A DNA stretch of 64,000 bases, from contig OZ241351.1 in assembly GCA_965200355.1 (NCBI GenBank), positions 529,884 through 593,883 on the forward strand. The letters are read 5' to 3'. Origin of the DNA: an uncultured Candidatus Binatia bacterium. GTDB taxonomy: Bacteria > Desulfobacterota > Binatia > Bin18. The position numbers and the translations under genes were made by a program. This document shows positions 1 to 64,000 of this stretch, one piece after another. The notes beneath the pieces are model-generated. The model was not told the origin of the DNA and did not search any database. It saw only the letters and a list, made by a program, of their open reading frames with translations. The first letter of the stretch is position 1. Each line of letters starts with the position of its first letter.

Positions 1-212
1 TGACGCGGATGGACGGAGAGTTTGCGCGCCTCGGCCGCCCCCCCTTAGCTGACCCCGAGCGCCACATCATCTTCGACTACCTGAACGCCCACGCCCAGCG
101 TCCGGCCGGCTCAGAACGGGTGGAGCCAGAGTCATAAGCGATATCCGGGTCAGCGGGCCGCCCTCACGGCCGGAGCCCCGCCACTGCTCCGCTGGTGCTG
201 GCGGGGCTGCTC

Positions 213-1532
213 TTATCCCGCCCGCCGGGCCGCCTCGATAGCGTCCAGCTCTTTCGGAATGGCACGGGTCAGCACGTCAGGCCCGTCGGCGGTCACGAGG
301 ACATCGTCCTCAATACGCACCCCAATCCCCCGGTAAGCCGCGGGTACGTCGGCATCTGTGGCAATATACAGGCCAGGTTCAACCGTCAGGACCATGCCGG
401 GTTCAAGCGTGCGTTGCTCTTTGCCGACCCGGTATTTGCCCACGTCGTGCACATCCATGCCCAGCCAGTGGCTCGTGCGGTGCATATAAAACTGGCGATA
501 GTCGCCATTCTCAAGAATGCTCTGGGTACTGCCGGACAGCAGGCCGAGGGCGCGCAACCCGTCGATCAATATCTCCGTGGCGCATTGATGCACATCGTCA
601 AAGCCAACACCGGGGCGAATCATGCCAATCGCCTGTTTTTGCGCGCTCAGCACCAGGCTGTAGATGTCTCGCTGCGCAGCCGAAAACCCGCGGCCAACCG
701 GAAACGTGCGCGTCACATCCGAGCAATAGCAGGCGTACTCCGCACCGGCGTCAATCAGCAGGAGGTCGCCGTCCCGCATGGGTTGATCGTTGGAGATGTA
801 ATGCAGAATCGTGGCGTTTGGACCTGAGGCAACAATTGAGGGGTAGGCCGGTCCGTCCGCGCCGTTGCGGCGAAAATGATATTCGAGCAGGGCTTCGATT
901 TCGTATTCAAACATCCCCGGTCGTGTCTCGTGCAGGGCGGCATGGTGGGCCGCGGCAGACGCCTTGACCGCGCTGCGCATCAGGTCGATTTCCTCCGGGG
1001 TTTTGAACAAGCGCATTTCGTGCAGCAGGTCGCCGGGATCAATCAGCGAGACCGGTCCGCGTCCAAGGCGCGGGCGTTGCAGCCGGCCCTGATGCACAAA
1101 GTCCAGGATTTTTGCATTGAGGCGTTCATCGCGGCCAAGGCCGTAGTAGATATTCTCCGCGGCGAGGAGGTGTTCGGGCAGCACCTCGTCGAGCTGATCA
1201 ATCGTATAGGCCGCATCCACGCCAAAATATGCCTGCGCGCCCTCAATGCCAAACCGTTTCCCCGTCCAGGTCTCTTTTTCTTTGTCGCGCGGACGGACAA
1301 ACAGAATGTACTGTTCCTTGTCGTGATTGGGCGAGAGCAGGCACAGGGATTCCGGCTCTGGAAAACCGGTCAGGTAGTACAGGTCGTTGTCCTGGCGATA
1401 GCGATACTCGACATCCTGAGAGCGAATGGCCGTCGGAGCGGCCGCAAAGAGGGCCACCCCATCGCCCATCTGTTTCAGAAACGCCTGCCGGCGGGCTGCA
1501 TAGGTCGAAAAATCTGCGTTCATTGACATGCT
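213..1532 (-). CDS. pepP: Xaa-Pro aminopeptidase (M24B family, PepP)
   Basis: 465-aa ORF. N-terminal AMP_N-like region and a C-terminal M24 pita-bread fold with the metal ligands. Start placed at MSMNADF (ATG at 1532) rather than the ORF-track start at 1610. Confidence 0.85.
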   Translation of the reverse strand, partial: SMSMNADFSTYAARRQAFLKQMGDGVALFAAAPTAIRSQDVEYRYRQDNDLYYLTGFPEPESLCLLSPNHDKEQYILFVRPRDKEKETWTGKRFGIEGAQAYFGVDAAYTIDQLDEVLPEHLLAAENIYYGLGRDERLNAKILDFVHQGRLQRPRLGRGPVSLIDPGDLLHEMRLFKTPEEIDLMRSAVKASAAAHHAALHETRPGMFEYEIEALLEYHFRRNGADGPAYPSIVASGPNATILHYISNDQPMRDGDLLLIDAGAEYACYCSDVTRTFPVGRGFSAAQRDIYSLVLSAQKQAIGMIRPGVGFDDVHQCATEILIDGLRALGLLSGSTQSILENGDYRQFYMHRTSHWLGMDVHDVGKYRVGKEQRTLEPGMVLTVEPGLYIATDADVPAAYRGIGVRIEDDVLVTADGPDVLTRAIPKELDAIEAARRAG

Positions 1533-1595
1533 ACCGTGTCGTCCGTGTGGTGTTGACTTGACTTTCACCCAACAATTCAAGACGCTCGGTACTAT

Positions 1596-1955
1596 ATGGC
1601 ACACGAGCATTTGTATCCAGAGTCCTTACACGCCCTGCTGACCCGGCTGCCAGAATTGGAAATCGTGCTGGGCCCGCAATCAAAACCCGGCTTACACGCA
1701 GTCCAAAAGCTGCTCCAGGAATCGCTTGCGGCCCGCGCTGACGGCGACGTACCCCAGGCGACCGCAAAAATTGGAACCGCCATGGACACCCTGGCGCAAT
1801 TGGCCGATGGGCTGGACCCGCAGGAGGCCGCGCTCATGCGAATGCTGTCCATCCAGTTCAGGCAGGCGCTGACAATGGGCGATATGGGCGAAACCCGGCG
1901 CGTTTCGGACGTGATGCGCAAGCGTTCCGGGGCGACCATCAAAAAGAAGCCCTAG
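1596..1955 (+). CDS. hypothetical protein (119 aa)
   Basis: Clean ORF divergent from pepP with high-GC codon usage. No recognisable motif. Confidence 0.4.
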   Translation: MAHEHLYPESLHALLTRLPELEIVLGPQSKPGLHAVQKLLQESLAARADGDVPQATAKIGTAMDTLAQLADGLDPQEAALMRMLSIQFRQALTMGDMGETRRVSDVMRKRSGATIKKKP

Positions 1956-2182
1956 ACAGCGCCCGAAACGTTGCGTCCTTGACTTCCGCAGGCCGGTTGG
2001 CTAGTGCAACAGGCATGGCCGATGCACTCCCAGCCTGTTGTGAGAAAGAGATGCAAATCCAGCGCAAACAGATTGCGGCGACCTACTTGTCCTTCCCGGT
2101 CATCAAGGACATTCCCTGTCCGACCTGCCTGCGTATTATCCCGATTCGGGTGTATGAAAAACCGACTGCGGTCGAGTAAGGG

Positions 2183-2518
2183 ATGGCGGGCATGGCGGAA
2201 CGTGTGGACCTGAAAATCGTTCGGGTGAGTATTGAGAACGAGGACACCCCGTGCCGGGTGAGTATTCGAGCCGAGGTCAACGCGCTGACGCAACTGCGCG
2301 CCATTGCCGACAAATTCCGGCGCTCAAAAAAGCGTATTCCCGCCCAACTGGTCATTGGTCCGACCGAAGACAAGCCCGCATCTCACGCCACGGTCCGCGC
2401 CGAAGAGCTTGAACAGGTCATTGTCGAAGGGCTGGCCGCCATGCACCACTCCGGCCAAATCGCCCGTAGCCTCATCCGTCGCTTTCAGGGCCGTATCCTG
2501 GCCGGGGATGGAGAGTAG
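2183..2518 (+). CDS. hypothetical protein (111 aa)
   Basis: ORF only. A 66-aa ORF (1979-2179) with a CPxC pair lies immediately upstream. Neither is recognisable. Confidence 0.3.
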   Translation: MAGMAERVDLKIVRVSIENEDTPCRVSIRAEVNALTQLRAIADKFRRSKKRIPAQLVIGPTEDKPASHATVRAEELEQVIVEGLAAMHHSGQIARSLIRRFQGRILAGDGE

Positions 2519-2837
2519 GTTCTCGCCACCAAATCTGGATTTGCTATGCGGACGGTGCCGCATTTGAGAGCGCAGAAAACAGACGGTAGAAACGCGAGGA
2601 CAGCCGAGCCTGACGAGTTTGAATCGGCCACCATTGCCTACCAGCAAGCCCCCTGAAACCTGGACTACTGGCAGAGGATGGCTACCTTTCTGCAAGCTGG
2701 TTTGGGCTTCCTTCTTCTCTCTTTAATTTTCGTATTCGGACGGTTCTCTCGCGTTTGCGCTTTTCCCCTCGGACAGGGTATACAACCGGCGTTAAACAAG
2801 AAACCCGGCTATGCAGGGCGGGCGTAGAAAAACCAAT

Positions 2838-3122
2838 ATGGCCGTCGATGTGAAACTTCTCGCAAAGGCAGAACAAGCTCCTGCAAACCTATCTTTCAAC
2901 GAAGTGTGTAAACTCGCTGAACAACTGGGGTGGATATCCAAAAGGAGTAGGGGAAGTCATAAAATTTTTCACCATCCGGCTTGGCGTCGCGCCACCTCTT
3001 TGCTTCCGCTCAATCTCCAATCACGGAACGGGCGAGCCAAGCCAGAGCAAGTGGAAGACTTACTCAAACGAGCGAAGGAGATGGGACTTCTCGCTGATAA
3101 GGAGGCCACTGATGAACATTGA
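2838..3122 (+). CDS. hicA: type II toxin HicA (YcfA-like mRNA interferase)
   Basis: Contains the HicA hallmark motif RGSHKIFHHP, is short, and sits in AT-richer DNA. Start at MAVDVKLL; an alternative upstream ATG lies at 2811. Confidence 0.7.
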   Translation: MAVDVKLLAKAEQAPANLSFNEVCKLAEQLGWISKRSRGSHKIFHHPAWRRATSLLPLNLQSRNGRAKPEQVEDLLKRAKEMGLLADKEATDEH

Positions 3123-3393
3123 TGAATTGCCCGCGTACACCTACCATTCCAGCAATGCGAAATATGAGGGGTTTGAAGCGAGGTGTGTGGAAATTCCTGA
3201 GTTGTCTGCTTACGGCGACACTGAATCCGAGGCACTCAAGGAAATTAAAGTCGCGGTAGCTGGTTGGCTGGAAGTCTTGGAAGAGGAAGGAATACCCTTC
3301 CCCACCCCTGTAGATTCCTCGAATTTCGGGAACACCCAACACGAGGCCACCATGCACGCCTTGCGGGAAATCATCGCCCGGACCGCTAAGTGA
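3112..3393 (+). CDS. hicB: type II antitoxin HicB
   Basis: YTYHSSNAKYEGFEARCVEIPELSAYGDTESEALKEIKVAVAGWLEVLEEEG matches the HicB/UPF0150 fold. Overlaps the hicA stop by 11 bp in the canonical hicA-hicB order. Confidence 0.7.
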   Translation: MNIDELPAYTYHSSNAKYEGFEARCVEIPELSAYGDTESEALKEIKVAVAGWLEVLEEEGIPFPTPVDSSNFGNTQHEATMHALREIIARTAK

Positions 3394-3425
3394 TCCTTGG
3401 GAACCCCTACATAGAGGCATCTGAG

Positions 3426-6238
3426 TTAGCGTCTGCGCCTCCGCCATTTCCCCTTCGGCTTCCCCGCCAACGGCACCATCATCTTCTCATACAATCCAAG
3501 CAGATGTTCCACGCGCTCCCGCTCTGAGGCGAAGCCGCTACGGCGGTAGAGACGGTCTACGGCCCGGTCAAGCGTGGTGTGGGCCTTGCGCAGATTGGGC
3601 GGCATCAGGTCGGGGTCGTACAAGTCGGCTAAGGTTGCATCTGGATAGGCCGCGCGGCGTTGAGGACGGCTTGGGCCAGCGGTTCCAGCTTCGATAGGTC
3701 TGCGCCTGCGGGCGGTGTTGGGAAGGTGTTGTAGACGACCCCGACAGAATACATATAGTCGCTCTTCAGGCGGCCAGTCACGGTCCGCATCCACGCCATG
3801 TGCATGGCGGAGGTGAGCAAGGCAAAATCAGCGAAAGTGGCGTTGAGGAGAAGCCGCAGTTTGTCGCTCGGAACCACTGGCGGCGCTAACCAACCGACAG
3901 GGACATAGGCCCGTCTCTCAGAGCTGACCTGAGGAATGACCAGGAACGGCGCGGTGAGGAGCACATTCGCATGGTAGAGCGTGGGTGTTTCGGCCAGTTT
4001 TTGCGTCGGTTTGCTCTTGCTGGCCTGCCGGTAGGCACGAACCGCAGCCATGCGTTCCTTGACGTGAGGCAACTTTGCCAGCGTGGCTGACGGTGCGTCA
4101 TGCAGCGCCAGAATCCAGCGGGTTCCGCCGTGCAGATACTCGCGCGCCCCGACAAACGGGCGCAGGAAAGGTTCAGCGTCCGGTTCGGCCTGCAAGAAAG
4201 CCGCGCGTTCCTCGGAGTCGAAAATATATTGCCCGCCGTCAATCGGCTTGGAGCCTGTCAGCAGTTTTTGCGCTCCGTTAATCGGGCGGCTTTCCTCACG
4301 CACAGTAAGATGTGGGTCGGCCAAACCGCCAGCGTCGAACAGATAGGGGGACAGCGCAGTATGGCGGGTTTCCTCCGGGTCGCCGTTCAAGTCGGGATAG
4401 GCAAACAGGCGTTTCTCCGTCCGCGCGTTATCTCGTCGGTCCAATCCCAAAATGACCACATGCACATGGGCCTTACCGCGGGCGTCCGAGCCCCAGGCAA
4501 AGGGCCGGTGGGCAAAGGCGATTTCTAACCGGTAGCGGGCGAACAGAATCGGCCACAACTGGCCGACCTGCTCGCCCTGCGTGGTTGAGTTGGTCGCCAC
4601 AAAGCCGATGCGGGTCCGCCCGGTGACATACGCGCCCGCCTTGATGAGCCAGGCGGTGACGTAATCCAGGGTCCCGCCGCTGCCGCCCAGACCGGCGAGA
4701 CTGCGGACCTGTTGCCGTTGGGCTACGGTTTGAAACTTCGCGCCAACAAACGGCGGATTGCCGAACACGTAACTGCACTGCGCCGGCGGGAGCAGGCTTG
4801 TCCAGTCGGTTTCCAGGGCGTCACCATGCACGATATGAGGCGAGACGGTGAGGGGAATGCGGGCGTAGGTCTGGCCGAACTCCAGGCTGAGCCCGTTGTT
4901 CATGATGTGGTCCATCATCCACAGCGCAGTCTCCGCAATCCGAACCGGGAACGCGCCAAGCTCGATTCCGTAGAATTGGTCCACATTCACGCAGGACAGC
5001 TCGGCCACGTTCAGCACCCGTTGCGCGGTCTCGCCCGTCACCTCCCGGAGCGTCCGTAGCACCTCAAGCTCAAGCGAACGCAGTTCCCGGTAGGCGATAA
5101 TCAAAAAGTTGCCGCACCCGCAGGCCGGGTCCAGGAAGGTCAGTTGCCCGAGCTGGCGTTGAAAGGCCAGCAGGTCGGCCCGCTTGCGGCTGTCCTTGCG
5201 GGCCTTCAGATGGGCGAACTCGGTCCGCAGGTCATCCAGGAATAAGGGCTCGATGACCTTCAGAATGTTCTGCTCGGTGGTGTAATGCGCGCCCTGAGCC
5301 CGGCGCTCCGCCGGCTGCATGACGGATTGGAACAACGCGCCGAAAATGGCTGGAGAAATGGCCGTCCAGTCGAATCGGCAGGCGTCGAGCAATGCCTGTC
5401 GCATAGGGGTGGTGAAGGACGGAATGCGGGCCGGCTCCCGGAACAGTGCGCCGTTGATGTAGGGAAAAGCAGCCAAGTCCTCGTCCAGCGTGGCGGCCCG
5501 GTCGGGCTCCGGGGTATCCAACACCTGAAAAAGCTGGGCCAGCCACGGGCCTAGGTCCGAGCCGTCCTCGCGGGTGCGGGTTTCCAGGAACTCAAGAAAG
5601 CTGTCGCGCGGCGCGAAGATGCCGGTATCGTCGGCAAACAGGCAGAACACGAGGCGGACGAGAAATAGCTCCAGGTCATGGCCAGCCCTGCGACCAGGCT
5701 CAGGACGGGTGTAACCGGACTGTTGGAGCGCGTCGTGCAGATGGCCCATAAGTGCGGCCGCCTGGATATTGACCGGGTCCTGATCCTTGAACGTGCGTTT
5801 GTGTACGCCCAGAATGAAACCGAATTTTTCGACATTTTGGGGCAGGGCAGCCAAGGCGAAAGCCGCGCGTTGCCGCTCGTCCAGGTCGTGCAACGAGAAG
5901 GTCTGAAAGTCGCTGACCAGGATGTAGCGCGGACGTTGGGACTCGGGCAGGGCGTCAAAATAGTCGCTGGCTTGGTCGAACGCTGCCTTCAGGTCGCGGC
6001 CAGCGCTCTTCTGCTCGACGATCAGCACGCCCGGCCAGAACAGGTCGATGAAGCCCGACCGATTGTCCAGCTTCCTGACGTGCGCTTCGTAGCGGACCAC
6101 CGAACGGCGCTGGACCCCGAAGACCTCAAAGAAGTCATTATAGAAGCTGTGTGTCTCGCCTTTCTCGTAGGCCGCTCCGGCCCACTTCCGGGCAAACTCC
6201 GCCGCCCGGACGCGGATTTCGTTCCAGGAGAGCCGCAT
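3426..6238 (-). pseudogene. MmeI-family type IIL restriction-modification enzyme (fused endonuclease, N6-adenine methyltransferase and TRD); frameshifted near 3650
   Basis: The N-terminus MRLSWNEIRVRAAEFARKWAGAAYEKGETHSFYNDFFEVFG matches the MmeI N-terminal domain. Nuclease motif D-X9-EXK is present as FIDLFWPGVLIVEQK. The gamma-class MTase has motif I (LDPACGCGNF) and motif IV (NPPF). The family-typical C-terminus (LADLYDPDLMPPNLRKAHTTLDRAVDRLY) is read in a second frame, ORF 3426-3794. The junction lies at GCGCGGCC around 3650. Total about 937 aa; MmeI itself is 919 aa. Confidence 0.8.
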
Positions 6239-6257
6239 TGTGTGGTGGTTGGGTTGC

Positions 6258-6303
6258 CGGCCCGCCCCCTCACCCTAACCCTCTCCCTCCAGGGGAGAGG
6301 GAA
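6258..6303. repeat. dispersed ~45-bp palindromic (REP-like) element, copy 1
   Basis: CCCCCTCACCCTAACCCTCTCCCTCCAGGGGAGAGGGAAC contains a CCTCTCCC/GGGAGAGG hairpin. A near-identical copy lies at 7081-7135. Confidence 0.6.
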
Positions 6304-6316
6304 CGCGAGCCTCGGC

Positions 6317-6456
6317 CGGTCCTCCGTTCATGCTGAGCGTAGCCCCCCTGCATCCGGCGGACACCGCAGAGTTTTTGCCGTGCCGAGCGGAGCCGGCCGA
6401 AATTGGACTGGAACAGCATCAGGCACGCGGTCCTCCGTTCGTGCTGAGCGTAGCCC
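6317..6456. repeat. pair of 30-bp direct repeats (CGGTCCTCCGTTC[A/G]TGCTGAGCGTAGCCCC) separated by about 80 bp
   Basis: Seen directly at 6317-6346 and 6427-6456 in the intergenic region between the MmeI-like gene and the TPR gene. Confidence 0.6.
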
Positions 6457-6523
6457 CGGAGGGGCGAAGTCGAAGCACGAACCAGTCAATTTGCGTCATA
6501 CGTTCCAAATTGCCAAGTCATCA

Positions 6524-7080
6524 TCAGTCCCGCTCGGCAATAAACTGTCGCGCTTTTTGGCCCTCGACAGGGTCCAGGCGGGTGAGGATGGCGGCCTGTT
6601 CCTCGGCCTTTTTTCGGCTACCACCCACGAAGCCCGGTGCTTCTATATAGTACCGCATCAGGTCCCAGCGGGCCGCCAGGTGGGTGGGGTCGCAGCCGAC
6701 CGCTTTTTCAAAGTGAGTACGGACGTTCCTGACCAGAGCGAGATTGCGGAGCTGGCGGAACATGCTCATCTGCTCGACGTGAAGTCCGTAGGCGCGTCCC
6801 AGCCAGAGATGATAGTCGGCGTTGCACTGTGCGCCGTCCACAGCCGCCTCGAACCAGGGGATGGCCTGTTCATAGTTGTTCTCTGCAAAGGCGATCCGTC
6901 CCAGATAAAAGGGCGCGCTTGTATTGGTCGGCTGCTGTTGGTGCAGGGCCTCAAAAAATTGCCGGGCTTGGGCCAACTGACCGGCCTCAAAGAGTTGGAC
7001 CCCGGTTTGGAGGTCGGTCTGAGCAACGGCGGGCGGAGAGGAGAAGAGGCAGAGCAGGACAAGGCAGGTGGAGAGAATCG
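6524..7080 (-). CDS. TPR-repeat protein, probably secreted
   Basis: Tandem TPR-like helices (e.g. YEQAIPWFEAAVDGAQ, YHLWLGRAYG). A hydrophobic N-terminus (LVLLCLFSSPPAVAQ) looks like a signal peptide. The ORF-track N-terminus (up to 7162) is the translation of the REP-like element, so the true start is internal and possibly non-ATG. Confidence 0.55.
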
Positions 7081-7135
7081 GGGAAGGAGTCCCCCTCACC
7101 CTGGCCCTCTCCCTCCGGGGGAGAGGGGATAGAAG
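7081..7135. repeat. dispersed ~45-bp palindromic (REP-like) element, copy 2
   Basis: CCCCCTCACCCTGGCCCTCTCCCTCCGGGGGAGAGGGGAT. Followed at about 7150-7170 by a tcttcactc tandem duplication. Confidence 0.6.
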
Positions 7136-7175
7136 GGCCGGGGTGGGTCTCTCGCTCTTCACTCTTCACTCTCCC

Positions 7176-8228
7176 CTAAAACGTGATGAGCGGCTTGACG
7201 ATATTGTCCGCCTTGGTCGTCATCATGGTGAACGCGGTCTCGACCTCGGTAAAGGGAAACCGATGGGTGGTCAGCGGGGTGGGGTCAATCCGTCCGTTCT
7301 GAATCAACCGCAGCAGGCGCGTGACCTGTTCCCGCCCGCCCGGACATAGCGCGGTGTGAATTTTCTTGTCGCCCATGCCCAGCCCGAAATCCGGCAGCGG
7401 AATGCTTAGCGCATCCCCGGCTTCCCCATGATAGCCGATGTTCGAGATCACTCCACCCGGCTTGGTCGCTTTCACACAGTTCTCAAAGGTCGTCGGAGAG
7501 CCTAACGCCTCAATCGCGGAATCAACACCCAGGCCGGCTGTGAGCTGCATAATCTGTTCGACCGCATCCCCCTCGGTCGGATCGACTACTATATCAGCGC
7601 CCATTTTTTTGGCGAGTTCCTGGCGGTCCGGCTTGGAGTCCACCGCGATAACCAAGCCAGCGCCCAGCAGCCGGGCGCTGGCCGTGGCGCACAGCCCAAC
7701 CGGACCCTGGGCAAAGACTGCCACCGTCCCGCCGGCCGGAATCTCCGCGTTCTCGGCTCCCACCAGGCCGGTGGACATCATATCCGTGGTGTAGAGCGCC
7801 TGCTCGTCCGTCAGCTCATCCGGGATGGCAACCACATTATAGTCGGCGTCATTGACAAAAAAGTATTCGGCCATATTGCCGTCACGCTGGGTGGTGTATT
7901 TATAGCCGCCCAACATGCCGCCGCATTGCGAGGTAATGCCGCGCTGACAGGGGTCACACTTGCCGCACGGCGTGATGGCGTTGACGACCACCCGGTCGCC
8001 CTCTTTACAGGTTGTGACATTCGCCCCGGCTTGATGCACGATGCCAACGCTCTCGTGGCCGAGCACCCGGCCCTCGGGAATCTGGATAACACCCCGCACG
8101 GTATGCACATCCGAGGTGCAGATCAGTGAAGCCGTTGTTTGAATCACCGCATCATTCGGGCCGGGGTCAGGAATGGGTTTGTCGATAATACCGACCGTAT
8201 CTATGCCTAAAAATGCCAACGCCTTCAT
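7176..8228 (-). CDS. zinc-dependent alcohol/threonine dehydrogenase family (MDR) oxidoreductase
   Basis: GHESVGIV catalytic Zn site, structural Zn cysteines (CGKCDPCQRG), and a Rossmann-like stretch AVFAQGPVGL. Confidence 0.85.
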   Translation of the reverse strand: MKALAFLGIDTVGIIDKPIPDPGPNDAVIQTTASLICTSDVHTVRGVIQIPEGRVLGHESVGIVHQAGANVTTCKEGDRVVVNAITPCGKCDPCQRGITSQCGGMLGGYKYTTQRDGNMAEYFFVNDADYNVVAIPDELTDEQALYTTDMMSTGLVGAENAEIPAGGTVAVFAQGPVGLCATASARLLGAGLVIAVDSKPDRQELAKKMGADIVVDPTEGDAVEQIMQLTAGLGVDSAIEALGSPTTFENCVKATKPGGVISNIGYHGEAGDALSIPLPDFGLGMGDKKIHTALCPGGREQVTRLLRLIQNGRIDPTPLTTHRFPFTEVETAFTMMTTKADNIVKPLITF

Positions 8229-8255
8229 CGCTTCCTCCTGTTTGTGGACTATTTA

Positions 8256-8690
8256 CTATCGGGCAAAAATCTGTCCCTGGTCTCGAAACGCCTTGAACTC
8301 CAAACCGTTTTGGCTGGGGTCTAAGAGAAACATGGTGGCCTGTTCACCAACTTGGCCACGAAAACGAATATAGGGCGTAATCAAGAACGAGACACCGGCC
8401 CGCGTCAACCGCTCGGCCAACGCCTGCCAGGCGTCCCAGTCAAGAATCACGCCAAAATGCCGGACCGGAACCTGCTGGCCGTCAACCGGATTGGTCGCCG
8501 CGAGTTGAGTTTCTTCAGGAGCCAGATGGGTGGTGACCTGGTGGCCAAAAAAATTGAAATCAATCCAGGTTGCGCTCTCGCGGCCCACCGAACAGCCCAA
8601 GCGGTCAACATAAAATCTCCGCGCGGCCTCCAGGTCCTGAACGGGGAGGGCCAGGTGAAAGGGAATGCTGGGCATGGGTCTGTCCTGCAT
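8256..8690 (-). CDS. VOC (glyoxalase/bleomycin-resistance/dioxygenase) family protein
   Basis: [21 protein letters not shown] is the typical N-terminus of a VOC beta-alpha-beta-beta-beta module. Confidence 0.7.
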
Positions 8691-8697
8691 CTCTAGT

Positions 8698-9285
8698 CTA
8701 GGATTTCTTTCGTGTCCATAAGACGAGCGGCGGGGGACCGTGGGGACGGTCTTCCAAGCGGCGGCCCAGGCTGATGACGGCCTCTCCGAGCTGACGCAGG
8801 TGCTCCTGCACGGTCTCGTCGGTAATCGCCCCGCCTTTCATCTGATCGGCGCGCACATACACGCTGCCGGGGACGAGGTGCAGATTGAACCAGGCCAAGA
8901 CCGGTTTGAGCTCTTGGTCAATGCTGAGGTAGTGATGGTCGGTATAGGCGTTCCCAATCAAACCGGCAACCTTGCCCATAAAGGCTTCCACCGGAATATG
9001 GTCGAGCAGGTTTTTGAGCGCCCCGGTGTAGGAACCCCGATAGATGGGCGTGCCGATGATATAGGCGTGGGCGGCTTGGATGCGGGCCAGCACCCGGGGG
9101 GTATCGTCCGGGTAGTCTGTGGGTGGCCGCCCATCACAAAAAGAGATGGTAACCTCACGCAGATCAAGCACCTCGGTCGTGATATCCGGGGCGTGGGCGT
9201 GGGCGGCTGCCAGCGCGGTATCGACCAGGGTCCGCGTACTGCCGCCGGTCGTGAGACTGCCTGAAATACCGAGCAGGGTGGTCAT
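8698..9285 (-). CDS. NAD(P)H-dependent FMN reductase family flavoprotein
   Basis: [17 protein letters not shown]...[21 protein letters not shown] is the flavodoxin-like FMN_red signature. Confidence 0.75.
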
Positions 9286-9436
9286 GGGTCCTCCTTCTTC
9301 TTTTCCTTGCTATACCCCGTCACGTCCCGAAAGAGAAGCACCGCTCCCGAGTCCGGGCCCAATCACCCGCCCGACTAGACGCCCCTGGCTCTGCTCAGTA
9401 TGAAGGACACAACGCTCCTGGACATGGAGGGCAGGC

Positions 9437-12400
9437 TTGGAAACCAAGGCTACGGGTGGGGGCTCGATTCGGGTCACTGGCGCGCGCCAGAACAATCTCA
9501 AAAACATCGATGTGCAGATTCCCCTGCGCCAACTGACGGTCGTGACCGGGGTCAGTGGGTCGGGCAAGTCGAGCCTGGCCTTCGATATTTTGTACGCTGA
9601 AGGGCAGCGGCGCTACGTCGAGAGCTTCTCGGCCTACGCGCGGCAATTTCTCGACCGGATGGACAAGCCCCAGGTCGAGCGCATTGACGGCATTCTGCCG
9701 GCCATTGCCATTGACCAGAACCGTCCTGTGCGGACCTCGCGTTCAACCGTGGGGACCATGACCGAGCTCCACGATCACCTCAAGCTGCTGTTTGCCAAAA
9801 TCGGCCGGCTGTACTGTCGGGAATGCGGGCAACCCGTAGAGCGCGACTCGGCCGAGTCGGTGTATAAAAAGCTCCGCCAGGAAAAGCCGGCCGGCTGTCG
9901 TTTTCTGGTCACGTTCAGTGTGGCCACGCCGGCCAGCCTGCCCTGGGAAGAAGTGCGCAACGGTCTGTTGCAGTCCGGTTTCTATCGGCTGGTTGTGGCT
10001 GGGAAGCCGGTCGATATCCAAGAATTGCCAGATCGACCCGAAGCGGAGCAGGAAACCTGTACCGTTCTGGTTGACCGCCTGACACTCACCACCCGCGCGA
10101 AAAAGCGCATTCACGACTCATGCGAACACACCTTTCAGTATGGCAAGGGGCGTCTGAGTCTGATTTTCCCCGATGCAGACCACCAAGAGGAATGCACCGT
10201 CATGCCGTTCTCGGAGCAGCTGGAGTGCGCGGCGTGCGGTATCGCCTATCAAGAGCCCGTGCCGAATATGTTCTCGTTTAACAGCCCGCTCGGTGCGTGC
10301 GAGACCTGTCGCGGGTTTGGTCGCACGATTGATATTGACCCGGAGCTGATCGTCCCCGACCCGACCCTGACGCTGAAACAGGGGGCCATTAAGCCCTGGC
10401 GGATCAAAGCGGCGCAATGGGAGCGCCGCGAGCTGTTTGCCTTTTGCGAACAGCAGGCCATTCCGACCGACGTGGCCTGGCAGGCGCTTGGCCGGGAGCA
10501 GCAGCAGGCCATTATGGACGGCGAGGGGGACTACTACGGCGTCCGGGGGTGGTTCAAGTGGCTGGAAACCAAAACGTATAAGATGCACGTGCGCATCTTT
10601 CTGGCCCGCTACCGGGGCTATTTCCCGTGCGAGGACTGTCGGGGGGCGCGCCTCAAACCAGAGGGGCTGCTGTATCGGGTTGGGGGCAAAACCCTGGCCG
10701 ATATCAATCTGATGAGCATCGGGGCGAGCGCAGACTTCTTTGCCACCCTCAAGCTGACCGCCTGTCAGGAGCAGGTCGCCCGGCTCATGCTGGACGAGAT
10801 TCGGAAACGCCTGCGCTATCTGGTTGAGGTCGGGGTGGAATATCTGACCCTGGACCGGCAGTCCCGCACCCTGTCCGGCGGTGAACTGGAACGGGTGGAC
10901 CTGACCACGGCGATTGGGTCCGCTCTGGTCAACACCCTGTATATTCTGGACGAACCGTCAATCGGCCTGCATCCGCGCGACAGCCAACGCCTGGTCCGTA
11001 TTCTGCAAGACCTGCGCGACAACGGCAATACGGTCGTGGTGGTTGAGCACGACCCGGAGATTATTCGTCAGACCGATCATGTCATCGACCTAGGCCCCCT
11101 GGCTGGTGAAAAAGGCGGCGAGGTTGTGTTCAACGGGCCATATCCCAAGCTGCTCAAAGACAAGCAGTCGTTGACCGGTCAATACCTGTCCGGCCGGCGG
11201 ACCATTCCGCTCCCGCCCAAACGTCGGCCTGTCAAGAAAAAATACACGCTGACCGTCCAAGGGGCGAGCGCCCATAACCTGCAGGACATTGATGTCACCA
11301 TTCCGCTCGGCCGGCTAGTGTGTCTGACCGGCGTCTCTGGCTCGGGTAAATCAACCCTGGTGGAAGACGTGCTCTACCATGGCCTCAAAAAGCAGCGGGG
11401 GGAGCCGGTCGGCATTCCGGGCGCGTGTCGCGCCATCCGGGGCGGCGAGCAGTTGGCCGACATTATCTTTGTCGATCAGTCGGCGATTGGCACAACCCCG
11501 CGGGCCAATCTGCTCACCTACACCAAGGCGTTTGACACGGTGCGGCGTCTCTTATCGCAGACCGAGCTGGCGCGGGTGCGTGGCTATACGCCGAGCACCT
11601 TCTCGTTCAATGTTGAGGGGGGGCGTTGCGAGTCGTGCAAGGGCGAGGGCTTTGAAAAAGTCGAGATGCAGTTTCTCTCGGACGTGTACGTCCCCTGCCC
11701 CGAGTGTCAGGGCAAACGTTTTCGGGCCGAGGTGCTGCAAGTCCGCTATCAGGGCAAGAGTCTGACCGATATTCTGCATTGTACGGTTGCCGAAGCCCTC
11801 GCCTTTTTTGGCGAGCACAAAGAACTGACGCGCCGTCTGTCCCCGCTGGCCGCGGTCGGGCTGGAGTATATGCGCCTGGGTCAGGCGCTGACCACGCTGT
11901 CCGGCGGTGAGGCCCAACGGCTGAAGCTGGCCACGCATATCGCAAAGGAGCGTTCCACCGACTCGGTTGAGCACGGCACGCTGTTCCTGTTTGATGAGCC
12001 TACAACCGGACTGCATTTTGCCGATATCCAGAAGCTGCTGGGCGCGTTTGACCAACTGGTCGCCTATGGCCATTCGGTCCTGATTATTGAGCACAATCTT
12101 GAGGTCATTAAGTCCGCCGACTATCTGATAGACCTTGGGCCCGAAGGGGGAGACGGCGGCGGGACGATTGTGGCCGTGGGGACGCCGGAAGAGGTGGCCC
12201 AAGCGCCAGCCTCGCATACCGGACGCTATCTCAAGGAGGTCCTGGGCATTGCCACGACCGGACGCCGCTCGCGGCCCAAGTCGCGGAAGGCCAAGCCCCC
12301 AGCCCGGCCACCCGCTGCGGCGGGGGGGACAGGCGTCAACGGAGCAGCGTCTCAGAGCGGGTTGGAGGATACGTTTACGCCTGACGGCCAGTCCATTGCC

Positions 12401-15169
12401 ATTATTGGAGCCAAGGAACACAACCTGCAAGACATTTCGGTTGATATTCCGCGCGACCAGATGGTGGTGGTCACGGGCCTGTCCGGCTCTGGCAAGTCAA
12501 CCCTGGTGTTTGATCTGGTCTACGCCGAGGGGCAGCGACGCTATATTGACAGTCTGTCGGCCTATTCGCGGCAGTTCATTAAAGTCCTCGCCCGCCCAGA
12601 TGTTGATCTGCTGACCGGTATTCCACCCACGGTGGCTATTGAGCAGCGCATGAGCCGGGGCGGCCGGAATTCGACCGTGGCCACCGTGACCGAGCTGTCG
12701 CATTACTTGCGGCTGCTGTATGCCAAAATTGGCGTGCAGCATTGTACGCAGTGTGGCGCGCCGCTGACCGCGCGGAGCCGGAGTCAAATCCTGGAGCGCA
12801 TCCAGGCAGATTTTCATGGCCAGGACATCACCTTTTTCGCGCCGGTGGTGCGAGGGCGGAAGGGGTTTCACAAGGACATTCTCGCGGGGGCGCGCAAGCT
12901 GGGTTTTGTGCAGGCGCGGATCGACGGCCGCACGACGACTATTGAGCCGGGTCTGAGTTTGGCGCGCTATAAAGAGCACGATATCGAGATTGTGATTGGT
13001 CAAACGCAAGTGCGCCGCGCCAACGGCAATCGACGCGACACTGAAGCCCTGCTCCAGTCGGCTCTCCGGGTTGGGAGTGGAACGGTCCAGGTGGGCGGCG
13101 AAGACGAGCGGACCTATAGCGAGCATCTCTTCTGTGCCGCCTGCGGCCTTGGGTTTGAAGAGCCTGACCCGCGCCTGTTCTCCTTTAACAGCCGCCAGGG
13201 GGCCTGTCCGGCCTGCACGGGGGCCGGCTTCGTGTGGGAGTTTGATCCCGCCCTGATTGTCCCGGACGAGGGCAAGTCGCTGAAACAAGACGCGCTGCTG
13301 CCGCTCGCCCGGTCCGAACTAAAACGGGCGAAGACCAAGCTGTTACGCGGGCTCAAAAAGCTGGGGGTGCCGGTTGACCGGCCCTTTAGCGAGCTGAACG
13401 CAGAGCAGCGCCAACTGGTCTTTGCCGGGGACGAGCAGGGCGTGCAAGGGGCGCTCGCTATCCTGAATGACGCGCTCGAATCTGGCCAGGATACGGATTC
13501 GTCTCCTGCGCTCTCGCAGTTCCTGGGCGAGTCGGCCTGTCCGGAATGTCAGGGCGCGCGTCTGAACCCGCGCGCGCGGGCCGTACAGGTCTCTGGTCAG
13601 TCGCTCCCGGGGCTGATGCGTCTGTCGGTGGCAGACTGTCTCGGTCGTTTGCAGGCCCTGCCTCTGTCCGAGCGGGACACGCTCGTCGGGCGACCGATTC
13701 TCAAAGAACTCGTCCCCAGACTCACCTTCCTGAATCAAGTCGGCCTGTCCTATCTGTCCCTGGACCGCCGGGCCGACACCTTGTCTGGCGGAGAGGCGCA
13801 GCGTATTCGTCTGGCCGCCCAACTCGGCTCTAATCTGTGCGGGGTGTGTTATATCCTGGACGAACCGACCATCGGACTGCACCCTCGCGATAATGCCCGC
13901 CTGCTTGAGACCCTGCGGCAGCTGCAAGAACGCGGCAACACCGTACTGATCGTTGAACACGACGAGCAGACAATAGAAAATGCCGATGTGGTGATTGACC
14001 TGGGTCCAGGCGCCGGCGTGCATGGCGGCCAGGTCGTGGCCATGGGCCCGCCCCAGCAGTTGCGTGAAAATAGGGCCTCTCTCACCGGCCAGTTTCTCTC
14101 CTCGGATCATTCGCGGCTCGGCCCGATTCGCTCTCTCAAAGAGCGGCCGCGGTTACGCCTGCGGGGCGTGCGCGAGAATAATCTGAAGAATATCGACGTT
14201 GATATTCCGCTCGGGACGTGGGTGGGCGTGTCCGGGGTGTCCGGGTCGGGCAAGAGTTCTTTGGTCCAGGAAGTCCTGGTCAATGGACTGCGGCGCAAAC
14301 TTGGCTTGTACGTCGGGCGGGTGGGGCTGCATGACAGCATCGAGAATACCGAGGGGGTGGAGCGGGTGGTCGAAGTCGATCAGTCGCCCATTGGGAAAAC
14401 CCCGCGTTCGGTCCCAGCGTCCTATGTGGGCTTCTGGGACGAGGTCCGCAAGCTCTTTTCGCTCCTGCCCGATGCGCGGCTGCGCGGCTATAAACCGGGT
14501 CGATTCTCTTTCAATGTGAAAGGCGGACGCTGTGAGACCTGTAGCGGACAGGGCCGCATGAAGATGGAGATGAGTTTTCTACCCGATGTCTATGTCACCT
14601 GCGATGGGTGCGGGGGCCGGCGCTATAACGAGGAGACCCTGGAAATCGCCTATAATGGCAAGAACATCGCCGAGGTGCTGGACATGACGATTGAAGAGGC
14701 GGCGACATTTTTCATTGGGGTGCCCAAGGTCGCCCAACCGCTCGCGCTGCTGAACGATATCGGCATGGGCTATATCCGGCTGGGGCAGGCCAGCAATACG
14801 CTGTCCGGCGGCGAAGCCCAGCGTATCAAACTGGCCTATGAGCTGGCAAAACGCTCGCGCGGCAAAACGCTCTACGTCTTGGACGAGCCAACCACCGGGC
14901 TGCATTTCGCCGACATCGAAAAGCTGATTCATACGCTCCACCGTCTGGTTGATAAGGGCAATACGGTGGTGACGATTGAACACAACCTGGATATTCTCAA
15001 AGAAGCCGATTACATCGTTGACCTGGGTCCCGAAGGGGGCGCCGGCGGCGGCTCCATTGTGGCCAGCGGCCCGCCGCCGCAACTCATGCAGCAGACCCAG
15101 CAGTCCTATACAGCCCAGTGTTTGCAAGCCTATCTGCACGGAGGGAATCATAGTGCGCGGACAGACTGA
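9437..15169 (+). CDS. uvrA: tandem-fused double UvrA-like ABC ATPase (two complete UvrA modules in one 1910-aa ORF)
   Basis: Module 1 (aa 1 to ~950) and module 2 (~960-1910) each carry two Walker A sites (GVSGSGKSS / [12 protein letters not shown]; [11 protein letters not shown] / [11 protein letters not shown]), two LSGGE signature motifs and Cys4 zinc modules. They are joined by a Pro/Ala/Lys-rich linker ([21 protein letters not shown]) with no stop. Confidence 0.85.
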
Positions 15170-15176
15170 ACAGCAG

Positions 15177-15566
15177 ATGGAGAGCGCCGCTCAGACGTAT
15201 TTTGCGCGGGTCACGAGCGGCGATGTGGAGGGCATTCTCGAACTGTTTGCCGACGACGCCACGCTCATCAACCCGGTCACGGGTGCCGCCGGGATTCAGG
15301 GCAAAGCGGCCCTGCGCGTATTCTACGAAAAACTGACCACCAGCCTGGTTGACTATACCGCCGCGGCTACGGACATCATTATTGAGGGCAATAAACTGGT
15401 CGCGCCGCTCCATCTTGAAGGCAAGACGCCGGACGGCAAGCCGCTGGTGATGGACAATCTGAACTTGTGGACGTTTGAGCACGGCAAGTTCAAGGTGTTG
15501 CGGATTTATATGGACACCTATCCCTATCGCGCCGCGCTCAGTCAGGCGCTGAGCAGCAGGGGGTAG
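15177..15566 (+). CDS. SnoaL-like / NTF2-like (ketosteroid-isomerase fold) protein
   Basis: MESAAQTYFARVTSGDVEGILELFADDATLINP is the typical SnoaL_2 N-terminus. The ORF-track start at 14976 overlaps uvrA, so the ATG at 15177 is chosen. Confidence 0.6.
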   Translation: MESAAQTYFARVTSGDVEGILELFADDATLINPVTGAAGIQGKAALRVFYEKLTTSLVDYTAAATDIIIEGNKLVAPLHLEGKTPDGKPLVMDNLNLWTFEHGKFKVLRIYMDTYPYRAALSQALSSRG

Positions 15567-15593
15567 CCGAGGAACTGCATCGGTCACAAAGAG

Positions 15594-16067
15594 GTGCACA
15601 TGGCAAGCCGAAAGCCATTGAGACACATCAGAAATCCCTTAACGCTGATCGCGATATTTGCCGGACTCGCCGAAGTTGCCGCCACTACCGTCCTCCCGAT
15701 GCTCTCAGACGAGACTCAGCAGATATTTGTCTGGTATGTCATGCTCTTCCCGGTACTACTTGTCCTTGCCTTTTTCCTCACACTGAATTTTAATCATGGC
15801 GTCCTGTATTCGCCAAGCGACTTTCAGGATGAGGGCAACTTCCTAGGAGTATTGACTGGCAGGTATTCGGGTGGAACAGGTGATGCAGACGTCTTACGGA
15901 AGTATTGGAAGCCTAATGGCGCCGTGGTAAATAAGCAGAATGAAAGAAGGTTGAAAGAATGGCTCAGGTCCAATGGCCTTGACCCTGAGTCCATTACGTT
16001 CTTTCTTGGAAATGAGATTTTCGCCGCTGCTCGTCAACGGGCAATAGCCGACCTTAAACTCCAGTAA
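15594..16067 (+). CDS. hypothetical membrane protein (two N-terminal TM helices plus a soluble C-terminal domain)
   Basis: ORF in a visibly AT-richer segment. Hydrophobic stretches LTLIAIFAGLAEVAATTVL and VMLFPVLLVLAFFLTL. Confidence 0.45.
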   Translation: MHMASRKPLRHIRNPLTLIAIFAGLAEVAATTVLPMLSDETQQIFVWYVMLFPVLLVLAFFLTLNFNHGVLYSPSDFQDEGNFLGVLTGRYSGGTGDADVLRKYWKPNGAVVNKQNERRLKEWLRSNGLDPESITFFLGNEIFAAARQRAIADLKLQ

Positions 16068-16083
16068 GAATGGGGGGATTCCT

Positions 16084-16302
16084 TTGTCCAAGATAATTTT
16101 TCTTACTGATATTCCTGAGGAATCGGTAGATACGGTTCTTGGAGATTTCGAGAGTGAAGGCGCGACAGCCGAACGAAAGCTCCAAGACAATGGCTTATGG
16201 ACGATTCGGGCATCTTTCGGAGCAGTCTTGGGAGATGCCGGTAATATCTCTCCCTTCCCGCACCAGCAAATGAAGGAATATCGCCAGCTGAGAGAAGGCT
16301 AA
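16084..16302 (+). CDS. hypothetical small acidic protein (72 aa)
   Basis: ORF co-oriented with 15594-16067 in the same AT-richer islet, 17 bp downstream of it. Confidence 0.35.
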   Translation: MSKIIFLTDIPEESVDTVLGDFESEGATAERKLQDNGLWTIRASFGAVLGDAGNISPFPHQQMKEYRQLREG

Positions 16303-16433
16303 AACGGTCGTTTCAGTACCCCTAGTCTTTCAGGTTTCCACCGCTCAAGACGGCGTTACACATCGGCCCACAGCGACGTATAACGCTATCGCCTCCAGCA
16401 AGGTCAAGCTCGCCACGCAGACCCAATTCCCTC

Positions 16434-17210
16434 CTACACCTGTGGCTTGCGCTGCTCGCGGTAGATACGCATGGCCTCAGCAAAATCCTTGGTCTCAAGG
16501 GCGGCTGTACGGGCCTGCGATATGGCCGACGGCCAGGTCTCCTCACCCAGCGTCCAGGACTGATGCAGCAAATGCTTGGCAACGGTCGCGGCTCGACCGC
16601 CGACTTTTTGGCAACGGGCGACGAGCTGGGCGGTTTCTGCTTTGAGATTTTCGGCCTCGACGACTTTGGTCAGTAGCCCCCACCGCTCGGCCTGGGAGGC
16701 ATCAAAGCGTTCTCCCAGAATCAGGATTTCTTTGGCTTTGGCCAGACCAACGAGCTGGGCGAGCTTATAGCTCTGGCTGGCATCGGGCGGCGAGCCGTAG
16801 AGCACCTGGGGCAGGGAGAAAAAGGCGGTATTGGCCGCAATCCGAAAGTCACAGGCCAAAACCAACTCACAGCCGGCTCCAAGACAAGCGCCGTGGATGG
16901 AAACAATTGTGAGGGCGTTGAGGCGTTCCAGGATATCTAAGGCACGTTGCCAGGGGGCCCAGACCGCATCAATGGCCGCGTTGGTTGAGGGACGCATGGC
17001 GGCCGCCTTGAGGTCCATGCCAGAGCAAAAGGCGCGGCCTTCACCCCGTAGCACGACCACTTGGAGGTCGGTATCCGCCTCAAGGGTACGGCACGCTGCT
17101 TCGAGGTCAGCCGTAAGCTGGTCGTTCACCGCGTTTAAGGACGCTGCACGATCCAGGGTCAGAAAGGCTACCGCCTCTCTTTTTTCAATATAGAGAGTGT
17201 CCCATTCCAT
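16434..17210 (-). CDS. enoyl-CoA hydratase/isomerase (crotonase) family protein
   Basis: FCSGMDLKA oxyanion-hole region and crotonase fold. Start at MEWDTLY. Confidence 0.85.
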   Translation of the reverse strand: MEWDTLYIEKREAVAFLTLDRAASLNAVNDQLTADLEAACRTLEADTDLQVVVLRGEGRAFCSGMDLKAAAMRPSTNAAIDAVWAPWQRALDILERLNALTIVSIHGACLGAGCELVLACDFRIAANTAFFSLPQVLYGSPPDASQSYKLAQLVGLAKAKEILILGERFDASQAERWGLLTKVVEAENLKAETAQLVARCQKVGGRAATVAKHLLHQSWTLGEETWPSAISQARTAALETKDFAEAMRIYREQRKPQV

Positions 17211-17323
17211 GCTCTTTCCTCCGTCGCCCTTTTTCCCGCTTTTTCCACAGCATACCAAGCTCCGCTGACTTTATCAGTAGCTTCAGGTATATAGAGACCG
17301 CTCAAGGAGAAGGCAGCATACCT

Positions 17324-18328
17324 ATGGCAACGTACACACTGGAGCAACTGCTCGAAAGACTGTCGTCTGGAGATAGCCGCGCGCTGGCTCGGCTGATGAC
17401 GTTGGTAGAACGAGAGGATGCCCGGCTGGGCCGTATTCTGGAGGCCATCGGGCCCCGGCAGGGCCACGCCTGCACGATAGGGGTGACCGGCCCGCCGGGG
17501 GCCGGCAAGTCGAGCCTGGTTGATGGACTGATAACGCTGATGCGGCAGGCCGGAGAAACCGTTGGGATTGTGGCGATTGACCCGTCGAGTCCCTTTACCG
17601 GCGGGGCGCTGCTGGGCGACCGGATTCGGATGTCGCGGCATTATCTCGATAGCGGGGTCTTCATCCGCAGCATGGCCACGCGCGGGAGTCACGGCGGGCT
17701 GGCGCGTGCGACGACAGACGTGATGAAGCTGATGGATGCGGCGCGCCTGGATTATATTCTGGTTGAGACGGTCGGCGTCGGGCAGACGGAATTGGACGTC
17801 ATGGGTACGACCGATACCGTTCTGGTGACGCTCGTGCCGGAAGCCGGTGACGGTGTGCAGGTCATGAAAGCCGGGCTGATGGAGATTGCGGATATCTTTG
17901 TCGTCAATAAGGCGGACCGGGACGGGTCGCAGCGGATGATGACCGAACTCAGCCTGATGCTGGAGCTGAAATATAGTAATCGTCCGGCAGATAAGGCGGC
18001 GCAGTCGTCCTGGCGTATCCCCGTGCTGGCGACACAGGCGATTAACGGCACGGGTCTGCCGGAACTCCTGCACGCGATACGAGATCATCATCAGTCGTCG
18101 CTTACGTCTGGAGAGCTCACGCGCCGCCGCACAGCGCGCCGGCGCGAGGAACTCATTACCCGAGTCGAATACGAAGTCCGTAAACGCCTCACTGCCGGAG
18201 CCCAGACCGACCCCGCGCTGTCGCGTTATTTCGACGCGGTTGGCGCTGGAACGCTTGACCCCTATACCGCCTCACAGCAGATTCTGGAAAGCTCCGCGCT
18301 GCGAGAGGAAGACGGACCCAGGGTATAA
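17324..18328 (+). CDS. meaB: methylmalonyl-CoA mutase-associated GTPase MeaB/ArgK
   Basis: GVTGPPGAGKSS P-loop, VETVGVGQ and VVNKAD G-motifs. Confidence 0.85.
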   Translation: MATYTLEQLLERLSSGDSRALARLMTLVEREDARLGRILEAIGPRQGHACTIGVTGPPGAGKSSLVDGLITLMRQAGETVGIVAIDPSSPFTGGALLGDRIRMSRHYLDSGVFIRSMATRGSHGGLARATTDVMKLMDAARLDYILVETVGVGQTELDVMGTTDTVLVTLVPEAGDGVQVMKAGLMEIADIFVVNKADRDGSQRMMTELSLMLELKYSNRPADKAAQSSWRIPVLATQAINGTGLPELLHAIRDHHQSSLTSGELTRRRTARRREELITRVEYEVRKRLTAGAQTDPALSRYFDAVGAGTLDPYTASQQILESSALREEDGPRV

Positions 18329-18332
18329 GGAG

Positions 18333-19280
18333 TCAGGACCGCGGGTGATACTTCCGATGCACCTCGCGTAAGCGCGCGCTCGCCAGGTGGGTGTAGATTT
18401 GCGTTGTGGCAATATCGACGTGCCCCAGCATGGACTGGACCGCCCGCAGGTCTGCTCCACCCTCAAGCAGATGCGTGGCAAAGGCGTGTCGCAAGGCGTG
18501 GGGATAGACCCGGCTGCCCTCAGGATGCTGCTTGGCGTAGCCGGTGATGATTGCCCAGAATGCTTGACGGGTCAGCGGCTTGCCAGAGCGAGTCAGGAAA
18601 ATATAGTCGCTGCTGCGCTGCTTCAACAGGACCGGACGAACGGTGTCGAGATAGCCTTGGAGCTGCGAGAGCGCCCGAGTCCCGAGGGGGACGAGGCGTT
18701 CCCGGTTGCCCTTGCCTCGCACCCGGACGAAGCCGGCTTCCCTGTTGACCTGAGAGACGGTCAGCCGAACCAGCTCGGAGACGCGCAGCCCGGTCGCATA
18801 TAAGACTTCGAGCATGGTCTGGTTGCGCTTGCCGAGCGGGGTCGCCGTATCTGGGAGCGAGATAAGGGCCTCTACCTGCTGCTGGGAGGGCACCTGAGGC
18901 AGGGCGCGCCCAAACTTGGGCAGCTGGAGCAGGGCGGTTGGATTCTTGCCGGGCAGTGCGTTTTCCCGTTGCAGGAAGCGGTATAAACCACGCAGTGCGG
19001 TTAAGACCCGAGATTGGGTCCGGGTTGAACGGCCCTGCTCGTACAGGCTACTGAGAAAGCCAATAATATGGCGCGAACCGGCCTGTCTGATGTCCGCAAT
19101 ATCCTGGGTCGATAAATAGGCCGAGAACCGGTGGAGGTCCCGACTGTAGACCTCGACCGTCCGCAGGGTTAAGCCCTTTTCTACGGTGAGATAGCCCAGA
19201 AAGGTATCAAGCAGGATGTCACTCTGGGTACTGTTTTGGGGAGAGCGGGTGGTCTGGTGAGCGGCGACGGGCTGAGTCAT
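18333..19280 (-). CDS. xerD: site-specific tyrosine recombinase XerC/XerD
   Basis: N-terminal SAM-like domain (TVEKGLTLRTVEVYSRDL) and a C-terminal catalytic domain with RHAFATHLLEGGADLRAVQSMLGHVDIATTQIYTHL (R..HxxR..Y). Confidence 0.85.
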   Translation of the reverse strand: MTQPVAAHQTTRSPQNSTQSDILLDTFLGYLTVEKGLTLRTVEVYSRDLHRFSAYLSTQDIADIRQAGSRHIIGFLSSLYEQGRSTRTQSRVLTALRGLYRFLQRENALPGKNPTALLQLPKFGRALPQVPSQQQVEALISLPDTATPLGKRNQTMLEVLYATGLRVSELVRLTVSQVNREAGFVRVRGKGNRERLVPLGTRALSQLQGYLDTVRPVLLKQRSSDYIFLTRSGKPLTRQAFWAIITGYAKQHPEGSRVYPHALRHAFATHLLEGGADLRAVQSMLGHVDIATTQIYTHLASARLREVHRKYHPRS

Positions 19281-22005
19281 GCGGCTTCCTCGTGGCTGCG
19301 CAGCCGGCCTTGCAGCGCGGCCCTCACCTGGTCGGGATGCTCAACTTTTGCGCCTGTCCCATCAGTCACGTAGAAGACATCAAGGACTTGGTCAACATTG
19401 GTGGTGATTTTTGCCAAGTGAATGACCAAGCCGAGTTGGAATAAGGCGTGGGTCACCTCGAATAAGAGCCCTATCCGGTCTAGAGCCGTGACATCGACCA
19501 GGGTATAGGTTGGCGAGGTGGTGTTATCAATCGTAATCTCGGTCCGCAGACGCGGGCGGGAGCGTTGCAGAAAGGCCGGTGGCCGAGCCGCTTGCAGGAG
19601 GTCCTCAACGGTACGCTCACCGCGTAGGACGGCGTTCAGCCGCGTATAAAATCGGGCCCAGGTCTCTTCTGAGAGCAGCAGGTCTTGACCGTCCAGGTGC
19701 GACAGCCGAAAGACATCTAACGCAATGCCTTGTTGGCCGCTGCCTCTGACGCCGCTGGTGAAGGCGCGCGCTCCAGAAATGCTGAGTCCGCTGACGGTCA
19801 GGACACCGGCCAGCATGGAAAAAAGTCCTGGGCGGTCGCGGCTGGCCAGGGTGAATTCACTATATTCCTGCTCTGGAAAGTGATGCAGGCTGGCGCGGTA
19901 GGGCGTGTCAGCCGGCGCTTGAACAAAACGACGCATGAGTTGCAAGTGCTCTGGAACCGCCTCCTCTGGAGTTGTCAGGAAATAGCTGTCCGGCATGGCG
20001 GTCAGGAACCGGGTGAGCGGTTCGGCTGCTGCCTGTGCGCTGAGGCGCTGCCGGAGCCGCTCTTTCCGACGCTGGAGGCGTGTGGCTTGCTCTTCTTCAA
20101 CCAGCGCGCCCGTTTCCAAGCGCTCCAGGGTGCGCAGATAGAGTTCATTCAGCAGCCCCCCCTTCCAGCTATTCCATACCTTGGGGCCGACGGCCTTCAT
20201 ATCAGCAAATGTCAGCAGATAGAGCCGCTTTAAGCAGCCGGGATTCTCCACCGTGCGGGCGAAGTCAGCAATTTGGGCGTCGTCGGAAAGATCGCGCCGT
20301 TGAGCAATATGCGACATAAAAAGATGCTGGCGGACGAGCACCTGCCACTCGTGGGCCTCATCTGGCGGGAGCTGCCAGCGCTCGGCGGCCGTGTCCACCA
20401 TCTCGGCGCTGCGGGCGGAATGCTCAACGCCAAACCCCTTGCCGACATCGTGGAAGAGCATAGCCAGGAAAAGGAAGTCCACCCGGTCAATCTCCCGCAT
20501 GACCTGGGTCAGCAGCGGCAGACTTTCTTTATAGCTGCCGTCGCGCAAGCGTTCGAGTTCGGCCACGCCATGCAGGGTATGCTCGTCAATGGCATAGATG
20601 TGGTACAGGTCGCGCTGCGTTCGCCAGCGTAAGTGCCCGAACTCGGGCAACAGCCAGGCGAGCAGGCCGACGGCGTGCATGGCTCGCAGGGTTGGGGCAA
20701 CCCGCTGCTTCCAGGACAGGATGGCGAGAAAGGCATCGCGCACCGCGGGGCGATGAGCCGTGTGCGGCGCAAGCTCGGTCAGCGCCTGACGAATGGCCTG
20801 CTGGGTGTCGCGGCTACACGTGACGCCGTGGCGTTGGGCGTCGTGGAAGAGGGTGACGAGATTGAGCGGCTGCTGGGTGAGCATCTTGGGGTTAGTCACA
20901 TGCAGGCTCTGGTCAACAATGCGGATTCCCTCACGGATATTACGACCCCGTGGCCGGCCCAAGAAATTGAAGAGTCGGGACGGGGTGACGCAGCGCTCAA
21001 ACATGAACCGGGTAAACTCGTGAATGGTCGTGACGTGCTGGTAGTAGGTCCGCATGAACTGGGTGGCGTCTGCAAAGCCGCACGCCGGGGCGAGCCGGTC
21101 CTGATGTTCAAAGGTCAGGCGGTCCTGTTCGGTCTGCTCAAGCAGGTGGAGCCCGTTGCGCACCCGCCACAGGAAATCTTGGGCCGCCTCTACCCCGGCC
21201 AGGGTCGATTCCGAGACGACACCCTTGACGATGAGTTCACGCCAGTTGGTGAGCTTGAATTTTACTTTGGCCAGCCACCAGGCGGTATGTAAGTCGCGCA
21301 GCCCGCCACAGCCCTCTTTCAGGTGTGGTTCGAGCAGATAGAGCGAATTGCCGTGGCGCTGGTGGCGGACGCGGCTCTCTTCGGCCTTGGCCTGAAAAAA
21401 CTGCTCGGGGTGTTTCTCTACCAGGGCGCGGTGGATAGCGACCTGAAACTCCTGGGCCAGGGATTCTTCCCCGCACAGATAGCGGCTGTCGAGCAGGGAG
21501 GTTTTAATTTCAAGGTCCCGACTCGCATGACGGAGGCATTCCCGGATATTGCGGACCGCATGGCCGATTGTCCAGCCGGCATCCATCAGACTGTAATACA
21601 GGGTCTCCCACACCGTCTCGGCATAGGGGGTGATTTTCCAGTGGTAAAGGAAGAGCAGATCAATATCAGAATGCGGGTTCAACTCGCCCCGGCCATAGCC
21701 GCCCAGGGCAAACAGGCTACAGCGCTGGCTGAGACTGGTATAGCGGCGCGTGTAGAGACGAGTGGCGGCGGTAAAGACATACCGCACGAGCCGGTCAACC
21801 AGCGCGGTGTGGAGCTCGACCACGGCGCGCCCACTTTGGCTCTCTGCCTGCTGGCGTATCAGCACCTCGTGGACCTGGGTGCGATAGGTGCTGGTAATCT
21901 GAGCGAGGTTCCAGGCCGGATCAAGTTCCACATCCGGGTCTGAGGGCGGCAGGGGTGGCAGGTCAATGAGAGTGGGGGGTGGGTGTCGCTGACTGGCGTC
22001 CATTA
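19277..22005 (-). CDS. glnD: bifunctional [protein-PII] uridylyltransferase/uridylyl-removing enzyme GlnD
   Basis: Nucleotidyltransferase (GGYGRGELNPHSDIDL), HD domain (HDVGKG) and two C-terminal ACT domains. Start at MDASQRH (22005). Confidence 0.85.
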
Positions 22006-23163
22006 TACGCTGTCTTTCCCGATACGTGGTAACTCTTCTTTGATAAAGTGGGCAATCCCCTGAAAAAGCCCCTCCGCTATCGTCTCCCGATAGGCCGAGG
22101 AACGTAACAGCTTGCCCTGGACGCTGTGCGTCAGAAAGGACACCTCGGCGAGGACACACGGCATATGCGCGCCAACTAACACATAGAACGGCCCTTTTTT
22201 CACGCCAAGGTTACGGACCTTGGCGTGACGTTTGGCAATCTGGGTCATCATAGAGTCCTGGAGGGTGCGGGCAAGGGCAATGGACTCCGGTTCGTTCACC
22301 GTATGATACAGGTCGCTGAGAATAAAAGATAATTCGCTGCCTGGGGCTGCCAGGCCATTTTCGAGGTTCGCCAGCCGAATCGTCGCTCGATCATTGGTAT
22401 TGTTCAGATAATAGGTCTCCACGCCTTGCAGGCGCGGATTTTCACTGGCGTTGGCATGGATCGAAATAAACAGGTCCGCCTTCATCGCATTGGCCTGGGC
22501 CGTGCGTTCCGGCAGCGGAATAAAGACGTCCGTCTCGCGCGTATAGAAGACTTGAACCGGCAGACGGGATACGAGCTTCTTGCCGAGTCTTTTGCTGATG
22601 GCCAACACCACGGTTTTTTCCTTGAGACCGCCAACGCCGATTGCACCTGGGTCGCGGCCGCCGTGTCCGGGGTCAATCATAATCCGATATTGAGGAGGCG
22701 GTCGTGCGTGTTCGGCCTGCTGGCGGGGCGGAGTTTTCTTTTCCTTGCCTTTGACATCAACAATGAGTCGATACGGCGAGTAGAGCGGAAAAGCGGTATA
22801 GCTCTCAATCTGGTCCAGATCAAGCACGACCCGAGCGGTGGTGGGCGAGAACTGGCCGGTTCGGATGCGCTTGAGCAGGCCGTCGTCGATGGGAATGGGC
22901 GCCCGCAGGCGAGAATCAATCTGGGCTGAGGAGAAATCGATAACAATCCGGTCCGGCCGGTCATGGGCTTGGTCAGCCGCAATCTGGAAGTGCTTATAGT
23001 CTGCTTGGGCCGACAGGGTAATAATGACCCGGGTATAATCCGGGACTGAGGTATGCCGTATTTCTTCAAGTGTGGAACGAGGCGGGGAGAGGGCAAAGGC
23101 AAAAGACACTACGCTCGCAACAAGAACGCCCCCCAATCCCCACCGAAACACCCCACCACCCAT
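22003..23163 (-). CDS. amiC: N-acetylmuramoyl-L-alanine amidase (AMIN + Amidase_3, AmiC-like)
   Basis: Signal peptide. The Amidase_3 core reads IMIDPGHGGRDPGAIG...DLFISIHANAS. Confidence 0.8.
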   Translation of the reverse strand: MGGGVFRWGLGGVLVASVVSFAFALSPPRSTLEEIRHTSVPDYTRVIITLSAQADYKHFQIAADQAHDRPDRIVIDFSSAQIDSRLRAPIPIDDGLLKRIRTGQFSPTTARVVLDLDQIESYTAFPLYSPYRLIVDVKGKEKKTPPRQQAEHARPPPQYRIMIDPGHGGRDPGAIGVGGLKEKTVVLAISKRLGKKLVSRLPVQVFYTRETDVFIPLPERTAQANAMKADLFISIHANASENPRLQGVETYYLNNTNDRATIRLANLENGLAAPGSELSFILSDLYHTVNEPESIALARTLQDSMMTQIAKRHAKVRNLGVKKGPFYVLVGAHMPCVLAEVSFLTHSVQGKLLRSSAYRETIAEGLFQGIAHFIKEELPRIGKDSV

Positions 23164-23172
23164 AGGTAGAAC

Positions 23173-25685
<2,513 letters not shown>

Positions 25686-25782
25686 AGTTTTTCTCCTTGG
25701 CGTGATGCTCCCCGTCCCCTGAACGGCTGGGCGCATATAATAGAATCCCCTTCTGAGCGTCAAGGGGTAGAAAAGAGCAGCC

Positions 25783-26058
25783 TTATTCTTCGCCAAAACG
25801 ATTGGCGACGAGGCGAGTGAGTGCCGAGAGCGCTTCCTCGGCATCGTCGCCCCGAATCTGTAGCTCAAGAACACTCCCCTGCGGAGCGCCGAGCGTCAAC
25901 AGGTCAAGGACGCTACGTCCATTGGCCGTTTGTCCTGCCCAACTGACCGTGACCTCCACTTCGAGGGGCGTGAGGGTCTTGACGAAGGCTGCAGCCGCGC
26001 GGGCATGAAGGCCCATTGCGTTGAGCAGGGTCAGCTGGGTCTGGATAGGGGAGGTCAT
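25783..26058 (-). CDS. ptsH: HPr-family phosphocarrier protein (NPr/PtsH)
   Basis: [17 protein letters not shown] active-site His region. ATGA overlap with rapZ. Confidence 0.8.
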
Positions 26059-26927
26059 GCCGCTGCTCTGTGTCGTTGCCTGTCGCGGTGCTGAATACGA
26101 ACGGTGTAGCCCCACCCCCGGATCTGTCGGCCCAGCTCTTCGGCGACGACGACCGAGCGATGCTGGCCGCCGGTACACCCAATGGCGAGGCTGAGATAGC
26201 TTTTGCCCTCCCTGGCGTACAGCGGGAGGGTCGATTTGAGGAGGGCCGACACCTGGCTCAAAAAGAGTCCGGTGTCCTCCTGACCGAGGACGAACTCGAC
26301 GACGGCGGGCTCGGTGCCGGTCTTGTGGCGGAGCGCGTCAACAAAAAAAGGGTTGGGAAGAAAACGGACATCCAGCATCATATCGGCGTCGATGGGCACC
26401 CCATATTTATACCCAAACGACTCAACGGTCATGAGGAAGGGCTGTTGGGCGTGGGGATAGCGTTCAATATGGCGCAGCAGGGCCTCCCGGAGTTCGTGCA
26501 CGCTATACGAAGACGTATCCATCACCACGTCCGCCGAGGCGCGCAGTCCGGCGAGCTGCTCCTCTTCGGTCCGAATCCCCTGGAGGACGCCCCCATCTCC
26601 AGCCGCGGGGTGGGGACGGCGGGTTTCGCTAAAGCGCCGCACGAGGACATCGGCGCTGGCTTCAAAATACACGATGGTGATCTGGTGGCCCTGCTGGCGC
26701 AGCCCTTCAAGGACCGTCGGGTAGGCGGGCAGAAAAATACGCTCGCGCAGATCAATGCCCAGGGCGACTCGCCCAATCTCTTCCTGATTATTCTCGCTGA
26801 GCTCAAGAAACTGGGGGATGAGGGTCACGGGGAGGTTATCAATGCAGTAGAACCCATGATCTTCGAAGGCGCGGATGGCGGTACTTTTCCCCGAGCCTGA
26901 TAGACCCGTGACGATAACGACCTGCAT
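26055..26927 (-). CDS. rapZ: RNase-adapter/nucleotide-binding protein RapZ (YhbJ)
   Basis: [33 protein letters not shown] is the canonical RapZ N-terminus. Confidence 0.85.
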   Translation of the reverse strand: MQVVIVTGLSGSGKSTAIRAFEDHGFYCIDNLPVTLIPQFLELSENNQEEIGRVALGIDLRERIFLPAYPTVLEGLRQQGHQITIVYFEASADVLVRRFSETRRPHPAAGDGGVLQGIRTEEEQLAGLRASADVVMDTSSYSVHELREALLRHIERYPHAQQPFLMTVESFGYKYGVPIDADMMLDVRFLPNPFFVDALRHKTGTEPAVVEFVLGQEDTGLFLSQVSALLKSTLPLYAREGKSYLSLAIGCTGGQHRSVVVAEELGRQIRGWGYTVRIQHRDRQRHRAAA

Positions 26928-26956
26928 AGCTGTCCTGACCGCGTGCGGCCTCCCCG

Positions 26957-27418
26957 CTACAGATTATTATCTTCCTCACAGATCAGCCGGTGTAAATCCG
27001 CCGGGCTGCCGCCCTGGAGCAAGCGTTCTCGAAACGCCTTGTCCTTCAAGAGTCGAGAGACCCGGGCCAGGGCCTTGAGGTGGACGCCGGCAGAGTCCTC
27101 GGGCGCAACGAGCAAGAAAAACAGCCGCGTCAACCCGCCGTCAAGAGAGCGACAGTCCACGCCGTGCCGGCTCAGGCCAAAAACAGCGACGACGTCCTTG
27201 AGGCCAGACAACTTGCCGTGCGGTATGGCAATGCCTTCGCCAATGGCCGTTGTGCCGAGCCGTTCGCGGTCCAGGAGGACGGCGACCAACTGTTCGGTAT
27301 CGACCCCTGGTGTGTGCTGGGCGAGGTGCTGGGCGAGCTCGCGGAGCACCTCGGTCTTTGTGCGCCCCTGGAGCTGGGGGAGGATGGATTCTTGGCTGAG
27401 AATGTCAACGACACGCAT
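26957..27418 (-). CDS. ptsN: PTS IIA-Ntr nitrogen regulatory protein
   Basis: PTS EIIA type-2 fold with GIAIPHG phosphorylation-site His. Lies directly downstream of rpoN. Confidence 0.8.
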   Translation of the reverse strand: MRVVDILSQESILPQLQGRTKTEVLRELAQHLAQHTPGVDTEQLVAVLLDRERLGTTAIGEGIAIPHGKLSGLKDVVAVFGLSRHGVDCRSLDGGLTRLFFLLVAPEDSAGVHLKALARVSRLLKDKAFRERLLQGGSPADLHRLICEEDNNL

Positions 27419-27452
27419 GGGAGTATTCCTTCGTTACACCTGGGACTGCCGC

Positions 27453-28904
27453 CTAGCGGACGCATTTCCGCTTTGCCGAGGAAAGAATATGGAGGCCCTC
27501 TCTGTACTTGGCAACGGTCCGGCGCGCAATTTTGATATGACTGCGGGACAGCATTTTGGCAATTGCTTCATCACTCAGGGGCTTGGACGGGTCTTCCCGC
27601 TCAATAAAGGCCCGAATTTGCGCCTTGACGCTTTCTGCGGCAACGTCTTGTCCAGAGCGGCTCTTCAGGCCGGTGGTGAAGAATTTTTTGAACGGATACA
27701 GCCCGCGGGGCGTGGCAATATACTTGCCGGCGATGGCCCGACTGACGGTTGACTCATGCGCACCAATCTCGTCCGCCACATCGCGTAATACCAGGGGACG
27801 CATATGGGCAACGCCATAATTCAGAAAATCCTGCTGGAATTTGACCAGACTCTCGGCAACCATGAGGACAGTCCGCTGGCGTTGGTGAATGCTCTTAATC
27901 AGCCAGGCGGCCGCCCGCAGTTTCTCCTGGACATAGGCTTTTGCCGCGCCGTCTTGGGCGAGTAAGTAGCGATACGCCTGACTCACTTTGAGACGTGGCA
28001 AACCCTCTTCGTTGAGCGTCACCCGATACTCATCTCCAATTTTGTGGACATCCACATCTGGGGTGATATAGCGAATTTCCCCGCCACCGTAATTGCGTCC
28101 GGGTTTGGGTTCAAGGGCCGTAATGAGTTTGACCGCTCGCTGAATTTCTTCTGTCGAGGCGTGGAGCTGCTTGGCCAGCCGATCATACCGCCGTCCTTCA
28201 AGGCTGTGGAGATAGTGCCGGACAATCGTTGTTGTCAGCCGGAGCAGGGCCTCGTCAAGCGCCCCGCTCTCAGGCTGGGCCGCCTGTAGTTGTAACAGCA
28301 GGCATTCCTGGAGCGTGCGGGCACCGACTCCAATCGGGTCGCAGGCCTGAACAATCCGCAAGACCCGCTCAACCTCCTCGGGGCTGGCGTCGGCGCTCTC
28401 TGCGAGTTCCTCGATACCGGCCTCCAGATAGCCGTCAACGTCCAGATTCCCGATGATCAGAGAGGCGAGCTGTTCTTGTGTTGCGGTCAGGCTGCGGAAG
28501 CGGAGCTGCCAGGTGAGATGGTCGGCCAACGACTCGGTGCGGGACAGACGGTCCTCTGGGGCAGTGTAACGCTGACCATCCGCGTCTTCGTCTCCCGTTG
28601 GCGCAGGGGCCGACCGCTCGTGACTGTTATTATAGATGCTGAGATAGGTCTGCCAGTCAATCTGGTCCTTTTCTGGGCGCACGTCATGGGTGGCGGTCGG
28701 CTCTTCGCCCTGGCCGCGGCTGTCGTCAAAAATCGCCTCGTCCTCGGTCACACGCTCAAGGACTGGATTCTCCGCTAACGCTTCATCAACGAGCATATCC
28801 AGCTCTCCACGGGGCAGTTGCAGGATTTTAAGGGCTTGACGCAACTGGGGCGTCATGACCAGTTTTTGGGTTAATTTCTGAGTCAGTCTGAGGTCTAACC
28901 CCAT
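27453..28904 (-). CDS. rpoN: RNA polymerase sigma-54 factor
   Basis: N-terminal Gln/Leu-rich region I, core-binding domain, and a C-terminal RpoN box (ARRTVAKYRE). Start at MGLDLRLTQKL. Confidence 0.9.
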   Translation of the reverse strand: MGLDLRLTQKLTQKLVMTPQLRQALKILQLPRGELDMLVDEALAENPVLERVTEDEAIFDDSRGQGEEPTATHDVRPEKDQIDWQTYLSIYNNSHERSAPAPTGDEDADGQRYTAPEDRLSRTESLADHLTWQLRFRSLTATQEQLASLIIGNLDVDGYLEAGIEELAESADASPEEVERVLRIVQACDPIGVGARTLQECLLLQLQAAQPESGALDEALLRLTTTIVRHYLHSLEGRRYDRLAKQLHASTEEIQRAVKLITALEPKPGRNYGGGEIRYITPDVDVHKIGDEYRVTLNEEGLPRLKVSQAYRYLLAQDGAAKAYVQEKLRAAAWLIKSIHQRQRTVLMVAESLVKFQQDFLNYGVAHMRPLVLRDVADEIGAHESTVSRAIAGKYIATPRGLYPFKKFFTTGLKSRSGQDVAAESVKAQIRAFIEREDPSKPLSDEAIAKMLSRSHIKIARRTVAKYREGLHILSSAKRKCVR

Positions 28905-28926
28905 ACTCCTCCCACCCCTGTCTTCC

Positions 28927-29658
28927 CTAGAGGCGGAAGCGCTCTCCCAGGTAGACCTCTCGGGCGCGACTACTCGCCATAATTTCCTGGGGCGTCCCTT
29001 CTTCAAACACACTGCCATCGCTCAGAATATAGGCGCGGTCGCAAATGCTCAGCGTTTCGCGGACATTGTGGTCGGTGACAAGAATACCGATCCCGCGTTC
29101 GCGTAATTGCACGATAATTTCTTGGATATCGACAACGGACAGCGGGTCAATGCCGGCAAAGGGTTCGTCGAGGAGCATGAAGGCCGGCGACATCACCAAC
29201 GCGCGAGAAATTTCGACTCGCCGCCGCTCTCCTCCAGAGAGTGAATCCGCCCGATTGGCAGCCAGATGGCTAATCCGCAATTCTGCCAGGAGCTCTGCCA
29301 GCCGCTCCTCCCGCTGCGCCTTATTCAGGGCGGTCGTCTCTAAAATCGCCATCACATTTTCCGCCACGGTCAACTTGCGGAAAACCGACGGTTCCTGGGG
29401 CAGATAGGTCACCCCCCGGCGGGCCCGCTTGTGCATCGGCAAGGTCGTAATCTCGTCAGTATTATAATAGACCTCGCCCTTATCGGGTCGAATAATACCG
29501 ACGATGATCGAAAAGGTCGTGGTCTTGCCGGCCCCGTTGGGGCCGAGTAAGCCCACGACTTCGCCGCCGTGGACGCCCACGCTGACATCACGCAGGACCG
29601 CGCGTTTCCCATAGGTTTTCCATAAGCCGGCGGCTTGGAGGACTGGCGTATCGCTCAC
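28927..29658 (-). CDS. lptB: LPS export ABC transporter ATP-binding protein LptB
   Basis: GPNGAGKTT, LSGGERRRVEISRAL, LLDEPFAGID. Confidence 0.9.
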   Translation of the reverse strand: MSDTPVLQAAGLWKTYGKRAVLRDVSVGVHGGEVVGLLGPNGAGKTTTFSIIVGIIRPDKGEVYYNTDEITTLPMHKRARRGVTYLPQEPSVFRKLTVAENVMAILETTALNKAQREERLAELLAELRISHLAANRADSLSGGERRRVEISRALVMSPAFMLLDEPFAGIDPLSVVDIQEIIVQLRERGIGILVTDHNVRETLSICDRAYILSDGSVFEEGTPQEIMASSRAREVYLGERFRL

Positions 29659-29697
29659 TCTGCGCCTCTTTCCCTGCCGTGTCTTTGCCCCTGCGTC

Positions 29698-30306
29698 CTA
29701 GTCGGGAATCAGGACCATCTGGGCTTGTCGCTTGCCCTTCCCGCCCTTCACGATACTGCGATTCTCGTCCAGAAAGACGGTGACGATATCTCCCTTGACT
29801 TGGTTGGGGCCCTCCCGAAGAACCGCGTTACCCCTGAGCGTGACTGTGCGCTTTTCCTGATTAAAGATCGCTTTCCGGCTCGTGGCACGCCGTTCGCCGG
29901 AAGTAATTTCAACCCTGCCCTCGGCAACAATATGCTTGAGCCGTTGCTGGGCGGTGGCACTCGCGCCTATCGGTCCGGGGTCTTCATACCGCACCGTCAG
30001 CCGGTCGCTCTTTAATGTCATCTCCCCCTGGGTCACCACCACATTCCCGCGATACTGGATACGATTCTCTGCATAGAAGAACTCGAGGTCATGTGAGCGG
30101 ATATGAATGGGAGCCTTGCGAGAGGTGAGTGACAGGGAATCCGCAAGGGTCGCGGCTGAATCCTGGACCGTCTGGTCGGATGGACCTTGTTGGGCGTCTT
30201 CGGCTGCCAACCTCAACGGAGCCAAGAACAAGGGGAGGGCAAGGATTGCGGGCAAGACCAGCCGGCCCGTCCCCGCTGATGTTGAGCGCATTAGCCGGAC
30301 TCCCAT
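29698..30306 (-). CDS. lptA: LptA/OstA-like periplasmic LPS transport protein
   Basis: Signal peptide plus an OstA-like beta-jellyroll. Position between lptC and lptB. Confidence 0.7.
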   Translation of the reverse strand: MGVRLMRSTSAGTGRLVLPAILALPLFLAPLRLAAEDAQQGPSDQTVQDSAATLADSLSLTSRKAPIHIRSHDLEFFYAENRIQYRGNVVVTQGEMTLKSDRLTVRYEDPGPIGASATAQQRLKHIVAEGRVEITSGERRATSRKAIFNQEKRTVTLRGNAVLREGPNQVKGDIVTVFLDENRSIVKGGKGKRQAQMVLIPD

Positions 30307-30881
30307 GTGACTTCCGTTTCGACTTCTGCCTTCAGGACCAATTGCTTGGCATCGACGGCGACGGTGTAGCCTTTGCCGGCCAGCCGAAATCCTGGACCGA
30401 CACCATGGACGACCCCGTCCGAGAATATGGTGTTCTTCTGGCGGTCGTAGGTGGCCTGCTCGGTTTTGAGGAAAACATCTCCCATCTGTATCTCAAGGTT
30501 GCCTCGGAGGTCGATGTGGAGCAGGTCTGATGTCCCATCCAGGTGGACTGTGGCTTCCTGACAACGGAGCGCGAGCGCTTTGCCATCGCTGAAATAGAGC
30601 GAAACTGCGGGAGTGTCAATGACGACGGCGTTGGTGTCGGCAAAATATCGGGCCTGCCGCGCCACGATTTCCCACACTTTTTTGCCGTCTTGCATCTTCA
30701 CCCGGCGGAACTCCGTCATGCGTTGGACCAGGGTGTGTTCGGTCATGTCTGCGGTCGAGAGTTCATCGATGAGGCGGGCGGTCGCCGGGTCGCTCCCTAC
30801 CTGAGAACTGATATAGCCCAGGATAAGGATGAGCCCGAGGACGGTCAGTCCCAGCATAAAGCGGATTTGATGGCGACTCAT
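30291..30881 (-). CDS. lptC: LPS export system protein LptC
   Basis: Single N-terminal TM anchor plus an LptC fold. Synteny immediately upstream of lptA. Confidence 0.65.
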   Translation of the reverse strand: MSRHQIRFMLGLTVLGLILILGYISSQVGSDPATARLIDELSTADMTEHTLVQRMTEFRRVKMQDGKKVWEIVARQARYFADTNAVVIDTPAVSLYFSDGKALALRCQEATVHLDGTSDLLHIDLRGNLEIQMGDVFLKTEQATYDRQKNTIFSDGVVHGVGPGFRLAGKGYTVAVDAKQLVLKAEVETEVTWESG

Positions 30882-30974
30882 GTCAGTATTCCAGCCAGCG
30901 TCAACAGCCTAGCACCTCTCCTGAACGAATCAAAGAAGAGTAGGCCGACGGGCGCAACATGACCATGCCTGGCG

Positions 30975-34307
<3,333 letters not shown>

Positions 34308-34311
<4 letters not shown>

Positions 34312-35117
34312 ACCGAACCCGCCGGGGCGGTCTTGCCCCGCCGGCAGACCGGACGGAGCGGGCAGCGTGGGCAGCGAGGGCTACGAGCCACGCAAATGGT
34401 TGCCCCCACATCCATAATGGCTTGATTAAAGACATGGGCCTGTCCCTTGGGGGTCACCTGCCGGGCAACCGTCCAGAGAAAGCGAGGCGTGCGCCGCTGA
34501 GGAGTCAGGCCGAAAAATCGCCGCAGCACCCGGGCCGCGTTCGTATCCAGAATAGCGGCATCTTCGTGAAAAGCGAAGCTTGAGACAGCCCCCGCAGTAT
34601 ACGGACCAACGCCGGGCAGTTTGGCCAGCTCCTCCGGGGCGCGCGGGAACTGGCCCTGATGGTGGGTGACGATCTGTTGGGTGGCTTTGTGCAGATTCCG
34701 GGCCCGGGCGTAATACCCCAGACCGTCCCAGGCTTCACGCACCTGGGGCTCGCGCGCTTGCGCCAAGTCCTCGGCCGTGGGGTATTGCTGGAGGAATTTC
34801 TCGTAATACAGCAAGGCGCGTTGGACTTGGGTTTGCTGGAGCATGACCTCAGACACCAGAATCTGATACGGGTCGCGTGTCCGCCGCCAGGGCAGATCCC
34901 GGCCGTGCTTCCGGTACCAGGCAATCAGGCGACGTTGAAAGGCCCGGATGGTTGCCGGATGAGCAATCCGCGGCTCTTTGCCCTGCCGTGCCTGGGCGGG
35001 CTTGGGTTTTGAGGTACGCGCCACTGTGGCCTTCTTGTGACAGAAACCGGGCACTGGGGAAAGGGGATTCGTCTTGACTCCGATAGGCAGAGTCACTAAG
35101 GTAGCGGCGCGTTTCAC
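34308..35117 (-). CDS. HhH-GPD DNA glycosylase with 4Fe-4S cluster (MutY/Nth family, no NUDIX-like C-terminus)
   Basis: LPWRRTRDPYQILVSEVMLQQTQV, helix-hairpin-helix LPGVGPYTAGAV, and a Cys cluster CVARSPRCPRCPLRPVC. The N-terminal ~60 aa may not be translated. Confidence 0.75.
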
Positions 35118-35135
35118 GCAGGAGGCGAGGCCGTC

Positions 35136-35405
35136 ATGACGGGCCAGGAAAACTTAGAAAAAATGATTGCAAAAATCCTCCATCGTCACTGCGAGTTTGG
35201 CTGGGCCCACTACTACATCCCCAGCGAGAAATTCCCCAAGTTAGTAGAAGAACTCCTCAAGGTCCTCCAGCCGGCCGACGAAGCCGGGGAAAGCGAACTG
35301 GTGAAACTTTTTCTTGAGTTGAGACGCCATACCTCTGAGCAGGAACGTGTCGGTCAACTCCTGACCCATTACCGGGTGCTGAGACGGAGCGGCGCTTCAT
35401 CATAG
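35136..35405 (+). CDS. hypothetical protein (89 aa)
   Basis: ORF only. Confidence 0.3.
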   Translation: MTGQENLEKMIAKILHRHCEFGWAHYYIPSEKFPKLVEELLKVLQPADEAGESELVKLFLELRRHTSEQERVGQLLTHYRVLRRSGASS

Positions 35406-35512
35406 CACCTGGTCTGTCTCTGTTCCCCGCTATTCTTGGACCGGTGTTGAAGCAAAAGCGGGGGCTCAAGGGATTTGACAGCCTCCCATCCGGCAGATAG
35501 TACCTTCAGTGC

Positions 35513-37387
35513 ATGAACGAACCGCAGCGCACCTGCCAGACTGTTGCCCGACTCCTCTTGCTCTGCTTTCTGCTCTATTTTCTGGATCTCGGACGGATCC
35601 CTTTTTACAATTACGAAGAGTCCAAAGAAGCCCTGATCGTCTGGGAAATGGTGAACGGCGGGGGGTGGATTCTCCCCCTTCGGAACGGAGTGGAACAGCC
35701 GCTCAAGCCACCGCTGTTCCACTGGATTGGGGCTACGGTCTCTTTGCTCACTGGCCAGGTGAGCGAGCTGGCCGTCCGTCTCCCTTCTGCCTTGTTTGCC
35801 ACGGCCACCGTCCTGGGGACATTTTTCTTCGGCCGTGCGCTCTGGAACTGGCGCGTCGGACTGCTGGCCGCTTTGATCCTGGGCACCTGCCCGGAATGGG
35901 TCCGGTGGTCCATTAATGCGCGCAGCGATATGGTCCTGCTGTTTTTCCTGACCGCGGCGCAGTTTTTCTTTTTTCGGGTTTTCCAGGAACGCGCGACGCA
36001 ACCACGGACGCTCTTTCTCTTCTATGCCAGCGTCGGTTTTGCCATCCTGGCCAAAGGACCGCTGGGGTTGCTGCTGCCCATCCTGGTTGGAGGCAGCTTT
36101 TTGTGGTGGACCAAAGAACTCGCCTTTCTGCGCCGGCTGCGTCTCGGCCACGGACTGCTGATCGCGGGCGGTATTGCGGCCTCTTGGTATGTGCTGGCCG
36201 TCTTCCAAGGCGGCGGAGAGTTTGTCCAACGCCAGATTCTGGATGAGAATGTGTTCCGATTTTTCGCCAGTGAGAAAGGCGGGCCGAGCCGAGAGCACAC
36301 GTTCTTGTACTACCTGCCAACCCTTGTTGTCGGGATGCTGCCCTGGAGCCTGTTTCTGCCCGCACTCGGGTTGACGCTCTACCGGGCAGACGGCCTCTGG
36401 CGGGAGAAGAAACATCTCTACCTGCTGCTGTGGGTGGGGGTCGAGTTGCTCTTTTTTACCCTCGCGTCCGGGAAACGCAGTAACTATATTCTGCCGCTCT
36501 ATCCGGCCCTGGCGCTCTTGCTCGGGCGGTGGTGGCAGGAATTGATAGAGGGGTCGCGAGTGTTATCAGCGCCTGGAATCAAACGGGTCGTCCGCGGCTG
36601 CGCGCTGGCCCTGGGCGGTGCAGGGCTGCTCATGCTCATTGTGCTCGTGACCCACGGCCTTGGCTTTAATCTGGAGCACCTGATTTCGCCTTTCCTGCAT
36701 CCTCGGGACCGGGCGAATCTGCCCCTTGTCGCGCAGAGCCTCCAAGGTCAGTTTCCGCTCGTCTGTATCTGGATTGTGCTGCTCGTCGGAGCAGCCGGCT
36801 GGTATATCTGGGGGTTGCGCCGGGACCGCTGGGTCCCGGTCTTTGCGGCCTTGACGGTTTCGGTCTCCGCGTCCTTATACTTTGCGAATGCCCTGTTTCA
36901 TCCGCTTCTGGCCCAAGAGCGGACGTATAAACCCTTCATGCTGGGCGTGCGTTCCCTGGTCCAAGACGCCCCGCTGTATTTTTATCACCCCGCCTCTGAT
37001 TATGGGGCTATTTTCTACGCGGACCGTCGGATTCCTGAAATGAACCAGCACGCCCTCCAACCGTCCTCGGACGCTGGGCCCATTGACGCCGCGTCCCCGG
37101 AGAGAAGACCGGGCGGTGTGTCACAGACCGCGGCGACGCTGTATGTCCTCGTCCGTGAGACGGATTGGCCGGCGCTCGCCCAGAGCCAGCCCCACCTTGA
37201 GCGCCTGGTCACGAGTGAGGGCAAGGGACCGAACAAGAAACATCGCCTGGTGCTGGGCGCGCTGCTCGCTCAATCTGAGCAAAAGGGGGACATGGGGGGA
37301 GCCGCCTTACCGGCCCCGTCCGAGTCCGAAGGGGCCGCCTCGCCTGAAACCTCAGGGGAACCCGTGTACGAGAACGCGGCCTCGTGA
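35513..37387 (+). CDS. GT-C fold glycosyltransferase, ArnT/PMT_2-like (GT39/GT83), paralog 1
   Basis: Multi-TM N-terminal half with an acidic loop motif YNYEESKEALIVWEM (compare the ArnT DE.RYAE motif) and PPLFHW. Soluble C-terminal domain. Confidence 0.8.
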   Translation: MNEPQRTCQTVARLLLLCFLLYFLDLGRIPFYNYEESKEALIVWEMVNGGGWILPLRNGVEQPLKPPLFHWIGATVSLLTGQVSELAVRLPSALFATATVLGTFFFGRALWNWRVGLLAALILGTCPEWVRWSINARSDMVLLFFLTAAQFFFFRVFQERATQPRTLFLFYASVGFAILAKGPLGLLLPILVGGSFLWWTKELAFLRRLRLGHGLLIAGGIAASWYVLAVFQGGGEFVQRQILDENVFRFFASEKGGPSREHTFLYYLPTLVVGMLPWSLFLPALGLTLYRADGLWREKKHLYLLLWVGVELLFFTLASGKRSNYILPLYPALALLLGRWWQELIEGSRVLSAPGIKRVVRGCALALGGAGLLMLIVLVTHGLGFNLEHLISPFLHPRDRANLPLVAQSLQGQFPLVCIWIVLLVGAAGWYIWGLRRDRWVPVFAALTVSVSASLYFANALFHPLLAQERTYKPFMLGVRSLVQDAPLYFYHPASDYGAIFYADRRIPEMNQHALQPSSDAGPIDAASPERRPGGVSQTAATLYVLVRETDWPALAQSQPHLERLVTSEGKGPNKKHRLVLGALLAQSEQKGDMGGAALPAPSESEGAASPETSGEPVYENAAS

Positions 37388-37396
37388 CGCCGCCCG

Positions 37397-39175
37397 GTGG
37401 GTGCTGTTCCTACTGCCGAGGAAAAGCTGTTGCAATCCCGCGTTTTCTTCTGTGGCGTGATGCTCAGCCTCTTCTGCGGCCTGATATTCATCTGGGGCCT
37501 GGGTGATATCCCGTTTTATACCAAGGGACAACCGCGCGAGGCGACCGTTGTCTGGGAGATATACCACAATGGAGACTGGGTACTGCCCTTGCGCAACGGC
37601 CATATCATTCCGTCCAAACCTCCGCTCTTTCATTGGCTTGGAACAGCGGCAGCGCTGGCCTGGGGTCAGTTGAGCGAGTTCTCGATTCGGTTTCCTTCTG
37701 CCTTACTGGCGCTGTTGGGCGTGCTCCTGACCTATCGGGCCGGTGCGGCCGTGTGGGGTGTCGAGGCCGGGCTGATTGCTGGGCTGATCCTGGCCACCAG
37801 CTTTGAATGGGTCCGGGCGGCGACAACAGCCCGGGTGGATATGACCCTGACCTTTTTTATGGTCGCCGCCTTTTTCTCTTTTTGGTCCCTCTATCGTCAA
37901 CAACAGGTCGGGTGGCTTGAAGCGCTCAGCTTCTTCTGCCTGCTTGGTCTGGCAACCCTGGCCAAGGGGCCCATTGGTGCGTTGCTCCCAGGATTGGTGG
38001 TCGGCGTCTTCCTGTGTGTCAAACGCGACCTGCGGTTTATCCGTCGGCTGCATCTCGTCACGGGTGGTCTGCTGTTCGTCCTCATCGCCGGGTCGTGGTA
38101 TGGGCTGGCCCTGTGGCAGGGTGGCGAGGCATTTTTTGAGAAGCAGATCATGAAAGAAAATATCCTGCGCTTTTGGGCGAGCGAGTCGGCCGGCGCCGGG
38201 CATGTCCATCCTTTCTATTATTTTATTCCCAATCTGTTTCTGGGCATGGCCCCGTGGAGCTTTTTCTTTCTGCCGCTGTGCTATTTTTTATATCAATGTC
38301 GGCAGGACTGGGCCGAGAAGCATTTTACCTATCTGATTGTCTGGATCGTCACGATTTTCGTGTTCTATTCGGCTTCGAGCAGTAAGCGCACGGTGTATAT
38401 TCTGCCCATCTATCCGGCGCTAGCCCTGCTGCTGGGGGCGTGGTGGCAGGAACTCCGTCGAGGAGAGATCAATCTGCCCCCCGGCTTTCTCACATTGCTG
38501 AAGGCCGTCGGCGCTGTCTGCTGTGGGGTGATCGGTCTGGCCATGCTCGGTGTGCTTGCCCAGGCTGGCGGGTTTGATCCACTGGGGCTGATCCGGCCGT
38601 TTCTGCACCCAAAAGACCAGAGCAATCTGCCTATGTTCACGGGTATCGTTGCCGACTATCCTGGTGCATTTGCCGGCTGGTTTGTAGGTGTTGGCAGCGC
38701 CCTGGCCCTGTTAGTCTGGGGATTGCGACGCCAGTCCTGGGAGCGTGTTTTCGGCGGGTTGGTGGTGTTCGCGACGAGTATCTTTTTGCTCATCAACCAC
38801 GTGATTCAGCCCACGCTTGCCGCGGCGCGGACCTTTCGGCCTTTTATGGGCCGGGTCGTCGAGCGAGCCGGGGAGCAGCCCCTCTTCTTTTTTCGGAGCT
38901 TTGACAGCGGAGCCCTGTATTATGCCGACCGACGTATTCCCTTCTATGCTCCGTCTACCACCCCCCAGACCCGCTATTTTATCCTGCTCTGGGAGGAAGA
39001 GTGGGAGCGCCTTCAGGCCAGAGATTTTGGGGACCGACTTCGTCGTATTGACACCAGCGAAGGCACCGGCCCCAAGGGGAATCACCGCCTCCATCTGGTT
39101 GAAGTCCCGGCCAGCCTCGAACTCCCGCCCTGGGAAGACGACCTGAAGGGCTTGATTCGGAAAGACGCAATGTGA
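37397..39175 (+). CDS. GT-C fold glycosyltransferase, ArnT/PMT_2-like (GT39/GT83), paralog 2
   Basis: Collinear similarity to 35513-37387 (TKGQPREATVVWEI, PPLFHW, FEWVRAATTARVDM). Lies 10 bp downstream of paralog 1. Confidence 0.8.
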   Translation: MGAVPTAEEKLLQSRVFFCGVMLSLFCGLIFIWGLGDIPFYTKGQPREATVVWEIYHNGDWVLPLRNGHIIPSKPPLFHWLGTAAALAWGQLSEFSIRFPSALLALLGVLLTYRAGAAVWGVEAGLIAGLILATSFEWVRAATTARVDMTLTFFMVAAFFSFWSLYRQQQVGWLEALSFFCLLGLATLAKGPIGALLPGLVVGVFLCVKRDLRFIRRLHLVTGGLLFVLIAGSWYGLALWQGGEAFFEKQIMKENILRFWASESAGAGHVHPFYYFIPNLFLGMAPWSFFFLPLCYFLYQCRQDWAEKHFTYLIVWIVTIFVFYSASSSKRTVYILPIYPALALLLGAWWQELRRGEINLPPGFLTLLKAVGAVCCGVIGLAMLGVLAQAGGFDPLGLIRPFLHPKDQSNLPMFTGIVADYPGAFAGWFVGVGSALALLVWGLRRQSWERVFGGLVVFATSIFLLINHVIQPTLAAARTFRPFMGRVVERAGEQPLFFFRSFDSGALYYADRRIPFYAPSTTPQTRYFILLWEEEWERLQARDFGDRLRRIDTSEGTGPKGNHRLHLVEVPASLELPPWEDDLKGLIRKDAM

Positions 39176-39300
39176 CGCCCCAGGCGAGCAAGGGCGCTCA
39201 CTTTCTCAATAGCGCTCTTCGACCTTGAGGAGCTGAGCCAGCCGGTGCAGCGTCACCGCAGAAGGGCTCTAACGATCACCGTCCCTCCCGCTCCCAATTC

Positions 39301-40657
39301 TTAGTTCGCTGTCTCAAACGGGCTCGCTGGTGGCAAACTGGTGGGAGGAGACTGGCGGGCCTTCGCTTCTCGGGTCGCTTGGGTCTCCCGATATTCGCGT
39401 GCCTCCGCGACCCGTACAAACTGCGCCGTTACACCCTTCTTCTTGACGAAATCTTCTACCTCGTCCAGCTTCACATTCTGATAAAACTCTTTTCGCGGGT
39501 TGATCAAGTTCACACGCCGCTCTGCAAAATGTTCGTGGAGCGCCTGCTCAAGCGCTGGTGCGTTATCTGAAAACATCATAGTATGGAGGTCGAAGGGAAA
39601 GGGCACAGAGGCATCTCCCAACTCCTTCACTCGGTCCATAGGCTCCATCCGTCGTGTCATCCCAATCTTAACTACGCCCGGGCCGAATGATCCCTCGTTT
39701 GAGATGACATAGACAAATCCTGATTTTGTGAGCTGTGCCCGAGCTACCGCGCGTTCCTTCCGCTCATGTGTCTCGCTTAGTTTATTCTCTAGGGCGGCAA
39801 TCTGTGCGGTCAGCTTTTCCAACTGTGCCCCTGTTGCCCTATCCGCTGCCGCTTGCGCTTCCTCTAGCGCCTTTTGGTTCCGTGCTTCCTCCCGCTCTGC
39901 TTCTGCCTTGGTCTTTTCCAGTTCTCGTTCCGCTTTCTCTTGCTCCCGCGTCTGTTGCCGCTGTTCGCGAGCCTCCTCGCGTTCTGAGTATTTATTCGTG
40001 CGTGAGCCTGATTTCGTTGAGTTTTTCCTCCAGGTAGGCACCAGTGATGGAAATCTTGACGGCAGCCCCCAGCTTGTTGATGTCAGCATGGGCCTTTTTC
40101 ACTCGCTCTTCTATCTTGCTGATATTATTCCAGGACACTTTGGCAACCGCGGCGTCGCACTCGCCATTGAAAGCCCGGAGTATCACTTTTGTATACTGCC
40201 GCTCCATCTTTTTCCCCTCCGCCCGGCTTCCGTCAATGGTCCATCCGCCAGGAGTTGCAGTGGCCCCGTTCGTCCGGATCAACTCCTTCTGTCGGCCCCG
40301 TACAACCTTCAACTCCGCTTTGTATTCTTCGGATGTGTCGAACTTATAGTGCGGCGAGTAGAGTCTGAACGATATATCCTCCAAGTTCTCTTCGAGGAGG
40401 GAAACCGTGCTCTTCAACTCCTCGTACTTGCTGCTTGCTGATCGGTACTGCTCCTCTAAATCGGTGCGTTTTTCCTGACTTTTCTTCAGGAAGTCCTCAT
40501 GTTCAGCTTTCAGCCGTGCGGATTCCTTTTCCACATCAACGATGGCATTAAAGCGCCTTTCCAGTGCGTTCCTCTTTCGTAAGGTCGAAACAGCGAACAC
40601 GAGGACCACTGGACTACTGGCTGCTAAAAGCCACAGTATAGCCGTTAGAAAATCCAT
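39301..40657 (-). pseudogene. DUF4041 + T5orf172 (GIY-YIG-like nuclease superfamily) domain protein; frameshifted near 40010
   Basis: The N-terminal DUF4041 coiled-coil part is ORF 39992-40657. The C-terminal T5orf172 domain (GFVYVISNEGSFGPGVVKIGMTRRMEPMDRVKELGDASVPFPFD) is in ORF 39301-40089 in another frame. The junction lies in an A-rich run (CACGAATAAATAC). AT-richer than the flanks. Confidence 0.7.
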
Positions 40658-40853
40658 AGCTCACTCCGATTTTCGTATAGATACTTCGTTTGATGGTCTC
40701 CGCTCAAACTCTACCACACCACTCAGGGAAAAACTGTATTAGCATCCGTACAGAATTGACGGACAAAAAGGGGCGGGATAAGTGGATTGGGGCTTAGGGG
40801 GTTCGCATTTTTCTCCCTCTACTTTTTGAGCTTCCCGCCGGCCCGCCAACACT

Positions 40854-40892
40854 CCAAACAAACAAGGGCGGGTTTGATCCCCGCCCTTGTTG
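40854..40892 (-). terminator. rho-independent terminator downstream of hppA
   Basis: GGGCGGG-GAUCAAA-CCCGCCC hairpin followed by UUGUUUGUUUGG on the minus-strand transcript, 20 nt after the hppA stop. Confidence 0.5.
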
Positions 40893-40911
40893 CGTCACAG
40901 TGAAACGCCGG

Positions 40912-42957
40912 CTAGACCAGCAGCGGCGCAATCACCAAGGCCACGACCGACATCAGCTTGATCAGGATATTCAGCGATGGGCCAGAGGTGTCTTTGAATG
41001 GGTCGCCAACCGTGTCGCCAACCACCGCGGCTTTGTGGGCTTCCGAGCCTTTGCCCTCGCCCGCAATCTCCCCCTTTTCAATCGCCTTCTTGGCGTTGTC
41101 CCAGGCTCCGCCGGCGTTGGCCATCAGCAGGGCCAGCAGCACGCCGGTCACGGTAGCCCCGGCCAGCATCCCGCCCAAGGCTGCCGCGCCCAGGGCCAGA
41201 CCGACCACGACCGGAGCAATGACCGCGGTCAGACCGGGCAGGATCATCTCTTTGAGGGCCGCCGCGGTGGAAATATCCACACAGCGGGCCGCATCCGGTC
41301 GCGCGCCTTCCCTGCCTTCGAGCAGGCCGGGGATTTCGCGGAATTGACGCCGGATTTCGTCCACCATCTGCCCGGCGGCCCGACCCACCGCGGTCATGGT
41401 CAGAGCCCCGATAAAGAACGGCAGAATCCCACCCAGCAGCAGGCCAATGACCACGACCGGATCGGTCACCACGATGAGCAGCGGTTCCATGCCGGCTGCC
41501 AGCCGATTCTGGTCAACCGCTTGGGTGAAGGCGGAAAACAAGGCCAGGGCGGTCAGGGCCGCCGAGCCGATGGCAAAGCCTTTGCCCATGGCCGCGGTGG
41601 TGTTGCCCAGGGCGTCCAGGCCGTCGGTAATTTTGCGCACGTCCGGGCCCAGTTCGGCCATCTCGGAAATCCCGCCGGCATTATCAGCCACCGGTCCGTA
41701 GGCGTCCACGGTCATAGTCACCCCGACCGTGGCCAGCATCCCGACGCCGGCAATGCCGATACCGTACAGGCCCGCAAAATGGTTGGCAATAAAAATAGCC
41801 GCGCAAATGGCCAGCACGGGCAGGGCGCAGCTTTCCAGGCCAACCGCCATGCCGTGAATGATATTGGTGGCATAGCCGGTCTTGCTGGCTTCTGCCACCC
41901 GCGTAACCGGGGCGGCTGAGGTGTAGTATTCGGTGATGAGTCCAATCCCGACCCCGACCACGCAGCCGGCGGTGACGGCATAGAATATGCCGGTTGTGAC
42001 CGGGAAGATGGAAACCAGAATCAGAGCCGCGATAATAAAGGCTCCGGCAGCAATAAAACCCGAATAGCGGAGCGCGTTTTGCGGCCCCGAGTTCTTCAGC
42101 GCCTTCATCGAAAAAATGCCCAGAAACGAGGCCAGCAGGCCGACCACGGCCATGCTGAGCGGCAGGGCCATCAGCGCGTTGCGCTCGCCGCCCAGATGGG
42201 TGAAGGCATCGCCGTAGACGGTGGCACCGATGGCAATCGTCGCAATAATGGAGCCGACGTAGGACTCGAAAATGTCCGCGCCCATACCGGCCACGTCACC
42301 GACATTATCCCCCACGTTATCGGCAATCACACCAGGATTACGGGGGTCATCTTCGGGGATGCCTGCCTCGACCTTGCCGACCAGGTCGCTGCCGACGTCC
42401 GCGGCTTTGGTATAAATACCGCCCCCGACCCGAGCAAACAGGGCGATGGAACTGGCGCCCATGGCAAAACCGCTGATGTATGTTGAGGTTTCCGGGTCAG
42501 AGTACAGGCCGAGAAAAGCGCCGACCCCGAGCAGGCCGAGGCTGGCGACCGACAGGCCCATGACCGCCCCGCCATTGAAGGCCACCAGCAGCGCGGCTCC
42601 CTCGCCCTCTGCCCGAGCGGCCTCGGAGGTGCGGACATTGGCCTTGGTGGCCGACTGCATCCCGAGATAGCCGGCCAGCGCGGAACAGATCGCACCAGTC
42701 AGAAAGGCGATACCGGTCTCAACCGCGACATTCAAGGCGAGCAGGACGAAGACGACGAGCACGAAAATAATCAGGATGCGATATTCACGCTTGAGAAAAG
42801 CCATGGCTCCTTCATAGATAGAGCCGGCAATCTCCTGCATCCGGTCATTGCCGGCGGGCTGACCGGAAACGGACCTGAAAATAAGAAACGCCACGACGAG
42901 CCCGACCGCGCCGAGAATTATTGCGTAGAGAGACACCGCATCAGAGTTGATGTCCAT
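40912..42957 (-). CDS. hppA: membrane-bound proton/sodium-translocating pyrophosphatase
   Basis: Multi-TM protein with H+-PPase motifs ([26 protein letters not shown]). Start at MDINSDAV. Confidence 0.9.
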
Positions 42958-43245
42958 GTTTTCCTTACCCTCCTCGTTTCTGGGAATACTGAATGACTGC
43001 CCTCCGCAGGGTGGCGGCGCACGAAGGCCACACCCGAGGCGGTACGCGGGGAAGATAAACGCTTCTGCACAAAGAGTAAAGGGCCACACCCTTCTTCATC
43101 CCCCTTGCGTGGCATAGGTGAGACCCCTGGTGGGGTGGCTCTTGCGGGCTGAATCCGTCCCAAGCCGGAGAGGCCGGGGGTGGGTTCCCTGGCGTTCATC
43201 TGGGTATATAACTCGCGTACCCTCAGGCGTGGGAAGGAGACCGTG

Positions 43246-43554
43246 ATGCGACCAGTACGAGATGTTGCAAAAGAAGAGAATTACCGAGTCCAGGTGATTG
43301 GGCCGGGAATGACCGAGACGGTGCGGGAGCCGGTTGAGCCCGAGCCAGTCGGCACCCTGGTCCTGTTACCTTTTCGGGTCGTGGGATACGACACCCAACG
43401 CGATGGCAGTTGTACGGTTCGCCTGGAACATATCCACACCGACGGCAGCACCACGGGCGGGCAGGCCAGCGGTATTGCGCTCCGCCCTACATCGGCCCTC
43501 GTTGTTGGCGAAGAAGAGCTGCCCCGCCTGTTTGCAAGCGGAGCGACAGCATAG
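43246..43554 (+). CDS. hypothetical protein
   Basis: ORF only (MRPVRDVAKEENYRVQVIGPG...). Confidence 0.25.
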   Translation: MRPVRDVAKEENYRVQVIGPGMTETVREPVEPEPVGTLVLLPFRVVGYDTQRDGSCTVRLEHIHTDGSTTGGQASGIALRPTSALVVGEEELPRLFASGATA

Positions 43555-43634
43555 CCGGCTGATGTTCCCGCTGGGAGCGCAGGCTGGAAGCCTGCTGCGG
43601 GGCGGGCAAGATGCCCGCGCTCCCGGAGTGACCT

Positions 43635-44426
43635 CTACATGCGTCTCAAACGGCCCTCGGGATCGACCCTGGTGCGCAGCACGTGCAACTCTTCCTGGGT
43701 TGGTACGGGTGTGGTGGGGACTTGGGAGGGTATGGTGAGGGCAAAGCCGGTTTGGGCCTGCACCGCTTCTGGAGTCACGCCCGGATGGACCGAATGCAGA
43801 CGCATATGTTTGTCTTTGTCGTCAAAATCCATGACGCCCAGCGGAGTGACGCAATACTTGGGGCCTCCGCCGGGCAGCCCCAGTTTTGTGCGGGCGTCCG
43901 CCCCGCCGCGGCCCCAGCCATAGGTGCTCATATAATCGCAGCGCTCAACCAGAATCCGCGGGGAGTGAGAATTCAGCACAATATAATAGCGGCCCACATG
44001 GGTGCTGAGCGTTGGCGTCCCGACCGAACCGGGGCCCCGAAAGCGGAGGGTGGAGTATTCCGGCCCAACGCCGATTAAGTTGGTATTGCCGTGCGGGTCT
44101 ACCTGAACCCCACCAATAAAAAAGACGCGCTTATGCCAGTGCTTGACATCTTCAAAACGATGGCCCGTGTCGCTGAACGATTCGGCCCAGCGTACCACCC
44201 GGCTATCCCAGGCAAAGGCCGGCAGCGGCAGGCTATAGCGGTCGGCCACATTCATGCGGGTGCCAAAGAAGATCAACTCCATATTGGGACCGTGCAGCAG
44301 ATGGGCGAGGCGGACCGCGGCTTCAACAATGGGCATGGCCACGCCGACCATCAAATGTTCCCGGTCTTTCAGGTCGCGGGCCAGAAAAACGGCCATAATT
44401 TCTTGGGCAGAAACATCGCTCGGCAT
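43635..44426 (-). CDS. CoA-transferase family subunit B (glutaconate/3-oxoacid CoA-transferase beta-like)
   Basis: Similarity to CoA-transferase family I beta subunits. Paired with subunit A immediately upstream. Confidence 0.75.
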   Translation of the reverse strand: MPSDVSAQEIMAVFLARDLKDREHLMVGVAMPIVEAAVRLAHLLHGPNMELIFFGTRMNVADRYSLPLPAFAWDSRVVRWAESFSDTGHRFEDVKHWHKRVFFIGGVQVDPHGNTNLIGVGPEYSTLRFRGPGSVGTPTLSTHVGRYYIVLNSHSPRILVERCDYMSTYGWGRGGADARTKLGLPGGGPKYCVTPLGVMDFDDKDKHMRLHSVHPGVTPEAVQAQTGFALTIPSQVPTTPVPTQEELHVLRTRVDPEGRLRRM

Positions 44427-44492
44427 AATGTCTTCCTCGGGAGAGATGCAGTTTCTTCGGGCAGCACCCCGGTCTGTCTACCATCCACACCA

Positions 44493-45374
44493 TTAGTACT
44501 CGTGCAGCTCCAGCAGCCGCCGGATGCCGACCTGCTCTAAATAGTCGGCATGGGTTGCCGGTCCGTGGCAGTAGCGGGCGAAATACGCCTGTAGGGCCGC
44601 CGGGTCGCCCCTGGCCGCGGCGGTTGAGGCGTCCAGATAGTCTTTGAGGTGGGCGTTGTCTTGAATATAATAGCCCCGGCTGTAGAACGGATGAGCGCCG
44701 TAGGGAGCGCGGACGATGGCATCCGTGCCAGCAATCGTGGTGGCCCACGGGTCCTTGCGAATGTCCTCGTTGGCCACGACCTTTTCCACTTGCACGATGG
44801 TGTAGTCTGCGGCGCGCTGCATAAACAGGTCTATCCAGCCTGGTCCACCCCCGTGCTGGACGTTGCCATACGGGTCGGAAACGGCTGCGTGTAAAATGGC
44901 CACATCGGGCCTGATCGGCGGGACGGCCAGCAGGGTCTCGCCCCGAATCGGGTCGGTAAAGACCTTGAGGTCTGGGTTGACTTCCGGCAGGGAAGTCCCG
45001 ACGCCGCCGCGCCACGGCAGAAAGGGCAGCCCCTGGGCCGCGGCCTGGAGGCCCGAGGTGAGAATGCCCTCTTCACATTCCCAGACCTCGATTGCGCCGC
45101 GCTCAGCGGCCCGACGAAAGGCCGGGGCGACCGGGACGCCAAAACCACCGCCGGCGTAATAGCTGACGACTTTTCTGACGCAACCGGCGGCAATGAGCAT
45201 ATCCAGTGACAGGCCGACATCGACAACGGTCAGGTCTTTCAGGCCGCGTCGGATGATCTGATGCACCAGGGCCATTGGAGGCGGGGAACCGATGGCAACC
45301 GTCATGCCGTCTTCGAGCCGACCAGCGGCTTCCATTTCATCAATAACGTGAGAGGTACGTGATTCCACGAGCAT
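44493..45374 (-). CDS. CoA-transferase family subunit A (glutaconate CoA-transferase alpha-like)
   Basis: Similarity to CoA-transferase family I alpha subunits (VAIGSPPPMALVHQIIRRGLKDLTVV). Confidence 0.75.
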   Translation of the reverse strand: MLVESRTSHVIDEMEAAGRLEDGMTVAIGSPPPMALVHQIIRRGLKDLTVVDVGLSLDMLIAAGCVRKVVSYYAGGGFGVPVAPAFRRAAERGAIEVWECEEGILTSGLQAAAQGLPFLPWRGGVGTSLPEVNPDLKVFTDPIRGETLLAVPPIRPDVAILHAAVSDPYGNVQHGGGPGWIDLFMQRAADYTIVQVEKVVANEDIRKDPWATTIAGTDAIVRAPYGAHPFYSRGYYIQDNAHLKDYLDASTAAARGDPAALQAYFARYCHGPATHADYLEQVGIRRLLELHEY

Positions 45375-45506
45375 TCCTTCCCTGTGACACGGCTCAGGAC
45401 CGATATACGCCCCCGTCCCGGTGTTCGCAAGAGAACGCTAGGCAGGAACCCCCAAGCCTTCAATTATGATTTACGGACCTTTCGAGGTGGGGTACATTGA
45501 ACGACG

Positions 45507-45944
45507 ATGGACAGCGCCTTGCAGGAGGGCAAGACTATGGCAAAGAATGTACGGGCCATTATGAGTGCCGAGGTGACCACGTTGGGACGGAACGACACCC
45601 TGCTGTTGGCCGAGGATATTATGAGCCTCGACCGTATCCGGCATTTCCCAGTCGTCGAACACGATGAACTGGTCGGGGTGGTCAGCCAGCGCGACCTGTA
45701 TCGGGCCTCGCTCGGCACCGCCATGCAGTATGGAGAAAAAGCCCAGCGCGCCTTTCTGGAAAGCGTTGCGGTCAAAGAAGTCATGGCCGATCCGATTTCC
45801 ATCGGCCCGGACGCAACGATTCAGGACGCCGCCCGGCTGATGATAGAGCACAAGATCGGCTGCCTGCCCGTGCTGGAGGACCGCCGGCTGGTTGGCATTG
45901 TGACCGAGACCGATATGCTGCAAGTCGTAGTAGATATGGCCTGA
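45507..45944 (+). CDS. CBS-pair domain protein
   Basis: Two CBS motifs (VMSAEVTTLGRNDTLLLAEDIMSLDRIRHFPVV; GCLPVLEDRRLVGIVTETDMLQVV). Confidence 0.8.
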   Translation: MDSALQEGKTMAKNVRAIMSAEVTTLGRNDTLLLAEDIMSLDRIRHFPVVEHDELVGVVSQRDLYRASLGTAMQYGEKAQRAFLESVAVKEVMADPISIGPDATIQDAARLMIEHKIGCLPVLEDRRLVGIVTETDMLQVVVDMA

Positions 45945-46013
45945 GGCTTGCCCTCGGGTGGGGCAGACTGACACCATCAGCGGAAGCGATCATAACCGCG
46001 AGGAGGATTTCTC

Positions 46014-46361
46014 ATGGAAGACAAAGACCGGCTGGGAACGAAGCTGCAACAAAAAAAACAGGCCGAAGAAGGCCGCTATTTTGCGCAACGCGACCGCGAG
46101 TTAATCAACAAGATGAAAGAGCAGCGTGAGGCCGAGCACGAGGAGGAGATCCGTGAGTTGGCCCTGAATCGTTGCCCCAAATGCGGAGTGCGACTGACCA
46201 CGCGGCTCATTGAAGACGTTGAGATTGACGAGTGCGGGCCGTGCCAAGGCATGTGGCTTGATAAGGGTGAACTGGAAGCCATGTCCGCACAGAAGGGCAG
46301 TCGCTGGGCCAAGCAGTTTTTCGACGGCATGGGCCGCATCCTGACTGGCCCCAAAAGCTAA
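46014..46361 (+). CDS. zinc-ribbon (zf-TFIIB-like) domain protein
   Basis: CPKCGVRL...CGPCQGMWLDKGELE is the CxxC...CxxC-GxWxDxGEL zinc-ribbon signature. Confidence 0.55.
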   Translation: MEDKDRLGTKLQQKKQAEEGRYFAQRDRELINKMKEQREAEHEEEIRELALNRCPKCGVRLTTRLIEDVEIDECGPCQGMWLDKGELEAMSAQKGSRWAKQFFDGMGRILTGPKS

Positions 46362-46365
46362 CCGC

Positions 46366-49330
46366 CTAGGAGAACCCGACACTCACCCCCACGAACCAGT
46401 AGCGGCCCAGACCATCATACAGACCGGGAAAGGTGTTACCGTTGCCGGCGATGGTCGGCCCTGCTGCTGAGCTTACGATTGGCGGGGCCTTGTCGAACAG
46501 ATTGTTCACACCGACGCGGAGGCTGGTGTGTTCATTATAATTCCAGATCGCGGCCAGGTCGAAGTAATGCCGCGCCCCGAGATCGATTTGGTCAGAATTG
46601 AGATCTTCGACGCTGCTGATGTAGCGCCACATGAAACTCGGCCGCAGCCCCCACGGGGTCACCCAGGTGGCGCGTAGCGTGTTCCGAATATCCGGGGTTG
46701 GAAAACCACAGGTAGCCCCCCAGTTGCCAGCGCAGTCTAACTTGCGCGCCCCTTCTAACTCCTGCTTATCCCAGGTGGAGGTGAGCGACAGGATGTCGCT
46801 GAAGCGCAGCCGCCCCCAGCGGCCGACCCCCAAGTCATACGCAACGGTAAAGTCGAACCCCTGCACTTCTTCAACCGCCAGATTGTCCAGCAGCGACACA
46901 ATATGGCCGGCGCTCTCGAGGTCGGAGCCGAGCCACAGGTCGCCGCTGCGCCCCCGTTTGACTTTGGCGCACTGCGATTCGTTCCCGTCCAGACATTGAT
47001 TGAGGATGAACTCCGGCGTCAAGGTGCTGATGCCTTGGCTGATTTCAGTCGAATAATAGTCCAGGCTGAAGTTGAAGCCAGGGATAAAACGGGGCGTCCA
47101 CACCAAGCCTAAGGAGTACGTATCTGATTCCTCAGAGGCCAGGTCCGGGTTGCCGCCTTGCAGAAAATTGTACTGGTCGGCTGGTGAGTTCTCGATATTA
47201 CCAAACTGGGTAGCGGTCACGCCGCTGCGGGCGCATTCCTCAAGGCTGCGGCCTTCAGCCGTCCGGCCGTTTGTGACCGGCCCGGCACAAGGGTCGGCAT
47301 TCATATCGAACGGGTTAAAGCCCTGCGGCAGGAAGCGTTCCCGCACATTGGGGCCGCGAATCGCCCGCTGGAAACTGGCCCGCAGCCTGATGTCGGCATT
47401 GAGGGCCCAGCTTGCCCGGACGCCAAAGGTATGCGTCTGCTCGCCGTAATCGTAGTCCGAGTAGCGATAGCCCCCATCCAGCCCCAGCTCTTCCACAAAG
47501 CGGACGCCATCGACCAGCGGGATACCGACTTCGATGAAAAATTCCGTCACGTCGGAGCCCCCGCTGACAGGCGGGCGGGCGCCGCCCTGGCCGGCCCCAT
47601 CGCCGCTGCGGTAGGCTTGGTCCGGGTTGAATTTCAAATTGTCATCGCGGTATTCGCCGCCCAGGACCACATCCACGCCCGGAGCCGCCAGCGGCGAGCG
47701 CAGGCCATACTGACCCAGATTCCCGGCAATATACCCAGACACAACCGTCTGGTCGGTCGCCCCGCTGGCCGACAGGGGCAAGGTCAGGTAGTCAATCATC
47801 TCCTGGGTCACTGCGCCCTCCCGAAAGATATTCCAGGGGACGCAGTTCGGGTCGGAACCATCCAGCACCGACCGGCAGACGGTTCGACCTGTTGCCGGGT
47901 CTCTGACCGCGTCCAGCGCCCGCCCGACCCGGGTGATCGACAGGTCGTTCAGATAGGTGTTCTGCATCCGGACCTCGGAGTATTGGTAGAACAGGTCGTA
48001 GCGCCAATGCTCACTCAGGTCGCCGCGCAATCCGACCACGCCGCGATACGAGGTGTGATGCAGGTCGTCTTGCCGGTTCCCGCCCTCCACGTTCCGGCGG
48101 CCGATAAAGACCTGCTGGCGGTCATCCCGCGTCAATCCATAGGCCCCGCACAGGGCTTCAAACTGTTGTGGGGACAGGAATGGATTGCCGCAGCCGAGCG
48201 TATCGGTCACAAAGAACGCGCCCGAGGGGGCAATCTGAGCGACCGAGCTATTGTCCATGAACATGAACTCCGTATATGCCTCAACCTGGTCATGCAGGTC
48301 GTAGTGGGCAAACAGGCCGGCGGTCCAGCGTCGGTTGGGGCGCTGAAAATAGTTCGACGGCGCATAGTTGAACAGGGTCCCTTGGCGGGGCACGAAGCGG
48401 TCGCCCTCCACTTTATAGTCAAAGCTCTCCAGCCCCTGACTGCGTAACAGGCCAAAGTCGGAAAAGGTCCCCTGCGGCTGAGTGGCCGAGCCGGAGCAGC
48501 CGGTCAGGTCGCTGCTCAGCGCACACGAACTATAATCGCGGTCGGCCTGGAGCACCGGGTCGATATCGCGGTAGGTCCCGTAGACCGTGACGTTGCCGCG
48601 GTCCAGGTTCTTCCCGGCGATCAGCGAGACATTCGAGATGTCGCCGTCCCACTCCGAGCCGTCAGCGACCTCATAGCCGGCGTCCCGGACAATCCGCTGA
48701 AAGCGGTCGTTGGTTGCCGTGCTGGTACTGGCTGAACTGGTAATCGAGCTTGATACCCTCAAAATCGTCAACCATCAGAAAGTTAATCACGCCGGCGACC
48801 GCATCTGACCCATAAGTGGCCGAGGAGCCGCCGGTCAGCACCTCGACGTTCTTGATCAGCGCGCCCGGAATCTGGTTGATATCGGCCCCCGCGCCGCCTT
48901 GCAGCGGCGAGCCGGCCGGCAAGCGGCGACCGTTGACCAGCACCAGGGTCCGTTCTGCGCCCAGATTCCGCAGATTCAAGGTCGAGGTGCCAGTGGCACC
49001 GTACGACTGGCTGTCGTTCTGGGCAGAGTAGACTTGCGGCAGGGTCCGCAGCATGTCCTCCACCCGGACGGTGCCCTGAAACGACAAGTCTTCAGCGTCA
49101 ACCTGGATGACCGGGCTGGAACTGACCAAATTCGCCCTTTGGATACGTGAGCCGGTTACGACCAGGGCTTCCAGTTCTGCCGGCTCCTGGCGAGATTCAG
49201 CCTCCGGCTGCTCGGCGCTCGGCTGCTCGGCGCTCGGCTGCTCGGCGTCCGCGGCCAGGGCCGACGCGGGGAGACTGGCTAGGAGCAGGGCCAGGGCGAC
49301 TCGACTCCACACTACGGTTCTTTTTGTCAT
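46366..49330 (-). CDS. TonB-dependent receptor (large, about 985 aa), copy 1; apparent -1/+1 frameshift near 48705
   Basis: Signal peptide, an (AEQPS)n low-complexity stretch, plug domain (ORF 48671-49330), and a beta-barrel ending in a C-terminal Phe (ORF 46366-48771). The frames join at AACCAACGACC; removing one C restores HGNNDRF, which matches copy 2. Confidence 0.8.
49190..49245. repeat. 15-bp tandem repeat (GGCTGCTCGGCGCTC x3) encoding AEQPS repeats
   Basis: Seen directly inside the N-terminus of TBDR copy 1. Confidence 0.6.
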
Positions 49331-49363
49331 GACAACTCCTTTGTTGCTGTCTGGAGTATCCGG

Positions 49364-52300
49364 TCAGGAGATGCCCACGCTCATCCCGACGAACCAGTAC
49401 CGGCCCAGGGCATCGTACAGGCCGGGGAAGGTGTTACCGCCCCGGCCGGCCTCACCGATAATCGGCGGTTCCTTGTCAAACAGGTTGCGGATGCCGATCC
49501 GCAGGCTGGCGTACTGGTTGACCTCCCAGAGCACCGACAGGTCGAAATAGTGCCGGGCATTGACCGGGATGGGGCGGTCCGGGTCGGTCTCGGTGCTGGT
49601 GCTGATATAGCGCCACATCAGACTGGGCTGCACCCCCCAGGGACTCCGCCAGGTGGTCCGCATAATGTTACGGATTCTCGGGGTCGGGGTGCCGCAAGAG
49701 TAGCCCCAGCTCCCGGCGCAGGCGACCTTCGGAATATCATCCGTTGCTTTCAGGGTATAGGTATCGAGAAAGGACAGCCGGTCCGTAAAGTTGACCGAGC
49801 CGTAGCGGCCAAGACTGAGTACATAGTCCACGCTGAAATCGTAGCCGCGGACCTCGGCAATAGCCAGGTTCTCCAGTACGGCCTCAACATGGCCGGTGGT
49901 CTCGATGGTGTTGGAAGACAGCCACAGGTCGCCGCCCGGTCCGCGATTGACCTTGTCGCACTGAGAGAGGTTGCCGTCCAGGCAATGATTCAGGACCGTC
50001 TCGGGCGACAGCGCGCCGACCCCGCCCTTGAGCTCGATTTCGTAATAATCCATGCCAATGCTGAGGCCCTCAAGAAATCTAGGGGTAAAGGTCAGGCCGA
50101 ACGAGTAGGTATCCGCATCTTCGGGAAGCAGGTCGGGATTGCCCCCGATCAGGAAATTGTACTGACCGGCCGGTGAGTCGGGGATATTACCGAACTGCTC
50201 GGCGGTCACTCCGCTCCGGGCGCACTCCTCAAGGGTGCGGCCGGACGCGGTTCTGCCGTCCACCACCTCGCCGGCGCACGGGTCGGCGGTCATATAGATC
50301 AGGCCCAGCCGCTGGGGCAGGAATTGTTCCCGGATACTCGGGGCGCGCACGGCCCGCTGATAGCTGCCGCGCAGGCTGATGTCATGGCTGATGGCCCAGC
50401 CGGCCCGCACGCCGTAGGTATCGGTCTGGACGCCGTACCAGGACGAGCGATAGCCGCCGTTGACGATCAGTTGCTGGATAAACGGCACGTCTTCGATGAG
50501 CGGAATGCCGGCTTCAATGAAAACCGCTGGCACGTCGAAGCCACCCTTGAGCGGCTGCTGTGCACCGCCAAAGCCGGCCCCGTCACCGCTCTGGCTTCCG
50601 AGGTCGGGCTTGTATTTCAGATTTTCCTCTCGCCATTCGACGCCCAAGGCGATTTTGGCGCCGGTGGTGGCAAACGGAGAGACCAGGCCGTATTGTCCGA
50701 GATTAGCCGAGACCTGGCCGGATATGACATGCTGATTGGTGCTGCCGCGGGTGGTGTACGTTCCGGCGATATAGTCGGTCATGTCTTTGGTGACCGCGCC
50801 GTCCTGGAAGATGTTCCAGGGGACACAGTTCGGGTCGGCCCCGGTCAGCATCGACCGACACACGATATCCCCGCTCACCGGGTCGTATACCGCATCCAGG
50901 GCGCGGTTGATCCGGCTGGCCGACAGGCCGTTGACGAATTTGCTCAGCGCGCGCACCTCGGCGTATTGGTAATGCAGATTATAGCGCCAGGCATCGGCAA
51001 TCTCGCCCCGCAGCCCGAACACGCCACGATAGGAGGTGTGGTGCAGGTAATCTTTGCGATTGCCGCTCTCGACGCTACGCCGCCCGATATACACATTCTG
51101 AATGTCTTCCCGCGTCAAGCCGTACTGGCCGCACAGGGCCTGAAACTGCTGTTCAGACAGAAAGGCGTTGCCGCAGTGCAGATAGCGCTGCCTGAAAAAC
51201 GAGCCCGAGGGCGCAATCTGGGGGTGGTGCGGTCGTCCATGAACATGAGTTCGGTGTACGCCTCAACGTGTTCGTTCAGGTCATAGTGGGCAAAGGCACC
51301 GGCGGTCCAACGGGTGTCGGGCCGTTGAAAATGATTCGGGGGCGCGTAGTTGTAGAGGCGACCGTCCCAGTCGGTGAACTTATCTCCTTCGACCTGGTAG
51401 AAGAACGGCGGTCCGGGGTCGTATCCGTCCCTCACTTGGCGGGTGCCGAAGTCGGCAAACAACCCCTTGGGGATGGTGCCTGAGCCGACACACCGGTCAA
51501 GGTTGGGTGTCAAATCGCAACTGGAGTGGTCTCGGTCGCCCAGGAAAACCTCTCCGCCATCCCGCCAAGTCGCATAGGCGGTGATATTGCCGCGATCACC
51601 GTTCAGGTTTTTCCCCAGAATGAGCGACACATTCGACAGCTCGCCGTCCGCGGTCGAGTCGTCGGCCACGTGATAGCCCTGACCGGAGATCAGTTTTTTC
51701 ACCGAGCGGTTGTCATTATCGTGCTGGTGCTGGCTGAACTGATAATCCAGCTTGATTCCCTCGAAGTTGTCGATCAATACGAAGTTAATCACGCCGGCGA
51801 CCGCATCCGAACCATAGGTCACAGAGGAGCCGCCGGTCAGGACATCCACGCGCTTGAGCAGAGCGCCCGGAACCTGGTTAATATCCTCGTTGCCAGTCCC
51901 GCCCCAGGGCGAGCCGGCCGGCATCCGACGGCCGTTAATTAACACCAGGATGCGCGACGAGCCCAGGTGGCGCAGGTTCAGGGTCGCGATCCCGTTCGCG
52001 CCGTTGGCGTTGGAGGCATCCTGACCGCCGGTAAAAACCGAAGGCAGGGAGCGGACCAGCTCTTCCACCCGAACGGTTCCCTGGTGCAGCACTTCTTCGG
52101 CGTCAATACTGACAATCGGGCCAAGCTCGACCTGGTCGTCCGCTTGCAGGAGACGCGACCCGGTGGTGGTCACGACCAGGGGTTTCAGGGCCTCTGGTTT
52201 CTGCGGCTCTTGGCTGGATTCAGCCGGCGGCTCTTCACCGGCTTGCGCCTGTTCAGCGTCCGCCTGAGCGGTGTTTTCGGCCCTGACCTGTCCGGCGAGG

Positions 52301-52434
52301 GCAATGGCGAGGGCCAGCGTTGTGACAAGAGCGGCCCAGCGTGTATACGCTTGCCACTGAGCCAGACCGAGGGGCAGGGTTTCATCCTGGCCCACAACTT
52401 TATCCTGGCCCACAACAAAGTGCGGTTTGGTCAT
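49364..52434 (-). CDS. TonB-dependent receptor (large), copy 2; apparent frameshift near 51240
   Basis: Collinear paralog of copy 1 (plug ORF 51115-52557, barrel ORF 49364-51118). The frame breaks in a C5 run (ACCACCCCCAGATT); a C6 run would give MFMDDRTTPQIAPSG, matching copy 1. Start at MTKPHF (52434). A tandem 15-bp repeat lies at about 52388-52418. Confidence 0.8.
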
Positions 52435-52622
52435 AATGTCTTCCTCATCCTTGGGCAACACGACTATAGGGCGAATGTTTTCGGCGGTATTGTGGCACGC
52501 ATTTGAGCCGCGTTCAAAGGCTGGTTGTGATTTGTGGACAGCCCTTGGTGGGTACACTACCTCCCCTCATGTGTCGAGTGCTGTACCTATTGTGATTTGC
52601 GGCGTTGTGGATTGCGGACCCT

Positions 52623-52915
52623 TCAGAGCAAGTCGTCCATGTCTACGCCCAGGGTCGTGGCAATGGCGGCCAAGGTCTGAGCCGACCCGGTACGTCGGCC
52701 AGTCTCAATCTGGACAGGTAAATCGCGTTGATACAGCGGTCCTGGCCAGTTGCTTCTGTGTCAGTCCGCGCTAGTCACGATACACCCTGACGGCGTTTTC
52801 TCCCGCCAGCAAGCGGTCTGCCACGGCGATGGGAAAGGTTTCTTCATTTTCCACCTTGGCCCGGTCGTACAGTTCTTCGTCGGTCAGACTTGCCTCGCCA
52901 CCCGCCGCTATTATT
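52623..52915 (-). pseudogene. decayed XRE-family HTH gene (HigA-type antitoxin-like remnant)
   Basis: Minus-strand translation gives PIAVADRLLAGENAVRVYRD*RGLTQKQLA... and QIETGRRTGSAQTLAAIATTLGVDMDDLL in different frames, with an in-frame TAG. This is an HTH_3 pattern (LTQxQLA...YLSQIE.G.R) broken by at least two frameshifts and one stop. Confidence 0.45.
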
Positions 52916-52929
52916 CTAATCACGCGGCT

Positions 52930-53739
52930 CTATCGCCGTCGTCGCAAGAAGTCTTCGATCATTTCCTTTTTTGAGTCAATCATTCTGGCGATGAATGCTT
53001 GATAGCTCTCCTTTGGATAATGCGGATTTATGACAAGCGTAATCATTTCAATTGAAATAGAAGACGGCGATATGTGCGCGTACAGGAACTTTAATTCGTC
53101 AAGGTGCTCTTTTAGCGTCAGTTCCCGGCCTGTTGAATACCCCGTCTCGATTCGACGGTTGAGTATTTTTTGGAGTTGTTCATGTGTTGCAATAGAGGTA
53201 GCCGTATCGGAGCGTACATAGACCCTGCCAGATTTGATTTGATCACCATCAGCCATGCTGATGAACGGAAGATAGTGGGGACGATCTTCGACAAGTAGGA
53301 CCTGGAATTTTTTCCCTTTGATTGCACTATATTCGGATTCCTCGAACGAGAAATTGAATACATCGTAGTCGATATCTTCTGGAAGAAATTTCTTTACAGA
53401 ACTGCGTACGTCCGTTTTATCCGTCAATTCGGGAATCCCAACTGAGGACAACGATCCGTCGGTACATTCTTTGACGCCAATGACCATGACACCACCGCCG
53501 GAATTTGCGAAGCCAAGAATGTCACGCGCGAACTCGGCCCTAGCCCCTTTCGGCAACCACCGTTCCTTGAAATCAAGGTAGTCAAATTCGCCGGTATGGT
53601 TTTTCAGCAGTTCTCGTAAATGGCTCCGAGTCGGTTTCTCAAAGAACTTAGCGAACACCTCATAAGTCCATTTTGATTGTTCCTCCTGTTGTGCCACTTT
53701 TGCCACTATCGTCTTTCGAGTCTCGGTAGCTTGACTCAA
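52930..53739 (-). CDS. AlbA_2 (Schlafen-core-like putative nucleic-acid-binding) domain protein
   Basis: DYLDFKERW...ILGFANSGGGVMVIGV...RVYVRSDTATSIATHEQLQKIL matches the AlbA_2 (PF04326) pattern (EFK..., AFANt.GG.l.iGv). In an AT-rich islet. Confidence 0.65.
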   Translation of the reverse strand: MSQATETRKTIVAKVAQQEEQSKWTYEVFAKFFEKPTRSHLRELLKNHTGEFDYLDFKERWLPKGARAEFARDILGFANSGGGVMVIGVKECTDGSLSSVGIPELTDKTDVRSSVKKFLPEDIDYDVFNFSFEESEYSAIKGKKFQVLLVEDRPHYLPFISMADGDQIKSGRVYVRSDTATSIATHEQLQKILNRRIETGYSTGRELTLKEHLDELKFLYAHISPSSISIEMITLVINPHYPKESYQAFIARMIDSKKEMIEDFLRRRR

Positions 53740-53748
53740 AAAGCAGTA

Positions 53749-54924
53749 CTAACGCCGCACGTTATCGTCCTGGACGGCTTGACCTACCATTTGATCAAAG
53801 AGAGCAAGGGCCGCCAACTCAATTTCATCACTAACCTGTTCTCCGAAAGCTATGGTTATTTTGTAGCTAATCCCAGCAGCAACGAGTTGGCCTACAAATG
53901 GTGGAAAACGAGAAAGCTGTTTCACAGCGATTTGTCCTGACATCCGTTTCAATACAAGCATAACGGCTTTAGGCGTTAGATAGCGAGCCGCAAGTTTGGC
54001 GATCCCTTGTTTTATACCTTCCCAATGAGAAGACTGCTTTAGTTCAGGGAATTTTTCATCTACAAATCGTGTTTGCTCGGGAGACATGCCGAAAATACGA
54101 AAAATTTTCTTTGTCATTCTTACAAGGATTCCAACATCAACCGAAATGTCGAGGACGGGTATCGGATTTAACCCATTCGCCGCTGAAGTGACCGCAAACC
54201 ATGATACGACTTTATCAGCAACCACCCTCTTTTCCCTGATAGCCTGTCGAGAGTACGCTGCTGAGTCCGCTCTGAACCGGTCCCGTTTCATGCCTTCTTG
54301 AGAATCAGCAATATCGTTAATCAATTGAGGGAGGTCCCACTTCTTCGGTTTCCTTGTAGAAGTAAGATATACGTGTTTAGGAGCCGGTTTGATGCCATTC
54401 AGCAGGTTGTCCCTGATCTTTTTCAGAGTCTCTGCCTCAGACAAGCCATTATCTTCCCTTTCATCTTCGATGGCTAAGTCAATCTTATTTCGGACAATAA
54501 AACAGGGCTTACGATTATTAACATGAAGAGTCCGATATAGGTGTAAATCTGCTTCATATAATCTGGTACTTGTTACAATTATAAAGCAGTCATAAGAGAG
54601 CAGCTTCAAATCTTGGACATAGGTCTTTTGTGGCCATTTGTTTGTCCCACAGCCGGGCAAATCCACAAAGATTATTCCACCATTAGAAAGCTCTTGGGGC
54701 TCCATTGTCTGCTCCGTGCTTCCCATTTTAGCGATCTTCTCCCCAGCGATTGCATTTATGAGAGACGATTTCCCTGAGCCACTCATGCCTATTACCCCAC
54801 ACTTTATCTCCGTCCGTTCATATTCCTCTTTCATACGCAGAGCTTCGTTGAGAAATTTTCTAATAAAGTCCTCTTGCCCAAAATCTTGACCTATTTCCAT
54901 GATGTTATCCTCTTCTCCTGACAT
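53749..54924 (-). CDS. IIGP/IRG-like (immunity-related GTPase family) GTPase
   Basis: G1 [20 protein letters not shown]3 DLPGCG, G4 RNKID. Extended collinear similarity to the mouse IIGP1 G-domain (NVAVTGETGSGKSSFINTLRG...[35 protein letters not shown]...FVRTKVD versus DLPGCGTNKWPQKTYVQDLKLLSYDCFIIVTSTRL...FIVRNKID). Helical C-terminal domain. AT-rich. Confidence 0.65.
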   Translation of the reverse strand: MSGEEDNIMEIGQDFGQEDFIRKFLNEALRMKEEYERTEIKCGVIGMSGSGKSSLINAIAGEKIAKMGSTEQTMEPQELSNGGIIFVDLPGCGTNKWPQKTYVQDLKLLSYDCFIIVTSTRLYEADLHLYRTLHVNNRKPCFIVRNKIDLAIEDEREDNGLSEAETLKKIRDNLLNGIKPAPKHVYLTSTRKPKKWDLPQLINDIADSQEGMKRDRFRADSAAYSRQAIREKRVVADKVVSWFAVTSAANGLNPIPVLDISVDVGILVRMTKKIFRIFGMSPEQTRFVDEKFPELKQSSHWEGIKQGIAKLAARYLTPKAVMLVLKRMSGQIAVKQLSRFPPFVGQLVAAGISYKITIAFGEQVSDEIELAALALFDQMVGQAVQDDNVRR

Positions 54925-54976
54925 GCTGTCGATATAGTTAAGTACATCCCGGACTGTTTAAGTAGTTAATGGTTTG

Positions 54977-56287
54977 TCACGGCATGAGCCGCATCCCGAT
55001 ATACACCAGGGTAAAGACCGTCAGAAAGACGATGCCGGCCCAACCCAGCAACCGCAGCCAGCGGGGGGGATGCGCGGCCTGCGGGACGTGAGGGCTGAGG
55101 ACGAGCCGATGGTTGGCCAGGGCAATAATCGGCGCAACGAGAAATGAAATAATCGTGGCCAGGTCAATGAGCGTGGTAAAGCTGGTCAGAAACAGCGCAA
55201 TAATCAGATAGCCACCCACCGCACCAATGAGGAGCCAGACGTGATACACCGCGCGGCTGTCCCGTCTGCCCCGACCCCGAGAAAATAACAACGTCCAGGT
55301 GCGGGTCATGGCCCTGGCATAGCCGTCAAAAATGACCAGGGCGGTGCCGAACATGACGGAAAAGGCCGAAGAGGCGATGATGAGATAGCTCCAGTCTCCG
55401 AGCGTTGCGGTGTAGAGCCGAATCACCGCATGGGTGAACTGCGTCCCGCTCTGGTCCGAGAAGGACTGCCCGGAACCGTACATGATGAAGGCCCCGAGCG
55501 TCATAAAGCAGACGGCTAAAAACGCGGTCATCACATACGAGACATTAAAATCGAGCAGCGTCTCCCGCAGGGTCGGCCAGTAGCGGGTCTGTTGAAATCG
55601 TTCAAGCGTCCATAAGCTGTTGAGGGCCGACAGGTCCAAGGGGGCCGGCATCCAGCCCATGAGCGCAATCAGAAAGGCAAAGCCTGAGGCGGTCCAGACC
55701 TCGGACAAGTAAAAGGGCACCGGCGCGGTCGGTCCCCGCACGAGGGTCAGCCCAAAAGCGGTCAGGGTGGACAGCAACAGCACCGTACAAATGACTTTGA
55801 TGAGGCGGTCCAGAGTGCTGTACTCGCCGACCAGCAGAATGCTGACGCAGCCGACGATCAGGCCCAGGGCGGTGTAGATGACGGGCAGGTCAAGCGCGAG
55901 CAGGTTGTTCAGCAGCCCGGCGGTGGTCAGACAGATGGCCGCGATAATAATCGACATCGGGCTGACCGTAATAAACAGGTAGAGGTATAAGGCCCAGTTC
56001 CCGAAGCGTTGATAACCGTCAATCAGGCTTTCTCCGGTCGCGTTGGCATACCGCGAGCCATACTCAAAGGCCGGATACTTCAAGAGATTGGCAATCAGGA
56101 GCGCCCAGAGCAGGGCGTAGCCATAGTTGGCCCCGGCGCGGGTGGACTGTACGAGATGTGAGACGCCGATAGCGGTGCTGGCAAAGAGCAGGCCCGGTCC
56201 CAGGGTCTTGAGCAGGCGCGCCAACTGGCTGTCTTCTGCGTTCGAGGCGGATGTCTCTCTGGCGAAAATCGCTGGTGTGTTTTCCAT
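54977..56287 (-). CDS. mntH: Nramp-family divalent metal (Mn2+/Fe2+) transporter
   Basis: 11-12 TM protein whose N-terminal region LKTLGPGLLFASTAIGVSHLVQST carries the Nramp DPGN-like signature. Confidence 0.85.
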   Translation of the reverse strand: MENTPAIFARETSASNAEDSQLARLLKTLGPGLLFASTAIGVSHLVQSTRAGANYGYALLWALLIANLLKYPAFEYGSRYANATGESLIDGYQRFGNWALYLYLFITVSPMSIIIAAICLTTAGLLNNLLALDLPVIYTALGLIVGCVSILLVGEYSTLDRLIKVICTVLLLSTLTAFGLTLVRGPTAPVPFYLSEVWTASGFAFLIALMGWMPAPLDLSALNSLWTLERFQQTRYWPTLRETLLDFNVSYVMTAFLAVCFMTLGAFIMYGSGQSFSDQSGTQFTHAVIRLYTATLGDWSYLIIASSAFSVMFGTALVIFDGYARAMTRTWTLLFSRGRGRRDSRAVYHVWLLIGAVGGYLIIALFLTSFTTLIDLATIISFLVAPIIALANHRLVLSPHVPQAAHPPRWLRLLGWAGIVFLTVFTLVYIGMRLMP

Positions 56288-56336
56288 ACAAAGCCTGATA
56301 TGAGAGGGCTTGGTGGCCGCTGGTTGCAGCAGACAA

Positions 56337-56395
56337 ACACGACTCTTTCTGGGCTGTCAAGAAGAAGTAGATTCTGGGCTGTCAAGAAGAAGTAG
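56337..56395. promoter_or_regulatory. tandem direct repeat (2 x ~30 bp: TTCTGGGCTGTCAAGAAGAAGTAGA) in the mntH 5' region
   Basis: Seen directly, 50-110 bp upstream of the mntH start. Candidate operator for a metalloregulator. Confidence 0.4.
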
Positions 56396-56483
56396 ACCGG
56401 AATAATGGAGCGCCACGGAGATTCCGCTCTGCCGCGGGAGAATGCTGTCCAACCGTGCATGGACCCAAGGGGGAGGGGTCATG

Positions 56484-57614
56484 AAAACAGAGAGCAATCA
56501 CTACACGGCTGGTCTACAGCGGGCTGAGCAACGACTCCTGGACTTTCTGCGCGGCATTGAAGCCCACCTCGAAGGGCTCCATATGCACCGGCTGGCCGAA
56601 CAGAATGCCCAATTGAAAGACAGACTCGGGGAAACGGTCGAGGCCCTCCAGATAGACTTGGCGGGCTGTTCTCCGCCAGAGGCACGGCAGGAGTTCCATA
56701 CCACGTTCCGCCAAGCAGTGCAGCACTGCGCCGACGCCTATGGCTTTCTGTTACGTTTTATCGGTCAAGAGTCTGGCATGGATTTTCTGAAAGGGCGGCA
56801 TGAGTTTTGCCGGGGGAAATATCTGCTGTACGAGCTGCGTGCCGAGCTGCCCCTCCTCCAACAACACTGGGTTTTTCCTGAGGCCCTGGCCTCGCTCCCG
56901 ACCCTGGAAATACCGGCCCCAGACCTGGACGTTCCGGTCGGCCTCATACGGAAAGAGCGGGAGGAGCAACGCTCAGCCTACTCTCTCTACGTGCCGGAGA
57001 ATTATACCCCGCACACGGAATGGCCGCTCATTGTCTGCCTCCACAGCGGCTACAGCCGGGAGGACGACTATCTGCTGACGTGGCTGCGGGCCGCAAAGAG
57101 CAAGGGCTATCTGCTGCTCGCGCCGAAATCGGTGCGGGAAACCTGGTCGGCTATTCGGCTGCCCGGTATTCCTCCGAATCCCGTCCTGGACCGCCGCTCT
57201 ATCCTCGCCATGCTGGAAGAGGTGTGGGAGACCTATGCGGTGGACCGCCGGCGGGTGTATCTCACCGGATTCTCTGACGGCGGGATTTTTACCTATGTCC
57301 TGGGGCTGGCGTATGCGGATATTTTTGCCGGCATTGCTCCGGTGGCCGGGCGGATTCATCCTGCGATTAACCATCTCCTGAGACGGGGCCAAGGCAAAGA
57401 CCTGCCCATTTTTATCGTGCATGGCGAACAGGACCCGATCTTTCGCGTTGATGTCACCCGACAGACGCACGCCGGACTGACCAAGCTGGGCTATAATGTG
57501 ACCTATAAGGAACTGCCGGACTGGGGCCACGCCTATCCGTACTCGATCAACGAGACGCTGGTGATGCCGTGGTTTGAGGACCTGGGGGCGCAGCACCTGC
57601 TTGGTTCGGCGTAG
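56484..57614 (+). CDS. alpha/beta-hydrolase (esterase/PHB-depolymerase-like) with an N-terminal helical extension
   Basis: C-terminal half has a GFSDGG nucleophile elbow and a downstream DWGH. Start at MKTESNHY. Confidence 0.65.
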   Translation, partial: KTESNHYTAGLQRAEQRLLDFLRGIEAHLEGLHMHRLAEQNAQLKDRLGETVEALQIDLAGCSPPEARQEFHTTFRQAVQHCADAYGFLLRFIGQESGMDFLKGRHEFCRGKYLLYELRAELPLLQQHWVFPEALASLPTLEIPAPDLDVPVGLIRKEREEQRSAYSLYVPENYTPHTEWPLIVCLHSGYSREDDYLLTWLRAAKSKGYLLLAPKSVRETWSAIRLPGIPPNPVLDRRSILAMLEEVWETYAVDRRRVYLTGFSDGGIFTYVLGLAYADIFAGIAPVAGRIHPAINHLLRRGQGKDLPIFIVHGEQDPIFRVDVTRQTHAGLTKLGYNVTYKELPDWGHAYPYSINETLVMPWFEDLGAQHLLGSA

Positions 57615-57651
57615 CGTATCCGCTCGGTGTTTCAATGCGGTACAACTTGGC

Positions 57652-59784
57652 CTACAAGAAATCGTAGGTGACGGTCACGCCACCATAGGCGTTGATGCCG
57701 GCGGAGGGCTCAAAAAAACGTCCGCCCAGGGCATTCAGGCGGGTGAGGCCGTTATAGCCGTCGTCGGCCATGTTGCGGATACCGACAAAAGGCGCGATAC
57801 GGCTGTTCCCCACGGTCATCTCATAGCCCAGGCGTAGATTGAGAACGGTGTAGGCGTCGTTCTGGGCCGAGTTGGCGTTATTCACATAGAAATCGTCAAC
57901 GTGCTGAATACTCAACGCGCCGTAGAAGCCCGAAGGATGGCCATAGAAGAGTTCGGTAAAGAGTTGATGCGGGGGAATGCCGGGCTCGTCATTATTATCA
58001 AAACGCCCGGACGGGGTGATAAATCGGTCAAATTCCGCGTCCAGAAAAGTATAGGCCAGGGTCCAGCGCAGGCCCTCCAGCAGGGTGACATCAAACGCGA
58101 ATTCCAGCCCCTTGCGCTCTGAACGGCCGGCGTTGCGAAAGAAGTTTCGGCCCGATTCGCTCTCAAACGCGACCATCTCGTCATCGACGACAAGCCAGAA
58201 CAGGGCGAGGTTATACGTGAGCCGCCTCCCGATATTGCCGCGTGTCCCGATTTCGTAATTCAACGCCTGCTGCGGATTCAGGTCGTTATTGAAGCCGCCG
58301 CCTTCGTCGGGCCGGGCCAGCTCGGTCGTGGTCGGCACCTGGAAGGCGGTTGAAACATTGGCGTAGACGTGCAAGTGGTCAAGCGGACTATACAGCAGAC
58401 CCCCCATAGGATTGATATGGTCAAAGGTCAGCACGCCGGACTGGTCGCCGTCTGCGAGAAACTGGTCGTGGACCGAAAAGCGGACATTATCGTATCGTAG
58501 CCCAAAACTGAGTTGAAGATTGTCCCGCAAATAGAAGACATCGTGCACAAACGGACCAACGCTGCGCACATCTTCATCCTGGTGAAAGCGGCGCTGCCCG
58601 ACCTCCCCTTCGTTATTATCGAACCGGCGGCGATTATCGGCCTGCAACTCGACATCAACGCCCAGCATAAAACGATTTCGCAAACCGAAGACCCGCCCGT
58701 CGTGCGCATACTTGACGCTGCCGCCAACCCCGAAGCGGTCGAATTTGACCACCCCGGACCCGAAGCGGGGTATGATGGGCAGCTTGGTCTCGAACTGACG
58801 GAAGACCGAGTACTGGGTCACGGTGAGTTCATGCCCAGGGAGAAACTGGTTGCGATACACAAAGCCGAGCCGGCCATGCGTCACCCGCTCGCCCGAATCG
58901 AGCAGGACATTCCGGTCGCGGGCCTGCTCACGGTTCGCCTCAACCTGCGCCCGGGTGATACCGCCCGGGTCATCGGCAAAGGGCGCGTCCATAAAGCTCA
59001 TCACCGTCGTTAGCTGAGAGGTCGGACTGAGCGTGTATTTCAGCTTCCCGGTCAGTAAGACATTTTGCGCGCGGCTGTGGTCCCGAAAACCGCCCAGGGA
59101 CAGATACGAGGCGTTGAACAGATAATTCAGCTTGCCGGCCTGGCCGCCGGTTTTTGCCTGATATTTCTGGAGTCCAAACGAGCCCCCCATCAGGCGGGTC
59201 TCAAGAAACGGTGTCGTGGGACCGTCTTCGGTAATGATATTAATGACTCCCCCGGACGCATTGCCGTACAGCGAAGAGGAGGGTCCGCGTAAAACCTCAA
59301 TGCGCCGGGCGGCCCCAAGGTCGATATTATCGAGTTGGGTTTGCCCATCCGGGGAGGTCTCCGGGATGCCATCGACCAGCACTTTGACCTCACGCACCCC
59401 AAAAGCGGTTCGGGTGCCAAAGCCACGAATGGAGAGACGGAAATCTTGGGCAAAGTTGGCGCTGTTCTGAGTGAAAACACCGGGGACGCGGTTAAGCGGC
59501 TCCTCAAAGCCGACCGTTGGCAGCCCGAGTTGGATATCCGCTCGGTCAATGATACTCACGGCCGCCGGCACCTCAGCCAGGGAGGTATTGCTCCGGGTCG
59601 CGGTGACGACGATAGGCTCAAGTTCGGTGGGGCTGGCCTGACCGGTTGGGTCTGAAGATGAGGGTGGGTCCGACCTTTGGGCGAGGGCTTGACTGCGGAA
59701 GGCGAGGGACGCGCCCAGCAAGAAGAGAGCAAAGAGAAGAAGCGCGGTCTTATTGTACAAAACTTCCTCCGATTGGTAGGACAA
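57652..59784 (-). CDS. TonB-dependent receptor (710 aa)
   Basis: Signal peptide, plug (IVVTATRSNTSLAEVPAAVSII), and a beta-barrel with an aromatic-rich C-terminus. Confidence 0.85.
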   Translation of the reverse strand: MSYQSEEVLYNKTALLLFALFLLGASLAFRSQALAQRSDPPSSSDPTGQASPTELEPIVVTATRSNTSLAEVPAAVSIIDRADIQLGLPTVGFEEPLNRVPGVFTQNSANFAQDFRLSIRGFGTRTAFGVREVKVLVDGIPETSPDGQTQLDNIDLGAARRIEVLRGPSSSLYGNASGGVINIITEDGPTTPFLETRLMGGSFGLQKYQAKTGGQAGKLNYLFNASYLSLGGFRDHSRAQNVLLTGKLKYTLSPTSQLTTVMSFMDAPFADDPGGITRAQVEANREQARDRNVLLDSGERVTHGRLGFVYRNQFLPGHELTVTQYSVFRQFETKLPIIPRFGSGVVKFDRFGVGGSVKYAHDGRVFGLRNRFMLGVDVELQADNRRRFDNNEGEVGQRRFHQDEDVRSVGPFVHDVFYLRDNLQLSFGLRYDNVRFSVHDQFLADGDQSGVLTFDHINPMGGLLYSPLDHLHVYANVSTAFQVPTTTELARPDEGGGFNNDLNPQQALNYEIGTRGNIGRRLTYNLALFWLVVDDEMVAFESESGRNFFRNAGRSERKGLEFAFDVTLLEGLRWTLAYTFLDAEFDRFITPSGRFDNNDEPGIPPHQLFTELFYGHPSGFYGALSIQHVDDFYVNNANSAQNDAYTVLNLRLGYEMTVGNSRIAPFVGIRNMADDGYNGLTRLNALGGRFFEPSAGINAYGGVTVTYDFL

Positions 59785-59883
59785 AAGCGCGTGTAGCCTA
59801 TGGGGGATGTGAGGAGGATGTCAAGTGAGGAAACGGCCCGGCCCGGCTGCTACCGGCCGTGAGCGCGAGAGACGGAGGACCCG

Positions 59884-60225
59884 ATGAATATCCAGATTTT
59901 TGGCCTGAAAAAATGTGCTGAGACCCGCAAGGCCCAGCGCTTTTTCAAGGAGCGCCGGATTCCTTTTCACTTCATTGATCTCAGCCAGAAAGAGATGTCA
60001 AAGGGCGAACTGCGCTCGGTGGCGGCGCGGGTCCGGTTGGAGGACTTGATCGACACTGCCGGCAAACGATTTGTTGAAAAAGGCTTGACACATGCGTCGC
60101 TGGACACTGCCCGGCTCGAAACCCTGCTCCTGGAAGACGCCCGCCTGCTGCGAACGCCGGTTGTCCGCAACGGGCGAGAGGCAACCGTCGGGCATCGGCC
60201 TGAGGTCTGGAAAACATGGTCCTGA
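59884..60225 (+). CDS. ArsC/Spx/YffB-family thioredoxin-fold protein
   Basis: MNIQIFGLKKCAETRKAQRFFKERRIPFHFIDL is the canonical ArsC-family N-terminus with a catalytic Cys. Confidence 0.75.
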   Translation: MNIQIFGLKKCAETRKAQRFFKERRIPFHFIDLSQKEMSKGELRSVAARVRLEDLIDTAGKRFVEKGLTHASLDTARLETLLLEDARLLRTPVVRNGREATVGHRPEVWKTWS

Positions 60226-60286
60226 CCGGCCTGACCGCAAACGCTGAGGCCCGAATCCGAGCCCTAGCGTTCCCTGGGTTGACCGT

Positions 60287-61057
60287 TTAGGCCAATGGCT
60301 CCGGGGCGTGTTTGGTCTGCTGCCACTGAGCCGGGTCGTGGCCGTAGAGAATCGTGACGCCTTGTTTGTCCCGCAGGTCGCGGAGCGTCCCGAGCGAGTG
60401 ATACATCTCAGCCGTGTCATAGGCGATTGACGGCAGCATGTTCTCGTCCATATTGCGCTTGGTGTAACACGCATCCGCGGTGACCACGAGGTCCGTGCCT
60501 TTGGCGATGCGAATACGCAGGGACTGGTGGCCTGGGGTATGGCCGTGGGTTGGAAAAAGGACCAAGGTGCCGTCATCAAAAATGTCCAGCTCGCCGTTGA
60601 CGGCTTGATAGTTGAGCTGGTGGTCGTAGTCCTGGGGGTCGAAAAACGCTTTTTCTCTGAGGACCGGGTCTTGTGACGCCTCAAGCTCGTTTTTCTGGAC
60701 GAGAAAGGTTGAGTGCGGAAAAAACTCATTCCCACCGGCGTGGTCGAAGTGGAAGTGCGAGTTGGCCACATAGGTAATATCGTCCGGGGTGAGCTTGAAT
60801 TTTGCCAACTGACTGACAATTTCCTCGCCCGGCTTGGCGCGGGGCGTAAACGCATCGGCCACCTCGCCAAGACGGCCCTTGGCATCGTCTATGCAGGAGC
60901 AGTGGACGCCGGTGTCAAAAACCACGTTCCCTTTGGGGTGCGTAATCAAATAGCTCGGCACCGGGATCGTCATCTGCTCGCCCTGCTCGTCCTGCGGAAA
61001 GAAGAGCCGGCTGTCGAATTCGAGAAAGCCCACTGGCATAGAGAACACTTGAAGCAT
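60287..61057 (-). CDS. MBL-fold metallo-hydrolase, N-acyl-homoserine-lactonase (AiiA)-like
   Basis: HFHFDHAGG (HxHxDH) plus downstream His/Asp ligands (FPTHGHTPGH). Start at MLQVFSMP. Confidence 0.75.
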   Translation of the reverse strand: MLQVFSMPVGFLEFDSRLFFPQDEQGEQMTIPVPSYLITHPKGNVVFDTGVHCSCIDDAKGRLGEVADAFTPRAKPGEEIVSQLAKFKLTPDDITYVANSHFHFDHAGGNEFFPHSTFLVQKNELEASQDPVLREKAFFDPQDYDHQLNYQAVNGELDIFDDGTLVLFPTHGHTPGHQSLRIRIAKGTDLVVTADACYTKRNMDENMLPSIAYDTAEMYHSLGTLRDLRDKQGVTILYGHDPAQWQQTKHAPEPLA

Positions 61058-61085
61058 ACGTTCCTCCTGTCGCACGCAAGCTATT

Positions 61086-61487
61086 CTATAAGCTCCGCTT
61101 GCCCCGACGCAGATTGCGGCGACTGCCCTTCGGTTTGGCGCCGCCCCTCGGCCCCCCCCACGGTCGCTCAAAAGAACGCTCACCACCCGAAGCATGTGCA
61201 GGCCGGCGGGGTGGACGATCCTCTGCTTGGTTGACCCGGAGATTTCTGCCGCCGATCTCGTACCCGTCGAAGCGTTCTACCGCGACCGGAATAGAGGCCG
61301 GGTCGGTAAATTCGACAAAGGCGAACCCCCGCGGCCGTCCGGTCGCCCGGTCAGACGGGAGAAAAACTTCGACCAGCTCGCCCACTTCAGAAAACAGGGC
61401 TTCCAACTCGCCTCGGGTGGTGTCAAAGTTCAGGTTGCCAACAAAAATTTTGTTTCCGATGATGCCCCTCCTCTCGGGCCGGTCCAC
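61086..61487 (-). CDS. RRM-type RNA-binding protein with an Arg/Gly-rich tail
   Basis: RNP2 (IFVGNL) and RNP1 (RGFAFVEF) motifs. Confidence 0.75.
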   Translation of the reverse strand: MDRPERRGIIGNKIFVGNLNFDTTRGELEALFSEVGELVEVFLPSDRATGRPRGFAFVEFTDPASIPVAVERFDGYEIGGRNLRVNQAEDRPPRRPAHASGGERSFERPWGGPRGGAKPKGSRRNLRRGKRSL

Positions 61488-61632
61488 ACCAACATGAGTC
61501 AGTGCGGAACCCCTATGGCCGTGACGGCCGAGTTAAAATGTCATGCACCTTTGCTAACGAACCGGTACAAGTAAAGCCGGTAGTATGACGCGAAATGCGG
61601 AAAGGTACAACCCTCCGAGGTGAGTGGGGAAT

Positions 61633-62874
61633 TCAGGTCGTCCCCGCCGGCTCCCTGGTCTCCAAGCCCTGCTCGTGTAGGGGAAATATCTGCACCCAGG
61701 CCCGAAAAGCCAGTGTGAACAGGGCGAAGAAACCCAGCAGCAGCCCGCATTCAATCCAGCCCAGGGGAAGCCAGGGGTCTCGCCAGATGGAAGGGACAAC
61801 CAGAATGTAACGCTCAAGCCACACACCGACCAGGATAAGGGCGCTGATACCGGCCAGGGTGGCCGGAGTCCGCTTGGTCCATTGCAGCAGCAGGAGGGGG
61901 AAAGGCAGGAGAAAGTTGAGGAGCAGGACAACCAGACTGACCGCTGACCACGGCCCGTCAAACAGGCGGACGGCGAGAAAGCTGGTCTCCTCCGGCAGAT
62001 TGCCATACCAGATCGGTAAATACTGACACCAGAACAGATAGGTCCATAAGACACAAAAGCCAAAGAGCAGCTTGCCGAGGTCGTGGCGGCGCTCAGCGGA
62101 AAAACGTTCAGCACAAGTCAGCACGGCCAGAATGGCGAGCAGACTGAGGCCCGCATACATATTGCCAATGCAAAAATAGGCACCGAATACGGTGCTGATC
62201 CAGTGCGGCTCAAGCGACATCACCAGATCAAAGGCCACCAGGCTGAAGACAACCGCATACAGCAGAATAAAAAGAGGCGAGAGGAGCGTGAGCCGCCGCT
62301 TCCCGCCGGCGGTATCCGCGGCCTGCTCTTGGGAAACAAACAAGAGGAATATGCGGGGCAGCCCCCCAGCCGCATACCGGGCCGCCAGGCTGCCGCTGGC
62401 CTGGAGTGAAGCCCGCAGCAGGGCAAACCCACAGCCGTAGAGGAGCGCGCCGGCAAAGACAGAGCGCAGAATCAGAAAGGGCTTGTTCAACCAGGCTTGT
62501 TTGGCCGGTATCGGGTGCTGGAGCCATGAGAAGAGATAGTCGCTGCCGAGGAAGAGGAAAAGGAGAAGAACAAAGGAAATTGGCAGGAAGGCGGCCAGCG
62601 CCTCAGCGAGCGGCCGCAACGGCCCGGCCCACTCGGCTTTGGTGACCTGAAGAATGGCGGAAAACGTCAGTCCGCTGAGCGCCAGCCCCGACCAGAAAAG
62701 CCAGTTGACCAGATATGCCTGCCAGGCCCGTTGGGCGCTCCCCCCGGCAACGCCAAGGAGAAAAGTACTCAGACCCAGCCCGACCAGGACCCACAGGCCG
62801 AGGGTCAAAAACGAGGGGGAAGGCTTGGCCGGAGACACGGGCTGAGACGTTTGGGTGAGGGGCTCGGCACTCAT
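61633..62874 (-). CDS. actF: NrfD/PsrC-like polytopic membrane subunit (alternative complex III ActF-like)
   Basis: About 10 TM helices. Lies directly downstream of the actD and actE homologs with an ATGA overlap. Start at MSAEPLTQ. Confidence 0.55.
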   Translation of the reverse strand: MSAEPLTQTSQPVSPAKPSPSFLTLGLWVLVGLGLSTFLLGVAGGSAQRAWQAYLVNWLFWSGLALSGLTFSAILQVTKAEWAGPLRPLAEALAAFLPISFVLLLFLFLGSDYLFSWLQHPIPAKQAWLNKPFLILRSVFAGALLYGCGFALLRASLQASGSLAARYAAGGLPRIFLLFVSQEQAADTAGGKRRLTLLSPLFILLYAVVFSLVAFDLVMSLEPHWISTVFGAYFCIGNMYAGLSLLAILAVLTCAERFSAERRHDLGKLLFGFCVLWTYLFWCQYLPIWYGNLPEETSFLAVRLFDGPWSAVSLVVLLLNFLLPFPLLLLQWTKRTPATLAGISALILVGVWLERYILVVPSIWRDPWLPLGWIECGLLLGFFALFTLAFRAWVQIFPLHEQGLETREPAGTT

Positions 62875-63443
62875 TGGGGCTGTTCCCGTTGGACTTCCTG
62901 CCGTTGGAGGTGGCGGACGTAACTGACCAGGTCCCACCGCTCTGGGGTTGAAAGCGCGTGCTGATAGGCCGGCATCACCAGGCCACCACTCCTGATAGTG
63001 GCATACAGATATCCGTCTTTCTGGTTTCTGATGCGCTCCGTATGCAGATCCGAAGAAGGCACGACCTTGCCCACCATCTGGCCGTCGCCTCTGCCCTGCT
63101 CGCCGTGGCACATCGCACAGTAAATCCGAAATAACCCTTCCCCGTTCTGGATAGACTGGGGGGTGGGTTCAACCGGATTGCGGACGCGCAGGCCAGCCTT
63201 GATGCGCTCGGTAATGCGCGCCGACATGGGCGGTTCAAGGCCCGTTGTCGGCACACTATTGGCCGCGGGTGGGCGGGCGGCTGTTCCGGCCTCGCGTTCG
63301 GGCTGCCAATACATGTCGTCATTCCACGGCAAGGCGCGGGCAACGGCAACGGAGAAGAGTCCCCAGCCAAGAGCGAGGCCAACGAGACTCCAGAGCCGGC
63401 CTCGGCTAGCCGTGCCGGCGCGCGGTCTACCCCCCTTGGCCAT
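62871..63443 (-). CDS. actE: monoheme c-type cytochrome (ActE-like)
   Basis: Single CAMCHGEQG heme-binding motif and an N-terminal membrane anchor. Confidence 0.65.
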   Translation of the reverse strand: MAKGGRPRAGTASRGRLWSLVGLALGWGLFSVAVARALPWNDDMYWQPEREAGTAARPPAANSVPTTGLEPPMSARITERIKAGLRVRNPVEPTPQSIQNGEGLFRIYCAMCHGEQGRGDGQMVGKVVPSSDLHTERIRNQKDGYLYATIRSGGLVMPAYQHALSTPERWDLVSYVRHLQRQEVQREQPQ

Positions 63444-63921
63444 AGACCTCCTCTGCGCCGCCGGCCGTAATCAGCCGGCGGACAGCGCTGGCCTGCGCGG
63501 CAGTACACGGGACGAGCAGGCCAAAGTGGTCCTCTGAAAAACGCGGGTCGTGTGTGACCGCTACCGAACGCGCCGGCAGACGGGCATTGATGAGCAGGCC
63601 AAGCAGGGTGGCAATCGCCCCAAAGAGAATGGTCAGCTCAAAGGCGATAATGGCAAAGGCGGGTAAAGCCACAATGGGCTTCGCGCTCGTTTGGAGCGGC
63701 CAGTCCAGGGCGGTGTAGGTGGGCAGGGCAAAGCCGATAGCACAGCCCAGCAGCCCGCCGACCAATGTATAATAGCGAATCGGACTCTTGCGCCTGCCAA
63801 GGGCCTCTGCGAGCGCAGGACTTGGAAACGGGGAGACGACACTGAGGTTTGTATAGCCGTCCCGCCGCAGAGAGCGGACCGCGGCGACAAGCGTGTTCAG
63901 ATTCGTAAAGACGCCGACCAT
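63427..63921 (-). CDS. actD: DUF3341 membrane protein (alternative complex III ActD-like)
   Basis: Two TM helices with a conserved N-terminus MVGVFTNLNTLVAAVRSLRRDGYTNLSVVSPFP. The operon continues beyond the window end. Confidence 0.6.
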   Translation of the reverse strand: MVGVFTNLNTLVAAVRSLRRDGYTNLSVVSPFPSPALAEALGRRKSPIRYYTLVGGLLGCAIGFALPTYTALDWPLQTSAKPIVALPAFAIIAFELTILFGAIATLLGLLINARLPARSVAVTHDPRFSEDHFGLLVPCTAAQASAVRRLITAGGAEEVYGQGG

Positions 63922-64000
63922 GCCAGCTTTCCGGCCAACGAGTGTGGCTCCGTTGGCCGGTGACGGGGACCGCTCGGATTCGTCTGAGGCAACGCGCTCG

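Follow-up and report, generated by a model that had tools for sequence, protein, structure and literature searches.

Can a single gene encode both sides of a UvrA dimer and, if so, have the two sides remained equal? This question is raised by one ORF in a 64-kb stretch of DNA from an uncultured Candidatus Binatia bacterium (hereafter, the window), which encodes two UvrA units in a row. UvrA functions as a homodimer, and both the number of UvrB molecules loaded (one or two) and the choice of the damaged strand are still debated. A one-sided mutation is impossible in a homodimer but possible in a natural single-chain UvrA-UvrA protein.

The ORF begins with TTG and contained zero in-frame stops in the ORF listing and in the translation. 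Its 1910-aa product is identical to a protein in NCBI/ENA (P0001) that is carried on a 3.83-Mb contig. As shown in Table 1, the protein consists of two full-length class I UvrA units separated by a 47-aa low-complexity linker. Four copies each of the Walker A motif (residues 38-45, 632-639, 1014-1021, and 1600-1607), the LSGGE signature (479-483, 821-825, 1449-1453, and 1789-1793), the Walker B motif (501-508, 849-856, 1472-1478, and 1812-1819), and the H-loop (536-539, 884-887, 1506-1509, and 1847-1850) were detected, together with six Zn modules, whose twelve CxxC pairs occupied the expected places of Zn modules 1-3 (Zn3 being the hairpin) in each unit. All of these motifs and modules were kept across 37 non-redundant family members, and the Walker A lysines were invariant in the N-half and C-half clades alike. 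The initial annotation had proposed that a single frame, with no stop in between, encodes two full UvrA modules joined by a linker at about 12.23-12.40 kb. The ORF, motifs, and HMMs agreed with this proposal, the linker was mapped to a short, non-conserved segment within that interval, and a covalently linked pseudo-dimer is the natural reading of such an arrangement. As also stated there, the window contained no further uvrA: a tblastn search of the 64 kb with E. coli UvrA matched the two units only.

Table 1: Coordinates in the window of the tandem uvrA gene and its features.
Feature	Position (nt)	Strand	Basis
Tandem uvrA-uvrA ORF (stop included)	9437..15169	+	ORF listing, motif scan, identical database protein
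GGAGG, putative Shine-Dalgarno-like element, 5 nt 5' of the TTG start	9427..9431	+	Read from sequence
N-terminal UvrA unit, residues 8-936 (both ABC modules, three Zn modules)	9458..12244	+	HMMs, structure alignment, family conservation
Walker A of N-half NBD-I (GVSGSGKS)	9548..9571	+	Motif scan
Remaining three Walker A motifs	11330-11353, 12476-12499, 14234-14257	+	Motif scan
N-half UvrB-binding domain	9809..10228	+	PF17760, 46.4 bits
N-half VDR... segment, UvrB/Mfd interaction surface	10073..10135	+	Family alignment, PMC3025350
N-half insertion (DNA-binding) domain, about 92 aa vs. about 112	10313..10627	+	PF17755, family alignment
LSGGE of N-half signature domain I	10871..10885	+	Motif scan, family alignment
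Remaining three LSGGE motifs	11897-11911, 13781-13795, 14801-14815	+	Motif scan
Inter-unit linker, residues 937-983 (47 aa, A/G/P/T/R/S/K-rich)	12245..12385	+	Motif scan, relatives, dN/dS
C-terminal UvrA unit, residues 984-1900	12386..15136	+	HMMs, structure alignment, family conservation
C-half UvrB-binding-domain fold	12737..13144	+	PF17760, 82.1 bits; LxRYKEHDI kept
C-half insertion domain	13229..13537	+	PF17755, family alignment

In 72 of 80 related loci, closed chromosomes of 3.6-9.2 Mb included, the frame stayed open for at least 1800 aa. The linker of these relatives was about 20-70 aa long and was conserved in neither sequence nor length, and the frame was always kept: none of the 72 full loci had a stop or frameshift at the linker that would split the ORF into two ordinary uvrA paralogs. 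The dN/dS ratio was 0.07-0.16 in both halves, reflecting purifying selection, compared with 0.2-0.9 in the linker. A pseudogene, or an assembly or sequencing artefact that merged two neighbouring uvrA paralogs, is effectively ruled out by 72 independent loci from different assemblies with one frame through a variable linker and a dN/dS of about 0.1.

We counted at least 569 species genomes with the same fusion, among them members of Binatia, Deltaproteobacteria, Acidobacteriota, Verrucomicrobiota, and other groups, and the best 150 representatives (50%-identity clusters) were all tandem UvrAs. Conservation of the gene extends over many phyla, and identity drops stepwise by phylum. One relative (L015) carried a single in-frame stop, which lay inside the N-half, away from the junction. 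The architecture had initially been called unusual; in the sense of rare, this description did not hold, given the number of genomes, the curated double-length model NF001885, and the 1,786-aa uvrA product of C. trachomatis (ct333; PMC6686042). Sequence identities were 45-92% among N-halves and 47-91% among C-halves but only 36-45% between N- and C-halves. The N-halves, C-halves, and canonical UvrAs formed separate clades with 100/100 bootstrap support each, and N-N and C-C distances co-varied (r = 0.95, slope 0.97). These clade splits and the co-divergence indicate that the fusion is ancient rather than a recent duplication, and that N-halves are orthologous to the N-halves, and C-halves to the C-halves, of other members.

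Each half was aligned separately to known UvrAs, and both were full length. The N-half and C-half matched TIGR00630 (cutoff 729.8) end to end with 1074.6 and 1127.9 bits, respectively. With NF001503 (cutoff 1147), the C-half scored above the cutoff (1162.5 bits), the N-half just under it (1077.7 bits), and the whole protein 2266 bits. Both halves also aligned end to end with the structures 3pih, 2r6f, 9gxk, and 3zqj (E-values 1e-250 to 1e-281), and the class I domain set, comprising ATP-binding domains I and II, signature domains I and II, the UvrB-binding domain, the insertion domain, and three Zn modules, was complete in each. The UvrB-binding domain (PF17760, cutoff 23.3) was recognized in both, and its higher score in the C-half (82 bits, compared with 46 bits in the N-half) indicates a well-kept fold there. 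The insertion domain (PF17755) scored 59.3 bits in the N-half and 40.8 bits in the C-half, with only profile positions 1-66 of 110 matched, and in both halves it was about 20 aa shorter than in reference UvrAs. The wedge residues Y62, Q65, and F66, the hairpin tip F755 (C. thermocellum numbering, PMC12796330), and most dimer-interface residues were kept in both halves. Halves devoid of Zn and UvrB-binding modules, which the initial annotation had named as evidence against its own reading, were therefore not what we found.

What is new here is a reciprocal asymmetry, in which the canonical UvrA surfaces are divided between the N-half and the C-half, and neither unit alone holds all canonical invariants. 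In the N-half, the helix that contacts UvrB is still present and the insertion domain is conserved, but R730 (E. coli numbering) has been lost and the signature-I motif is no longer followed by its canonical helix. N-half residues D213/R214, R224, and E230 are the counterparts of D205/R206, R216, and E222 in E. coli; R216A/E222A is a published mutant of the E. coli UvrB-interaction surface (PMC3025350). Among 37 non-redundant N-halves, R216 was R in 37/37 and E222 was E in 33/37, and D205/R206 and R176 were invariant in N-halves only. Although shortened, the N-half insertion domain showed good conservation among family members (N-N identity 47%).

The C-half had a canonical ATPase core, the signature-I helix, and the signature-II DNA-binding residues, together with degenerate UvrB-contact residues and a poorly conserved insertion domain. 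D1201 and Q1207 take the places of R216 and E222, and family members show no constraint at either site (entropy 2.9-3.2 bits): in the 37 non-redundant C-halves, R was found at the R216 site in 3 and E at the E222 site in 11, and the residues most often found in place of R216 were E and D (15/37), which amounts to a charge reversal. In turn, K159/G160/H198 (the GRKG/H198 patch) was invariant in C-halves only, and the DNA-binding R730 was present in 37/37 C-halves and 0/37 N-halves. The C-half insertion domain showed 21% C-C identity and was missing outright from unit 2 of many related tandem UvrAs. At the split positions, the entropy was 0 bits in the conserving half compared with 2.7-3.2 bits in the other.

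Such differences might be attributed to neutral drift or fine-tuning in a tethered but functionally symmetric dimer, in which both halves load UvrB and the fusion merely secures a 1:1 stoichiometry and raises the effective concentration for dimerisation. Consistent with this, every catalytic and Zn motif and a Pfam-recognised UvrB-binding-domain fold are present in both halves, purifying selection is equal on both, and the "beta" tandem UvrAs (e.g., P0123, P0133, and P0157) keep R216/E222 and D205/R206 in both units. However, the same canonical-invariant positions are fixed in only one of the halves and vary freely in its partner, a pattern that spans phyla and holds in both directions, which argues that the differences are not drift, and the charge at the R216 position is commonly reversed in C-halves. 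A symmetric dimer is therefore unlikely.

The genes neighbouring the ORF were ordinary chromosomal genes, and no biosynthetic cluster was seen among them. E. coli UvrB gave no tblastn match in the 64-kb window, and neither uvrB nor uvrC was found there or within the 10 kb flanking each of the 80 loci. The initial annotation had raised the idea of a paralog involved in drug or ribosome-associated resistance. A non-repair paralog of the UvrA2/DrrC/Ecm16 type would provide UvrB-independent protection of DNA from intercalating drugs beside a separate housekeeping uvrA. Identity to canonical UvrAs is indeed lower for both halves (42-49%) than it is among the canonical UvrAs themselves (55-67%), the N-half falls just below the NF001503 cutoff, and class II units are also known in tandem fusion with each other (about 1600 aa). 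In contrast, class II UvrAs are defined by the missing UvrB-binding domain and work without UvrB (PMC3167621; bioRxiv 10.1101/2022.02.02.478902), whereas this domain is present in both halves, and class II membership was rejected for that reason. The conservation of the N-half UvrB/Mfd contact residues R216 and E222 in the family, the absence of an antibiotic biosynthesis context around the ORF, and the conservation of the gene over many phyla, with identity stepping down by phylum, also argue against such a paralog, which we regard as improbable; the resistance idea thus found no support.

The gene probably encodes a covalently tethered UvrA heterodimer that functions in excision repair and that may offer only one docking site for UvrB. 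In the proposed working model, the two class I units are connected by a flexible linker, and the N-half most likely pairs with the C-half inside one chain. The N:C pair would form a DNA-clamping damage sensor with four ATP sites, the counterpart of the free UvrA homodimer, and would pass DNA to UvrB in nucleotide excision repair. Since the ancient fusion, the units have split the canonical UvrA features among themselves, the C-half keeping the signature-I helix, the signature-II DNA-binding arginine, and the second UvrB-binding-domain patch while losing its UvrB contacts and letting its insertion domain drift. The sequence comparisons show the architecture, the intact motifs, the age of the fusion, the purifying selection, and the reciprocal conservation; we infer the N:C pairing within the chain, the excision-repair role, and the one UvrB per molecule.

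Alternatively, the halves might not pair within the chain, and two chains might join N:N and C:C (or in a domain-swapped form) to give eight ATP sites; the dimer-interface residues, largely conserved in both halves, are compatible with this. However, the altered interface residues (T84/V85 in the C-half and N509/T510 in the N-half) all map to a single one of the two pseudo-symmetric N:C patches, where they would be mismatched in N:N and C:C pairs but are matched in N:C pairs; the second N:C contact patch is canonical on both sides. In addition, linkers as short as about 20-25 residues at a fixed junction fit a defined intramolecular geometry. Assembly between chains is therefore very improbable, and we prefer N:C pairing within one chain.

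In a tethered N:C heterodimer, the N-half UvrB-binding domain and the C-half signature domain II are intact, so that one complete UvrB site would form, and a single complete site would make the complex intrinsically asymmetric (A-A':B1). For this argument, the UvrB contacts were taken as two documented residues, and the signature II interface was judged by overall conservation only. A stricter proposal, namely a hard-wired asymmetric heterodimer with one surviving UvrB site (N-half UvrB-binding domain plus C-half signature domain II) and only the N-half insertion domain constrained, is offered tentatively, as we are inclined to doubt it; a single UvrB would then always be loaded on a predetermined side. 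The conserved GRKG/H198 patch of the C-half may still bind UvrB or another partner.

In the tandem family, the two sides of the dimer have already become different through evolution, reciprocally and across phyla. If this asymmetry is functional, the roles of the individual protomers could be addressed directly by experiment, and many uncultured lineages (Binatia, Acidobacteriota, and Verrucomicrobiota) would depend for excision repair on a sensor of different build. A single UvrB site, if true, would provide a system for separating protomer roles, and A2B1 from A2B2, which homodimeric UvrA obscures. If the asymmetry is not functional, the gene would be an ordinary uvrA variant, already annotated.

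Each half has the same domain set as canonical class I UvrAs (E. coli; G. stearothermophilus 2R6F/3UWX; T. maritima 3PIH; M. tuberculosis 3ZQJ; C. thermocellum 9GXK) and shows 45-49% full-length identity to them. Unlike in these proteins, two units share one chain, R216/E222, D205/R206, and R176 are kept in the N-half only, and K159/G160/H198, R730, and the post-signature-I helix are kept in the C-half only. The chlamydial double UvrA (NF001885/PRK00635, 1809 positions) is likewise about double length and is annotated as excinuclease ABC subunit A. However, the window protein scored only 1227.6 bits with NF001885 (cutoff 3054), and both of its halves matched the first half of the model best (6-902 and 10-921), indicating that it lies outside this equivalog family; five other tandem representatives were also under the cutoff (1000-1297 bits). 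Class II UvrAs (D. radiodurans UvrA2 2VF7, Ecm16 7SH1, and DrrC) have the UvrA-fold ABC ATPase in common with it and matched both halves more weakly (578.9 and 486.3 bits; 618.2 and 461.8 bits). Other tandem UvrAs (full+ΔID, ΔID+full, full+ΔUBD, and ΔUBD+ΔUBD) have the same unit-short linker-unit junction, but the window protein differs from these architectures in having all domains in both units. Many of them show the "alpha" pattern, with the UvrB contacts in unit 1 and KG/R730 in unit 2, and the window protein is a member of this group (100/100 splits; N-C identities are greatly exceeded by both N-N and C-C); a separate "beta" group has the UvrB-contact residues in both units. In recent cryo-EM work on the M. 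tuberculosis UvrA2-UvrB1 intermediate, the two protomers differ in behaviour at a lesion: a "recognition" and a "support" insertion domain are distinguished and one UvrB is bound first (Genta et al. 2025, PMC11985968). Protomer asymmetry is common to both systems; in M. tuberculosis, it is induced in a homodimer by the lesion and a second UvrB then binds, whereas in the fused protein it is encoded in the sequence and would be fixed in the polypeptide.

A single ORF of the window encodes two UvrA units, hereafter the N-half (residues 8-936) and the C-half (residues 984-1900), and its description in the initial annotation was accurate in every particular according to ORF, motif, HMM, and structure alignments. 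The TTG start codon is preceded by GGAGG 5 nt upstream. A promoter/terminator scan around the gene returned no signal exceeding shuffled expectation. In each of its four ATPase modules, the protein has a Walker A motif, an LSGGE signature, a Walker B motif, and an H-loop, and its 12 CxxC pairs are positioned as three Zn modules in each unit. Scored separately against UvrA, both halves were full-length and carried Zn and UvrB-binding modules. The equivalog HMM TIGR00630 (cutoff, 729.8 bits) matched both end-to-end, with 1074.6 bits for the N-half and 1127.9 bits for the C-half; with the equivalog HMM NF001503 (cutoff, 1147 bits), the N-half fell below the cutoff (1077.7 bits) and the C-half above it (1162.5 bits). 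Each half also aligned end-to-end with solved UvrA structures at 47% identity (E-values of 1e-250 to 1e-281), and the two halves were 41% identical to each other.

Positions of the tandem uvrA gene and of other features in the window.
Feature	Position (nt)	Strand	Remarks
Tandem uvrA-uvrA ORF	9437-15169	+	1910 codons, TTG start, zero internal stops
Inter-unit linker	12245-12385	+	Residues 937-983; rich in A, G, P, T, R, S, K
Extra linker residues	12305-12385		Residues ~957-983; ~20 more than in the closest Binatia orthologs
MmeI-family type IIL restriction-modification enzyme	3629-6238	-	869 aa; N-terminal, helicase-spacer, methyltransferase, and target-recognition domains (strong Pfam matches)
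XerC/D-type tyrosine recombinase	18333-19280	-	Phage_integrase and SAM-like N domain; 3 kb downstream of the uvrA fusion, adjoins MeaB and GlnD
Two tandem PMT_2-family glycosyltransferases	35513-39175	+	624 and 592 aa; coincide with the window's strongest negative AT skew (-0.23 to -0.27)
T5orf172/MUG113-domain protein	39301-40089	-	262 aa; between the glycosyltransferases and an H+-pyrophosphatase
TonB-dependent receptor, apparently split (plug-domain ORF and beta-barrel ORF)	49364-51118 and 51115-52557	-	4-nt overlap
Low-GC stretch	52000-56000		GC 0.51-0.52 vs ~0.60 elsewhere
Schlafen AlbA_2-domain protein beside IIGP/dynamin-like GTPase	52930-53739 and 53749-54924	-	Within the low-GC stretch

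A species-level survey (one genome per species) found relatives of the fused protein encoded at 569 loci or more, and the best 80 were examined. These loci were assembled independently of one another, and some lie on closed chromosomes (3.6-9.2 Mb). At 72 of the 80 loci, both units share one open frame that is 1800 aa or longer, and the remaining loci were mostly broken off at contig ends. Every full locus had a linker, always in frame, with a length of ~20 to ~70 residues and no conserved sequence. When compared with Binatia orthologs, dN/dS was 0.07-0.14 for the N-half, 0.08-0.16 for the C-half, and 0.2-0.9 for the linker. An assembly or sequencing artefact is ruled out by the frame kept at these 72 independent loci and by the low dN/dS, and both halves are functional. 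One ortholog (L015, 72% identity) has a lone in-frame stop within the N-half, away from the junction (L015:4689-4691). Pseudogenisation, recoding, or an error in sequencing may account for this stop; the MAG of L015 is labeled Enterobacteriaceae, probably a mislabel. The extra linker residues of the window protein form a 28-letter stretch where the closest Binatia orthologs read LVAEVGSGK, and a 16-letter basic stretch of the linker is common to Binatia members and absent beyond Binatia.

Among the best 80 loci, those nearest to the window protein were from Candidatus Binatia MAGs (85-90% identity), and an identical protein was already on record in public databases, encoded by a 3.83-Mb contig. 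Identity to the window protein was ~59% for members labeled Deltaproteobacteria/Syntrophobacter, ~53% for Acidobacteriota, ~47-48% for Myxococcota and Gammaproteobacteria, and 44-46% for Verrucomicrobiota. A profile of both halves was searched against 1.84 billion 50%-identity representatives, and the best 150 matches were all tandem UvrAs, whose unit architecture was parsed with a single-unit HMM. Several arrangements were seen: two full units; a full unit followed by one without the insertion domain, as in a protein from Planctomycetota; the same two units in the opposite order; a full unit followed by one without the UvrB-binding domain; and two class II units (~1600 aa), as in the 1629-aa protein of Acanthopleuribacter pedis. 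In the public tandem proteins P0121-P0270, the first or second unit may be missing one or both of the insertion and UvrB-binding domains, and P0123 and P0126 exceed 2300 aa with extra C-terminal sequence. The NCBI annotation library holds a dedicated 1809-position double-UvrA model, NF001885, for the chlamydial proteins; C. trachomatis uvrA (ct333) is 5,361 bp long and encodes 1,786 aa (PMC6686042). The window protein scored 1227.6 bits with this model, against a cutoff of 3054, and falls outside that family. The initial annotation, which called the fused architecture unusual, thus overstated its rarity, given the number of species loci, the dedicated model, and the uniformly tandem best representatives: the architecture is catalogued and widespread. 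Database records list such proteins just as "excinuclease ABC subunit UvrA", and a natural UvrA-UvrA fusion was discussed in none of the accessible literature on UvrAs described as tandem, fused, duplicated, or of class III/IV. Goosen and Moolenaar, in 2008, are said to have possibly classified UvrA paralogs further. The window protein is an uncharacterised but already annotated tandem UvrA.

We compared 71 family members half by half. N-halves were 45-92% identical to the window N-half and C-halves 47-91% identical to the window C-half, whereas any N-half and any C-half shared only 36-45% identity. An unrooted neighbour-joining tree was built over 828 columns from both halves of 37 non-redundant members and from four reference UvrAs, which made up the canonical side because the best 150 representative matches were all tandem. 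This tree separated the N-half, C-half, and canonical groups with 100/100 bootstrap support. Pairwise N-N and C-C distances were correlated (r = 0.95, slope 0.97), and the halves were 42-49% identical to the canonical UvrAs, which were 55-67% identical among themselves. The clade split and the correlated distances indicate that the halves already formed a single gene before these lineages split and have been inherited together ever since. Between an ancient fusion and a recent duplication, the phylogeny of the halves thus decided for the former.

The interest of the window protein lies in a reciprocal, phylum-spanning split of UvrA surfaces between its halves. Columns invariant in the four reference UvrAs were screened for those kept by one clade only. 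Within the UvrB-binding domain, the halves partitioned these columns reciprocally. R176, D205, R206, R216, and E222 were kept in N-halves (entropy of 0-0.7 bits), whereas C-halves were free at these positions (1.3-3.2 bits), with E or D most often at the position of R216. In E. coli UvrA, R216A/E222A is an "UvrB interaction surface" mutant that affects global and transcription-coupled repair equally, and deletion of residues 131-248 abolishes both (PMC3025350). Conversely, K159, G160, and H198 (G. stearothermophilus numbering), as well as L192, which sit in APxVxGRKGxH and LxRYKEHxI motifs, were kept in C-halves (0-0.3 bits); in N-halves, K159, G160, and H198 were lost (2.7-3.0 bits) and L192 was usually deleted. 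A recount without gaps, with the conserved residues that follow as anchor, showed the helix R-L-x-D/E-S/A-L-E-x-A-L to be invariant among N-halves; among C-halves, it could not be recognised. Outside the UvrB-binding domain, DNA-binding R730 was present in 37/37 C-halves and 0/37 N-halves, and the post-LSGGE helix of signature I (R494, A496, Q498, G505, and V506; G. stearothermophilus numbering) was canonical in C-halves only. Insertion-domain identity was 47% for N-halves, 36% for the references, and 21% for C-halves, and in many related tandem UvrAs, unit two had lost the domain entirely. Signature II identity to the references was 53% for N-halves and 60% for C-halves. The UvrB-binding domain of the C-half outscored that of the N-half in Pfam (82 vs 46 bits), suggesting that its conserved patch may have a separate function of its own.

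Other features were kept in both halves. Catalytic motifs were intact in all four ATPase modules, and the Zn modules were retained. Likewise kept were features defined for C. thermocellum UvrA (PMC12796330): the DNA wedge (Y62, Q65, and F66), F755 at the tip of the hairpin, and most residues of the dimer interface.

It had also been suggested that the gene encodes a non-repair paralog of the drug-resistance type. Class II UvrAs (UvrA2, DrrC, and Ecm16), which are drug-protective, are without the UvrB-binding domain and UvrB-independent, whereas both window halves have this domain. The N-half also has the contact residues, and the neighbourhood is no biosynthetic cluster, so this reading is unsupported. 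On one side lie the MmeI-type enzyme and genes for an alcohol dehydrogenase, a glyoxalase-fold protein, and an FMN reductase; on the other, those for a SnoaL-like protein, MeaB, the tyrosine recombinase, and GlnD. The 64-kb window and the 10 kb flanking each of the 80 loci contained neither uvrB nor another uvrA, which is normal for uvr genes, as they are usually dispersed. Elsewhere in the window, the break in the TonB-dependent receptor could reflect a frameshift or a sequencing error, or the two ORFs could be genuine separate genes. The low-GC stretch looks like an acquired island, and the two ORFs listed within it are possibly a defence gene pair.

The conserved pair formed by the N-half UvrB-binding domain and C-half signature II would constitute the UvrB site. 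In the reciprocal pair (C-half UvrB-binding domain and N-half signature II), the contact helix was degenerate and signature II less canonical. From this difference, seen in sequence and including two documented contact residues, we propose that the tandem chain may fold as an N:C pseudo-dimer carrying one complete UvrB site. The alternative pairing would be N:N plus C:C. The changed interface residues (T84/V85 in the C-half and N509/T510 in the N-half) all map to one of two pseudo-symmetric contact patches, the other being canonical on both sides, a pattern that is only suggestive of N:C pairing. A further group of tandem UvrAs ("beta") has the UvrB-contact residues in both units, so the single-site proposal, if right, would be confined to the family of the window protein. 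The UvrA homodimer (UvrA2) of M. tuberculosis passes through an asymmetric intermediate, UvrA2UvrB1, in which the two insertion domains play different parts, "recognition" and "support", and the tandem family seems to carry such asymmetry in its sequence.

Follow-up and report, generated by a model that had tools for sequence, protein, structure and literature searches.

The window, that is, the whole 64,000-nt stretch of DNA that was analyzed, contains two co-oriented minus-strand genes that make up a 2.0-kb AT-rich islet, with a GC content of 44.6% against 60% for the backbone (Table 1). Taken over positions 52930-54975, the value of 0.446 lies 8.5 SD under all other 2-kb windows, and this is the sole such stretch in the 64 kb; along the GC profile, values of 0.42-0.49 extend over 52750-54999, with ~0.60 on either side. 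The GC3 values of the islet genes are 0.43 and 0.49, compared with 0.77 for the neighboring Nramp gene and 0.70 for a TonB receptor gene. An earlier note on this DNA had reported an AT-rich insertion in a high-GC backbone, located between tandem TonB receptors and mntH, and both observations hold, though the span it gave also took in 52560-52930, where the GC content is host-like. The tandem TonB-dependent receptor genes, both of which are split, lie below 52557, and the other neighbors are transport and metabolic genes.

Table 1. Features in and next to the AT-rich islet (window positions).
Feature	Position	Strand	Basis
Antitoxin pseudogene, XRE/HTH_3	52623-52908	-	tblastn (queries: L103 and L001 HTH proteins, intact, 123 aa)
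Predicted prokaryotic Schlafen (pSlfn) nuclease gene, 269 aa from TTG	52930-53739	-	Pfam, motif, Foldseek
Predicted full-length bacterial IRG (p47/IIGP)-like GTPase gene, 391 aa	53749-54924	-	Pfam IIGP, profile search, AF2/Foldseek
Remnant of acyl-carrier-protein (ACP) domain, 8 codons (DVLNYIDS)	54925-54948	-	Comparison with relatives
Nramp gene 3' end, att-like sequence	54974-55099	-	Direct repeats in relatives
Nramp/MntH-type transporter gene	54977-56287	-	Host GC; Pfam Nramp for the orthologues in L097, L098, and L103

The start codons bear on how the two genes are spaced. The probable start of the Schlafen gene is the GTG at 53706 (258 aa), which is the start used in the databases and matches the homologues; the database version of the GTPase likewise begins at M9 (position 54900), giving 383 aa. 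The GTPase stop codon is 9 nt from the first possible TTG and 42 nt from the likely GTG, which replaces the compact operon with a 10-bp spacer that had been proposed. Across the window and its relatives, the gap is 42-150 nt (62-72 nt is also given for the relatives), and with gaps of this size the two genes are not translationally coupled. A promoter and terminator scan returned nothing above shuffled expectation.

Related genomes share the gene order Nramp-GTPase-AlbA_2-(HTH)-BCCT-TonB, in which the Nramp gene is the conserved left neighbor of the islet (window DNA identity 87%, dS ~0.4). In these relatives, a second copy of the Nramp 3' end stands just past the Schlafen gene, and the two copies bracket a 2.4-kb islet: they are 127 nt long and 97% identical in L103 (2295-2421 and 4799-4925), and 137 nt and 93% in L097 (5377-5513 and 7890-8026), whereas L001 has three to four copies that bracket a ParE-HTH pair too. 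Because these 127-137-nt repeats enclose the GTPase-Schlafen pair, the islet is best read as having entered once, as a cassette. Both islet genes have a GC content of 0.44-0.46 in every relative, versus 0.57-0.64 for the toxin-antitoxin genes and flanks, and their dS equals or resembles that of Nramp. The joint arrival of both genes, suggested earlier, is therefore likely, since they share the same composition and a single repeat-bracketed cassette. In the window, the distal repeat copy has been lost through a ~450-bp deletion, and the BCCT and ParE genes have disappeared too, along with the ACP domain and the 5' part of the HTH gene.

The decayed HTH gene previously noticed downstream proved to be a real pseudogene of a ParE-associated antitoxin with an intact orthologue in relatives. 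Residues 29-84 of the query align to 52908-52741 at 89-91% identity with an in-frame stop, and residues 95-124 align, in a different frame, to 52712-52623; codons 1-28 have been deleted, a Tyr codon has become a stop (~52771-52773), and there is a frameshift. In L001, an intact 86-aa ParE_toxin and 123-aa HTH_3 pair, comparable to type II systems of a ParE/RelE toxin with an XRE-HTH partner (HigBA/ParDE-like), directly follows the Schlafen gene. An intact type II system can be dismissed for the window itself, where the toxin gene is absent and the antitoxin truncated. The pseudogene has a host-like GC content (0.59), and since the toxin-antitoxin genes also have their own repeat-bracketed cassette, they are placed outside the AT-rich islet. 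Of the proposed toxin-antitoxin/defense hot-spot, the toxin-antitoxin part stands, given the dead antitoxin here and ParE-HTH in relatives, but the surroundings are no defense island: within 10 kb, the dead antitoxin is the only defense gene.

The product of the larger gene matches Pfam IIGP (PF05049) with E=1.7e-29 and 103.5 bits (cutoff 24) over residues 33-281, compared with 43 bits for MMR_HSR1, and none of the NCBIfam Era, EngA, and YsxC models reached its own cutoff. When the family profile was compared with PDB sequences, Irgb10 was matched at 4.5e-47 (profile positions 6-371, chain 45-411) and Irga6 at ~1e-45; IRG structures as a group ranged from 1e-47 to 1e-38, with EngA as the next family at 6e-12. 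The AF2 model (pLDDT 87.6, pTM 0.86) retrieved IRGs for all of its top 38 Foldseek matches in the PDB, with TM scores of 0.6-0.72 over 375-415 columns; these include Irga6, Irgb10, and GM4951, the last being the best structural match. The earlier assignment to the IIGP/IRG family is thus upheld, and it is stronger than first claimed because the homology spans the whole protein and not the G domain alone. Judged by sequence and predicted fold, the homology of the 391-aa protein to the mammalian immunity-related GTPases is genuine and full-length, helical domain included.

The G1, G3, and G4 motifs quoted for the protein are present as a GKS-type P-loop (G46MSGSGKS53), D88LPG91 followed by C92, and N146KID149, in agreement with the IRG signature of Bekpen 2005 (G1 GxxxxGKS; G3 DxxG followed by a hydrophobic or non-Gln residue; G4 NKxD). 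Across 35 homologues there is no variation at G46, G49, G51, K52, S53, D88, L89, P90, G91, and D149. The C-terminal helical domain has the conserved motifs SAANGLNPIP and PFVGxxxAAGIxYK. The conserved segments 250-270 and 340-361 of the protein are moderately hydrophobic, and a match to DUF697 is weak; both points bear only indirectly on GTP-dependent oligomerization and on membrane binding or disruption. The dN/dS of 0.25-0.29 against relatives indicates purifying selection.

Bekpen et al. (2005) noted such bacterial GTPases, but a relationship outside the G domain was not established at that time (PMC1297648). The vertebrate IRG/p47 proteins (Irga6/IIGP1, Irgb10, Irgb6, and GM4951/Iigp1c) resemble the window protein over essentially its whole length in sequence and predicted fold, with the same GKS P-loop, DLPG followed by a non-Gln residue, NKxD, and a similar size (~390-415 aa). 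The window protein differs in being bacterial and not interferon-regulated, in its ~20% sequence identity, and in having no N-terminal helical segment or myristoylation signal. Its relatives instead carry an ACP domain, fused in frame at the GTPase N-terminus: the proteins P0002, P0004, and P0221 are 460 aa long, and their N-terminal part is a PP-binding domain (63 bits, motif LGADSLD). About 210 bp of this domain have been deleted in the window genome, where the sequence upstream of the GTPase ATG reads ...DVLNYIDS against ...DVLNYIDR in P0002, and blastn finds no counterpart in the window for 2421-2647 of L103.

Some homologues of the GTPase lie in bona fide defense islands, and copies are located between McrBC and a type II restriction-modification (R-M) system or beside AbiE and a type III CRISPR locus. 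In cyanobacteria, orthologues on ~20 contigs share a conserved non-defense context (ferritin, acyltransferase, and fatty-acid desaturase), and the Azospirillum copy adjoins pssA/psd. Going by these neighborhoods, the role of the family in bacteria does not appear to be consistently tied to defense: some lineages have it in defense islands, others in a lipid or housekeeping setting. The genes downstream of the homologues are mutually unrelated, so a recurring theme of an IRG-like GTPase with a variable downstream nuclease was rejected; the 309-aa neighbor in Acinetobacter is a type II restriction enzyme that belongs to the R-M system alongside, and the 104-aa neighbor in L110 is a CARF-PD-(D/E)xK fragment belonging to a type III CRISPR locus. 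A search of genome contigs with the GTPase alignment returned four true family loci together with unrelated P-loop matches (a single-sequence query gave none), and on plasmids there were only two full-length matches, both megaplasmid-borne. Viral contigs yielded zero GTPase relatives and only one or two Schlafen relatives, on which grounds a phage origin of the islet genes was rejected. A literature search on bacterial IIGP/IRG/DUF697 GTPases in phage defense found nothing relevant.

In the second protein, the Slfn/AlbA_2 core (residues 53-183) is preceded by an N-terminal helix and followed by a helical C-terminal domain (186-266) with a hypervariable segment at about residues 222-245. As the earlier note had proposed, it scores for SLFN_AlbA_2 (PF04326; E=9.1e-11, 42.8 bits, cutoff 25.3, residues 53-181 of the 269-aa protein), and its AF2 model (pLDDT 87.8) has SLFN14/13/11/12/5, the SAMD9 tRNase domain, and DIP2311 as top Foldseek matches. 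The catalytic Ex4DxK is intact (E51-FDYL-D56-F-K58); among 37 homologues (alignment A2), E51 and K58 never vary, and conservation of D56 is at least 90%. This constancy speaks for an active nuclease. The dN/dS against relatives is 0.25-0.63. The accessory regions (~50 aa N-terminal and 85 aa C-terminal, both helical) have no Pfam match and may act as a sensor.

Bacterial Schlafens were proven to be single-gene anti-phage tRNases in 2025-2026, which removes the novelty that had been attached to this half of the pair. The published pSlfn proteins, with a fused sensor and a catalytic Ex4(E/D)xK, include RorSlfn5 and EcoSlfn7 (Perez Taboada et al., Nat Microbiol 2026, PMC13056530), and the window protein has their defining traits: a Slfn/AlbA_2 domain of >100 aa, the Ex4(E/D)xK motif, and a fused accessory region of >40 aa. 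It shares with them the PF04326 core, fused non-nuclease sequence, a patchy distribution, and a family found near R-M and defense genes. It differs in its accessory parts (the tested proteins have Ig-like, DUF262, or HisKinase domains), in adjoining an IRG-like GTPase (the word 'GTPase' has 0 occurrences in that paper), and in being known from sequence alone, with a dead antitoxin as its only defense neighbor.

Some members of the Schlafen family lie within an hsdM-[pSlfn]-hsdS-hsdR operon (L039), with an MmeI-type enzyme (IIG R-M; L069), beside a caspase-helicase (L071), and beside other Slfn genes (L034 and L081), although many are in unremarkable contexts. Clustering of 162 neighbors revealed no conserved partner, no family being present in more than three loci. 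The window protein is a clear example of a short pSlfn subfamily (~260 aa, helical C-terminal domain) that is repeatedly encoded inside R-M operons. The anticodon nuclease PrrC in the EcoprrI type I R-M operon offers a parallel, since members of this subfamily within type I R-M operons are predicted tRNA-targeting nucleases, and this suggests a comparable back-up defense logic; however, PrrC joins an ABC-ATPase-like N-domain to a nuclease domain, the folds are unrelated, and the window gene is outside an R-M operon.

PADLOC identified no known system among the islet genes, only partial and weak matches. The PDC-S50 match of the Schlafen protein (E=1.2e-6) covers positions 6-156 of a 387-position profile, which is the shared AlbA_2 domain only, and it was set aside. 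Like Eleos (LeoA/LeoBC) and DynA, the GTPase is a large dynamin/TRAFAC-type P-loop protein that is possibly membrane-active, but its LeoA match is weak and restricted to the P-loop region (E=9.2e-5, residues 32-96), it has no LeoBC-like neighbor, and it is 391 aa long as against ~560-600 aa. Its fold also resembles IRGs (TM ~0.7) rather than dynamin-like proteins (TM ~0.3). Membership in Eleos was rejected on the partial match and the missing partner.

A two-gene system should recur over unrelated lineages. Only close relatives (74-84% identity) have the pair, in the same Nramp/TonB slot, while the GTPase is present in 0 of 80 Schlafen-family loci (flanking sequence of at least 1.2 kb was present upstream in 44 of them and downstream in 45) and the Schlafen gene in 0 of ~13 distinct GTPase contexts, among them Oceanobacter, Lignipirellula, Acinetobacter, cyanobacteria, Flavobacterium, Verrucomicrobiales, Chryseobacterium, and Azospirillum. 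The nearest outgroup (62% identity) is also without the GTPase. No IIGP-Schlafen fusion was seen among the 120 + 100 homologues listed or in ten long proteins of the IIGP family; these ten are duplications of IIGP in tandem. In the L001-3 lineage, the GTPase gene has a nonsense mutation (W301 to amber) next to an intact Schlafen gene. The functional two-gene immune module put forward in the earlier note finds little backing in these neighborhoods, and because the genes are neighbors in one lineage only, they are read here as independent cargo. Outside that narrow clade, homologues of the two were never seen together, an outcome that the note itself had named as refuting its reading. It should be kept in mind that most contigs with the closest GTPase homologues (53-57% identity) are too short to display neighbors, and a paired donor lineage could therefore have escaped notice.

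Could the two genes nevertheless form a lineage-specific combination, in which a perhaps membrane-associated GTPase senses infection for, or regulates, the Schlafen tRNase, or the reverse? Co-transfer in one repeat-bracketed cassette of identical composition next to a toxin-antitoxin cassette, together with the fact that at least four related lineages have kept both genes, identically ordered and with little space between them, would suit this reading, and adjacency with purifying selection on both genes is also expected of a functional pair. pSlfn effectors combine with many different sensors (PMC13056530), and some GTPase homologues are in defense islands, so that a defense role for the GTPase, and hence cooperation, is conceivable. 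The lack of recurrence and of fusions, the nonsense allele, the uncoupled translation, the PADLOC result, and the fact that the Schlafen protein has extra domains of its own, like the single-gene pSlfn proteins, make such a system unlikely. A specific version, in which the bacterial IRG homologue is itself immune and in this clade would sense membrane perturbation during infection and license the nuclease, is doubtful indeed; in that scheme, the cassette would bring together ancestral forms of two effector families that interferon induces, and the GTPase would ancestrally be ACP-tagged, perhaps lipid-anchored via phosphopantetheine.

That neither gene is defensive, the islet being neutral horizontally acquired cargo with a housekeeping-type membrane or lipid GTPase and an AlbA_2 nucleic-acid-binding regulator, is rather improbable in our view. 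The lipid-related contexts in cyanobacteria and Azospirillum, the ACP fusion, and the lone dead antitoxin all agree with it; ~30% of pSlfn genes are away from defense genes (PMC13056530), and the best structural match, GM4951, is a lipid-droplet IRG and not an immune effector (PMC9288484). These points have to be set against a catalytic triad that is invariant across the Schlafen family, the R-M operons, caspase-helicase, and Slfn genes around its members, and the defense islands around other GTPases; moreover, the patchy, HGT-like distribution, low GC content, and dN/dS above that of the housekeeping neighbor fit accessory or conflict genes. There is a slim chance that both genes are passengers on the way to non-function, in line with the dead antitoxin, the loss of the ACP domain, and the splitting of the TonB receptor genes. 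The other losses at the locus and the nonsense allele in a sister lineage point that way, yet both ORFs are full length with intact catalytic and structural motifs, the AF2 models are confident, and dN/dS against relatives (0.25-0.29) is well below 1.

We consider it most likely, with a probability of about 0.6, that the islet is the eroded remnant of a once-integrated cassette whose two cargo genes are independent of each other. Counting against independence are the co-transfer, the preserved adjacency, co-orientation, and short gap, and a dN/dS of ~0.25 on both genes in a clade with dS of 0.3-0.6. Under independent cargo, the cassette would have inserted once, in an ancestor of the 'Desulfurellaceae'/Binatia-like clade (a placement based on CTP synthase only), at the Nramp 3' end, a site that also took in the ParE-HTH cassette. 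By analogy with characterized pSlfn proteins, the Schlafen protein would stand alone, its non-nuclease parts holding the nuclease silent until a phage cue; the Ex4DxK site might then cut tRNA anticodon arms, stopping translation and lowering phage yield. The GTPase, as in IRGs and dynamin-like GTPases, probably binds GTP and dimerizes or oligomerizes via its G domain, and its helical domain may act on a membrane.

If the GTPase and Schlafen proteins do cooperate, the pair would represent the first case of a prokaryotic immune module based on an IRG-type GTPase, and it would tie two vertebrate interferon-effector families to one bacterial cassette. On the likelier reading, the short pSlfn subfamily would extend the newly established bacterial Schlafen defense family and provide small constructs for testing. 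The locus also supplies evidence that the bacterial 'IRG-like' GTPases, whose relationship was left open in 2005, are full-length homologues of the mammalian IRGs, as far as sequence and predicted structure can tell.

The AT-rich islet that the earlier note described, with its two adjacent, co-oriented genes, is confirmed by the GC profile, which falls to 0.42–0.49 across the two minus-strand ORFs versus about 0.60 on both sides. At GC 0.446, the islet (52930–54975) lies 8.5 SD under all other 2-kb windows, and such a low-GC 2-kb stretch is unique to it within the 64 kb. GC3 is 0.43 and 0.49 in the islet genes versus 0.77 and 0.70 in the flanking Nramp and TonB-receptor genes, respectively. 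Elsewhere in the window, GC below 0.50 is seen only at 15601–16400 and 40301–40900 (0.47–0.49, 500-bp windows).

Core chromosome makes up the remainder (glnD, ahcY, metK, rpoN, pyrG, and a membrane pyrophosphatase gene). The CTP synthase shares 92% identity with that of a "Desulfurellaceae bacterium" MAG and approximately 80–82% with those of Candidatus Binatia MAGs, which places the host among the uncultured members of this group. This core-gene part includes a very large ORF of 1910 aa (9437–15169, plus strand). The tandem TonB-dependent receptor genes (46366–49330 and 49364–52557, minus strand) are each split into two overlapping ORFs (801 + 219 aa and 584 + 480 aa); in the related locus L097, one of them has an unsplit orthologue of 1003 aa, and the splits reflect either pseudogenisation by frameshift or indel errors of a long-read assembly.

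Table. Features of the islet, and loci in which the short Schlafen family lies within or beside restriction-modification (R-M) or other defence genes
Feature	Location	Strand	Remarks
Schlafen gene	52930–53739	(-)	269-aa ORF, same orientation as GTPase gene
IRG-like GTPase gene	53749–54924	(-)	391-aa ORF
ACP-domain remnant	54925–54948	(-)	last eight codons, DVLNYIDS; ~210 bp deleted
Nramp 3' end, att-like sequence	54974–55099	(-)	copied as direct repeats in relatives
Type I R-M operon with short Schlafen inserted	L039 129–6770		hsdM-[pSlfn]-hsdS-hsdR
Short Schlafen adjoining HsdS and other Slfn genes	L034 221–4217		
Short Schlafen beside MmeI-type IIG enzyme	L069 5127–8792		
Short Schlafen beside caspase-DEAD helicase fusion	L071 7989–11815		fusion of 1019 aa
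Short Schlafen beside other Slfn genes	L081 6696–11193		

The 391-aa protein had been likened to the G domain of the immunity-related GTPases (IRGs), and this assignment is not only upheld but strengthened. It scores 103.5 bits against Pfam IIGP (cutoff 24), far over generic GTPase models, and none of the NCBIfam Era, EngA, or YsxC models attains its cutoff. A family profile built from 35 homologues matches the solved IRGs (Irgb10, Irga6/IIGP1, Irgb6, and GM4951) at E = 1e-47 to 1e-38, with EngA/Der as the next family at 6e-12. Because the Irgb10 alignment spans profile positions 6–371 and the AlphaFold model (pLDDT 87.6, pTM 0.86) superposes on full-length IRG structures (TM 0.6–0.72 over 375–415 columns), we consider the protein a full-length IRG homologue, beyond mere G-domain likeness. 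All 38 of the top PDB matches are IRGs, followed by the dynamin-like IniA and mitofusin at TM ~0.3, and the G motifs (GxxxxGKS, DLPG-C, and NKID) are canonical and invariant. Eleos was tried as an identity and rejected, since the resemblance to LeoA is confined to the P-loop region and LeoBC is missing beside the window gene.

Databases already list the family (Pfam IIGP, "IRG-type G domain"), and Bekpen et al. (2005; PMC1297648) had noticed GTPases of this type in bacteria, cyanobacteria included, but left their relationship to IRGs open. The family is of modest size: at E ≤ 1e-30 it comprises 715 cluster representatives (clustered at 50% identity), which probably include the eukaryotic IRGs; it is absent from the viral contigs searched and rare in the plasmids searched. 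Our literature search found no paper tying bacterial IRG-like GTPases to phage defence.

The AlbA_2 call for the 269-aa protein also holds: it scores 42.8 bits against SLFN_AlbA_2 (cutoff 25.3), and the best structural matches of its model (pLDDT 87.8) are SLFN14, 13, 11, 12, and 5, the SAMD9 tRNase domain, and bacterial AlbA_2 proteins. Residues E51-x4-D56-x-K58 correspond to the catalytic motif Ex4(E/D)xK known from Schlafen tRNases; among 37 homologues, E51 and K58 do not vary, and D56 hardly does. Besides the core, the protein has a helix at its N-terminus and, at its C-terminus, an 85-aa helical domain without a Pfam match, within which a segment at about residues 222–245 is length-variable and modelled with low confidence.

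Prokaryotic Schlafen (pSlfn) proteins are widespread single-gene anti-phage effectors that join the Slfn tRNase to a variety of sensors, with 17% of these lacking annotation; once a phage protein is detected, the nuclease cuts tRNA anticodon arms (PMC13056530, 2025–2026). The window protein is a further member of this already established defence family. Neighbours of its short (~260 aa) family include R-M genes (Table) and larger Slfn-HATPase_c_4 proteins, and the members embedded in an R-M operon recall the PrrC anticodon nuclease. From its fit to the pSlfn family, its architecture, and the R-M and defence neighbours of its family, we infer that it would act as a stand-alone tRNase, switched on by a trigger.

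The two genes clearly arrived together, as indicated by the low GC that both share in every relative (the ParE and HTH genes have host-like GC), and by direct repeats that enclose exactly this pair. These repeats are 127 nt and 97% identical in relative L103 (2295–2421 and 4799–4925), and 137 nt and 93% identical in L097 (5377–5513 and 7890–8026), each being a copy of the Nramp 3' end. In a third relative, L001, further copies (5887–5962, 8535–8594, and 9541–9600) enclose a ParE–HTH pair too. Such a pattern is expected if a single att-like site received several site-specific insertions in turn, and the Nramp 3' end behaves as an insertion hotspot of that kind; none of the loci seen carries an integrase. 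Synonymous divergence of the islet genes (0.30–0.59) equals that of Nramp (~0.4); the pair was therefore acquired once and has since been passed on vertically. Purifying selection acts on both genes and is more relaxed than on Nramp (dN/dS 0.25–0.29 for the GTPase and 0.25–0.63 for the Schlafen gene, versus 0.08–0.17).

The decayed HTH gene reported downstream of the Schlafen gene is real, being the pseudogene of a 123-aa HTH_3 antitoxin that, where intact in a relative, comes after an 86-aa ParE-family toxin. In the window, the toxin gene is absent and the antitoxin lacks its first 28 codons; a stop has replaced one Tyr codon, and the 3' portion lies in another frame. The distal Nramp-3' repeat was lost via a ~450-bp deletion. 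The BCCT-family transporter gene, which in relatives separates the HTH gene from the TonB receptors (compare L103 5438–7258), is missing through a ~1.8-kb deletion at about 52560–52625, another sign of erosion at this locus.

Whether the two genes form an immune module, as the earlier note proposed, was judged from their neighbourhoods, and these lend no support to a conserved system. Scanning 80 metagenomic loci of the same short Schlafen family (29–55% identity) with the GTPase-family HMM returned no GTPase (0/80; at least 1.2 kb upstream was available in 44 and at least 1.2 kb downstream in 45); it is missing too beside the nearest Schlafen outgroup (62% identity), and no recurrent partner emerges among 136 non-redundant neighbours. 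Conversely, a Schlafen neighbour occurs in none of approximately 13 distinct contexts of GTPase homologues (Oceanobacter, Lignipirellula, Acinetobacter baumannii, Flavobacterium, Verrucomicrobiales, Stakelama, Chryseobacterium, Azospirillum, two cyanobacterial lineages, and two metagenomic lineages), where the downstream genes show no kinship among one another. Two candidate nuclease partners were rejected there: a type II restriction enzyme is part of an adjacent system, and a CARF-nuclease fragment belongs to a type III CRISPR locus. No IIGP–Schlafen fusion appears among the homologues listed. The pair is confined to relatives 74–84% identical, at the same slot (Nramp, GTPase, AlbA_2, (HTH), BCCT, TonB receptors); it is a lineage-specific juxtaposition. 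Adjacency and common orientation stand, but the spacing differs from the 10 bp given earlier: counted to the probable GTG start, the gap measures 42 nt (a TTG further upstream would make it 9 nt), and in relatives it is 62–150 nt, so the genes are not translationally coupled.

We therefore favour, at a probability of roughly 0.6, a once-acquired, now eroding island cassette with two independent cargo genes. Some form of cooperation between the GTPase and the Schlafen protein would be compatible with joint arrival, co-retention, and purifying selection on both, which fall short of demonstrating it; however, the pairing is missing from the surveyed loci of either family, and in the L001–L003 lineage, found in several samples, a TGG to TAG nonsense mutation at W301 (L001 7261–7263) removes the last 90 residues of the GTPase (W301–R391; ~84 in the relative's own protein) beside an intact Schlafen gene. 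The L001 cassette lies downstream of CofC, not Nramp, and is preceded by degenerate fragments of HTH and the Nramp 3' end; a 99%-identical strain keeps an intact 460-aa GTPase (P0221). On balance, cooperation of any kind seems unlikely, and a specific IRG–Schlafen module, with the GTPase sensing and licensing the nuclease, still less probable.

By analogy, the GTPase most likely works as IRGs do: it would dimerise or oligomerise through its G domain in a GTP-dependent manner and act on a membrane. In close relatives (L103 2451–2681; proteins P0002, P0004, and P0221), a complete acyl-carrier-protein (ACP) domain (PP-binding PF00550, 63 bits, phosphopantetheine site LGADSLD) is fused in frame to its N-terminus, an ACP–IRG fusion for which our literature search found no description. 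We speculate that the domain may supply a lipid or prosthetic-group tag, much as myristoylation does in IRGs.

Some homologues are clearly in defence islands, namely that of Acinetobacter (between McrBC and a type II R-M system, with an integrase nearby), one adjoining AbiEii, MazE, and IS elements and a type III-B CRISPR locus, and that of Flavobacterium, which adjoins a WYL-WCX regulator. The cyanobacterial orthologue (L106–L109, gene 6001–7113) has a strictly conserved neighbourhood free of defence genes in ~20 contigs, with ferritin upstream and an acyltransferase/DAGAT-like gene and a fatty-acid desaturase downstream, a hint that its role there may be a housekeeping one concerning membranes or lipids; the Azospirillum homologue lies beside pssA/psd, a housekeeping or lipid context. 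In a Synechococcales MAG (L009 2919–6496), a pair of genes, VWA_CoxE and DUF5682 (959 bits), comes after that for the GTPase.

On present evidence, the locus is not a new kind of system; it does offer a good way into the study of IRG homologues in bacteria and of a compact pSlfn subfamily.
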